From: Anaeramoeba ignava BMAN
Lineage: Eukaryota > Protista > Anaeramoebae
Direction: 5' to 3'
Assembly: GCA_028826165.1 (NCBI GenBank)
Contig: JAPDFW010000099.1
Coordinates: forward strand, 124,001-188,000
Length of the DNA: 64,000 nucleotides
The notes under the pieces: model-generated
The model's database searches: none
Told to the model about the DNA's origin: nothing
The model's input: the letters and a program-made list of their open reading frames with translations, nothing else
In this document: in pieces, positions 1 to 64,000 of the stretch
How positions within the stretch are numbered: position 1 is the first letter of the stretch
Layout: every line of letters begins with the position of its first letter
Translations under genes and position numbers: made by a program

Positions 1-3000
1 CGATATCGTTTCCCATGATTTTTGATACCTTTTCCATATCTTTCTGCTCTTGGTCTTGATCCAAAAACGGATAGTGATTCCAATTTTGTTGGAGATAAAA
101 ATCATTTCCGTTTTCTTGTGTTTGGAATTCTGGATTATTGCCTGATGTAAATACATAAGCTGCAAGTGGTAATCCAAGATGATAATTGGGGATTTGTGAT
201 TCGTTGCCATTTGTATTTGCATAAATAAATGGGCTGCCAAGTACAACCATTTGATTTACATATCCATAGGGACTTGTTGTTTGCAAATATTCCTGGGTTG
301 TTGTCCCCATTCTTTCCATATTATTATAATAATTTTCCATTTGATTCTGATATGTTTGTTGTTGATATTTTTGCATTTCTTCATAATCTTGCAATTTCTT
401 TGCAAGAGCAAGATCTGCTTCCTCCATTTTTTTCGCACTCGTATGTCTTGAATGCGTATGTTGATTCTCATTGACTTCATTAAATTCTCCGCTGTCGATA
501 TTTTTCAACAGATTATCCAGCGGGATTGATTGCTCGATGATTGATTTAATTTGGTCGTAAATTTGGTTCCAAATTGTTTCATACAAATTTTCTCCTTTTT
601 CCAAACAAATCAAGAAAGGATACCCAGTTTGTTGTTGAGACGTAATCTCCCCTTGGTTTTGCGATGGATTCATCGCTGTTTCCACAACATGTTTTATTTG
701 GGTCACTTGGATTTTCAATAACTTCCCAATTTTCTTGTTGGTATTTTCCAATTTGGGAAGTTCATATGCAAAAATTTTCTGATGTTGATTTTCCATAAAT
801 TCCTCAGTTGTTGTTATTCTTGTCTCAATTGAAAAATTATTTGCTGAGCAAAGATACAATAGATTTCTATCTGCACCCGTTTTTTCTGCAATTTCTTTCT
901 TGATATCCTCAAGTGTTGTTTTTTCTGAATTTTCCACAAAAATTATTTTATCCTTTTTTTTGTCTTTTGCAAAAATAACTGCTATTTTTTTGGTTCCAAA
1001 TTGCTCTTCTTCTGTTTTGATTGGGAGTTCAAATCCAAGACAATTTTCCGATCGTGTGAATGAATGCTTGCATTCCAAACTTTCAACCTCTGTATCAAGT
1101 TCAATAAAAAAAAGCTCAGAAAAAATGTCCACTTTTTTTGACAGATTTTTTTTCACCATTTCTTCTTTTAGTAAATTTAGGATCGCACTTGTAAATTCGT
1201 GACCGTCTTCTTGTCTTCCCAGTTCAAAAAAAGGTTTTTTTTCTCTCGCTTTTGCAATCAAATCGTACGGATTCATGATCTTGTATTTTCCTTTCCAAAA
1301 CTACATAAATTCAAGAAAAAAAAAATTACGGAATTATTAATCAATCCAAATTTTGCTTTTTTTTTGTTTGTTTTTTGATCCAAACTTTTTTTAAAGCTTT
1401 TGTAAAAATTCCAAGCATTGAATTTTCTTCTTTTTCAAAATTATTTGATTTATCAAGAAAAAATTTCCGCAGATTAACGGAATGAAATAAGCATTGGAAA
1501 GAGGAATTTGCATAGCAAGTATTTCCTAAATTATAAAGTCCACTTACTCCTGGTAAAAACTAAAAAAAAAAGTTATAAGATTATTGAACAAGAAAAATAT
1601 ATAAACCCAGAATATTTACGTTTTTTCTTTTTTGTGGTTGAAAATATGTAATATATTTTTCTCTTTCAATATTTTGTTTGTTTTCATTTGTTGTTATTTC
1701 TGTTGTTTTTGTTTTTGGTTTTTTTCTTTTTTTGTGTAAATTAGTTGATTTTTTTATTTCCGAAATTTTATTTTCCTTATCAAAATTATTTCCTTTATCA
1801 GAATCCGATTCACTTTTGAAATCAGATTCAGTTTCGTTATCATTTTCATTATCATTTTCGTTATCATTTTCATTATCACTTTCATTATCATTTTCATTAT
1901 CATTTTCATTATCACTTTCATTATTACTTGATTTTTTGAATGAATTTTTACTTGATTTTTCGATTAATTGTTCAAATGAATCTTCAAATGAATCTTCAAA
2001 TGGATTATCAAATGGATCTTCAAATGGATTATCTTTTGGTTTTTGAAGAATTGGTGATTTTTCAATATTTTTCTTTTCATTTTTTGAATTTGATTTTGAA
2101 TTTGATTTTTGCAAATTTTCATTTTTAGATTTTGATTTAGATTTTGATTTAGATTTTGATTTTGAATTTGATTTTGATTTTGATTTTTGATTTGATTTTG
2201 ATTTTGATTTTGATTTTGATTTTGATTTAGAATTATTTTTAGAATTATTTTTAGAATCATTTTTAGAATTATTTTTAGAATTATTTTTAGAATTATTTTT
2301 AGAATTATTTTTAGAATCATTTTTAGAATTATTTTTAGAATTATTTTTAGAATCATTTTTAGAATCATTTTTAGAATTATTTTTAGAATTATTTTTAGAA
2401 TTATTTTTAGAATCATTTTTAGAATTATTTTTAGAATTATTTTTAGAATTATTTTTAGAATTATTTTTAGAATTATTTTTTTAGAATCATTTTTAGAATT
2501 ATTTTTTTAGAATTATTTTTAGAATTATTTTTAGAATTATTTTTAGAATCTTTTTTTGAATCTTTTTTAGAATTATTTTTAGAATTATTTTTAGAATCAT
2601 TTTTAGAATCATTTTTTGAATCTTTTTTAGAATCTTTTTTAGAATTATTTTTAGAATCTATTTTTAGAATCTTTTTTAGAATCATTTTTAGAATTATTTT
2701 TAGAATCATTTTTAGAATTATTTTTAGAATCATTTTTAGAATCATTTTTAGAATTATTTTTAGAATTATTTTTAGAATCTTTTTTAGAATCTTTTTTAGA
2801 ATTATTTTTAGAATTATTTTTAGGATCTTTTTTAGAATCGTTTCTTAAATCTTTTTTTGAATCATTTTTAGAATCATTTTTAGAATTATTTTTAGAATTA
2901 TTTTTAGAATTATTTTTAGAATAATTTTTTGAATCATTTTTGAATCATTTTTAGAATTATTTTTAGAATTATTTTTTGAATCATTTCTTAAATCATTTCT

Positions 3001-4621
3001 TAAATCATTTCTTAAATCATTTTTAGAATTATTTTTAGAATCATTTTTTGAATTATTTTTAGAATCATTTTTTGAATCATTTTTAGAATCATTTTTATAA
3101 TGTGATTTTGAATGTTTAGAATGTTTATAATGTGATTTTGAATGTTTAGAATGTTTAGAATGTGATTTTGAATGATTAGAATTTTTAGAATGTGATTTGG
3201 AACGTTTTAAATGTTGAGAATCTTTTTTAGAATATTTTTCATCTTGAATTAATTTAATAAATATTTCAAAATTATCAGATAAATTATAATTATTTAAATT
3301 TGTTTCCTTTTCAAATTGGTTTTCTTCATTGTTTCCAAAATAAATTAAAACTATTAAATCAAAAATAAATAGAAGTTAATAAAACAACTACAACTTTCTT
3401 TCTTTCTTTCTTTCTTTCTTTTTCCAAAATTTTTTTAAATTACTTTCTTTGTTAATTTCAAATTTTTGTAAAATTTTTTTCTTCATTTCTTCAAATGTAC
3501 AAAATTTACTAATTTGAATTTCTTTTTTTTCATTTTTAAAATTAATTGGAATTGATTTTAAAAATAACTCCAAAATTTGATTTCCATCTTGATTAATTGA
3601 TTTTCTTAAAATTTCTGGTCCTCCTCCAAATCTAAATATTTAAAATTAATATCAATATTAAAATTAATATCAAAATTAAAATTAATATTCAAAATTAAAA
3701 TTAAAATTAAAATTAAAATTAAAATTAAAATTAATATTAAAATTAAAATTAAAATTAATATTAAAATTAATATTTAAATTAAAATTAATATTAAAATTAA
3801 TATTTAAATTGATTTTGAAATAAATACTTTTCTTTTAATTCAATCCAATCATTTTCTAATAAAATTAAGAAATTTTGAAAAGAAATATTTTTTTTAAGTG
3901 TATCAACATTTCCATCAATTAAATCCAAGTTTTCAATTTGAGGGAATTTATTCAATATTTTTTGATATTTAATTTGCTTAATTTTTCTAATTTTTTTATT
4001 TTCTTTCGCTTTTTCATTTTCTTTATTAATCTCTTGGTTTTTCTTTTCAATTTGTTTATTAAATTTATAAAATTCATTATTTTTTTCATTAATTTCAGAA
4101 TTTTTTTGCCTAATTTTTGTATTGAAATCTTTAATTTGGTTTTGAATTATATTTTGATTTTGATTTTGATTTTGATTTAGATTTTGATTTTGATTTGAAT
4201 TTTGATTTTGATTTTGATTTTGATTTTGATTTTGATTTTGATTTAGATTTTGATTTTGATTTTGATTTTGATTTTCATTTTGATTTTGATTTTGATTTTC
4301 ATTTTGATTTTGATTTTGATTTTGATTTTGATTTTGATTTTGATTTTGATTTTTAATTTCTTCATTTTTTTTCTCCATTTCAAAATTTAGCTTTTCAATT
4401 TCAACATCATTTTGTTCAGTTTTTTTATTTTGTCTTAAAATTCTTTCATTTTCTTTTTCAATTTTTTTATTTTCTTCTTTAATTTTTTGGTTAAATTTAG
4501 AAATTTTTTTGTTTTTTGAAATAATTTTGTTTTTTTCTTGTTCCCATTTTTTGCTTAAAAGAAAAATATTTTGAATAATTTGTATTTGTTTTTGTTGATT
4601 ATTTATGTTATTATTTAACAT
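1..4621 (-). CDS. Ubiquitin carboxyl-terminal hydrolase, USP4/11/15-like (DUSP-UBL-USP), multi-exon, runs off the left edge
   Basis: Manual translation of the minus strand gives a DUSP tail (WIELKEK|FGGGPEILR) and a UBL (EIQISKFCTFEEMKKKI). The Cys box reads GVSGLYNLGNTCYANSSFQCL (~1480-1555), followed by a QEDGHEF box (~1200). GT-AG introns lie at ~3632-3826, ~3352-3443, 1560-1619 and 1301-1385. The frame is open to base 1. The low-complexity linker at 2130-3200 contains frameshifts. Confidence 0.85.
2225..3100 (-). repeat. 12-nt coding tandem repeat (TCTAAAAATAAT/GAT; SKNN/SKND) inside the USP linker
   Basis: (tttagaattatt/tttagaatcatt)n is directly visible on the + strand. Confidence 0.9.
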
Positions 4622-4891
4622 TATTTAAGGATTTTTTAAAATCGGAAAAAAAGAACAAACCAAAATATAAATGAATAAAAAAAAAAATGAATTCTTTTTT
4701 TTTTCCTTTATTTTTTATTTATTTTTTATTTTTCCGATTTTTTTTTTTAAATTAAAAAGGAGAAAAAAACAAAAAAGGAGAAAAAAAAAAATTTTTCTTT
4801 TTTTCTTAAATTTTTCTTTAATTTTTCTTTTTTTTTCCTTAATTTTTCATTTTTTCTCTTTTTTTTTTTCATTTATAAAATTAAATTTAAA

Positions 4892-7800
4892 ATGGAAAAA
4901 TTAATGTTACCACCATTTGATTATAAACCAACTCCTTATGAAGGTCTAAGTAAAGAAAAAGGTTATGGCTTTACGTAAAGAATATGTTAATCCGTGTTTT
5001 GGTTTATTTTATAAAGACCCAATTATGTAAATTTTATTTCGAAAAAGTCAAAATTGACAATAAAAAAAATAAAATTTTATTTCGAAATTAAAATTAAAAT
5101 CGAAATTAAGAATAAAAAATAAAAATCAAAATAAAAATAAAATTAAAAATCGAAATAAAAATCGAAATTAAAAATAAAAATATAATTAAAAATCGAAATA
5201 AAAATCGAAATTAAGAATAAAAATCGAAATTCAAATTAAATACAAAAAATCAAAAAAATTAAAAAAAATAAAAATATAATTCAAATTAAAAATCGAAATA
5301 AAAATCGAAATAAAAATTAAAATATAATTCAAATTAAAATTAAAATTACAATTAAAAATAAAAATCGAAAATAAAAATAAAAATAAGATCAAAATTAAAA
5401 TAAAAATTAAAATTAAAATTAAATTAAAATAAAAATCGAAATAAAAATCGAAATTAAAAATAAAAATATAATTCAAATTAAATTACAATTAAAAATAAAA
5501 TATAATTCAAAATAAAATTAAAATTAAAAATAAAAATATAATTAAAATTAAATTATCAAAATTAAAAATCGAAATTAAATAAAAATAAAATTCAAATTAA
5601 ATTACAATTAAAATTAAAAATAAGATCAAAATTAAATTAAAATTAAAAATAAAATTAAAATTAAAAATAAAAATCGAAATAAAAATCGAAATTAAAATTA
5701 AATTTAATATTAAATAAAAATTAAAAATAAAATTAAATTAAAATTAAAATTAAAAATTAAAATTAAAAAAAATAAAATCAAAACAATAAAAAAATTAAAA
5801 TAAAAATCGAAATAAAAATTAAAATAAAAATAAAAATAAGATCAAAATTAAAAATAAATTACAATTAAAATTAAAAACAAAATTAAAAATAAAAATCGTA
5901 AAAATTAAAATTAAAATCGAAATTAAATTAAGTTTTTGATGGAAAAATGCAATATGTTTTTGATGAAAAAGGAGAGCGTTATCTTGATTGTAAATAATAA
6001 ATTTCTTCTTTTATTTTTTAAAGTCTCTTTTTTAAAAAAAATATATAAATTTGAAAATAAAGGTATTGCAGGAATTTGTACAGTTTCAGTTGGTCATTCT
6101 CATCCAAAAATCATAAGTAATTATAATAATAAATTTAATAATAAATTTAATAATAAATTAATAATAATTATAATAATAATAATTTTAATAATAATTTTAA
6201 TAATAATTTTAATAATAATTTTAATAATAATTTTAATAATAATTTTAATAATAATTTTAATAATAATTTTAATAATAATTTTAATAATAAAACAGAAGCA
6301 GCAAAAGATCAATATGATAAGATTCAACACATCACAAACATTTATCTTCATCCGAATATTGTTGAATATTCAGAAAAACTTGCTTCAAAATTTCCTGGAA
6401 ATTTGAAAGTTTGTTATTTTTGTAATTCAGGATCAGAAGCAAATGAATTTGCAATGCAACTTGCACGTTCTTATACTGGCCAATTTGATATCATTGCTTT
6501 AAGAAATGCTTATCACGGAATGGTGCATTATTTTTTAAATTAAATCAAATAATTAAATTAAATATTTAAATCAAATCAAATAAACTAAATTAAAATTAAA
6601 TATTTAAATTAAATCAAATATTAAAATTAAATATTTAAATTAAATCAAATATTAAAATCAAATATTTAAATTAAATTAAATCAAATATTTAAATTAAATC
6701 AATTATTTAAATTAAATTAAATTAAATTAAATAAATTAAATCAAATATTAAAATTAAATTAAATCAAATAATTTAAATTAAATCAAAATATTTAAATTAA
6801 ATCAAAATATTTAAATTAAATCAAATATTAAAATCAAATATTTAAATTAAATCAATTATTTAAATTAAATCAATTATTTTTTAAATCAAATAAAAGGGTG
6901 CTGCAATGGATTTAACTGCAAATGCAGCATGGAAACAACCAACACCTCATGGATTTGGAATTCATCATGCTTTACTTCCTGATACTTATCGAGGTTTGAA
7001 TTAAAAATTAAAATTAAAATCAAAATTAAAATTAAAATTAAAATTAAAATTAAAATTAAAAATCAAAATCAAAATTAAAATCAAAATTAAAATTAAAATT
7101 AAAATCAAAATTAAAATTAAAATTAAAATTAAAATTAAAATTAAAATTAAAATTAAAATTAAAATTAAAATTAAAATTAAAATTAAAATTAAAATTAAAA
7201 TTAAAATTAAAATCAAAATTAAAATTAAAAATAGGACCATTTAATGGAGAAGATGCTGGAGAAAAATATGCACAAGATGTTGAAGATCTTATTGGAACAT
7301 CAACATGTGGAAAAGTTGCAGGATTTATTTGTGAACCAATTCAAGGAGTTGGTGGTGTAATTGAATATCCTCCAGATTATTTGAAAAGAGTTTATGAAAT
7401 TGTTCGCAAACATGGTGGTCTTTGTATTGCTGATGAAGTTCAAACAGGTTTTGGGCGTGTATTTATTTATTCATTTAAAATTAAATTCAAAATTAAATTC
7501 AAAATTAAATTCAAAATTAAATTTAAAATTAAATTTAAAATTAAATTTAAAATTAAATTTAAAATTAAATTCAAAATTAAAATTAAAATTAAAATTAAAA
7601 ATCAAAATTAAATTTAAAAATCAAATTCAAAATTAAAATCAAAATTAAAAAAATTCAAAATTAAAAATAAATTTAAAATTAAATTTAAAATTAAATTTAA
7701 AATTAAAATTAAAATTAAAAATCAAAATTAAATTTAAAAATAAATTCAAAATTAAATTCAAAATTAAAATTCAAAATTAAAATTAAATTTAAAAATAAAT

Positions 7801-8990
7801 TCAAAATTAAAAATTAAAATTAAATTCAAAATTAGACTGGAGATAATTATTGGGGATTTCAAAATTATGGTAAAGAATTAATTTTCAATTTAGTTTATTG
7901 GAAAAAATTCTGAAAAATTTCTTTTTTTTTGATTTATTATTATTTTTAAAGGTGTTATTCCTGATATTGTTACAATGGCAAAAGGAATAGGAAATGGAGC
8001 ACCATTAGCTGCAGGTATTTATTTAATATTTAATTTTAATATTTGATTTAATTTTAATTTTAATTTTAATTTTAATTTTAATTTTAATTTTAATTTAAAT
8101 ATTTGATTTAATTTAAATATTTGATTTAATTTTAATTTTGATTTAATTTAATTTTAATATTTGGTTTAAATATTTGATTTAAATATTTGATTTAATTTAA
8201 ATATTTGATTTAATTTTAATTTTAATTTTAATTTAATTTAAATATTTGATTTTATTTAAATATTTGATTTAATTTAAATATTTGATTTATTTGATTTAAT
8301 TTAATTTTAATTTTAATATTTGATTTAATTTTAATTTTAATTTTAATTTTAATTTTAATTTTAATTTTTAATTAGTTGTTACAACTCCTGAAATTGCTCA
8401 ATCAATTACTAAAAAACATCATTTTAATACATTTGGAGGAAATCCTATTTCAATGGCTATTGGAAAAGCAGTATTAGAAGTTATTGACGAAGAGAATATT
8501 CAAGAAAAAGCAAAAGAAGTTGGAGGATATCTTCATTCTGAATTAGAAAAAATGAGAGAAAAACATAAGTTAATAGGGAAAATAAGAGGAAGAGGATTAA
8601 TGTGTGGAATTGATTTGGTAGAAGATCAAAAGACAAAAAAACCAGCAACAACTCAAGCAGGAGAAGTAATGGAAAAATTAAAAGGTAAATTCGGGAAAAT
8701 AATTTTTATTTGCTTTTTTTTATAATTTTTATTTGCTTTTTTTATAATTTTTATTTGCTTTTTTTTTATAATTTTTATTTGCTTTTTTTTATAATTTTTA
8801 TTTGCTTTTTTTTAATTTTTATTTGCTTTTTTTTAATTTAAAAATAGATTTGAAAGTTTTAATTGGAAAAGGTGGTTTATTTGGTAATATTTTAAGAATT
8901 AAACCTCCAATGTGCATCACAAAACCTGATATCAATTATTTCATTAAAGCTCTTGATGTTGTTCTTGATTCAGTCGAGAAAAAAATTTAA
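4892..8990 (+). CDS. AGXT2: Alanine-glyoxylate aminotransferase 2 (class III PLP aminotransferase), ~10 exons
   Basis: Spliced exons give [13 protein letters not shown]..., [83 protein letters not shown] and [14 protein letters not shown], ending at stop 8990. There is one 1-nt homopolymer shift near 4960, and the intron-1 acceptor phase is imperfect. Confidence 0.92.
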
Positions 8991-9159
8991 ATTTTTTCAA
9001 ACAAAAAAAACAAATTAACTTTTTCATTTTTTCTTTTCATTTTTTCTTTTCATTTTTCTTTTCAAAAAAGAAAAAAAAACAACAAAATTTTCATCAAAAA
9101 AAACATCAAAAAAAACATCAAAAAAAACATCAAAAAAAAACAAAACAAAACAACAAAAA

Positions 9160-11491
<2,332 letters not shown>

Positions 11492-11854
11492 TTAATTTAA
11501 TAAAATAAAAATTATAATAAAAATAAAATTAAAAATAAAATTGTTTTAAAAAAAAAAGGTGAAAAAAAAATGAAAAGAAAATTTAAATAAAAAAAAATTT
11601 TTAAATAAAAAATTGTGGAAAAAAAACTGATCAATAAAAAAAAAATTTAAAAAGAAAATTAATTTAAAAAGTGATCAATAAAATGAAAATCAATTAAAAG
11701 AAATTCAAATAAAATTAAATTTAAAATTAAAAAATAAAAACTTTTCAATGTCAAATTTGTTGTAAAAATTTATTTCTATTTGATAAAAAAAAAAGGGTTT
11801 GATTTTTTTTTTTAATTTAGATCAGAAAGTAAAATTAAAAAAAGAAATGGTAAA

Positions 11855-14099
11855 TTAATCATCAAATCTAATATGCTTATTTAATTTTTGATTTGTATTG
11901 ATTTGTATGTTTGTTTTGTGTTTTTTAAAATTATTATTTTGATCTTCATCAATTTCTTTTTTAAATTTATTTCTTTCAAAATTGTTTTTATTTCTTTCGA
12001 AATTGTTTCTATTTCTATCAAAATTGTTTTTGTTTCTATCAAAATTGTTTTTGTTTCTATCAAAATTGTTTTTGTTTCTATCAAAATTGTTTTTATTTCT
12101 ATCAAAATTGTTTTTGTTTCTTTCAAAATTGTTTCTATTTCTATCAAAATTGTTTTTGTTTCTATCAAAATTGTTTTTGTTTCTATCAAAATTGTTTTTA
12201 TTTCTATCAAAATTGTTTCTATTTCTATCAAAATTGTTTTTGTTTCTATCAAAATTGTTTTTGTTTCTATCAAAATTGTTTTTATTTCTATCAAAATTGT
12301 TTTTATTTCTTTCAAAATTGTTTCTATTTCTATCAAAATTGTTTTTGTTTCTATCAAAATTGTTTTTGTTTCTATCAAAATTGTTTTTATTTCTTTCAAA
12401 ATTGTTTTTATTTTTGTGGAAAAATTTTTTTGCTTTATTTCCTTCCTTTTTTTCAATAGAATCTATATCAATAACTAGTTGTTTAATTTGTTTATTGTTA
12501 GTGTCATTTTTGTTTGAATTTGGTTTAAAAAATTCGTCTTCGAAAATATTTATATCTTTTTCCTCATTTTTTTTTTCCTCATTTTTTTCATTAATTTTCT
12601 TCTTTTGAATTTGGATTTTTTCCTCATTTATTTTTCCACTTTTTTTTCCACTTTTTTTTTCATTTGTTTTTTCATTTGTTTTTTCATTTGTTTTTTCATT
12701 TGTTTTCTTCTTTTGAATTTGGATTTTTTCCTCATTTATTTTCTCATTTAAAGATTCTTGTATTTTTTCATTTTCTTTATTTTTTTTTTGTGAAATCATT
12801 TCATCAATTTTTTCTCTCATTTTTTCATGAAATTCTTTTTGATTATTTTCTGAAAATAAAGAAATATATTCTTCATCTTTTGGAAAATAGAAAACATATT
12901 CATAATCTTTTCTTAATTGTTCAAGTTTTTTTTCAAGTTCTTCTATTTTTGTTTCGTTTTTATTTTCAATTCCTTTTAATTCTTTTTCAACTTTTTTAAT
13001 TTCTTTTAAAATATTCTTTTTATCATAAAATCGAATTTTTTTCCAATTTTTTTTAAGAGTTGTACTCTTTTTTGCTTCTTTTTTGTTTTCTAATCGTTTT
13101 TGTAATTGTTCTAATTTTTCTTTTTGAGCTTCAATTATATTTTCGGGTAAATTTGGCTTTTAAAATTTGAAAAGAAAAATTTTATATTTAATATTATATT
13201 TAATATTATATTTAATATTATATTTAATATTATATTTAATTTTATATTTAATTTTATATTTAATTTTATATTTAGTTTTATATTTAATTTTATATTTAAT
13301 ATTATATTTAATTTTATATTTAATTTTATATTTAATATTATATTTTAATTTTATATATTTAATTTTATATTTAATATTATATTTAATTTTATATTTAATT
13401 TTATATTTAATATTATATTTAATTTTATATTTAATTTTATATTTAATATTATATTTAATTTTATATTTAATTTTATATTTAATATTATATTTAATATTAT
13501 ATTTAATATTATATTTAATATTATATTTAATATTATATTTAATATTATATTTAATATTATATATTTAATTTATTATATTTAATATTATATTTAATATTAT
13601 ATTTAATATTATATTTAATTTTATATTTAATTTTATATTTAATTTTATATTTAATATTATATTTAATTTTATATTTAATTTTATATTTAATTTTATATTT
13701 AATATTATATTTAATTTTATATTTAATATTATATTTAATATTATATTTAATTTTATATTTAATATTATATTTAATATTATATTTAATATTATATTTAATA
13801 TTATATTTAATTTTATATTTAATTTTATATTTAATATTATATTTAATATTATATTTAATTTTATATTTAATATTATATATAATATTATATTTAATATTAT
13901 ATTTAATTTTATATTTAATATTATATTTAATATTATATTTAATATTATATTTAATTTTATATTTAATTTTATATTTAATTTTATATTTAATTTTATATTT
14001 AATATTATATTTAATATTATAATTAATTTTGTATTTAAATACTTTTGAAAGGAATCTTTGTATTGAACGAATCTGGTTTTTAATTGTGATTCTTCCCAT
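11855..14099 (-). CDS. EFG1: rRNA-processing protein EFG1-like with C-terminal NFDRNKN heptad repeats
   Basis: Exon 1 is MGRITIKNQIRSIQRFLSK and the intron spans 13157-14042. Exon 2 reads PNLP...WKKIRFYDKK...DYEYVFYFPKDEEYISLF and is in frame with ORF 11855-12820. Confidence 0.8.
11965..12415 (-). repeat. 21-nt coding tandem repeat (N-F-D/E-R-N-K/R-N)n
   Basis: About 21 units of ttctatcaaaattgtttttgt are visible on the + strand. Confidence 0.95.
13157..14042 (-). repeat. Intron filled with a 12-nt AT satellite (TATATTTAATWT)n
   Basis: Direct sequence, bounded by GT and AG on the minus strand. Confidence 0.9.
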
Positions 14100-14119
14100 A
14101 ATCTTTAATTTATAATTGT

Positions 14120-14205
14120 TTGAAAAAAATGAAAAAAATGAAAAAATGAAAAAAATGAAAAAATGAAAAAAATGAAAAAATGAAAAAATGAAAAAATGAA
14201 AAATA
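14120..14205 (-). promoter_or_regulatory. Multimerised TTTTTCATTTT initiator-like element upstream of EFG1
   Basis: (aaaaatga)n on the + strand. The same motif precedes most start codons in the window. Confidence 0.45.
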
Positions 14206-14822
14206 AAATCTTTAAATAAAATTAAATCGGAATAAAATAAAATCTTTAAATAAAATTAAATCGGAATAAAATGAAATCTTTAAATAAAATTAAATCGGAA
14301 AAAAAAAAAAGAAAAAAAGGAAAAAAAAATCAAATAAAAGAAATAGAAAATGGATTTTTTTTTTCATTTTTTTTTTCGAGTTGAATAACTCTATGAATCC
14401 TTGGAGAATTGATCCTATTCAATTAATTATTGGATTTCCAAAAGAGAAATCTCGTCTTGAATTTTTAAGAATATTGAATTTGTCCAATTATTCAAATGAA
14501 TCAAATAAAGTAAATCAATCAAATCAAATAAATGAATCAAATAAAGTAAATGAATCAAATCAAATAAATCAATCAAATCAAGTAAATCAATCAAATCAAA
14601 CAAATCAAATAAATCAAACAAGTGAAAAAAAGGAAAAAAGAAAAGAAAGGAAAAAAAGGAAAAAATATCACAAAAAGAAAAAAATCAAAAAACAAAAACA
14701 AAAACAAAAAAATAGGACAATCCTTAACTAAATACTTTAAATTTAATTTTTTGTTTTGACAAAATAAAATTATTCAAAAAAAATCCACTTTTTTGTTTCA
14801 AATACAATTTTTAATTTGATTT

Positions 14823-15463
14823 AATTTAAATAATTTTGTTTTTTTATAAAATATAAATGGATAATTATTAATTTACTTTAAATTCCAAGAAGAATCCCAT
14901 TTTTTTGTTTTTTCAATCTATTTAAATTTAATAATGAAATAATGAATAAATAATAAATTAAATAAATTAAATATTAAAAATACATCTTTTGTTGAAATTT
15001 TTTTAATTGCAATTTTTAATCTACAATAAACAGAAACAGCATTCTATTTTAATTATAATCAAGAAAGAATAAAAAAGGATAATTTTAATTATAATAATTA
15101 TTATTTCTGAAATAAATAAATTTACAATAACAGAATTAAGTTCAAGATTAAGTAAAGAAGCTATTTGTTGAATACTTAATCTTTCGTCATGTGTAACAAA
15201 TATTTGATATAAAAGTTTTTCAAAATAATCATCTGATGTTCTATTCATTACAAAATTTTTAAGTGGAGGAATTTTATTTTATTTTATTTAATTTAATTTA
15301 TTAATTAAATTTTGTTTTGTAAGTTTTCTTAAATATTTTTTATTATATATAAAAAACTAAAAGAAAAGGAAATAAAAATATACTTGTTATATAATCTGTT
15401 GATTCAACAGGTACTTTTGTATAAATAAATCCTTTAGAATAAAGAAAATGAATTGAATCAAAA
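14823..15463 (-). pseudogene. Duplicated internal fragment of FAM91A1 (copy of ~18471-19123, exons plus introns)
   Basis: Near-identical to 18471-19123, with scattered substitutions and indels. The acceptor AG at ~18924 (aataaag|TTCCT) reads aaataaaa|TTCCT in the copy. Confidence 0.88.
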
Positions 15464-15473
15464 TTAAATTCAA

Positions 15474-16735
15474 ATGAAAATGAAAAAAAAAGGAACAATT
15501 TTTTGTCAAATATTTAATCTGTAATTTCAATCAATTAATCAAAAAAAAAATTAATTAAAAATAATTCAACTTGAAATTGATGTTATTTTTTGATACATAA
15601 TTAATTTTAGTAACCCTGAAGAACCACTAAATATTATCAAAATTATGAAAGAAATTCTTGAATTTTCAACAAGTGATTCAAATCAACAAATTACTATTCT
15701 TTTTAATTCTTGGAATTTGTAATTCAATTAAATCTAATTTATTTAAATTCAATTAAATCTAATTTATTTAAATTCAAATTTTAGGAATGAAAACAAAATA
15801 TTGGATAAAGATCAATTAGATAAACTTATTCAAGATATATATTTCTTAATTAATTGTTTAGAATTCAAAAAATTTGTTGGAAATATTAATGATTATATAG
15901 AAAATTTAAATCAAGAATATAAAGATAAATTTTATAAAGGAATTCAACAATTATTTCCAAAAAAAGAGATTGATGAAAAAATTGATAATTTGTTTAAATA
16001 TTTAAATTTAAAAGAAGATGAAGGAATTAATTTAAAAAACTTTCAAGAATATTGTGATAAAAATCCAGAAAATTTTGTGATTGAATTTTTAAATGCAATT
16101 AAATTGTTATTAAATCAAACATTTGAAGGATTTTTTATAACTGAAATTCCAACAAAATTAAAAAAATCAACTAAAATTGAAAATGAAATTGAAAAAGAAA
16201 TGATAAATTTAGAAGAAAGAATTAATCAATTAAAAATTGAAAATCAAAAGAAATTCACCAAATCATATCAAATACTAAATATAGATTGATTGAATTAGAA
16301 GAAGAAAAAGAAAAATACATTGAAAAATTAAAAGAAGAAAAAGAAGATTATGAAAAAAGAATTAAAAATTTAGAACAAAAATTAGATCAAATATTAAATA
16401 TTCCATCTCCAAAAAAAGGAGATATTGTTGAGTTTCAATTTTATAAAGGATTTTACATTAATTTTGAAAAAAGATTAATTTTACATCAAGTTGATATAAC
16501 AGAAACTATTTTTGGTTCACCTTCAAAAAATTTAAAAGGAAAAATTATTAATTATGAAGAAAAAGAAGTGAAAGTAAACTTAAAATTCCAAAATCAAATT
16601 TTTTTATTATTTTATTAATTAATTTTCTTTTATTTTTTTATAATAATAAAAATAAAAATAATAAGTTTGATAATTATTGTTGGCCTAAATGTTCTAAATA
16701 TTATGAAGTTTATTGCAAATCATTAAATAAATAAT
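15474..16735 (+). CDS. Degenerate EF-hand (NCS/calcineurin-B-like) + coiled-coil protein, probably 5'-truncated
   Basis: The spliced product reads FCQIFNL|NPEEPLNIIKIMKEILEFSTSDSNQQITILFNSWNL|NENKILDKDQLDKLIQDIY...IDNLFKYLNLKEDEGINLKNFQEYCDKNPE. This matches EF2-EF4 spacing of the NCS/CBL fold but lacks the DxDxDG ligands. There is a 1-nt shift near 16250. Confidence 0.5.
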
Positions 16736-16778
16736 TTAAAAATAAAAATAATTTTGAATTTTGAATTTTGAATTTTAT

Positions 16779-20829
<4,051 letters not shown>

Positions 20830-21024
20830 ATTTTTTAATTATTAAAAAAAAAATGAAAAAATGAATTTTTTAATTTGGAAATTGTTTTTTATTTTTGAAT
20901 TTATTTTCCTCAATTTTTTTTTCTTCTTTAATTATTATTTTTTCCAATAAAACCAAAACCAAAAATTGATTTCATTATTAAAGAACATCTATCTATCTTT
21001 TTTTTTGATTAAAAAAAATATTTA

Positions 21025-21480
21025 TTCTTCAGCACTTTTTTTCCTATCAATAATCCTTATACAATATTTAAAATCCTAATTTATTTTTCTTCTTTTCTTT
21101 GCTACAAAATTTTTATAATTCTCAAATTAATTATTTCTAAATTGAAAAAATTTTCTAATTCTCAAATTAATTTTTGGATATATTATCAAATTAATGAAAT
21201 AATGAAAATTTTGAAGAACATAATTATAAGAACATAATTTAAATTATTATAAATCCATGTAAGAACTAATAATATTTGATTTCTTAAATCCATTATTAGT
21301 TCTTCCTTCTTGAGCTTTCTTCTTTTGATTATTCTAGGATTTTTCATTCTTGAATTTTCAAATTTCTCAATAATTTCTTCAAAAAATTTCCTTTCTTTCT
21401 CCTTTCCTTAAACAATTAAAAATTGTTTGATTTTTTCATCACTTTTTGATAAAGATTGAGATAATCCATTTTCTTCTTTT
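21025..21480 (-). mobile_element. Decayed DDE transposase remnant (HTH_Tnp_4 + start of DDE_Tnp_4; PIF/Harbinger-ISL2EU/IS5-like)
   Basis: The minus strand reads ERKFFEEIIEKF...MDLRNQILLVLTWIYNNLNYVLIIMFFKI...YIQKL. After stops and a frameshift it reads DFKYCIRIIDR, resembling the FPxCxGIIDG first catalytic Asp. Confidence 0.5.
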
Positions 21481-23184
21481 TTTTTTTCATATAGAAAAGA
21501 AGATTTTTGTGAATAAAATTATAATTATTTTTTTAAACTAATTTCTATTTGAAATATGTATTCTAGTATGTGTATTGTCTTCAAAATAATTCAATTCCAA
21601 AAAAAAAATTAATTAATTAATTAAACTTATTCTTCATTCCATTTTAATTGAGATATAAAAACTCAAATAAGATAATTTCTCCACATATTCTTGCATTTGG
21701 AACATACATTATCAATCAAGAAGTTCGTTTATTCAGATAAGGTTGTGAATGAATAAGAATTAATTAATTAATCTCGATCCAAGATCTTTGATTAAAGTTT
21801 CTAGTTTTTTCCCTTTAGAAACTTCTCGACATCAATAATTGTGAGATGAAAATCTTTTTTTTTTTTAGGAAATCCTTTTCTTTATATATTTTCTTTCATT
21901 AAGAAAATCATCAATATTATCCTTTTTTTTTTCCTTTTTTTTTCCTTTTTTTATCCTTTTTTTTTCCTTTTTTTTGCAACTTTTTTTTGATATGATCTTA
22001 TGATTTGAATGAACAAAAATTAGGGAAATAAACATGACTTCCTTTTCAATGCTCTAAACAACTCAATACTTTATTTTGGAATTGTTTCACATTTTTTGAA
22101 GGAAAATATGAATCGTTTGATCTAGGAAACTAAATGATTCAGAAATTAATTTTTAAAGGGAAAACTTTTTAATGTTTTATCGAGAATTCCATTTTTGGTT
22201 ATTCACAATGGAATATAGAATAAAACAGTTTTTATTCTTTAATTTTTTCCTATTTTGAATTTGAGTTATTTTTATTGAGAAATTATTACTTAAGATAAGT
22301 GATTATAGATTTTCTTCATATTTTTTTGATTCCAAAAATAATAATTTTTATTTGTAAACTATGAATCTAACAATTCCAATTTTCGAAAAGTAAATCCTTG
22401 AGTTAAAGTAAAAAAGATTTAATATATTTTTATCTTCTAATATTTTTGATTTTTTTTTCAATTTGTAGGGAATTAAGGATAATATTTATTTATGATTGAA
22501 TTTTATTTTTTATTAATGATAGGATTTTGATCAACTATTTATAAATATAAATAAATAAAATCCAATTATTAATCAAAAAAAAAATCTGTTTTAAATTCAA
22601 ATTCAAATTTAATAATTACAGAAAAAAACAAATTTTTTTTTTGGGAATTTTCAAATCTATAAATAGATATCAATTAAATAAATTATTTATTGTTTATTTT
22701 TAATTCATTTTTAAATTAATTTGGATAATAAAACCTTTTTATAAATTTTATAAATAAATTATTTTATATTTTATTTTTAGTTTTTATTATTTAAATTTTT
22801 GATTAAATTTATATTAAAAATGTTCAAATTATTTTATTGATTGTTTAATAATAAAAATAAATAATAAAATTATATTTTATATTAATAATTTATTTCAAAA
22901 TGATTTATAATTTAAAATTAATTATAATATTATTATTTAATATTATTTTATTTTTGGAAGTAAAATTAATTAAATTTGATTTTTTTTGATTTAAAATTAT
23001 ATTGATTTTTAATTCATTTTTAAATTAATTTGGATAATAAAATCTTTTTATAAATTTTATAAATAAATTATTTTATATTTTAAATAACATTTTCTCTTTA
23101 TTTTTTTTTATATTTTTGTTTTTAAAATTTTTATTTAATTTTCTTTTCTTTTTTTTAATTTAAAAAAAAAATAAAAAAAAATGA

Positions 23185-24066
23185 AAAAAGTTTTTAAATC
23201 CTTTTCTTAATTAATTTTATTGCAAAATAATAAATCAATTATTATTAAAAATAAGTAAAATAATAAATAAATTATTTTAATTAATTTTATATCTTTATTT
23301 TAATAATTTTAATTTATTATTAATAATAAAAAGTTTTTAAATCATTCCTTAATTAATTTTAATGCAAAATAATAAATCAATTATTATTAAAAATAAGTAA
23401 AATAATAAATAAAATATTTTAATTAATTTTATCTCTTTATTTTTAATAATTATAATTTATTATTAATAATAAAAAGTTTTTAAATCCTTTCTTAATTAAT
23501 TTTAATGCAAAATAATAAATCAATTATTATTAAAAATAAGTAAAATAATAAATAAAATATTTTAATTAATTTTATTTCTTTTATTTTTAATAATTTTAAT
23601 TTATTATTAATAATAAAAAGTTTTTAAATCATTTCTTAATTAATTTTAATGCAAAATAATAAATTAATTATTATTAAAAATTAAGTAAAATAATAAATAA
23701 AATATTTTAATTAATTTTATATCTTTATTTTTAATAATATTAATTTATTATTAATAATAAAAAGTTTTTAAATCATTCCTTAATTAATTTTAATGCAAAA
23801 TAATAAATTAATTATTATTAAAAATTAAGTAAAATAATAAATAAAATATTTTAATTAATTTTATATCTTTATTTTTAATAATTTTAATTTATTATTAATA
23901 ATAAAAAAGTTTTTAAATCATTTCTTAATTAATTTTAATGCAAAATAATAAATCAATTATTATTAAAAAATAAGTAAAATAATAAATAAAATATTTTAAT
24001 TAATTTTATATCTTTATTTTTAATAATATTAATTTATTATTAATAATAAAAAAGTTTTTAAATCCT
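23185..24066. repeat. Tandem array A, ~6.3 x 142-145 bp
   Basis: The marker GCAAAATAATAAAT occurs at 23222, 23364, 23507, 23651, 23795 and 23940. Confidence 0.95.
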
Positions 24067-24154
24067 TTTTTTCTTCCATTCTTTTTCAAATTCTCAATTA
24101 AAAAATTATTTAAAATCCCAAAATTTTTTTTTCATTTTTTTTTCTTTTTTAAAA

Positions 24155-25906
24155 ATGAATGATTGTTTATTTTTTGGAAGAAATTATCAACCAACTCTTA
24201 TCAGAAATAAATCATATGAAATAACAAAACCAATTCAATTTAAATTTGAAAATGAAAAACAAATTAAACAAATTTCATCAGGAAGTTATTCAATAATTTT
24301 CCTTTTCAAAAATGGAAAAGCAATAGAATATTTAAATGAAAATGATTTAAAACAAAATCCTTCAAAAATCCAAATTGAAGAAAATATTCAAAAAATAACT
24401 GTTGGTTTTCAAAATGAAGCTATTTTAACAATAGAAGGAAATGTATTTGCCAAAGGAAAAGATATTAATCCAAATAATCCAAAAGAATTTATCAATATTT
24501 CATCATTAATTGAAGATACAAATGATAAAATAATTGAAGATATTGTTTCTGGACACAGTTCGATTTACTTATTAACTTCAAATCAAAATGCTTATGGAAT
24601 TGGTTCAAATCAAAATGGTCAACTTGGTTTTGATTCTGAAACACTTAATGAAACACAAAAGCCAATTTTAATAATGAAAAATGTTTCTAAAATATTTTCA
24701 GGAAATACTTCGAATTCTATTTTTCTCTTAAATTCAAATCAAGAATTATTTGGATGCGGAAATAATAAATTTGGCCAACTTGGACTAGGAGAATCAAGAA
24801 GAAAAATAAAAATCCAAAAATTAACACAATTACAAAATATTCCAAAAGGCAAAATAATTGATATTCAATGTGGATCGACTCATTCAATAATGTTGATTGA
24901 AAATGAAAATCAAAATCAAAATCCAAAAAGAAAACTTTATTCATGTGGAAATTATGAATATAATGGACTTGGCCAACATGCTGAAAAAAGTTATGAATTT
25001 ACTGAAATCAAATTAACTTTATTCGAAAATGATTATATTATTGATTTTTCTGTTGGAAATGCTCATACTTTGATTTTAACTTCCCATTTAAAATTAATTG
25101 GTTTTGGAGGTAATTTATTTGGTCAATTAGGAACTGGAAAGACAAATCGGAGTCAATTAATTCCAATTCAAATTGAACTTCCTAAATTAAGATTTAATAA
25201 AGATATTTCTAGTTATCATATTTCTTGTGGATATCGAAATTCATTTATTTATTATTCTCCTTTTTCTTTTTCCAATCTTGAAGAAGATTTGATAAAATTA
25301 TTTGAAAGAAAAGAATTTTGTGATATTTCATTTAAAACCAAAAATGGAGAAATAATCAAAGCTCATAAATTAATATTAAAATATAGATTAAATCAAAATC
25401 AAAATAAAATTGAAAAACTTCAAGAAATTATTTCAAAAAAATCAATTAAAGAATCAAATCAAATATTTGAAATGATTTATTCAAATAATTCTAAAATAAA
25501 TCCAAAATTATATTCAGAAATTAAAGAAATTATAAATTCAAATGAAAAAATTGAAGAAACAATGAAAAGAATTTATTTAAATGAAAATGAAAATGAAAAA
25601 GATTTTATAATTGAAAGAAAAGAAAAGAAATATAAATTTCCTAAATTAATATTAATAATGAGAAGTGAATTATATCGAGGAATGTTTTTATCTGTAACTG
25701 AAGATAAATCAAATAAAGTTACAGATTATAGTGAATTAAGTAATAAATCATTTCAAATATTTGAATATTGGATTTATTCAAATAAAATTAAAGAAGGAAT
25801 TCAAATTACACAAGAAATTATTGATGAAATTCAAATTGGAATTGATTATTTTCAATTAAATCAAACATATCCAAATTTATTTGATTTATTAATTAACAAA
25901 TTTTAA
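24155..25906 (+). CDS. RCC1-repeat beta-propeller + C-terminal tandem BTB/POZ protein (copy 1)
   Basis: RCC1 motifs GxNxxGQLG and IxCGxxHS are present. BTB motifs are FCDISF...IKAHKLIL and KDFII...FPKLILIMRSELYRGMF. Intronless, 583 aa. Confidence 0.93.
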   Translation: MNDCLFFGRNYQPTLIRNKSYEITKPIQFKFENEKQIKQISSGSYSIIFLFKNGKAIEYLNENDLKQNPSKIQIEENIQKITVGFQNEAILTIEGNVFAKGKDINPNNPKEFINISSLIEDTNDKIIEDIVSGHSSIYLLTSNQNAYGIGSNQNGQLGFDSETLNETQKPILIMKNVSKIFSGNTSNSIFLLNSNQELFGCGNNKFGQLGLGESRRKIKIQKLTQLQNIPKGKIIDIQCGSTHSIMLIENENQNQNPKRKLYSCGNYEYNGLGQHAEKSYEFTEIKLTLFENDYIIDFSVGNAHTLILTSHLKLIGFGGNLFGQLGTGKTNRSQLIPIQIELPKLRFNKDISSYHISCGYRNSFIYYSPFSFSNLEEDLIKLFERKEFCDISFKTKNGEIIKAHKLILKYRLNQNQNKIEKLQEIISKKSIKESNQIFEMIYSNNSKINPKLYSEIKEIINSNEKIEETMKRIYLNENENEKDFIIERKEKKYKFPKLILIMRSELYRGMFLSVTEDKSNKVTDYSELSNKSFQIFEYWIYSNKIKEGIQITQEIIDEIQIGIDYFQLNQTYPNLFDLLINKF

Positions 25907-26610
25907 TTCAAATTTAAAATTAAAATTAAAATTAAAATTAAAATTAAAATTAAAATTCAAAATTAAAATTAAAATTAAAATTAAAATTAAAATTAAAATT
26001 AAAATTAAAATTAAAATTAAAATTAAAATTAAAATTAAAATTAAAAATTAAAATTAAAATTAAAATTAAAATTAAAATTAAAATTAAAATTAAAATTAAA
26101 ATTAAAATTAAAATTAAAATTAAAATTAAAAATTAAAATTAAAATTAAAAATTAAATTAAAAATTAAAATTTAAATTAAAATAAAATTAAAAATCAAAAA
26201 TCAAAATTAAAATTAAAATTAAAATTTTAAAATTATTTTAAAATTTTACTTTTTAAAAATTAAAATTCGTAAAATTCAATAAAAATAAAAAAAAAATTAA
26301 AATAAAAATAAAATAAAATTAAAATTAAAAAAATAAAATTAAAATAAATAAATAAAATTAAAAAAAATAAATAAAAATTAAAATTAAAATTAAAAATAAA
26401 TTAAAAATTAAAATTAAAATTAAAATTAAATTAAAATTAAAATTAAAATTAAAATAAAAAAAAAATTAAAAAAAAATAAAATAAAATTAAAATAAAATTA
26501 AAAATCAAAATAAAAATAAAAATTAAAAATAAAATTAAAATTAAAATTAAAATTAAAATTAAAATTAAAATTAAAATAAAATTAAAAATAAAAATTAAAA
26601 AATTTTAAAA
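25907..26610. repeat. (TTAAAA)n microsatellite
   Basis: Direct sequence. The same repeat follows the other two RCC1-BTB copies. Confidence 0.9.
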
Positions 26611-26659
26611 TTATTTTTATTTTTTTTTTACTTTTGATTAAATTCGTTATTCAATAAAA

Positions 26660-27448
26660 ATAAAAAGTGGAATAAAAATAAATAAAAATAAATATATATA
26701 AATATATATAAATAACCTAGATAAATGAAATTAAAAAATAAGAAGAAAAAAATAAATTTAAATTAAATTAAATTAATTAATCCTAAATAATTATAATTAA
26801 ATAAAAGTGGAATAAATATAAAGTGGAATAAAAATAAATAAATAAAAATATAAATAACCTAGATAATAAATAAAAAAAAAGAAGAAAAAATAAATTAAAT
26901 TAATTAAAAAATAATTAAAAAGTGGAAAAATAAATTAAAATTTAAATTAAATTAATTAATCCTAAATAATTATAATTAAATAAAAGTGGAATAAATATAA
27001 TTAAAAAGTGGAATAAATAAAAATAAATAAATATATAAATATATATAAATATATAAATAACCTAGATAAATGAAATTAAAAAATAAGAAGAAAAAAATAA
27101 ATTTAAATTTAAATTTAAATTAATTAATCCCAAATAATTATAATTAAATAAAGTGGAATAAATATAAAGTGGAATAAAAATAAATAAATAAAAATAAAAA
27201 TAAAAATAAATAAATATAAATATATAAATAACCTAGATAAATGAAATTAAAAAATAAGAAGAAAAAAATAAATTAAAATTAAATTAAATTAATTAATCCT
27301 AAATAATTATAATTAAATAAAAATGGAATAAATAAAATAAATAAAATAAAAATAAAAAAATATAAATATATATAAATAACCTAGATAAATGAAATTAAAA
27401 AATAAGAAGAAAAAAATAAATTAAATTTTAAATTAAATTAATTAATCC
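26660..27448 (+). repeat. Tandem array D (5 units, 142-203 bp) abutting the tRNA
   Basis: TAACCTAGATAA occurs with CCTAG at 26716, 26858, 27061, 27232 and 27380. Four units end in AATTAATTAATCC. Confidence 0.9.
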
Positions 27449-27518
27449 CGGGTAGCTCAGTCGGTAGAGCGTTTGGCTTTTAACCAAAATGTCGTCGGTT
27501 CGAGCCCGGCCTCGGGAG
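27446..27518 (+). tRNA. tRNA-Lys (anticodon UUU)
   Basis: The acceptor stem is TCCCGGG/CTCGGGA, the D arm GCTC..GAGC and the anticodon arm TTTGG-CTTTTAA-CCAAA. The T loop is GGTTCGAGCC, and a poly-T terminator follows. Confidence 0.97.
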
Positions 27519-28279
27519 TTATTTTTTTTTAGTTATTTTTTTTTATTTTTATTTTTTTTTTTTTATTTTTGTTTTATTTTTATTTTAATTTAAAGAAAAA
27601 AAAAGTGGAATTTAATTTAATTCTCCAAAAAAAAAATTTTTTTCCTTTTTCTTCTTATTTTTATTTTTTTATTATTTAAATCAAAATCAAAAATAAAAAT
27701 AAATTTGGAATTAATTTAATTTTCAAAAAGAAATAATTTAGAATTTAGAATTTAAAAATTCAAAAATTCAAAAATTCAAATTTTTAAAAATAAAATAAAA
27801 GAATTAAAAGAAAATAAAAATTTTTAAAAATAATTTCTTTTTCTTTTTCTTTTTCTTTGAAATTTTTTTTTGTTAAGATTGATTTAAAATCAAAATGGAA
27901 ATTTAGGGAAAATTTTCCTTAAATTTAAAAATTAATTTTGAAATGTTCAATAATAATTTTTTTTTTGTTGAATTAATTTGAATTGAAAATATCCTTTTTT
28001 TTTTTTAATAAATTAAAATTGATTTATTAATAAAAATAAGAACAAAACAAAACAAAAAATTGATTTATTTATTTAAATTACAAAAATCAAAAAATTTTTC
28101 AATTTTCATTAGAAACAGAATTTATTCATAAAAATATCATTTTATTAAATTCTCTAAAAAATTTCAAATAATAATAATAATTTTATTAAATAAATGTGAT
28201 AAAATTAAATTTTCAATATTTAAATTTAATCGAAAAAAAAGGAAAATATTATTTATTTTGAAAAGTGGAATTTGTGTTA

Positions 28280-29045
28280 ATTTATTTTATTTCATAATTT
28301 AAAATAGAAATTAATTATAATTTATTTATAATTTATTTTTAAAATATATCAAAATATTTATAAAATTGATTAATATCTTAATATTTATTATTTTAATTTC
28401 TATATTTTATTTATTAAATATTTTAATTTATTTTATTTCAAAAATTTAAAATGGAAATTATTTATAATTTATTTTATAATTTTAAAATATAACAAAATAT
28501 TTATAAAATTGATTAATATCTTAATATTTATTATTTCAATTTCTATATTTTATTTATTAAATATTTTGATTTATTTTATTTATAATTTTAAAATTTATTT
28601 TAATTTATTTTTAAAAATATCAAAATATTTTAAAATTGATTAATATAATTAATAATTTAATTTTTATATTTTTATTTAAAATATTTTATTTATTTTATCC
28701 CAAAATTTAAAATTTATTATAATTTATTTATAATTTATTTTTAAAATTATATCAAAATATTTATAAAATTGATTAATATCTTAATATTTATTATTTCAAT
28801 TTCTATATTTTATTTATTAAATATTTTGATTTATTTTATCCCAAAATTTAAAATAGAAATTATTTATAATTTATTTATAATTTATTTTAAAATTATATCA
28901 AAATATTTATAAAATTGATTAATATCTCAATATTTATTATTCCAATTTTTATATTTTATTTATTAAATATTTTGATTTATTTTATTTCATAATTTAAAAT
29001 GGAAATTAATTATAATTTATTTATAATTTATTTTTAAATTATAAA
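28280..29045. repeat. Tandem array B, ~5 x 127-146 bp
   Basis: The marker AAAATTGATTAATAT occurs at 28362, 28505, 28632, 28765 and 28911. Confidence 0.9.
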
Positions 29046-29342
29046 TTTATTGTTATTTCTTTTCTCAAATTTTTTTTTCCTTTTTTTTGTTTAAATAAAA
29101 AATAAAAAGTGGAATTTGATCAAAAAAAAAAGGAATAAAATAAAATAAAATAAAAAATTGGATTATGTCACTCATTTTTTAATTTATTTTTTTTAATTAA
29201 AATTAATTTAAATTGAATGATGTCATTCATTTTTATTTTATTGATTTAAAAGAAAAAAAAAAGAATAAAATTTTTTTCATTTTTTTCATTTTTCTTTCTT
29301 TTTTTTTCTTTTAAATTTGTTTAAAAATAAAATTTTTAAATA

Positions 29343-32300
29343 ATGAATTCAAACAAAAAATTAAATAAAGTTTATAAAGCAATTAAAACAAATAATCTTA
29401 AATTTTTTGATTCAATTCCAACTTTAAGAGGCTCAAAAAAAATTGAAAAAGAAAATGAATCTTTTATATTTTATGCTCTAAAAAACAATTCATCAAATGA
29501 AATTATTCAAAAACTTATTGAAAAAGGAACAAACCTAAATTGTGTTGATTATTATAAAAATACACCTTTACATATTGCTTTACAATATAAATATTCAAAA
29601 GAAATTATTGAATTATTGATTTCCAAAGAATCTAATATTAATTCCAAAAATAAACAAAATGAAACACCTTTACATATTGCTTTACAATATCAAAATTCAA
29701 AAGAAATTATTGAATTATTAATTTCTAAAGGAGCTGATCTTAATTCCAAAAATAATAAAAATGAAACACCTTTACATATTGCTTTACAATATCAAAATTC
29801 AAATGAAATTATTGAATTATTAATTTCTAAAGGAGCTGATCTTAATTCCAAAAATATATGGTATGAAAAAACACCTTTACATATTGCTTTACAATATAAA
29901 TATTCAAAAGAAATTATTGAATTATTAATTCCCAAAGAATCTGATATTAATTCCAAAAAATAAATGGAATAAAACACCTTTACATATTGCTTTAAAAAAT
30001 GAAAATTCAAAAGAAATTATTGAATTATTAATTTCCAAAGGAGCTGATATTAATTCCAAAAGTATATGGGATGAAACACCTTTACATTTTGCATTGAAAA
30101 ATAAATATTCAAATGAAATTATTGAATTATTAATTTACAAAGGAGCTAATATTAATTCAAAAAATTATCAAAATGAAACACCTTTACATTTTGCATTGAA
30201 AAATAAATATTCAAATGAAATTATTGAATTATTAATTTACAAAGGAGCTAATCTTAATTCCAAAAATAATAAAAATGAAACACCTTTACATATTGCTTTG
30301 AAAAATCAATATTCAAATGAAATTATTGAATTATTAATTTCCAAAGAATCTAATCTTAATTCCAAAAATAATAAAAATGAAACATCTTTACATATTGCTT
30401 TACAAAATCAATATTCAAATGAAATTATTGAATTATTAATTTCCAAAGGATCTAATATTAATTCAAAAAATAGATGGAATAAAACACCTTTACATATTGC
30501 TTTACAAAATAAATATTCAAATCAAATTATTGAATTATTAATTTACAAAGAATCTGATATTAATTCCAAAAATAATCAAAATGAAATACCTTTAGATATT
30601 GCTTTACAAAATAAATATTCAAATCAAATTATTGAATTATTAATTTCCAAAGGATCTAATATTAATTTAATGCATAGATGGAATGAAATACCTTTACATA
30701 TTGCTTTACAAAATAAATATCCAAATCAAATTATTGAATTATTAATTTCCAAAGAATCTAATATTAATCCCAAAAATAATCAAAATGAAATACCTTTACA
30801 TATTGCTTTACAAAATAAATATTCAAATGAAATTATTGAATTATTAATTTCCAAAGAAGCTGATATTAATTCCAAAAATAATCAAAATGAAACACCTTTA
30901 CACATTGCTTTAAAAAATAAATATTCAAATGAAATTATCAAATTATTAATTTCCAAAGGAGTTGATATTAATTCCAAAAATAATCAAAATGAAACACCTT
31001 TACATATTGCTTTACAAAATCAATATTCAAATGAAATTATCAAATTATTAATTTCCAAAGAATCTGATATTAATTCCAAAAATAATCAAAATGAAATACC
31101 TTTACATATTGCTTTACAAAATCAATATTCAAATGAAATTATCAAATTATTAATTTCCAAAGGATCTGATATTAATTCCAAAAATAATCAAAATGAAATA
31201 CCTTTACATATTGCTTTACAAAATAAATGTTCAAATCAAATTATTGAATTATTAATTTCTAAAGGATCTGATATTAATTCCAAAAATAAACAAAATGAAA
31301 TGCCTTTACATATTGCTTTACAAAATCAATATTCAAATCAAATTATTGAATTATTAATTTCCAAAGGAGTTGATATTAATTCCAAAAATAATCAAGATGA
31401 AATACCTTTACATATTGCTTTACAAAATAAATATCCAAATCAAATTATTAAATTATTAATTTCCAAAGGAGTTGATATTAATTCCAAAAATAATCAAAAT
31501 GAAATACCTTTACATATTGCTTTACAAAATAAATATTCAAATGAAATTATTGAATTATTAATTTCTAAAGGATCTGATATTAATTCCAAAAATAATCAAA
31601 ATGAAATACCTTTACATATTGCTTTACAAAATAAAAATCCAAATGAAATTATCAAATTATTAATTTCCAAAGGAGTTGATATTAATTCCAAAAATAATCA
31701 AAATGAAATACCTTTACATATTGCTTTACAAAATAAATATTCAAATCAAATTATTGAATTATTAATTTCCAAAGATTCTAATCTTAATTCAAAAAACTAT
31801 TGGAACGAAATACCTTTACATATTGCTTTACAAAATAAAAATTCAAATCAAATTATTGAATTATTAATTTCCAAAGGAGTTGATCTTAATTCCAAAAATA
31901 ATCAAAATGAAATACCTTTACATATTGCTTTACAAAATAAAAATCCAAATGAAATTATCAAATTATTAATTTCCAAAGGATCTGATATTAATTCAAAAAA
32001 TAAACAAAATGAAATACCTTTACATATTGCTTTACAAAATAAAAATTCAAATGAAATTATTGAATTATTAATTTCCAAAGGATCTGATATTAATTCAAAA
32101 AATAATCAAAATGAAATACCTTTACATATTGCTTTACAAAATAAATATTCAAATCAAATTATTGAATTATTAATTTCCAAAGAATCTGATATTAATTCCA
32201 AAAATAATCAAAATGAAATACCTTTACATATTGCTTTACAAAATAAATATCCAAAAGAAATTATTGAATTATTAATTTCCAAAGGATCTGATATTAATTC

Positions 32301-34182
32301 CAAAAATAATCAAAATGAAACACCTTTACATATTGCTTTACAAAATAAATATTCAAATCAAATTATTGAATTATTAATTTCTAAAGGATCTGATCTTAAT
32401 TCCAAAAATAATCAAGATGAAATACCTTTACATATTGCTTTGAAAAATAAATATCCAAATCAAATTATTGAATTATTAATTTCCAAAGGATCTAATCTTA
32501 ATTCAAAAAATAATCAAAATGAAATACCTTTACATTTTGTTTTAAAAAATAAATATTCAAATCAAATTATTAAATTATTAATTTACAAAGGATCTGATCT
32601 TAATTCCAAAAATAATCAAAATGAAATACCTTTACATTTTGTTTTAAAAAATAAATATCCAAAAGAAATTATTGAATTATTAATTTCCAAAGGATCTGAT
32701 ATTAATTTAAAAATAGATGGAAATGAAATACCTTTACATTTTGCATTGAAAAATAAATATCCAAATCAAATTATTGAATTATTAATTTCTAAAGGATCTA
32801 ATATTAATTCCAAAAATAATCAAAATGAAATACCTTTACATATTGCCTTAAAAAATAAATATCCAAATCAAATTATTGAATTATTAATTTACAAAGGATC
32901 TGATATTAATTCAAAAAATAATGAAAATCAAATACCTTTACATATTGCTTTGAAAAATAAATATCTAAAAGAAATTATTGAATTATTAATTTCCAAAGGA
33001 TCTGATGTTAATTTAAAAAACCAATGGAATCAAATACCTTTACATATTGCTTTGGAAAATAAATATCCAAATGAAATTATTGAATTATTAATTTGCAAAG
33101 GATCTGATCTTAATTCAAAAAACAAATGGAATGAAATACCTTTAAATATTGCTTTAAAAAATCAAAATTCAAATGAAATTATTGAATTATTAATTTCCAA
33201 AGGATCTAATATTAATTTAAAAAGCAAATGGGATGAAATACCATTAGATATTGCTTTACAAAATAAATATTCAAATGAAATCAAAATTCTTTTAATGAGA
33301 GATTTGAATATTTTTGAATTAGAAAAAAATCGAATTACTCAAGAAATGATTGATTTATTTCCAAAAATTTATTCATTTAATGAAGATTTAAACAATTTTT
33401 TGAAATCAAATGAATTTAAAGATATTGAAATTAAAAGTAATGATGGATCAATAATCAAAGTTCATAAACAAATTTTATTAATTAGATTTAATAATAATCC
33501 AAAAATTTTAACAAAATTTATCAATATTTGCAGAAGAAAACCAAAAGAAATTATTCAATTTGCATTAAATTTTCTTTATACAGGATTTATTGATTTTGAT
33601 AAATTTATTGAAAAATTTAATCAAAAATTTATTCAAAAAAAATCACAAATTTATTCAGATTATAAATTCTTTTTTTCAAATGAAATTGAATTTGAAGAAC
33701 AAAAAAAAGAACAAGAATTAATTTTAAATGAAATTGAAAATAAAAATGAAAAATATGAAAAAATATTAATTTATGATTTATTTAAAGAAAATGGATTTGA
33801 TTCCAAATGGATTAAAGAAAAAGAAGGAATAAGAGGAATATTAAAAGATTTTGGAAAATTATATGAACAAAATGAAACCAAAGATTTTACAATAATTATT
33901 GAAGAAAAAGAAATCAAAGTTCATAAATTAATATTACAAATAAGAAGTGAATTATTCAAAGGAATGTTTTTATTAAATACATCAGATTCAACTAATCAAG
34001 TTCATGATTATTCAGAAAAATCATTTGAAACAATTAATCAATTAATTTATTTTCTTTATAATGATAAAATTGATGAAACAAAAATAACCAAAGAAAATAT
34101 TTCAGAATATATTGATATTTCAGAATATTATCAATTAAATCAAAATTCAATTTTTGATAAATTTTTACTTAATTTTGTTTAA
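29343..34182 (+). CDS. Ankyrin-repeat (~36 x 34 aa) + C-terminal tandem BTB/POZ protein
   Basis: The 102-bp units read xPLHIALxNKYSNxIIELLISKGSDINSKNxxNE. BTB motifs are FKDIEI...IKVHKQIL and TKDFTI...IKVHKLILQIRSELFKGMF. ORFs 29343-29963 and 30094-34182 join if one A is removed from the run at ~29955-29960. Confidence 0.9.
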
Positions 34183-34220
34183 AAAAAAAATTTGAAGAAT
34201 AAAATTTGAATAAAATTTTT

Positions 34221-36487
34221 TTAATTTGAAGTTTTGAAGAAAATAATTGTTTTTCGATTATTTTTGTTTTTTGGATCAGGAATCATTTTCATGGTATTTT
34301 CTAAAAATCTTGGAATTGCTTTTCTGAAATTATTTCTTGGTTTATTTCTTGATTTCTTTTTAATTTGAGAATTTTCATTTCTTTTTCTGAATTTTGATCA
34401 ATAATATCAAGAATTTTTAAATCAATTTCAACTTTTTCTGGAACATTTTTGGAATGTTTAAAATCTTTAAAAGTTGTTTTTGTCCAACCTTTAATTAATC
34501 CAGGATATAATTCTGCAATGATATCTAATCTTTCACCATGAGATTGATTTAAAGAAAATGTTTTTTGTTTTTTTCATTTTCATTTTGAATTTCATTTTGA
34601 ATTTGAATTTGATTTTGATTTTGATTTTTGAAAATTGATTTTGATTTTGATTTTCTTTTTTTGTTTGTTTTTTTTTTAGAATATTGAGTGTTTTTTCCAC
34701 TATTTTGAACAAAATTCTGATTTTTTTTCTGATCTTTAATCGAAGATCGATTATCAAGATCAGAAAAATTATTTGGGTTTATTTTTCCTTTTCTTCCATC
34801 AACAGGAGCTGTTAATGAAGGAAAAGGAAAAAGATTTGAATTAGGTCGTTTTGAATTAAAATGGTTAGGTCGTTGTAAATTTTGATTTGTGGATTCAAAT
34901 TTAATTTGGTTTTGATTTGGTAATTTAATTCGATTTAGATTTTGATTTTGATTTTGATTTTTTGATTTAAATTCAAATTCAAATTGATTTTTTGATTCAA
35001 ATTTAATTTGGTTTTGATTTGATTTTGATTCAAATTGATTTTGGTTTTTTGATTCAAATTGATTTTGGTTTTTTGATTCAAATTCATTTTGATTTAGATT
35101 TGGTGATTTAGATTCAATTTCATTTTTTGATTCAAATTGATTTTGATTTGTTGATTTAATTTGATTTTGATTTATTGATTTAAATTGATTTTGATTTATT
35201 GATTCAAGTTGATTTTGATTTATTGATTTAAATTGATTTTGATTTATTGATTTAAATTGATTTTGATTTATTGATTTAAATTGATTTTGATTTATTGATT
35301 CAAATTGATTTATTGATTCAAATTGATTTTGATTTATTGATTGATTTTTTGATTGAAATTGATTTTGGATTTATTGATTCAAATTGATTTTGATTTATTG
35401 ATTTATTGATTCAAATTGATTTTGATTTTTGATTTGTTGATTTAAATTGATTTTGATTTATTGATTTAAATTGATTTTGATTTATTGATTCAATTTGATT
35501 TTGGTTTATTGATTTAAATTGATTTTGATTTATTGATTTAAATTGATTTTGATTTATTGATTCAATTTGATTTTGGTTTATTGATTTAAATTGATTTTGA
35601 TTTATTGATTTAAATTGATTTTGATTTATTGATTTAAATTGATTTGGATTTGGATTTAATAATTCAAATTGATTTTGATTTTTTGATTTAAATTTATTTG
35701 GATTTGGATTTAATAATTCAAATTGATTTTGATTTATTGATTCAAATTGATTTTGATTTATTGATTCAAATTGATTTTGATTTATTGATTCAAATTGATT
35801 TTGGTTTATTGATTTAATTTATTTTATTGATTCAAATTGATTTTGATTTATTGATTCAAATTGATTTTGGTTTATTGATTTAAGTTGATTTATTGATTCA
35901 AATTGATTTTGATTTATTGATTTAAGTTGATTTTGATCCATTGATTTAAGTTGATTTTGATTTATTGATTTGAGTTGATTTTGATTTATTGATTTGAGTT
36001 GATTTGGAAAATTATAAAGTTCAGGATCAAGTTCAAGTTCAATTTTAGGATCAAATTCAGGAACATCAAAACCTTCATCAAAATGACAAGTAGCACCAAA
36101 CAAAGGAAAAAGTTCATTATCGATAAAGCAATCTGAATTAGAAGAAGACTTTTGAATGTTATCTCCAATTCCAACTGAAGGAAAATTTGCAAAATAATTT
36201 TCAGTGTCAATTTCATTTTGACTTTGATTTAAAAAGGAAAGGTCAACAGGACTACCATTTTGACTTTGATTTAAAAAGGAAAAGTCAACAGGATTAACAT
36301 TTTGACTTTGATTTATAAAGGAAAAGTCATCAGGATTAACATTTTGGAGCTGATTGCCAATGCCAAGATCACTAACAAATTCATTATCATTTCCATTTTG
36401 ATTTTGATTTTGATTTCCATTTAGATTTCCATTTAGATTTCCATTTAGATTTTCTTTTTGAAACATTAATTCTGGAAAAGGATTCAT
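34221..36487 (-). CDS. Hypothetical N/Q-rich low-complexity protein with a short C-terminal globular domain
   Basis: ORF 35819-36487 continues, with frameshifts, through (KSINQNQF)n repeats to ERLDIIAELYPGLIKGWTKT...KVEIDLKILDII and probably KPRNNFRKAIPRFLENTMKM. The end coordinate depends on a 1-nt correction. Confidence 0.6.
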
Positions 36488-36655
36488 TCACCTAAAAAGA
36501 AAAAAAAACAACACAAACACAAACACAAAAAAAATAAAAAATAACAAAAAGAAATTTAATTAAAAAAAGGAAAAAAAAAATGAAAAAAAAAATTATCCAC
36601 TTTTTTAATTAAAATTTCTTTTTCTTCTTTTCCTTCTTTTCTTTTCTTTTTAAAA

Positions 36656-38441
36656 ATGAAGAATGAAATTTTATTTTTTGGTTTAAATCAATATCCAATT
36701 CTTATTAAAAAATGAACCAAAAAAAATAAAAAAACCAATTCAATTTAAATTTGAAAATGAAAATGAAAATGAAAATGAAAAACAAATTAAACAAATTTCA
36801 ACAGGAAATTATTCAACAATTTTCCTTTTTAAAAATGGAAAAGCAATAGAATATTTAAATAAGCAATATTTAAATCAAAATCCTGAAAAAATCCAAATTG
36901 AAGAAAATATTCAAAAAGTAACTATTGGTGAACGAAATGAAGCTATTTTAACAAAAGAAGGAAATGTATTTGCAAAAGGAAATAATATTAATCCAAAAAA
37001 TCTAAAAGAATTTATCAATATTTCATCATTAATTGAAGATAAAAATGATAGAATAATTCAAGATATTGTTTCTGGAGAATATTCAATTTATTTATTAACT
37101 TCAAATCAAAATGCTTATGGAATTGGTTGTAATCAATATGGTCAACTCGGTTTTGATTCTGAAACACTTAAAAAAACAAAAAAACCAATTTTAATGATGA
37201 AAAATGTTTCTAAAATATTTTCAGGAAATTATTCAAATCATGTTTTTCTTTTAAATTCAAATCAAGAATTATTTGGATGTGGAGATAATTACCGGAGTCA
37301 ACTTGGATTAGGAAATTCAATAATAAAAGAAGCAAAAATCCAAAAATTAACTAAAATCCAAAATATTCCAAAAGGCAAAATAATTGATATTAAATGTGGA
37401 TTTGGCCATTCAATAATGTTGATTGAAAATGAAAATGAAAATGAAAATGAAAATCCAAAAAGAAAACTTTATTCATGTGGGAATTATCTATATAATGGAT
37501 TTGGCAAAGATGAAGAAGATACTCATGAATTTACTGAAATCAAATCATCTTTATTTGAAAATGATAATATTCTTGATTTTTCTGTTGGATTCGATCATAC
37601 TTTGATTTTAACTTCTAAATCAAAATTAATAGTATTTGGAGATAATTTTTATGGTCAATTAGGAACTGGAGATGCAGAATATCAATCAATTCCAATTCAA
37701 ATTGAACTTCCTAAATTAAGATTTAATGAAAATATTTCAAATTATCATATTTCTTGTGGTCGTGATAGATCATTTATTTATTATTCACCTTCTTTTTCCA
37801 ATCTTGAAGAAGATTTGATAAAATTATTTGAAAGAAAAGAATTTTGTGATATTTCATTTAAAACCAAAAATGGAGAAATAATCAAAGCTCATAAATTAAT
37901 ATTAAAATATAGATTAAATCAAAATCAAAATGAAATTGAAATTGAAAAACTTCAAGAAATTATTTCAAAAAAATCAATTAAAGAATCAAATCAAATATTT
38001 GAAATGATTTATTCAAACAGAATAATAAATCCAAAATTATATTCCGAAATTAAAGAAATTATAAATTCAAATGAAAAAATTGAAGAAACAATGAAAAGAA
38101 TTTATTTAAATGAAAATGAAAATGAAAAAGATTTTATAATTGAAAGAAAAGAAAAACAATATAAATTTCCTAAATTAATATTAATAATGAGAAGTGAATT
38201 ATATCGAGGAATGTTTTTATCTGTAACAGAAGATACTTCAAATAAAGTTACAGATTATAGTGAATTAAGTAATAAATCATTCCAAATATTTGAATATTGG
38301 ATTTATTCGAATCAAATTAAAGATGAAATTCAAATTACACAAGAAATAATTAATGAAATTAAAATTAAAATTAAAATCAAAATTAAAATCAAAATCAAAA
38401 TTAAAATCAAAATTAAAATTAAAATTAAAATTAAAATTTAA
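36656..38441 (+). CDS. RCC1-BTB protein copy 2, C-terminus truncated (possible pseudogene)
   Basis: The ATG at 36656 gives MKNEILFFG. After an extra A at ~36710 the sequence is collinear with the paralogues. The 3' end runs into (AAAATT)n after ITQEIINEI. Confidence 0.85.
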
Positions 38442-38483
38442 AATTTCAAAAAATATTTTTTTCATTTTTTTTCTTTTTTAAAA

Positions 38484-40337
38484 ATGAATGAAATTTTATT
38501 TTTTGGTTACAATAACGCTCCAATATTTATCAAAAATGAACCAGATAAAATAAAAAAACCAATTCAATTTAAATTTGAAAATGAAAATGAAAATGAAAAT
38601 GAAAATGAAAATGAAAATGAAAATGAAAATAAAAATGAAAATGAAAATGAAAATGAAAATGAAAATGAAAAACAAATTAAACAAATTTCATCAGGAAATT
38701 ATTCAACAATTTTCCTTTTTAAAAATGGAAAAACAATAGAATATTTACATAAGCAATATTCAAATCAAAATCCTGAAAAAATCCAAATTGAAGAAAATAT
38801 CCAAAAAGTAACTATTGGTGAACGAAATGAAGCTATTTTAACAATAGAAGGAAATGTATTTGCCAAAGGAAATAATATTAATCCAAAAAATCCAAATAAA
38901 TTTATCAATATTTCATCATTAATTGAAGATACAAATGATAGAATAATTCAAGATATTGTTTCTGGAGCTTGTTCAATTTACTTATTAATTTCAAATCAAA
39001 ATGCTTATGGAATTGGTTCAAATCAATATGGTCAAGTTGTTTTTGATTCTGAAACACTTAAAGAAACACAAAAACCAATTTTAATGATGAAAAATGTTTC
39101 TAAAATATTTTCAGGAAATAATTCAAATTTTGTTTTTCTTTTAAATTCAAATCAAGAATTATTTGGATGTGGTGATAATTTTCAGGGTCAACTTGGATTA
39201 GGAAATACAATGAATGGAAAAAAAATCCAAAAATTAACTAAAATCCAAAATATTCCAAAAGGTAAAATAATTGATATTCAATGTGGAAATGGTCATTCAA
39301 TAATGTTAATTGAAAATGAAAATGAAAATGAAAATGAAAATCCAAAAAGAAAACTTTATTCATGTGGAAATAGATACTATAATGGACTTAACAAACTTAT
39401 ATATGAATTTACTGAAATCAAATTATCTTTATTTGAAAATGATGGTAATATTCTTGATTTTTCTGTTGGATATTATCATACTTTGATTTTAACTTCCCAT
39501 TTAAAATTAATTGGATTTGGAAGCAATTCTTATGGAGAATTAGGAAATGGAGATACAGATGATCAAAGAATCCCTATTCAAATTGAACTTCCTAAATTAA
39601 GATTTAATGAAAATATTTCCAATTATCATATTTCTTGTGGAGAATTCAGATCATTTCTTTATTATTCTCCTTTTCTTTCTTCTTTTTCCAATCTTGAAGA
39701 AGATTTGATAAAATTATTTGAAAGAAAAGAATTTTGTGATATTTCATTTAAAACAGAAAATGGAGAAATAATTGAAGCTCATAAATTAATATTGAAATAT
39801 AGATTAAATCAAAATCAAAATCAAAATGAAAAACTTCAAGAAATTATTTCAAAAAAATCAATTAAAGAATCAAATCAAATATTTGAAATGATTTATTCAA
39901 ACAGAATTATAAATCCAAAATTATATTCTGAAATTAAAGAAATTATAAATTCAAATGAAAAAATTGAAGAAACAATGAAAAGAATTTATTTAAATGAAAA
40001 TGAAAATGAAAAAGATTTTATAATTGAAAGAAAAGAAAAACAATATAAATTTCCAAAATTAATATTAATAATGAGAAGTGAATTATATCGAGGAATGTTT
40101 TTATCTGTAACAAATGATACTTCAAATAAAGTTACAGATTATAGTGAATTAAGTAATAAATCATTTCAAATATTTGAATATTGGATTTATTCAAATCAAA
40201 TTAAAAATGAAATTGGAATTACAAAAGAAATTATTGATGAACTTGAAAGAGGAATTGATTATTTTCAATTAAATCAAACAAATCCAAATTTATTTGATTT
40301 ATTAATTAACAAATTTAATAATCAAAATCAAAATTAA
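38484..40337 (+). CDS. RCC1-BTB protein copy 3
   Basis: Intact 617-aa ORF with the same architecture as 24155-25906. Confidence 0.93.
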   Translation: MNEILFFGYNNAPIFIKNEPDKIKKPIQFKFENENENENENENENENENKNENENENENENEKQIKQISSGNYSTIFLFKNGKTIEYLHKQYSNQNPEKIQIEENIQKVTIGERNEAILTIEGNVFAKGNNINPKNPNKFINISSLIEDTNDRIIQDIVSGACSIYLLISNQNAYGIGSNQYGQVVFDSETLKETQKPILMMKNVSKIFSGNNSNFVFLLNSNQELFGCGDNFQGQLGLGNTMNGKKIQKLTKIQNIPKGKIIDIQCGNGHSIMLIENENENENENPKRKLYSCGNRYYNGLNKLIYEFTEIKLSLFENDGNILDFSVGYYHTLILTSHLKLIGFGSNSYGELGNGDTDDQRIPIQIELPKLRFNENISNYHISCGEFRSFLYYSPFLSSFSNLEEDLIKLFERKEFCDISFKTENGEIIEAHKLILKYRLNQNQNQNEKLQEIISKKSIKESNQIFEMIYSNRIINPKLYSEIKEIINSNEKIEETMKRIYLNENENEKDFIIERKEKQYKFPKLILIMRSELYRGMFLSVTNDTSNKVTDYSELSNKSFQIFEYWIYSNQIKNEIGITKEIIDELERGIDYFQLNQTNPNLFDLLINKFNNQNQN

Positions 40338-40664
40338 AATTAAAATTAAAATTAAAAATTAAAATCAAAATTAAAATTAAAATTAAAATTTAAATCAAAA
40401 TTAAAATTAAAATTAAAATTAAAATCAAAATTTAAATCAAAATTAAAAATTAAAATTAAAATTAAAATCAAAATTAAAATTAAAATTAAAATCAAAATTA
40501 AAATCAAAATTAAAATTAAAATTAAAATCAAAATTAAAATTAAAATTAAAAAAAAATTTTTTGTTTTTAATGATTTTTTGGGATTCATTTTCAAAGAAAA
40601 AAAAATTGCTTTAATTTCGATTTGATTTGTTTTTGAAATGAATGAAATTGCTTTATCAGATCTT

Positions 40665-43600
40665 TTAGTGTTTTTTTGATTTCCTAACCACAATAATCAC
40701 CACAATGATAATTGCAATTGCAACAACTGGAACAACAACAGAAATGGAGATAACTTTAGCATTTGAAGAGCTATTTGCTTTTTCAACAGGAGCAGGTAAA
40801 GTTGTGATTGAAGTGCTTAAAGATAATCCTGAATAAACAGATTCAGAACATTTCCAATCAGCAGAAGCTGAAATGGAAATTTGATAAGTTGTTTCTCCCA
40901 ATAAATTGTAAGATGTGAAACTTGTCATTGCAGCTGACAAACAAATTGATTCTGAATTGTAAGTGAGTGAATATCCTTTCAATCCTTCTGACAATACTAA
41001 AGGTGTCCAATCACATTCAAATCCACAAACTGTTCCACTACAATTAAGTGAAGTAATGCTTCCTAATTTGGGTGTTACTGAAATGGATGAACTAGGAAAT
41101 CCTAAGTATCCAGATTCACAACTTGTGTCTGAACATCCTCGAATTGAAACAAGATATTCAACATTTCCTTGTAATGGAAATACTGATCCAACCATTTGGT
41201 TTCCATTTGGATAAATTGATGTGAAATTTTCCCAATTTATTCCATTATCGATTGAGACTAAATAAGCTTTGATCAAATTTTGATATGAAGATGAGAAAAT
41301 TAGTTCAATTTCTTCAATTTTGGAGACTGATCCATTAACTGAAGGAGCAGGTAAATGTAAAGTTGTTGTTGAAGTGGTTAAAGATAATCCTGAATAATCA
41401 TTATAATCACAATTTGAATCAGCAGAAGCTGAAATGGAAATTTGATAATTTGCTCCTCCCAATAAATTGCCAACAGAATAACTTGTTGCTGAACTTGACA
41501 AACAAATTGATTCTGAATTATAAGTGAGTGAATATCCTTTCAATCCTTCTGACAATACTAAAGGTGTCCAATCACATTCAAATCCACAAACTGTTCCACT
41601 ACAATTAAGTGAAGTAATGTTTCCTAATTTGGGTGTTACTGAAATGGATGAACTAGGAAATCCTAAGTATCCAGATTCACAACTTGTGTCTGAACATCCT
41701 CGAATTGAAACAAGATATTCAACATTTCCTTGTAATGGAAATACTGATCCAACCATTTGGTTTCCATTTGGATAAATTGAGGAGAACTGCTGCCAATTTG
41801 TGCCATTATCGATTGAGACTAAATAAGCTTTTGCTTGAGATATTTTTGAGAAAATTAGTTCAATTTCTTCAATTTTGGAGACTGATCCATTAACTGAAGG
41901 AGCAGGTAAATGTAAAGTTGTTGTTGAAGTGGTTAAAGATAATCCTGAATAATCATTATAATCACAATTTGAATCAGCAGAAGCTGAAATGGAAATTTGA
42001 TAATTTGCTCCTCCCAATAAATTGCCAACAGAATAACTTGTTGCTGAACTTGATAAACAAATTGATTCTGAATTGTAAGTGAGTGAATATCCTTTCAATC
42101 CTTCTGACAATACTAAAGGTGTCCAATCACATTCAAATCCACAAACTGTTCCACTACAATTAAGTGAAGTAATGTTTCCTAATTTGGGTGTTACTGAAAT
42201 GGACGAACTAGGAAATCCTAAGTATCCAGATTCACAACTTGTGTCTGAACATCCTCGAATTGAAACAAGATATTCAACATTTCCTTGTAATGGAGATACT
42301 GATCCAACCATTTGGTTTCCATTTGAGTAAATTGATGTGAAATTTTCCCAATTTATTCCATTATCGATTGAGACTAAATAAGCTTTGATCAAATTTTGAT
42401 ATGAAGATGAGAAAATTAGTTCAATTTCTTCAATTTTGGAGACTGATCCATTAACTGAAGGAGGAGGGAAACGGAGAATTGTGAGAGACATTGTTGAAGA
42501 CAACCCTGAATAATCATTATAATCACAATTTGAATCAGCAGAAGCTGAAACAGAAATTTGGTAATTTGTTCCTCCCAATAAATTGTCAACAGAATAACTT
42601 GTTCTAAGATAAGACAAACAAACAGATGTTGAATTGTAAGTGAATGAATATCCTTTCAATCCTTCTGACAATGCTAAGGGTTCCCAATCGCAATAGAAAC
42701 CATAAAACACAGAAACGCAATTGAGAGAGATGTTTCCTAATTTGGGTGTTACTGAAATGGATGAACTAGCTAATCCTAAGTAGTCGAGTTGACAAGATGA
42801 ATCTGTGCATCCTCGAATTGAAACAAGATATTCAACATTTCCTTGTAATGGAGATATTAATCCAACCATTTGGTTTCCATTTGGATAAATTGAGGAGAAC
42901 TGCTGCCAATTTGTGCCATTATCGATTGATACTAAATAAGCTTCACTGATATCTGGATATAAGGATGCGAAAATGATTTCAATTTGTTCAGGCTGTGAAA
43001 TCCATTCGGAAATATCAGGAGGAGGTAATCGTCCTGTTGATATATTAAGAGTAGAAACGGAACCACAGAAGCCATTCAAATTACATGCTGAAACATTTAC
43101 TTGATAGTTTTGCGACTGGAAATTAGCTCTGAATGATTGGGATGTTGAGTTTGGATAAGAAGCACTTGAATCTTCTTTGGAAGTTGCTTGATAAGTGAAA
43201 TTGTAAAAAGTAGGAGATGATGAAATTGGCGGAGGAGACCAAGAGCAATTAACCAACAAGACATCTGACACGAAACAATCGAAATTAGTGACATTTGGGA
43301 AACCTGTTGGAATTGATGATTTGACTCGCTTGCCTCTGTTTTGATAATCACATTCTTCTGTTGAACAAGCCCACATTGAGACATAATAAGTATATCCGAA
43401 TTCAAGCCCATCGATTTCAAAGGAAGTAGCTGAAGGATCACCAACTGTCACTTCTGAAGGTTCTCCTGATTCTTGTTCATAGCAAATGACATAGTAGGCA
43501 AGATTTGGGATTTCTTCGATAATTTGCACATCGGGATAATCCCAGAAAACCTTGATGTAATCCCGATATCCTTCCAGCGAATAATCCTTAACAGCATCGA

Positions 43601-46022
43601 TTCTTGTTGTTATATAAGTTGGTGAAGAAGGATTTCCGCATATATTGCTAGGCACACTGCACACTTTGATTTGAATGGAGTATTCTTCGTTTCCTGTGAT
43701 ATTTGGATACAAAGAAGAGTTGAACCACTGATATCGTAAATTGTCGTTTTTCAAAGCAGGATTTTGAATCAATTTCCAACCAAATCCGTAATCGATTTGA
43801 TATTCAAATTGCTCGTCGTTTTGGATCTTGATCCAATCACACTTAAATTCTGAAAACAATCCAATACATCTTGTCACAACCACTTGAGGCATAAGAGGAG
43901 GAATTTGGATCAGAAATTCAGTCAGTATTGATGGATAGTTTCCCTGCCCTGTCATATAATACACATTGTTTGATCTATCAAAAACGCCAAACGGCGAACC
44001 ATAATAATCGCTAAGTGTTGTGTTGGAAAGCATTTGGTTCGTTTGGAGATCAATTTCAATCACCGCAGTTGTTGATTCCTCTTCCATCTCATTTTGAAAC
44101 TCCGTGAAGAAAAATCCCAGTCTTGCCTTCTGATCAATAAACAAATTTGTGAAATAATCAACTCCGTAGATTTCTTGGCAATAGAACAGTTGCATATGAA
44201 TCAAATCAATCACACAGATTTGGGAGTAATCCGTGGAACCTAGTTTTTGTTTAGAGTCTGAGTCTTCATAACCTCCAGTTCCTGTGCCGAAATACAAAGT
44301 TTGATTGACTTCGTCGATTCTTGAAACGGAAATATCATAATCCGTTAAATTAAGAGTATCTATGATCTCCAATGTTGGCGTCTGGATCTTGGCCAAATAA
44401 TAATAGTCGCCATCTTCAGTGTAGTTGTCAATATATCCATAAAGATGTCCATTGCTATAATCAAATAAGAAAAACTCTACATAAACCTCTTCACCGAGAT
44501 TCACCGTATTCAGAATTTCCAAATCAGGACAACTCAATTCTATAAGCAAATAATAATCATAATAATCCATACTGTAATTTTCATAGGAAACATAAACCCG
44601 ATTTCGATAGGGATCATACACTGTATCATAAACATATCCATAAGGATAAATAGTATTATATTCGATGTTATGCAGATTGTACAAGTCCACTGTGATCACA
44701 ACGAGTCCCCAATCATCCAAAAAAAAATACGCGAATCCATTCACATTATCGATGTTTCCAACCCAAATTTCATATTCCTCAATAACAACATAATCCACGA
44801 GACTGAAAGAAGGGATATCAATTTTGGCAATGATTGAGTCCTCGTCTGTAAAAACAAGGTAAAGATACTGATTTTCCTCATCAATAAGAATCCTTTCTGG
44901 ATACATAAAGTCAGCAATATAAGTCGAGGTTATCGCATCAAATTCAGTCAGGTTGAATTTGACAATTTCTCCGAAATATAAAGAAATATACGCAACGTTG
45001 CTCTGCAAATCAAAGCATGATGCATAAGAATCATAACTGTTGAAGTAGTAACTGTCCGATAGTGTGAACGATGTCAGATTCATTTTTCGCACAGCAGGAT
45101 AATTTGTGATGAAATACGCCATATTCTCATCATCATTCACAGCTGCTCCTGAGCATCCCCCGTAATTGTCTACAAGCAATGAATCAACCACAGAAAAATT
45201 TGAGACATCAATTTTGATCGCCAAACAAGGGTCATCATATGTTGAAAAATAAAGATAATCCTTTGCCTGTCCAAAAAATCCATAATTAAGTGCATTTTCG
45301 GAAATATTGCTCACATTTACCCCATCAATCACAGTGAAATCCGTTAAATTGATTTTGTAGATCGTTGGATAATCCACATAAGAAATACTCGCTGCTAAAT
45401 AAAGAAGTTCATTTTCAAGATCAATCACACTTCCCCAAGAATAATAAGCACCCATCGCAATAGCATCTTGCTGTTCGAAACTAGTCAGATTGATTTTCAG
45501 AACCTCGGATTGATATCCAGTTCCGAAATACGCAATTTGATTTTCAATATCAATTTGTGCTGTTGAGAAAACACCAAAATTATATTCAAAATACAGAAAA
45601 TCAACAACTTCAAAAGTTCTCAAATCAACCTTGCAAATTTCCATTGGCGATTCTTCCGATCCAAAATAAGCAAAATGATTTTCTGAATCAAATACTCCAG
45701 TTCCAACCCCCCAAATGCCTAAATCTAATTTGCTAACAAGATCAAGTGTGTCAATTCTCAACTTGTAAAGTTTTCCTGTTAATAAATCGCCATTTTCATC
45801 AACTGGTGAATCTGCAAAATATACAAATCCTTCTGTTTTATCAATGAAACTGTAACTTGGATTTTGGATTCCTTCTTTAAAGCTAATTTGATTATGTTCA
45901 ATCAGTTGCCCTTCTACTATCGAAATTGAAATCAAAATCAAAATGAAACTTAGAAACAAAATTAATTTTTTCATCATCTTTTTTTTTTTAAAAAGAAAAA
46001 GAATTGAAAAATAAAAAAACAA
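40665..46022 (-). CDS. Large type-I membrane surface protein: signal peptide, beta-propeller-like region, FN3 repeats, TM helix, short basic tail
   Basis: The signal peptide is MMKKLILFLSFILILISISIVEG (true start probably ~45977). Repeated xDxxNxxAYF blades follow, then FN3 motifs (W..P...YxxxY, L.GxxEYxVSIRGC) and the TM segment VISISVVVPVVAIAIIIVVIIVV followed by RKSKKH. Confidence 0.85.
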   Translation of the reverse strand: MFFYFSILFLFKKKKMMKKLILFLSFILILISISIVEGQLIEHNQISFKEGIQNPSYSFIDKTEGFVYFADSPVDENGDLLTGKLYKLRIDTLDLVSKLDLGIWGVGTGVFDSENHFAYFGSEESPMEICKVDLRTFEVVDFLYFEYNFGVFSTAQIDIENQIAYFGTGYQSEVLKINLTSFEQQDAIAMGAYYSWGSVIDLENELLYLAASISYVDYPTIYKINLTDFTVIDGVNVSNISENALNYGFFGQAKDYLYFSTYDDPCLAIKIDVSNFSVVDSLLVDNYGGCSGAAVNDDENMAYFITNYPAVRKMNLTSFTLSDSYYFNSYDSYASCFDLQSNVAYISLYFGEIVKFNLTEFDAITSTYIADFMYPERILIDEENQYLYLVFTDEDSIIAKIDIPSFSLVDYVVIEEYEIWVGNIDNVNGFAYFFLDDWGLVVITVDLYNLHNIEYNTIYPYGYVYDTVYDPYRNRVYVSYENYSMDYYDYYLLIELSCPDLEILNTVNLGEEVYVEFFLFDYSNGHLYGYIDNYTEDGDYYYLAKIQTPTLEIIDTLNLTDYDISVSRIDEVNQTLYFGTGTGGYEDSDSKQKLGSTDYSQICVIDLIHMQLFYCQEIYGVDYFTNLFIDQKARLGFFFTEFQNEMEEESTTAVIEIDLQTNQMLSNTTLSDYYGSPFGVFDRSNNVYYMTGQGNYPSILTEFLIQIPPLMPQVVVTRCIGLFSEFKCDWIKIQNDEQFEYQIDYGFGWKLIQNPALKNDNLRYQWFNSSLYPNITGNEEYSIQIKVCSVPSNICGNPSSPTYITTRIDAVKDYSLEGYRDYIKVFWDYPDVQIIEEIPNLAYYVICYEQESGEPSEVTVGDPSATSFEIDGLEFGYTYYVSMWACSTEECDYQNRGKRVKSSIPTGFPNVTNFDCFVSDVLLVNCSWSPPPISSSPTFYNFTYQATSKEDSSASYPNSTSQSFRANFQSQNYQVNVSACNLNGFCGSVSTLNISTGRLPPPDISEWISQPEQIEIIFASLYPDISEAYLVSIDNGTNWQQFSSIYPNGNQMVGLISPLQGNVEYLVSIRGCTDSSCQLDYLGLASSSISVTPKLGNISLNCVSVFYGFYCDWEPLALSEGLKGYSFTYNSTSVCLSYLRTSYSVDNLLGGTNYQISVSASADSNCDYNDYSGLSSTMSLTILRFPPPSVNGSVSKIEEIELIFSSSYQNLIKAYLVSIDNGINWENFTSIYSNGNQMVGSVSPLQGNVEYLVSIRGCSDTSCESGYLGFPSSSISVTPKLGNITSLNCSGTVCGFECDWTPLVLSEGLKGYSLTYNSESICLSSSATSYSVGNLLGGANYQISISASADSNCDYNDYSGLSLTTSTTTLHLPAPSVNGSVSKIEEIELIFSKISQAKAYLVSIDNGTNWQQFSSIYPNGNQMVGSVFPLQGNVEYLVSIRGCSDTSCESGYLGFPSSSISVTPKLGNITSLNCSGTVCGFECDWTPLVLSEGLKGYSLTYNSESICLSSSATSYSVGNLLGGANYQISISASADSNCDYNDYSGLSLTTSTTTLHLPAPSVNGSVSKIEEIELIFSSSYQNLIKAYLVSIDNGINWENFTSIYPNGNQMVGSVFPLQGNVEYLVSIRGCSDTSCESGYLGFPSSSISVTPKLGSITSLNCSGTVCGFECDWTPLVLSEGLKGYSLTYNSESICLSAAMTSFTSYNLLGETTYQISISASADWKCSESVYSGLSLSTSITTLPAPVEKANSSSNAKVISISVVVPVVAIAIIIVVIIVVRKSKKH
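40800..43025 (-). repeat. Four ~555-561-bp internal repeats (two FN3-like modules each)
   Basis: Homologous blocks start at ~40963, 41524, 42079 and 42640. Confidence 0.92.
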
Positions 46023-46294
46023 AAATAACCAATTTTTTTCTTTTTAAAAATTTTAAACCAAAAAAAAATTTTTTTTTCCATGATCAAAAAATTTTTAATT
46101 TAATTTTTAATTATTTAATAAAGTTAATTTAATCCCCTTATCTTCAATTATTAATTAATTAAAATTTAAATAAGTCTTGAATGAATATTTTTTTCCTTTT
46201 ATTTTTAAACCCTAATTTCTTAAATTAAAAAAAATAATTCCAATTAAGATTACTAAAAATATAAATTGATCTAATTTCTATTCCAACTGTAAAC

Positions 46295-47100
46295 AATTAT
46301 TTATAAATTATTTATAAACTATATTTAATTTATAAATATTTTTATTTAATTTTTTATCATTTATTTTATTTATTTTCAATTATTTATTATTAATAAATTA
46401 TTTATAAATTATATTTTATTAATAAACTTATTATTAAAATAATACTTTTTAATTTATAAATATTTATATTCAATTTATTAATATTTTTATTTAATTTTTA
46501 TCATTTATTTTATTTATTTTCAATTATTTATTATTAATAAATTATTTATAAATTATATTTTATTAATAAATTCATTATTAAAATAATACTTTTTAATTTA
46601 TAAATATTTATATTTAATTTATTAATATTTTTATTTAATTTTTATCATTTATTTTATTTATTTTCAATTATTTATTATTAATAAATTATTTATAAATTAT
46701 ATTTTATTAATAAACTTATTATTAAAATAATACTTTTTAATTTATAAATATTTATATTCAATTTATCAATATTTTTATTTAATTTTTATCATTTATTTTA
46801 ATTATTTTCAATTATTTCTTATTTATAAATTATTTATAAATTATATTTAATTAATAAATTCATTATTAAAATAATACTTTTTAGTTAATAAATATTTATA
46901 TTTAATTTATTAATATTTTTATTTAATTTTTTATCATTTATTTTACTTATTTTCAATTATTTCTTATTAATAAATTATTTATAAATTATATTTTATTAAT
47001 AAACTTATTATTAAAATAATACTTTTTAATTTATAAATATTTATATTTAATTTATCAATATTTTTATTTAATTTTTTATCATTTATTTTATTTATTTTCA
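46295..47100. repeat. Tandem array C, ~5.5 x 144-145 bp
   Basis: The C of the marker TAATACTTTTT falls at 46445, 46589, 46733, 46877 and 47022. Confidence 0.95.
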
Positions 47101-47208
47101 ATTAATTAAAATTGAATTTGTTTCTTATTTATTGATTTGAAGAAATTAATTTGATTGAAAATAAATGAAAATAAAATTAAATTTTGAAAAAAAATGAAAA
47201 AAAAGTTT

Positions 47209-48780
47209 TTAAACGAAATAAGTTTCAAGTTCATCAACAACCCATGAATTGTAAGAACCAGCTAAATAACTTTTTGCTTCATCTGTTCCATAAGTAATTA
47301 GATTAGGTAGATTATAACTTCTACCAAAATTTGAATAACCTGATTGTAAATTAGATTTCACAGCAAAATCAGCTCCTCCACCAAATCTTGCTCCCCAATC
47401 TGACAGATATTCAATTGCATATTGTTCTTCTCCTTGTTTAATTGTAAACTTTGCAGGTATTCTATCTCCTTTATCATTTCTTAATGAAAAAATAAATGCA
47501 TTTGGATCTGTTAAACATCCTGATTTTTCAGAATTCCATCCAACTTGAGTAAAACCTCCAAAAATAAAATTATCTTTTGTTTTGATAATAATTAATGTTT
47601 TTCCTTTCCCATCAACTGCTTTATGCCAATTTTGAGAATTAAATCCATTTATTTTTGCTGAAAATCCTTTTTTCATTTTAGAAAAAAAATCATTATCATT
47701 TATCCATTCTTGTAATTTCTTAACATATTCAATATCTTTCATAATTTCTGAATCTGAAAAAATCTTTTGAAATTGTTTTTTTATTTCTTCAATTTCATCA
47801 AAAATAGGTTTCATTTTTTCATTCTCTGCTTTCAAATTTTGATTCTCTTTCTTCCATTTCTCTTCAATTTCAATTTTCATTTGTTGATTTTGCTTTTCTT
47901 TGTTTTCAATTTCTTTTTGATTATCTTGAATAATTTTGTTTTGAATATCAACTAAAAAAGATTTGGGAAAAAAATCAAATTGTTTTAATTTATCAAAATC
48001 TTGTTTTGAAATTGAATCTTTATCAAATAATGAAGAAAAAGAATGAAATAATCTTTTATTTTCAATTCCCTTTTCTTTTTCTTTTTCTTTTTCTTTCTTT
48101 CCTTTTAATCTTTCATTTCTTTTTTCAATCCAATTATTTAAAAATTGAAAAAAATCAAATTGAAAAATTTCTTTTTTTTCTTGTTTAAATTGAATAAATT
48201 TGATAATTTCTTCTTTAGTTAAATTGAATAAATTCTCATTATTTTGAATTTGGGAAAAATTTTGATTTATTAATTCAAAACATTTTATTTCAATTTCATT
48301 TGAATTTAAATCTCGATTTTGGAATAAAAATTGGAAAAAATTTGAATAATTAATTGAATTTGAAATTTTTTTTTGAATAATTTCTTTCAATAAATTTAAT
48401 TTAAAATAAATTGAAATTTCCAATAATTGGATAAGATTTTCTTGATTATCAAAAGAAATATTTCCATAATAAATATAACTCAAAATTGATTCCATTTCTT
48501 TTTTATTAAATTGATTTAAAAAAATAGAAAGAGATTCTTGCCTTAATGACTCATTAAAAAAAGGAGATCTTGAAGATAAAATTGATTTATGAACTTTAAT
48601 TTCAAAAGGATTTGATTTATTCTCAACAAAAATTGAAAAATCTTTAAATGAATTTCCATTTAAAAGGTTTGAATAATTTTTAATTAAATTTTTTGTTACT
48701 TTTTTTTCTAAATTTTTCATTTCATTTTCATTTTCATTTTGATTTTCATTTTCAATTTGGTTATTATTATTATTATCCAT
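47209..48780 (-). CDS. BTB/POZ-(BACK-like)-coiled coil-TLDc protein
   Basis: The BTB motif is FKDFSIF...IKVHKSILSSRSPFF. The TLDc motifs are GFSAKINGFNSQNWHKAVDGKGKTLIIIKTKDNFIFGGFT, AFIFSL, FGGGADF, YLAG and VDELETY. Confidence 0.92.
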   Translation of the reverse strand: MDNNNNNQIENENQNENENEMKNLEKKVTKNLIKNYSNLLNGNSFKDFSIFVENKSNPFEIKVHKSILSSRSPFFNESLRQESLSIFLNQFNKKEMESILSYIYYGNISFDNQENLIQLLEISIYFKLNLLKEIIQKKISNSINYSNFFQFLFQNRDLNSNEIEIKCFELINQNFSQIQNNENLFNLTKEEIIKFIQFKQEKKEIFQFDFFQFLNNWIEKRNERLKGKKEKEKEKEKGIENKRLFHSFSSLFDKDSISKQDFDKLKQFDFFPKSFLVDIQNKIIQDNQKEIENKEKQNQQMKIEIEEKWKKENQNLKAENEKMKPIFDEIEEIKKQFQKIFSDSEIMKDIEYVKKLQEWINDNDFFSKMKKGFSAKINGFNSQNWHKAVDGKGKTLIIIKTKDNFIFGGFTQVGWNSEKSGCLTDPNAFIFSLRNDKGDRIPAKFTIKQGEEQYAIEYLSDWGARFGGGADFAVKSNLQSGYSNFGRSYNLPNLITYGTDEAKSYLAGSYNSWVVDELETYFV

Positions 48781-48867
48781 TTTGTTTTTTTGTTTTTTGT
48801 TTTTTGTTTTTTGTTTGTGTTTTTTTTGTTTTAAAAAAAAGGAAAAAATGAAAAATGAAAAATATTT

Positions 48868-50495
48868 TTAATCTAAATTTAAATTGAGTATTTTGATAAT
48901 TTTATCAAGTTTTGTAATATATTCTAATAAAAAAGCATCTCTCTTCTCATTTTCAAACCACCATTTATGAGATTCCAAAACCATACAAACAAAGAAAAAT
49001 TTGAAATGAATTCTTCTTTTATCAAATAAAGGAGGTTTTTGAACACCATATTTAATTAATTCCTGAATGAAAAAGTGCCTGAATCCAAAATTATGGTTGT
49101 CCATCTTGAATAAATCAGTGTTTATGAATTCGTGATCTAACGGAAAAGAACCAGAATATTCCCAATCAAGAATTCCAGTAATTTTCAATGATTTGGGGTT
49201 GATTAAAATATTGTCACTAAACAAGTCACCGTGACATAAAGCGAAAGTATTTTCGCATTGGATTTGAGGAAGATGAGAATTTTTGTATTTCTTTAAAATT
49301 TCAACGTATTTTACAAGAGAAGGAGTTGATTCAAAAGCAGGAATTGTATTTCTAATTCTGACGTCAAAATATTCTTGGACTGAATTTAACGGACCTTCTC
49401 CGAATTCAATCATTGGGCCAATTTTGAGTTGATTATTTTCGGAAATTCCAATGAAGGATCCAATTTTATTGAATTTATATTTTTGTAATTGGGAAATATA
49501 AAAAGCGATTTGTGATAAAACTTTTTTTCGATTTTCAGTGTCTAGTTTGTAAAGAATTTTTTCAAGAACAATTCCTTCTATATTTTCCATCAAAACAAAT
49601 TCGTATCCAATAATTTCATTTCTTGTTTCTTGGTATGCGATAATTTTAGGGACTGGAACTGAAGTATTTTTGAGAAGAAAGTTATGTATTGTAACTTCGT
49701 GGATTGTTTTGATTTTATCCCAAAATGGTGATGGAGTTCTAATACGAAGGATATATTTTTTTGTTTGAATTTGATTTTGATTTTGATTTTTTTGATTATT
49801 TTGATTTTGAATTTGATTTTGATTTTGATTTTGATTTTGATTTTGAATTTGAATTTGATTTTTTTGATTATTTTGATTTTGATTTTGATTTTGATTTTGA
49901 ATTTGAATTTGATTTTGAATTTGATTTTTATTTTGATTTTGATTTGGATTTTGAATTTGATTTAAATTTTGATTTTGATTTTGAATTTGAATTTGAATTT
50001 GATTTTGATTTTGATTTTGATTTTTATTTTGATTTTGAATTTGAATTTGATTTTGATTTAAATTTTGATTTTGATTTTGATTTTGATTTAAATTTTGATT
50101 TTGATTTTGATTTTGATTTTGATTTTGATTTTGATTTTGATTTTGATTTTGAATTTGATTTTGATTTTGATTTTGATTTTGATTTTGATTTTGATTTTGA
50201 TTTTGATTTTGAATTTTGAATTTTGAATTTGATTTTGATTTTGAATTTGATTTTGATTTTCAATTTGATTTTGAATTTGATTTTGAATTTGATTTTGATT
50301 TTGATTTTGATTTTGATTTTGATTTAATTGATTTTCTTTTCTTGTTAAAGTTTCAATTAAATAAACATAATTTGTAATTCCTGTTTTAAATCTTTTCATT
50401 TGAATACATTCTGTATTTGAAGGAAATACTTTGAGTGATTTAATCAATTTATTAATTTGATTTATTGTAATTTCAATTTTTGGTTTTTCACTCAT
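48868..50495 (-). CDS. Aminoglycoside phosphotransferase / choline-kinase-like (APH) protein with a poly-NQ insert
   Basis: Motifs are GITNYVYLI, [NQ tract], KYILRI, HEV, VPVPKI, FVLMENIEG, LCHGDLFSDNILI and ILDWE. The gene reads as a single ORF if two extra T at ~50213-50225 are removed. Confidence 0.85.
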
Positions 50496-50604
50496 TTTTT
50501 TTATTAATAATTTTTAATTTTTAATAAATAAAAAAAGAGAAAAAAATGATTTCAAAAAATTTATTTCAAAAAAAATAATAATAAAAACTTTTTCATTAAT
50601 TTTT

Positions 50605-52778
50605 TTATAAATGAGATCTTAAAATTGAAAAATAAGAATCTAAAAAATTAGCAGAAAGACCCCAAATTATATTCTTTCTTAAATGTAAATCATCATATTT
50701 AATTCCAAATGTTGTTCCACTCCAAAGTTTTTCAGTTCCAAAAACTTGTCTTGATTTACTTTCAGTTTTTAATAAAACTTCTAATGAAATTTCAGAAGCA
50801 TATTCAATCTCATTTTTATCAAAGATATGATATTTATTTGCATTTTCTTCTTTCTATTTATTTTGAAATAGATTTAGATTTAGATTTATATTTAGATTTA
50901 TATTTATATTTATATTTATATTTAGATTTATATTTATATTTATATTTATATTTATATTTATATTTATATTTATATTTATATTTATATTTATATTTATATT
51001 TATATTTATATTTAAATTTATATTTATATTTATATTTATATTTATATTTAGATTTAGATTTAGATTTATATTTATATTTATATTTATATTTATATTAATA
51101 TTTATATTTATATTTATATTTATATTTATATTTATATTTATATTTATATTTATATTTATATTTATATTTATATTTATATTTATATTTATATTTATATTTA
51201 TATTTATATTTAAATTTATATTTATATTTAGATTTATATTTATATTTTATATTTATATTTAAATTTATATTTATATTTAGATTTATATTTATATTTATAT
51301 TTAAATTTATATTTATATTTAAATTTATATTTATATATTTAGATTATATTTATATTTTATATTTTATATTTTTGGATTTATATTTATATTTATATTTATA
51401 ATTATATTTATATTTATATTTATATTTTAAATATTTATATTTATATTTATATTTACATTTGTAATTATATTTATATTTATATTTATATTTAGATTTAGAT
51501 TTAGATTTAGATTTAGATTTTTTAGATTTTAGATTTATATTTATATTAATATTTATATTTTTATATTTATATTTATATTTATATTTATATTTATATTTAT
51601 ATTTTATATTTATATTTATATTTATATTTATATTTTATATTTATATTTTATATTTATATTTATATTTATTTAGATTTATATTTATATTTATATTTATATT
51701 TATATTTTTATTTATATTTATATTTATTTTATATTTAGATTTAGATTTAGATTTAGATTTAGATTTAGATTTAGATTTAGATTTAGATTTAGATTTAGAT
51801 TTATATTTATATTTATATTTATATTTATATTTATATTTATATTTATTTTTTATATTTATATTTATAAATATTTTATATTTATATTTATATTTATATTTAT
51901 ATTTATATTTATATTTATATTTATATTTATATTTATATTTATATTTATATTTATATTTATATTTATATTTATATTTATATTTATATTTATATTTAGATTT
52001 AGATTTATATTTATATTTAGATTTAGATTTAGATTTAGATTTAGATTTAGATTTAGATTTAGATTTTATATTTAGATTTAGATTTATATTTAGATTTAGA
52101 TTTATATTTATATTTATATTTATATTAATATTTATATTTATATTTATATTTATATTTATATTTATATTTATATTTATATTTATATTTATATTTATATTTA
52201 TATTTATATTTATATTTATATTTATATTTATATTTATATTTATATTTATATTTATATTTATATTTATATTTATATTTATATTTATATTTATATTTATATT
52301 TATATTTATATTTATAATTATATTTATATTTATATTTAGATTTTGATACATTTTTATCATTTGAATGCAAATAACCAACAAAAGGAAGAACCAAAAAATT
52401 AGAAGTCGATAAAGAAGGGGTAAAATTACCAATCAATTCAAAATTATTATACAAACCAGTTTCTTCATAAAGTTCTCTCAAAACAGTATTTTTCAAATTT
52501 TCATCAGATTTCTTATAAGAACCACCAGGAAAACAAAATTGATTTGGATGTCGAACTTTTCCTGTTCTTTTTAATATTAATAAATGAATTTTATTTGCTT
52601 TTTCAAAATTCATTAAAACAACTGATGCTATTTTTTTCTCTTCTTTTTTTGCTTTTTCAAGTTTTTCATATTTTTCCATTTTAAATACTTTTTTTAATAA
52701 TAAATAAAATTGTTCTGGTTTTTGTGCTAAATGAATTAATTTTTTATTTTGAAAATAACTTTCTGTTTTTGAAATCAT
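50605..52778 (-). CDS. Nudix hydrolase, CoA pyrophosphatase (NUDT7/8-like)
   Basis: The Nudix box is LILKR...[10 protein letters not shown]...[11 protein letters not shown], followed by VLPFVG. The intron spans ~50854-52349. Exon 2 ends IWGLSANFL...HL*. Confidence 0.88.
50854..52349 (-). repeat. 1.5-kb intron composed of (TAAATA/TAAATC)n
   Basis: Direct sequence, with a GT donor after ...DKN and a TAG acceptor. Confidence 0.88.
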
Positions 52779-52864
52779 ATTTGATTTTCAAAAAAAAATG
52801 AAAAAAAATGAAAAAAATGAAAAAAATGAAAAAAAAAGAAGGAATAAATTTTTTTTTTGGAAAT

Positions 52865-53605
52865 TCAAATTTTTTCGATATTAAAAGTTATTTTTTGATT
52901 CAATCTTTTGAATTGGGGTTTTTCTTCCTTTAAAAATTTTTTTATATCTTGTAATTTTGTTGATTTTGGATTTAATTGAAGTTGAACAAAAACGATTGGA
53001 TTTAGATTATCATTTTCATTATCATTTTCAAATATTTTATCATCATCATTTTCTTTAATTGGATTTTCATTATCATCTTCTTTAAATAGATTTTCATTAT
53101 CATCTTCTTTAAATAGATTTTCATTATCATCTTCTTTAAATGGATCTTCATTATCATCTTCTTTAAATGGATTTTCATTATCATCTTCATCTTCATCTTT
53201 ATCATCATTTTCAAATATATCATTTTCATCTTCATCTTCATTTTCATCTTTATCTTTATTTTTATTTTTATTTTTATCTTCATTTTCATCTTCATTTTCA
53301 AATAGATCTTCATCTTCATTTTCATCTTCATCAAATGGATTATCACTTTGATTTTTATTTTCATTTTGTTTTTGACTATCTTCACTTGTATCAAATGGAT
53401 TATCTTCCTTTTTTGGCTTTGATTTTGACTTTGATTTTGAATTTGATTTTGATTTTGATTTTGATTTTGACTTTGATTTTGACTTTGATTTTGATTTTGA
53501 TTTTTTATCTTTATTTTTATCTTTATCTTTATTTTTATCTTTATCTTTATCTGAATCGTCTTCAAATGGACTGTCCTCGCCAAATAGATCTTCGTCGTCA
53601 CTCAT
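52865..53605 (-). CDS. Acidic disordered protein with repeated NPF/DPF/LF-acidic motifs
   Basis: A 246-aa ORF with an Inr-like leader. Motifs are DLFGEDSPFEDD, DNPFD (x2), DLFENEDE, DIFENDD, ENPFKEDD, DPFKEDD and NLFKEDD (x2). Confidence 0.7.
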   Translation of the reverse strand: MSDDEDLFGEDSPFEDDSDKDKDKNKDKDKNKDKKSKSKSKSKSKSKSKSKSKSNSKSKSKSKPKKEDNPFDTSEDSQKQNENKNQSDNPFDEDENEDEDLFENEDENEDKNKNKNKDKDENEDEDENDIFENDDKDEDEDDNENPFKEDDNEDPFKEDDNENLFKEDDNENLFKEDDNENPIKENDDDKIFENDNENDNLNPIVFVQLQLNPKSTKLQDIKKFLKEEKPQFKRLNQKITFNIEKI

Positions 53606-53703
53606 TTTATTTAAAATGAAAAAATGAAAAAATGAAAAAAATGAAAAAAATGAAAAAATGAAAAAAGAAAGGAAAAATTATTTAAAAAAAGGAAATTTAA
53701 ATT

Positions 53704-56311
53704 TTATTGTTTGTTTTTTTTTGTTAATAATTTGAATAATATTAAAAAAATTATCAAAATAATGAATGGAATTAAAATTTTAAGGTATTTTTGTATATTG
53801 TAATTCGATCTTTGTTTATTTTTTGTATTGTCCGATTTATTGTTTAAAATTTTTAAAGTTTTTGCTAATGCTTTTTTTTGTTCAGAATCAAGAAGAACCT
53901 AAAATTAAAATTAAAATTAAAATTAAAATTGATTTTGGAATTGAAATTGAAATTGATTTAGAAATTAAAATTAAAATTGAAAATGATTTAGAAACTAAAA
54001 TTGAAATTGATTTAGAAATTGATTTATAAATTGAAATTGATTTATAAATTAAAATTAAAATTGAATTTGATTTATAAATTGAAATTGATTTATAAATTGA
54101 TTTAGAAATTGATTTAGAAATTGATTTTGAAATTAAAATTGAAATTGAATTTGATTTATAAATTAAAATTGATTTATAAATTGATTTAGAAATTGATTTA
54201 TAAAATTAAAATTGAAATTGATTTAGAAATTGAAATTGATTTATAAATTGAATTTGATTTAGAAATTGAAATTAATTTAGAAATTAAAATTGAAATTGAT
54301 TTATAAATTGAAATTGAAATAGAAATTGAAATTGAAATTGATTTATAAATAGAAATTGATTTAGAAATTGAAATTAATTTAGAAATTGAAATTGATTTAT
54401 AAATTGAATTTGATTTAGAAATTGAAATTGAAATTAAAATTGAAATTGATTTATAAATTGAAATTGAAATTGAAATTGATTTATAAATTGAAATTGAAAT
54501 TGAAATTGAAATTAATTTAGAAATAGAAATTAATTTAGAAATTGAAATTGATTTATAAAATTGAAATTGGAATTGATTTAGAAATAGAAATTGAAATTGA
54601 AATTGATTTATAAATTAAAATTGATTTAGAAATTGAAATTGAAATTGAAATTGAAATTGATTTAGAAATTGAAATTGATTTATAAAATTGATTTATAAAA
54701 TTGAAATTAAAATTGAATTAGAAATTGATTTAGAAATTGATTTAGAAATTAATTTAGAAATTGATTTATAAATTGAAATTGTACATCAATATTATAACCC
54801 TTTTTCTTTCTTTTATTAAGTCTTTCTTTAATTTCGTCTTTTTCCGAATTATTTTGACGAATTTGAATTTCTTGATTATCAAGAAAATTAACAGAATTTA
54901 TTAATGATTGTTTATTAAAAATCTGTTCATAATTAACAAGCATTTGTTGAATTGGAAAAGCATTTCCAACAGAAAGATCATTACGATTTTTTGACCATAA
55001 ATTTGGCGCAAAAACTGCTGCAATATTATATGTTGTCATTTTATTTTTTTCACTATTTTCTGATATTGTTCGTAAAAATGTATTTAAATATTTTAATGTG
55101 TTATAATTTATTTTCGGAATTTTTTGAACAAGAACTTGAATTGCTTCTGAATCAACTAAATCAATCCAAAAAATTATTTGATTTTGAAATTAAAATTTTG
55201 AAATTGAAATTGAATTTGAAATTGATTTATAAAATTGAAATTGAAATAGAAATAGAAATAGAAATTAAAATTGAATTTGAAATTGAAATTGAAATTGATT
55301 TAGAAATTAAAATTGAAATTGAAATAGAAATTGAAATTGAAATTGAAATTGATTTAGAAATAGAAATTGATTTAGAAATAGAAATTGATTTAGAAATAGA
55401 AATTGATTTAGAAATTGAAATAGAAATTGAAATAGAAATTGATTTAGAAATTGAAATAGAAATTGAAATTGAAATTGAAATTGATTTAGAAATTGAAATT
55501 GATTTAGAAATAGAAATTAAAATTGAAATTGAATTTGAAATTGAAATTGAAATAGAAATAGAAATAGAAATAGAAATAGAAATTGAAATTGAAATTGATT
55601 TTGAAATTGAAATTGATTTAGAAATTGAAATTGATTTAGAAATTGATTTATAAAATTGATTTTGAAATTAATTTTGAAATTGATTTTGAAATTGAAATTG
55701 AATTTGAAATTGAATTTGCTAACCAGCTTTATTCCATTCTTCAAATAAAGAATCTGTTAGAATACTTTCAGGTAATTCCCTGAAAAATTGTTTGAGTAAA
55801 CTTGCAATAACATAAACATCATTATAAATTGAAAAATCATAATTTTCATCTGTTTTTTTTTATTTTGAAAAAAAGTATTTCTTTTTTTTGTTATGAATTT
55901 TCTGATTGATTTTTATTTTGAAATAAAAAAGATTTATCACCTTCATCAATTTCTTTTTTTAATAATTCAATTTGCATATGATTTCCTGGAATTCGAAATA
56001 TTCCTTCTATATTTTGTGCTATAATTTTAAAATCAAAATTCATTTATAAAATTAAAATTGATTTTGATTTTGATTTTAATTTTGATTTTGATTTTGATTT
56101 TGATTTTGATTTTGATTTTGATTTTGATTTTAAATACCATCAAGTTCTTTGAGTCTAGAAATTAATTTTACAATAATAACTGGAACATTTTCTGAATTTA
56201 ATTTTTGATTTTCAAGAGAAACTCCAAAAACTTTTGCTTTAATATTTAAAATAATTTTTTTAATTAAATTTTTTTAAAATTAAATTTTTTAAAATAAAAT
56301 TTTTTACACAT
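53704..56311 (-). CDS. RhoGAP with a C-terminal transmembrane anchor, 6 exons
   Basis: The spliced product reads M|SKVFGVSL...VPVII, EGIFRIPG (Arg finger), DVYVIASLLKQFFRELPESIL and NKMTTYNIAAVFAPNL. The last exon ends ILIPFIILIIFLILFKLLTKKNKQ*. Confidence 0.88.
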
Positions 56312-56377
56312 TAAAATATAAAAAAAGAAAAATGATTTTTCATTTTTTTAATTCATTTTTTTTCTTTTCCAAATAAA

Positions 56378-59300
56378 ATGTCAAAAGAAAAATATTTAAT
56401 TTCAGAATTTGAAAAAGAAATTAATCGTTTAGATGAAATTGATAATAATGAACTTATTAAAATAATAAATCAATCACCAAATTTAACAAATACATTTTTT
56501 AATTTAATTATAACAAAAATTCAAAAAGTATACAAAAATTCAGAATAAAATCAATTATATTCTAAATTAAAATTAAATTTAAAATTAAAACTAAATTTAA
56601 AATTAAAATTAAAATTAAAATTAAAATTAAAAAATTAAAATTAAAATTAAAATTAAAAATTAAAATTTAAAATTAAAATTAAAATTAAAATTAAAATCAA
56701 AATTAAAATTAAAATTAAAATTAAAATTAAAATTAAAATTAAAATTAAAATTAAAATTAAATTTAAAATTAAAATTAAAATTACAATCAATATTAAAATC
56801 AAAATTAAAATTAAAATTAAAAATTAAATTTAAAATTAAAAATTTAAATTAAAATTAATATTAAAATTAAAAATCAAAACTAAATTTAAAATTTAAATTT
56901 AAATTAAAACTAAATTTAAAATTAAATTTAAAATTTAAAATTAAATTTAAAATTAAAATTAAAATTAAAATCAAAATTAAAATTAAAATTAAAATTTAAA
57001 ATTAAAATTAAAATCAAAATTCAAATTAAAATTAAAATCAAAATTCATATTAAAATTAAAATTAAAATTAAAATTAAAATTAAAATTTAAAATTAAAATT
57101 AAATTTAAAATTAAAATCAAAATTAAAATTAAAATTAAAATTCAAAATTAAAATCAAAATTAAATTTAAAATTAAAATAGTCATCACAAAAACAAAAACT
57201 ACAACTCCTTTTTTTGTTTAATAATCTAATTCAACAAAACAAAGAAGAATATTCAACACTTTTTCAAAGAAGTATTACTAAAATTTTCAATTCAATTTGT
57301 GAACAGTCACTTACACAACAAAACCTTCAGCAAATTCAAGATTTAATAGAATATTGGAAAAATACAAAAATAATAGATTTAACACATATAAAATTAATTG
57401 AGAAAAAATTAAAGCAAAATTTAAATAAAATAAATGAAAATTCCAATGTTTTCCATTCAGAAAAATACCTTTTAGAAAAAGGAGATTTACAAAATATTTC
57501 AGAAGAAAAACCAAATGATTCTTCTTCTTATTTTTTGCAATTTCAAAATCAAATAAACCAAAATCAATTAAATCAAAATCAAATAAATCAAAATCAATTA
57601 AATCAAAACCAAATAAATCAAAATCAATTAAATCAAAATCAATTAAATCAAAACCAAAATCAATTAAATCAAAATCAATTAAATCAAAATCAATTAAATC
57701 AAAATCAATTAAATCAAAATCATTTAAATCAAAATCAAAATCATTTAAATCAAAATCAATTAAATCAAAATCAATTAAATCAAAATCAATTAAATCAAAA
57801 TCAATTAAATCAAAATCAATTAAATCAAAACCAAAATCATTTAAATCAAAATCAATTAAATCAAAATCAATTAAATCAAAATCAATTAAATCAAAACCAA
57901 AATCAATTAAATCAAAATCAATTAAATCAAAATCATTTAAATCAAAATCAAAATCATTTAAATCAAAATCAATTAAATCAAAATTCCAAAATTTCAATTA
58001 ATGAAAACAGAAACTTTTCACAAAATCTAAGTAATAAATCAATTCAGTTCACAGAATATCAACAATCATTATATCCTCAAAAACAATTTTTACCAATTCA
58101 AAATACAAAAAATTCCTCAAATCTTAATTTTCAACAAAACAAAATCAATCAAATTGATTTTTTTTCAATTCAATCAAAAATTCGATCAAATTTAGGAATC
58201 AAATTATTGAAAATTGCTATTAATTTACCAAATATTTCGAATCAAGAATTGCAATTTGTTTATGATTGTTTTGAGAATATGGAAAAAGAATATGCATTGG
58301 ATTTAAATCAAGAAAGAGAGCAAATTTATCATTTACTTTCTTATATTTTGGACTTTATCCAAAAAAGGAATTCTCAATCTAATCATTTAAGGAATTATCA
58401 ATTTTCAAGTGATTTAAAAAGTGTTCTTGAAAAATTATATTTACCAGTTCAATTTCAATGTCAAAAATGTGGACTTAGATTAGAAAATGAAGAACAAGCT
58501 CAGAATCATAAAATTAAACATAAAAATTTAGAACAAATTTCAATTGATCAATTTAATGGAAAAGTTTCTCGGAAATGGTTTCAACATTTTCAAGTAAACA
58601 TTATATTTGTTTTGTTTTTAACAAATAAATTCATAAAATTTTCTTTTTGAATTTATTATTTTATTTCTAGGATTGGAAAATTGATTTACCACAAAATTTA
58701 AATCAAGATCAAAATCAAAATCAAGAAAATCAATTAAATCAATTAAATCAATTAAATCAATTAAATCAAGAAAATCAATTAAATCAATTAAATCAATTAA
58801 ATCAATTAAATCAATTAAATCAATTAAATCAAGAAAATCAAGAAAATCAATTAAATCAATTAAATCAAAATCAAAATCAATTAAATCAAGAAAATCAATT
58901 AAATCAAGAAAATCAATTAAATCAATTAAATCAAAATCAAAATCAATTAAATCAAAATCAATTAAATCAATTAAATCAATTAAATCAATTAAATCAATTA
59001 AATCAATTAAATCAAGAAAATCAAATTCAAATTCAAAATCAAATTCAAATTCAAAATAAAAATCAAAATCAAAATCAATTAAATCAATTAAATCAATTAA
59101 ATCAATTAAATCAAAATCAATTAAATCAATTAAATCAAGAAAATCAATTAAATCAATTAAATCAAGAAAATCAAGAAAATCAATTAAATCAATTAAATCA
59201 ATTAAATCAATTAAATCAATTAAATCAATTAAATCAATTAAATCAAAATCAAAATCAAGAAAATCAAAATCAATTAAATCAATTAAATCAAAATCAATTA

Positions 59301-62300
59301 AATCAAAATATAAATCAATTAAATCAAAATAAAAATCAAAATCAAAATCAAAATCAAAATCAATTAAATCAATTAAATCAAGAAAATCAATTAAATCAAA
59401 ATCAATTAAATCAAAATCAATTAAATCAAAATATAAATCAATTAAATCAAGAAAATCAATTAAATCAAAATCAAAATCAAAATCAAAATCAAAATCAAAA
59501 TCAAAATCAAGAAAATCAATTAAATCAAAATCAATTAAATCAATTAAATCAATTAAATCAATTAAATCAATTAAATCAATTAAATCAAGAAAATCAAGAA
59601 AATCAAGAAAATCAATTAAATCAAAATCAAAATCAATTAAATCAAAATCAAAATCAATTAAATCAAAATCAAGAAAATCAAAATCAATTAAATCAATTAA
59701 ATCAAGAAAATCAATTAAATCAATTAAATCAATATCAAAATCAAAATCAATTAAATCAATTAAATCAAAATCAATTAAATCAATATCAAAATCAAGAAAA
59801 TCAAGAAAATCAATTAAATCAATTAAATCAATTAAATCAATTAAATCAATTAAATCAATTAAATCAATTAAATCAAGAAAATCAAGAAAATCAATTAAAT
59901 CAAGAAAATCAAGAAAATCAATTAAATCAAAATCAAAATCAAAATCAATTAAATCAAGAAAATCAATTAAATCAAAATCAAAATCAAAATCAAAATCAAA
60001 ATCAAGAAAATCAATTAAATCAATTAAATCAATTAAATCAAAATCAAAATCAATTAAATCAAAATCAAAATCAAAATTTAAATCAAAATCAAAATCATTT
60101 AAATCAAAATCAAAATCAATTAAATCAAAATCAATTAAATCAAGAAAATCAAAATTTAAATCAAAATCAATTAAATCAAGAAAATCATTTAAATCAAAAT
60201 CAAAATCAAAATCAATTAAATCAAAATCAAAATCAATTAAATCAAAATCAAAATCAATTAAATCAAAATCAAAATCAATTAAATCAAAATCAAAATTTAA
60301 ATCAAAATCAAAATCATTTAAATCAAAATCAAAATCATTTAAATCAAAATCAATTAAATCAAATTCAAAATCAAAATCAAAATCAATTAAATCAATTAAA
60401 TCATTTAAATCAATTAAATCAAGAAAATCATTTAAATCAAAATCAAAATCAAAATCAAAATCAAAATCAAAATGAAAATCAAAATTTAAATCAAAATTTA
60501 AATCAAAATCAAAATCAATTAAATCAAGAAAATCAAAATTTAAATCAAATTCAAAATCAATTAAATCAAAACCAAAATCAATTAAATCAAAATCATTTAA
60601 ATCAAAATCAATTAAATCAAAATCATTTAAATCAAAATCAATTAAATCAAAATCAATTAAATCAAAATCAATTAAATCAAAATCAATTAAATCAAAATCA
60701 ATTAAATCAAAATCAATTAAATCAAAATCAATTAAATCAAAATCAATTAAATCAATTAAATCAAAATCAATTAAATCAAAATCAATTAAATCAAAATCAA
60801 TTAAACCAAAATCAATTAAATCAAAATCAATTAAATCAAAACCAAAATCAATTAAACCAAAATCATTTAAATCAATTAAATCAAAATTCCAAAATTTCAA
60901 TTAATGAAAACAGAAACTTTTCACAAAATCTAAGTAATGAATCAATTCAGTTCACAGAATATCAACAATCATTATATCCTCAAAAACAATTTTTACCAAT
61001 TCAAAATACAAAAAATTCCTCAAATCTTAATTTTCAACAAAACAAAATCAATCAAATTGATTTTTTTTCAATTCAATCAAAAATTCGATCAAATTTAGGA
61101 ATCAAATTATTGAAAATTGCTATTAATTTACCAAATATTTCGAATCAAGAATTGCAATTTGTTTATGATTGTTTTGAGAATATGGAAAAAGAATATGCAT
61201 TGGATTTAAATCAAGAAAGAGAGCAAATTTATCATTTACTTTCTTATATTTTGGACTTTATCCAAAAAAGGAATTCTCAATCTAATCATTTAAGGAATTA
61301 TCAATTTTCAAGTGATTTAAAAAGTGTTCTTGAAAAATTATATTTACCAGTTCAATTCCAATGTCAAAAATGTGGACTTAGATTAGAAAATGAAGAACAA
61401 GCTCAGAATCATAAAATTAAACATAAAAATTTAGAACAAATTTCAATTGATCAATTTAATGGAAAAGTTTCTCGGAAATGGTTTCAACATTTTCAAGTAA
61501 ACATTATATTTGTTTTGTTTTTAACAAATAAATTCATAAAATTTTCTTTTTGAATTTATTATTTTATTTCTAGGATTGGAAAATTGATTTACCACAAAAT
61601 TTAAATCAAGATCAAAATCAAAATCAAGAAAATCAATTAAATCAATTAAATCAATTAAATCAATTAAATCAAAATCAATTAAATCAATTAAATCAAAATC
61701 AATTAAATCAATTAAATCAAGAAAATCAAGAAAATCAATTAAATCAAGAAAATCAAGAAAAACAATTAAATCAAGAAAATCAAGAAAATCAAGAAAATCA
61801 ATTAAATCAAGAAAATCAAGAAAATCAAGAAAATCAATTAAATCAAAACCAAAATCAAAATCAAGAAAATCAATTAAATCAAAATCAAAATCAATTAAAT
61901 CAAAATCAAAATCAATTAAATCAAAATCAAGAAAATCAAGAAAATCAATTAAATCAAAATCATTTAAATCAAAATCAAAATTTAAATCAATATCAAAATC
62001 AAGAAAATCAAGAAAATCAATTAAATCAAATTCAAAATCAATTAAATCAAAATCAAAATTTAAATCAAATTCAAAATCAATTAAATCAAGAAAATCAATT
62101 AAATCAAAATCAATTAAATCAAAATCAATTAAATCAAAATCAATTAAATCAAGAAAATCAAAATTTAAATCAAAATCAATTAAATCAAAATTTAAATCAA
62201 AATCAAGAAAATCAAGAAAATCAATTAAATCAAAATCAAAATCAATTAAATCAAAATCAAAATTTAAATCAAATTCAAAATCAAATTCAAAATCAAAATC

Positions 62301-63088
62301 AAAATCAATTAAACCAAAATCAATTAAACCAAAATCAATTAAATCAAAATCAATTAAATCAAAATCAATTAAATCAAGAAAATCAATTAAACCAAAATCA
62401 ATTAAATCAAAATCAAAAAAATCAAGAAAATCAATTAAATCAAGAAAATCAATTAAATCAAGAAAATCAAGAAAATCAATTAAATCAATTAAATCAAAAT
62501 CAAAATCAATTAAATCAAAATCAATTAAATCAATTAAATCAAATTCAAAATCAAAATCAAAATCAAAATCAATTAAATCAAGAAAATCAAAATTTAAATC
62601 AAAATCAATTAAATCAAGAAAATCAAAATTTAAATCAAAATCAAAATCAATTAAATCAAAATCAAAATCAAAATCAAAATCAAAATCAAAATCAAAATCA
62701 AAATCAAAATCAAATTCAAAATCAAAATCAATTAAATCAATATCAAAATCATTTAAATCAAAATCAAAATCAAAATCATTTAAATCAAAATCAAAATCAA
62801 AATCAAAATATAAATCAAAATCAAATTCAAAATCAAAATATTTTACAAAAAATTAATTCAAATTCTATCCAAAAAGTCTTCAAATTTACATTTAGTAATT
62901 CATCAAATTGGTTGCATTCTCCTTCAAAAATTTTTGATATAATTTCATCAAATTCAAATTCCAATTTAAATTTAAATGAAAAAAATAGTTTCAAAGAAAA
63001 CTTTTCAAAATCTAAAAAAATTTATGAAAATATTGATTGGAAATTTGAAATTCCAAGTTTTGAAACAAAAAGAGGAAGATATTTTTAA
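56378..63088 (+). CDS. PCF11: PCF11-like cleavage/polyadenylation factor (CID + C2H2 Zn finger + Clp1-binding motif) with an internal duplication and long N/Q tracts
   Basis: CID-like segment KLQLLFLFNNLIQ...YSTLF...DLIEYWKNTKII, then LYLPVQFQCQKCGLRL...HKIKH...VSRKWFQHFQ|DW. Introns are 56528-57180, ~58594-58670 and ~61497-61573, and exon frames are consistent to TAA 63088. Confidence 0.75.
57965..61670 (+). repeat. Direct duplication, period 2903 bp (~57965-58760 = ~60870-61665), including an intron
   Basis: The copies are near-identical. Differences seen are agtaataaa vs agtaatgaa and caatttcaa vs caattccaa. Confidence 0.93.
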
Positions 63089-63184
63089 AAAAAATAAAAA
63101 ATAATTTGAAAATAAAAAGAAAAGAATTGTGTTTCTTTATTTTTTTTTTCAATCAAAAAAATTCATCAAGAAATACAACAAAAA

Positions 63185-64000
63185 TTAATTATTTGAAAAA
63201 TTAGAAAAATTTGCATTATTTTCATTATTTTCATTATTTGCATTTTCATTTTCAAATTGAATTTTCTTTGTTTTCAAATTATTTTCATTTTTAATTTTAG
63301 GTTTTTTGATTTGATTTGATTTGTGAATTTTCCAAAAGAAATTTTCAAAAATTATTAAAGGTGAAGTAAATTGAGGTTTAAATTTAACAAGAAAAGGACT
63401 TGGTGAGTCTTTAATTTGTTGTGCCATTTTTGGTGGAATAAATGTGCATAACCATTTAAGGAATTGAGGTTGAATTTTTCCAAAATCTTGAAATATATCA
63501 TGTAAAGTTTTTGGGATTAAAATCTAAATTAATAAATAAATTAATAAATTATTATATTATTATATTATTATATAAATTCTTTTACTCTGGGTGATTTTTT
63601 AGTTAAAACCCGAGTATGTAATAAAAGATATCCTTGTGCAATTTGAGTAAGATCTTCATCAATTTTTTCTGGTGAATAAACATGAAGAATAGAAGAATAA
63701 AGATCCAAAGAAATCAAAGCAAAATAAAATCTTGGATCTGATGGAAAAACAATATTTTCTATTCTTGGATCACCAGATTTAAAATATTTTGATTTTTGAT
63801 ATAAATTCCCTCTTAAAATCCCATATTTAATATCATGTAATGAATATAATTGACCTGAAATTTGATAAATACTAGTTTTCATAAATTCTTTTAAAGAATT
63901 TTTATCTTCTGGAATTCCTTTTACAATTGCTGAATGAAAACAAAGAACATTATATATATTAATAAAAAATGCAAGTTTTTCTTCTAAAAATAAATTTTTC
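63185..64000 (-). CDS. DUF547-domain protein, 3' part (5' end outside the window)
   Basis: Reads EEKLAFFINIYNVL, YQISGQLYSLHDIKYGILRGN, DPRFYFAL, VYSPEKIDEDL, then an intron at ~63524-63585, then ILIPK...QDFG. Confidence 0.85.

Follow-up and report, generated by a model that had tools for sequence, protein, structure and literature searches.

The window analyzed here, 64,000 nucleotides of the genome of Anaeramoeba ignava, holds three copies of a gene that joins an RCC1-like propeller to a tail with two BTB domains (Table 1). All three had been taken as genes in a reading of the sequence alone; this holds for copies 1 and 3, but copy 2 is damaged, in that (i) an extra A in the run at 36707 to 36712 leads to a stop at 36713 to 36715; (ii) from position 36687, the body of the gene reads open in a different frame; and (iii) an (AAAATT)n microsatellite, read as (KI)n, takes the place of the last ~25 codons from about position 38358. 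Pairwise identity among the copies is 75 to 84% in the propeller and 87 to 92% in the BTB half. The nine motif triplets quoted in the sequence-only reading are all present as written; for example, in the order copy 1/copy 2/copy 3, hairpins read VGFQ/IGER/IGER, SGHS/SGEY/SGAC, CGST/CGFG/CGNG, VGNA/VGFD/VGYY, and CGYR/CGRD/CGEF, and loops read GNNKFG/GDNYRS/GDNFQG, GNYEY/GNYLY/GNRYY, and GGNLFG/GDNFYG/GSNSYG. Copy 1 does have the C/G-rich codons pointed out in that reading (cac agt tcg), but they are not a general trait, GC3 being 0.063 at variable and 0.064 at constant codons. The last ~30 nucleotides of the T-rich leader are 80 to 99% conserved in an ungapped register (32 paralogues), and copy 3 is also preceded by this leader (38444 to 38483), which is possibly the core promoter or 5′ untranslated region of the duplication unit. 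Almost all family members are bordered on either side by an (AAAATT)n microsatellite. The tail of the ankyrin-repeat gene between the copies has the architecture of the RCC1-BTB genes, yet it is only 32% identical to theirs (BLASTP).

Table 1. Features of the RCC1-BTB locus, in positions of the window; residue numbers are those of copy 1
Feature	Position	Strand	Evidence or remark
T-rich conserved leader immediately 5′ of copy 1 ATG (…TTTCATTTTTTTTTCTTTTTTAAAA)	24115..24154	+	
Copy 1, intact RCC1-propeller + BTB-BTB, 583 aa	24155..25906	+	ORF; Pfam RCC1, WD40_RLD, two BTB stretches; AF2 mean pLDDT 88
Seven-bladed RCC1-like propeller, residues 1-367	24155..25255	+	AF2; Foldseek
Patch residues 9-12 (G-R-N-Y-Q; first GxNxx-type loop)	24179..24190	+	Entropy 2.7-2.9 bits; omega ~6-7.5
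Patch residues 85-86 (GxxN hairpin)	24407..24412	+	Entropy 2.9, 2.7 bits
Patch residues 134-135 (GxxS hairpin)	24554..24559	+	Entropy 3.3, 3.2 bits; omega 7-9
Patch residues 153-154 (GSNxxGQLG loop)	24611..24616	+	Entropy 3.1, 2.5 bits
Patch residues 185-187 (GNxSNx hairpin)	24707..24715	+	Entropy 2.6, 3.4 bits
Patch residues 203-206 (GxNxxGQLG loop)	24761..24772	+	Entropy 2.8, 3.6, 2.2 bits; aligns UVR8 W198, R200, Y201
Patch residues 241-242 (GxxH hairpin)	24875..24880	+	Entropy 3.3, 3.6 bits; aligns UVR8 W233/R234
Patch residues 266-268 (GxxxYNGLG loop)	24950..24958	+	Entropy 2.6, 2.2, 3.5 bits; 266 aligns UVR8 W250
Patch residues 302-303 (GxxH hairpin)	25058..25063	+	Entropy 2.9, 3.5 bits; aligns UVR8 position 285/R286
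Patch residues 319-321 (GxNxxGQLG loop)	25109..25117	+	Entropy 3.2, 2.8 bits; 319 aligns UVR8 W302
Patch residues 360-361 (GxxN hairpin)	25232..25237	+	Entropy 2.7, 3.1 bits; aligns UVR8 W337/R338
Constant BTB-linker-BTB module, residues 368-583	25256..25903	+	Two Pfam BTB stretches; pN 0.01-0.06, pS 0.07-0.11
Predicted Cullin-3 contact segment 1, second BTB, residues 505-526 (ELYRGMFLSVTEDKSNKVTDYS)	25667..25732	+	Complex prediction
Predicted Cullin-3 contact segment 2, residues 564-567 (DYFQ)	25844..25855	+	Complex prediction
(AAAATT)n microsatellite right after copy 1 stop codon	25907..26006	.	
Ankyrin-repeat (~35 repeats) + BTB-insert-BTB gene, between copies	30094..34182	+	Pfam; BLASTP
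Copy 2, damaged	36656..38441	+	ATG at 36656
Copy 3, intact, 617 aa, tandem with copy 2	38484..40337	+	

The family extends far beyond the three paralogues first seen. Conserved 24-mers, counted over the genome, gave 1,150 hits for the propeller and 1,232 for the BTB part (reversed control, 0), which puts the family at ~1,150 intronless genes, mostly arranged in tandem arrays and making up ~5% of the 43-Mb genome. The 77 matches that we scored are nearly all full length, at 81 to 85% identity, and a second copy lies within 1.5 kb at 27 of 30 loci. About three-quarters of unselected neighbor copies are open, the remaining quarter carrying a frameshift or stop. Many members bear the NCBI/PANTHER label "btk-binding protein-related," and we found no description of an RCC1-BTB repertoire in the literature searched.

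Our comparison of 66 full-length aligned paralogues—those nearest to copy 1, ~6% of the family—separates 38 columns with an entropy of at least 2 bits from 418 columns below 0.5 bits. In every blade, the variable columns form patches of two to three residues at two places, the GxxH hairpin and the GxNxxG loop, with a pairwise amino acid difference of 0.80, against 0.03 in constant columns. The resulting 38-residue string is distinct in all 66 copies (median difference, 31 of 38 residues), and a tree-based test raises the number of hypervariable residues to as many as ~70. The AF2 model of the copy 1 propeller is a β-meander of 26 strands, for which Foldseek finds RCC1 (1a12), the HERC2 RLDs, RPGR, and UVR8, at TM scores of 0.7 to 0.8 relative to the target. 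In this model, every second loop of the meander is variable, and these loops align to UVR8 W233/R234, W285/R286, W337/R338, W198, W250, and W302, positions that make up the UVR8 dimer interface. The variable loops all fall on a single propeller face, the one with which UVR8 dimerizes. Model, alignment, and entropy agree in this respect with the sequence-only reading, which had proposed a constant BTB module joined to a propeller hypervariable on one face.

RCC1 propellers classically bind small GTPases via this face, which would suit a repertoire of Cul3-adaptor binders aimed at the cell's own proteins, with every copy regulating one member of an expanded endogenous family, such as Rabs or other small GTPases and symbiosome trafficking factors, or else at self/non-self recognition in mating or among kin instead of defense. 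Pointing the same way are the large Rab, TBC, and HOPS/CORVET gene expansions reported in the Anaeramoeba genome paper (PMC11550330) and the C termini of 9 of 73 family ORFs, a polybasic stretch with a CaaX box, which suggest that the family includes membrane-anchored members. However, ~1,150 receptors far outnumber any endogenous target family in the genome paper, and Tyr-rich diversification so near to saturation that no two strings coincide is typical of conflict, not of housekeeping regulation. We therefore consider own-protein targets rather unlikely.

Analysis of substitution patterns revealed opposite regimes in loops and framework. Among the 66 copies, pN at variable codons is 0.50, whereas background pS is 0.087. 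The latter is fairly uniform from one end of the gene to the other: in windows of 30 codons it is mostly 0.05 to 0.13, with a single window (columns 391 to 420) at 0.22. In the BTB half, pN (0.01 to 0.06) stays below pS (0.07 to 0.11), giving an omega of ~0.1 to 0.4, and the scaffold has an omega of 0.17, although pS would be no clock and omega values would be inflated if gene conversion had homogenized the scaffold. On the tree, non-synonymous changes are in significant excess (Bonferroni) at 70 codon columns, of which 61 lie in the propeller. Synonymous diversity beside variable codons is itself raised 3 to 4 times, and measured against this local rate the excess at variable codons is ~2- to 3-fold, not 6- to 9-fold. 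The residues found there, rich in Tyr, Asp, Arg, and Trp, are far from what mutation bias predicts: Tyr (17% compared to 8% expected), Asp (8% compared to 0.2%), and Arg (4% compared to 0.3%) are enriched, whereas Ile (2% compared to 22%) and Lys (7% compared to 31%) are depleted. The dN/dS comparison thus supports the sequence-only reading, with a non-synonymous excess at loop sites and purifying selection in the BTB half, and the best reading of these alignments is that loop residues are under diversifying selection while scaffold and tail are under purifying selection.

Much about the family's growth would also suit a recent amplification of one RCC1-BTB gene, selfish or neutral ("genomic drift"), by microsatellite-mediated unequal crossing-over, with loops unconstrained or mutation-prone and most copies functionless. 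The tree has a star-like shape and synonymous divergence is low, (AAAATT)n repeats stand on both gene sides, about one in four unselected copies is damaged and copy 2 is a pseudogene, and the raised synonymous diversity beside variable codons fits as well. So do the transcriptome records: none of the 219 family proteins listed has a transcriptome source (EukProt), while Cul3 and distant single-copy RCC1-BTB paralogues have one. Yet relaxed constraint would bring omega to ~1 and would account neither for the contrast between pN at variable codons and background pS nor for the excess over the local rate. At the observed synonymous divergence, neutral evolution would have placed a stop in >97% of copies, yet most are open; the constrained scaffold and a variable-site composition far from the AT-biased neutral expectation likewise argue against drift, which we regard as improbable.

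How the loops come to differ is a related matter. Flanking synonymous variants are tied to specific variable codons (e.g., GGA-AGA in 16 of 16 cases), copies sharing such variants resemble each other more closely only over 10 codons at most, linkage around variable codons drops to background beyond ~3 to 10 nucleotides (four-gamete fraction, 0.9), and most differences at variable codons change more than one nucleotide. These patterns make it probable that the copies trade loop patches with one another in very short tracts. The same observations would suit a directed process—templated micro-conversion among copies or localized multi-nucleotide mutagenesis of the loop codons—as the main source of loop diversity in place of selection on point mutations, with the genes as self-shuffling cassettes. 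Shuffling alone, however, does not make a composition rich in Tyr, Asp, Arg, and Trp and poor in Ile and Lys, and it leaves the invariance of the strands and of the opposite-face loops unexplained. Mutagenesis confined to the adenines of AAY codons, the mode of bacterial diversity-generating retroelements, cannot yield Lys, Glu, or Gln, which here total 18% of variable residues. We regard a directed process as an improbable main source.

With regard to the tail, the first BTB is atypical, matching only positions 3 to 79 of the Pfam profile, and the second aligns to the BTB of KBTBD4, with weak similarity to solved BTB domains (E = 0.004). The genome encodes a Cul3 orthologue (P0272), which is also present in the transcriptome. 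Complex prediction for the second BTB with this Cullin-3 gave a score of 0.70 (best control, 0.00). In the calibration of the tool, 51 of 78 solved complexes scored this high, as did 2 of 108 mismatched pairs; the pass may partly reflect the model's memory, since BTB-Cul3 complexes have already been solved. Three runs share at least 80% of contacts, with a partner pLDDT of at least 77. The Cullin-3 docking proposed in the sequence-only reading is in line with this outcome, a prediction that places the invariant second BTB in the canonical mode on helices H2/H5 of the endogenous Cullin-3. Of the predicted contact residues, 17 of 19 are invariant or nearly so; in segment 1, entropy is at most 0.23 bits at 14 of 16 contact residues, and segment 2 is the same in all 66 copies and absent from damaged copy 2. 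Many BTB proteins do not bind Cul3, and a tail that instead oligomerizes propellers or binds another partner, making the family scaffolds, decoys, or inhibitors, would suit the atypical first BTB and the weak similarity of the second, but the predicted canonical docking, clean controls, and invariant contact residues make this very improbable. Human RCBTB1, of like architecture, has moreover been reported as a CUL3 adaptor (PMC4974088).

Taken together, we favor, with moderate confidence, a germline repertoire of ~1,150 Cul3 substrate receptors, face-diversified by selection, likely against foreign or selfish proteins. One propeller face with 14 short loops, two per blade, would serve as the recognition surface, and the near-invariant BTB-linker-BTB tail would dock on Cullin-3 through its second BTB. 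Tandem duplication between (AAAATT)n microsatellites would drive growth and decay of the family (birth and death), with purifying selection holding scaffold and tail, diversifying selection driving the loop residues and keeping them apart, and patches being swapped among copies. If expressed, the copies would each deliver a different protein to the ligase for ubiquitination; the likeliest targets would be fast-changing foreign or selfish proteins, such as those from bacteria taken as prey or living as symbionts, from viruses, or from mobile elements.

The immune role is suggested by analogy. Plant NLR LRRs, fish finTRIM B30.2 loops, lamprey VLRs, and synthetic Tyr/Ser-rich libraries all place a few hypervariable, binding-prone surface positions on a constant framework, and germline-diversified receptor families expand in tandem arrays with exchange between copies. 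The A. ignava family is similar in its Tyr-rich variable positions on a constant framework, its arrays, and its probable exchange, but differs in fold and effector arm. VLRs and antibodies are assembled somatically, whereas nothing in the A. ignava family points to somatic assembly or diversification; the epithet "antibody-like" in the sequence-only reading thus fits the architecture only, the diversity lying in the germline. UVR8, RCC1, and the HERC2 and RPGR RLDs share the seven-bladed fold, and in UVR8 the interaction-face x residues of GxxH and GWxxxG coincide with the A. ignava variable positions. Each of these, however, is one protein whose partner surface is fixed, while in A. ignava the same surface is diversified over the paralogues and fused to BTB domains. 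Animal RCBTB1/RCBTB2 and IBtk have a similar domain order, an RCC1-like propeller followed by BTB domains, but are single-copy and conserved, with endogenous roles and neither a paralogue repertoire nor a hypervariable face.

The closest parallel is with the MATH-BTB and F-box adaptors of Caenorhabditis and rice, described (Thomas 2006, Genome Res 16:1017, as cited in PMC4334554) as big lineage-specific families of cullin-ligase adaptors evolving by birth and death, with positive selection confined to the substrate-binding domain, a conserved cullin-binding domain, and a proposed function in detecting and degrading foreign proteins. Measured against that description, the A. ignava family shares the adaptor expansion, the variable binding domain, and the conserved cullin-binding part but (i) binds through an RCC1 propeller instead of MATH or FTH/FBA; (ii) is larger, with ~1,150 copies in ~5% of the genome; (iii) belongs to a free-living anaerobic protist, metamonad-related; and (iv) has copies much more alike, so that variable sites stand out as discrete patches. 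If our reading is correct, A. ignava would carry in its germline a library of modules with which a Cullin-3 ubiquitin ligase recognizes its targets, a repertoire resembling the MATH-BTB and F-box families of nematodes and rice but built on a new scaffold and at a new scale.

Each of the three window copies of the gene, designated c1, c2, and c3, contains RCC1 repeats and two BTB stretches according to Pfam. The curated profiles place the propeller among the RCC1-like domains (RLD), with 102 bits for RCC1 (cutoff of 21.7), 62 bits for RCC1_2, and 148 bits for WD40_RLD, slightly below its cutoff of 150, and they place both tail stretches of each protein in the BTB/POZ family, whose profile scores 41 to 43 bits against a curated threshold of 20.5. 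The copies lie in extremely AT-rich DNA (24155 to 40337, with a GC content of 9 to 23% per 2-kb window) and are 75 to 84% identical to each other in the propeller and 87 to 92% identical in the BTB half. The reading frame of c2 is broken by an additional A within the run at 36707 to 36712, leading to a stop at 36713 to 36715; its body is open from 36687 in a different frame, and its last ∼25 codons are replaced by an (AAAATT)n microsatellite, read as (KI)n, which is the same repeat that is found after every family member. The sequence-only reading of these copies had listed triplets of diverging motifs in the turns and loops of the propeller, every one of which we found as written in c1, c2, and c3. 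It had also described C/G-rich codons among the variable residues. Such codons are present in c1 (gga cac agt tcg) but are no general feature of the family, where GC3 is 0.063 at variable and 0.064 at constant codons.

Counts of conserved 24-mers with up to two mismatches across the A. ignava assembly gave 1,150 hits for a propeller marker and 1,232 for a BTB marker, with 0 hits for the reversed controls, and on this basis we estimate that the family comprises ∼1,150 members, which make up about 2 Mb (5%) of the genome. In a protein search of the 42.8-Mb assembly, 77 matches were scored out of 2,829 first-look candidates, and nearly all of these 77 were full length, with 81 to 85% identity. 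Because a neighboring family copy was present within 1.5 kb at 27 of 30 fetched loci, tandem arrays are the rule. The best Anaeramoeba flamelloides relative among the matches listed was a 1,590-amino-acid protein with 32% identity. A premature stop occurred in only 1 of the 75 best-scoring copies, which are a biased sample; among 36 unselected copies, taken as neighbors in the flanks of loci L001 to L030, about 9 (∼25%) contain a frameshift or stop, some of them in A-runs, where they could be assembly errors. At the observed synonymous divergence, a premature stop is expected in >97% of neutral copies. Compared to this expectation, the proportion of damaged copies in the unselected sample indicates that most copies are kept open by selection and that a sizable minority is decaying, as in birth-and-death families.

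Family proteins of A. ignava have been given automatic names such as “claret isoform a,” “btk-binding protein-related,” and “regulator of chromosome condensation.” Three longer A. ignava proteins of 838 to 1,096 amino acids, named “protein aardvark” (P0123, P0124, and P0127), hold the RCC1-BTB body at 51 to 60% identity after an additional N-terminal region and seem to represent an older family branch. There are also dozens of NCBI gene models of 120 to 160 amino acids that cover the second BTB only (P0426, P0429, P0430, P0437, P0461, and others), some of them identical at up to 44 places; these may be truncated models of damaged or mispredicted copies, or a BTB-only subfamily.

An alignment of 66 full-length paralogues bore out, by per-site entropy, the contrast between a constant BTB half and hypervariable propeller patches that had been noticed in the window. 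While 418 columns have an entropy of <0.5 bits, 38 columns reach at least 2 bits, and these variable columns form patches of two to three residues that directly follow the Gly in the GxxH/S hairpin or lie within the GxNxxGQLG loop of each blade, with a few further ones at the distal end of the latter loop. Each patch exists in 32 to 57 different versions among the 66 copies, and the 38-residue string that the variable columns form together is unique in 66/66 copies, with a median of 31 differences out of 38. The variable residues are enriched in Tyr (17%), Asn, Ser, Asp, and Arg and nearly devoid of Ile; among the conserved and variable propeller columns, Trp is confined to the variable ones. 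A neutral composition model built from the family's own 4-fold-site base frequencies predicts 31% Lys, 22% Ile, and 0.2% Asp at the variable sites, compared to the observed 7%, 2%, and 8%.

In an AlphaFold2 model based on a 26-sequence alignment (mean pLDDT of 88), residues 1 to 367 form a seven-bladed β-propeller that is followed by a helical/BTB tail. Foldseek assigns the model to this fold, with RCC1 (1a12) matched at an E value of 1.6e-23 and HERC2, RPGR, and UVR8 matched with TM scores of 0.7 to 0.8 relative to the target. By the strand order of the model, loops of the two variable types alternate along the β-meander with invariant loops, which would place the variable loops on one face of the propeller and the invariant ones on the opposite face. 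An HMMER alignment to UVR8 pairs the GxxH positions 241/242, 302/303, and 360/361 with W233/R234, 285/R286, and W337/R338, and the variable residues 203, 266, and 319 with W198, W250, and W302. These UVR8 residues form the UVR8 dimer and partner interface. Strand order and alignment together thus agree with the earlier proposal that the hypervariable positions share one propeller face.

The excess of nonsynonymous change that had been suspected at the loop sites is pronounced. Over 2,145 pairs, the 38 variable codons have a pN of 0.50 (0.83 corrected), compared to a pS of 0.087 at the remaining codons, and ω of the constant columns is 0.17. The tree is star-like, with terminal branches totaling 4.6 and internal branches 0.83, and parsimony counting on it detected a Bonferroni-significant nonsynonymous excess in 70 columns, with rates of up to ∼9 times the synonymous one; of the 70 columns, 61 fall in the propeller.

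How the patches came to differ is suggested by the codons beside them. At invariant-residue codons no more than two codons away from a variable codon, such as the Gly codon at 24758 to 24760, which precedes residue 203 of c1, synonymous diversity is 3 to 4 times higher, also when near and far codons of a single amino acid are compared (0.233 versus 0.096 for Gly and 0.088 versus 0.010 for Asn). The flanking synonymous variants are tied to specific variable codons, as in the case of GGA with AGA (16/16). Copies with a common microhaplotype are closer to each other only within ≤10 codons and not farther, and linkage between common variants is at background beyond ∼3 to 10 nt, with four gametes in 90% of site pairs. 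This raised and linked diversity, read from sequence comparison, suggests that paralogues exchange loop patches in short tracts, the alternative being multinucleotide mutation. If conversion homogenizes the scaffold too, ω is inflated and pS does not serve as a clock. Relative to the local synonymous rate, the nonsynonymous excess is about 2- to 3-fold, and with patch exchange, loop diversity would still have to be kept up by selection.

Another explanation, that the BTB half is constant because it is homogenized more strongly, is ruled out at synonymous sites: pS is fairly even along the gene (0.05 to 0.13 in most windows of 30 codons, with a single propeller window at 0.22), and in the BTB half it is no lower than elsewhere (0.07 to 0.11, versus a pN of 0.01 to 0.06). 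DGR-like adenine mutagenesis is ruled out by the residue composition.

Among the ∼8 cullin loci of the genome, L073 is the only Cul3-like one, L074 being Cul1/2-like and L071, L072, and L076 Cul4-like. Its protein, P0272 (736 amino acids, annotated as “cullin-3a-related”), matches human Cullin-3 best, with 428 bits versus 363 for Cul4, and is also present in the EukProt transcriptome, so A. ignava has a Cullin-3 orthologue of its own. The gene contains introns, and the database protein rather than joined exons was used for modeling. In predictions that combined Cul3 residues 1 to 380 with residues 368 to 583 of c1, the complex expected of a Cullin-3 receptor obtained a median score of 0.70, compared to 0.00 for the best control; in calibration, 51 of 78 solved complexes scored at least this high, as did 2 of 108 mismatched pairs. 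Over three runs, at least 80% of the contacts agree, with a partner pLDDT of at least 77. The predicted contacts join Cul3 residues 42 to 55 and 109 to 121 (helices H2 and H5) to residues 505 to 526 and 564 to 567 of the second BTB, and H2 and H5 are the Cul3 helices contacted in solved BTB-Cul3 complexes. Seventeen of the 19 predicted contact residues are invariant or nearly so across the 66 copies; segment 564 to 567 is lost in c2. The docking proposed earlier is a prediction, with a score that measures likeness rather than binding and that may reflect the model's memory of similar solved complexes. Human RCBTB1, which has the same domain order, is a reported CUL3 adaptor (PMC4974088).

Among the family proteins listed, 120 full length and 99 shorter, a search through full-length hits, fragment clusters, and short hits turned up no entry with a transcriptome (EukProt) source; such entries exist in A. 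ignava for Cul3 and for distantly related RCC1-BTB paralogues present as single copies. One sequencing run, of unspecified kind, was found. This absence may reflect low or conditional expression, or a failure of transcript assembly for ∼1,150 near-identical genes. A conserved T-rich leader (30 to 40 nt) stands before each family gene and contains TCATTTT ∼20 nt before the ATG; it resembles the short initiator-type promoters of parabasalids. Each gene is also bracketed on both sides by (AAAATT)n, where unequal crossing-over could plausibly occur. A C-terminal extension that closes with a polybasic stretch and a CaaX box (…KKEKCLIF or …CSIF) was seen in 9 of 73 family ORFs and in none of the three window copies; judged by this motif, the sequence suggests that these members are prenylated and membrane anchored.

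The neighboring genes (see the table) include an ankyrin gene that consists of ∼35 near-identical 33-amino-acid repeats, varying mainly at hairpin-tip positions (NQNE, RWNK, YWNE, KWDE, and DGNE), and a tail with the same layout as that of the RCC1-BTB genes. The identity of the two tails is only 32%, and we rejected the idea of one constant BTB module common to both gene types; the ankyrin gene may be a second “variable binder plus BTB” design. The GC content of the fibronectin type III ORF (26 to 36%) is well above that of the RCC1-BTB span, which makes lateral acquisition of this gene possible. No credible family match was found for the Asn/Gln-rich ORF.

Features of the window and CaaX-bearing family ORFs of the A. 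ignava assembly
Feature	Position or locus	Strand	Length	Remark
Conserved T-rich leader	24115-24154			Before c1
c1	24155-25906		583 aa	Intact RCC1-BTB copy
(AAAATT)n microsatellite	25907-26006			
Ankyrin-only ORF	29343-29963	+		Just upstream of the ankyrin-BTB gene
Ankyrin-repeat plus BTB-insert-BTB gene	30094-34182	+		By Pfam; situated between RCC1-BTB copies
Asn/Gln-rich low-complexity ORF	35819-36487	-	222 aa	Tandem “NQLKSI” repeats; just upstream of c2
c2	36656-38441			Damaged RCC1-BTB copy
(AAAATT)n microsatellite	38358-38443			
Conserved T-rich leader	38444-38483			Before c3
c3	38484-40337		617 aa	Intact RCC1-BTB copy
(AAAATT)n microsatellite	40338-40437			
Fibronectin type III plus BNR/Asp-box ORF	40665-46022	-	1,785 aa	
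BTB plus TLDc gene	47209-48780	-	523 aa	Different kind of BTB gene
CaaX-bearing ORFs	L008, L016, L025, L032, L037, L043, L063, L066, L068			Loci in the assembly; CaaX box at the C termini

In the main text of the genome paper (PMC11550330), BTB, RCC1, cullin, and ubiquitin are never mentioned, and in its supplements these names are limited to general tables of families and of lateral transfers. Our literature search found no paper linking Anaeramoeba with such a BTB family, which is real and apparently undescribed; the one paper in that search to name both Anaeramoeba and BTB does so for BTB in an unrelated context. Among known systems, the nearest are the expanded MATH-BTB and F-box adaptor families of Caenorhabditis and rice, where only the substrate-binding domain is under positive selection and which have been proposed to act in the degradation of foreign proteins (Thomas 2006, cited in PMC4334554). 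The A. ignava family likewise has expanded strongly in its own lineage, with birth and death of copies, and combines positive selection in the putative substrate-binding domain with conservation of the predicted cullin-binding domain, but it differs from the MATH-BTB and F-box families in its RCC1 propeller fold, its scale, and the library-like sharpness of its variable positions. For the adaptor families of nematodes and plants, too, a role in defense is no more than a hypothesis.

All the diversity seen here resides in the germline assembly. A bolder reading, which we regard as rather unlikely, is that of a germline recognition system that shuffles itself: ∼1,150 Cul3 receptors would microconvert their loop patches, few of them being expressed at once or on challenge, a prenylated subset would sit on phagosome or symbiosome membranes, and the receptors would tag bacterial, viral, and mobile-element proteins. 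Such restricted expression would account for the absence of the family from the bulk transcriptome. If true, this would give a protist its own counterpart of an immune repertoire, on a fold that is not known to be used in this way.

For protein engineering, the propeller scaffold could be of interest as a naturally occurring template for binders of this fold. If the reading of the family as a repertoire of Cullin-3 receptors holds, few known natural “binder libraries” would be as large and as clean as this one, with its fixed propeller and ∼40 randomized, Tyr-rich positions on one face, and roughly 1 gene in 13 of A. ignava would be a variant of one ubiquitin-ligase receptor. The idea of intracellular defense by ubiquitin-adaptor repertoires, put forward for nematodes and grasses, would also extend to an anaerobic eukaryote that branches deeply and lives with bacterial symbionts, and it would become testable in a family whose framework can be told apart from its variable positions without ambiguity.
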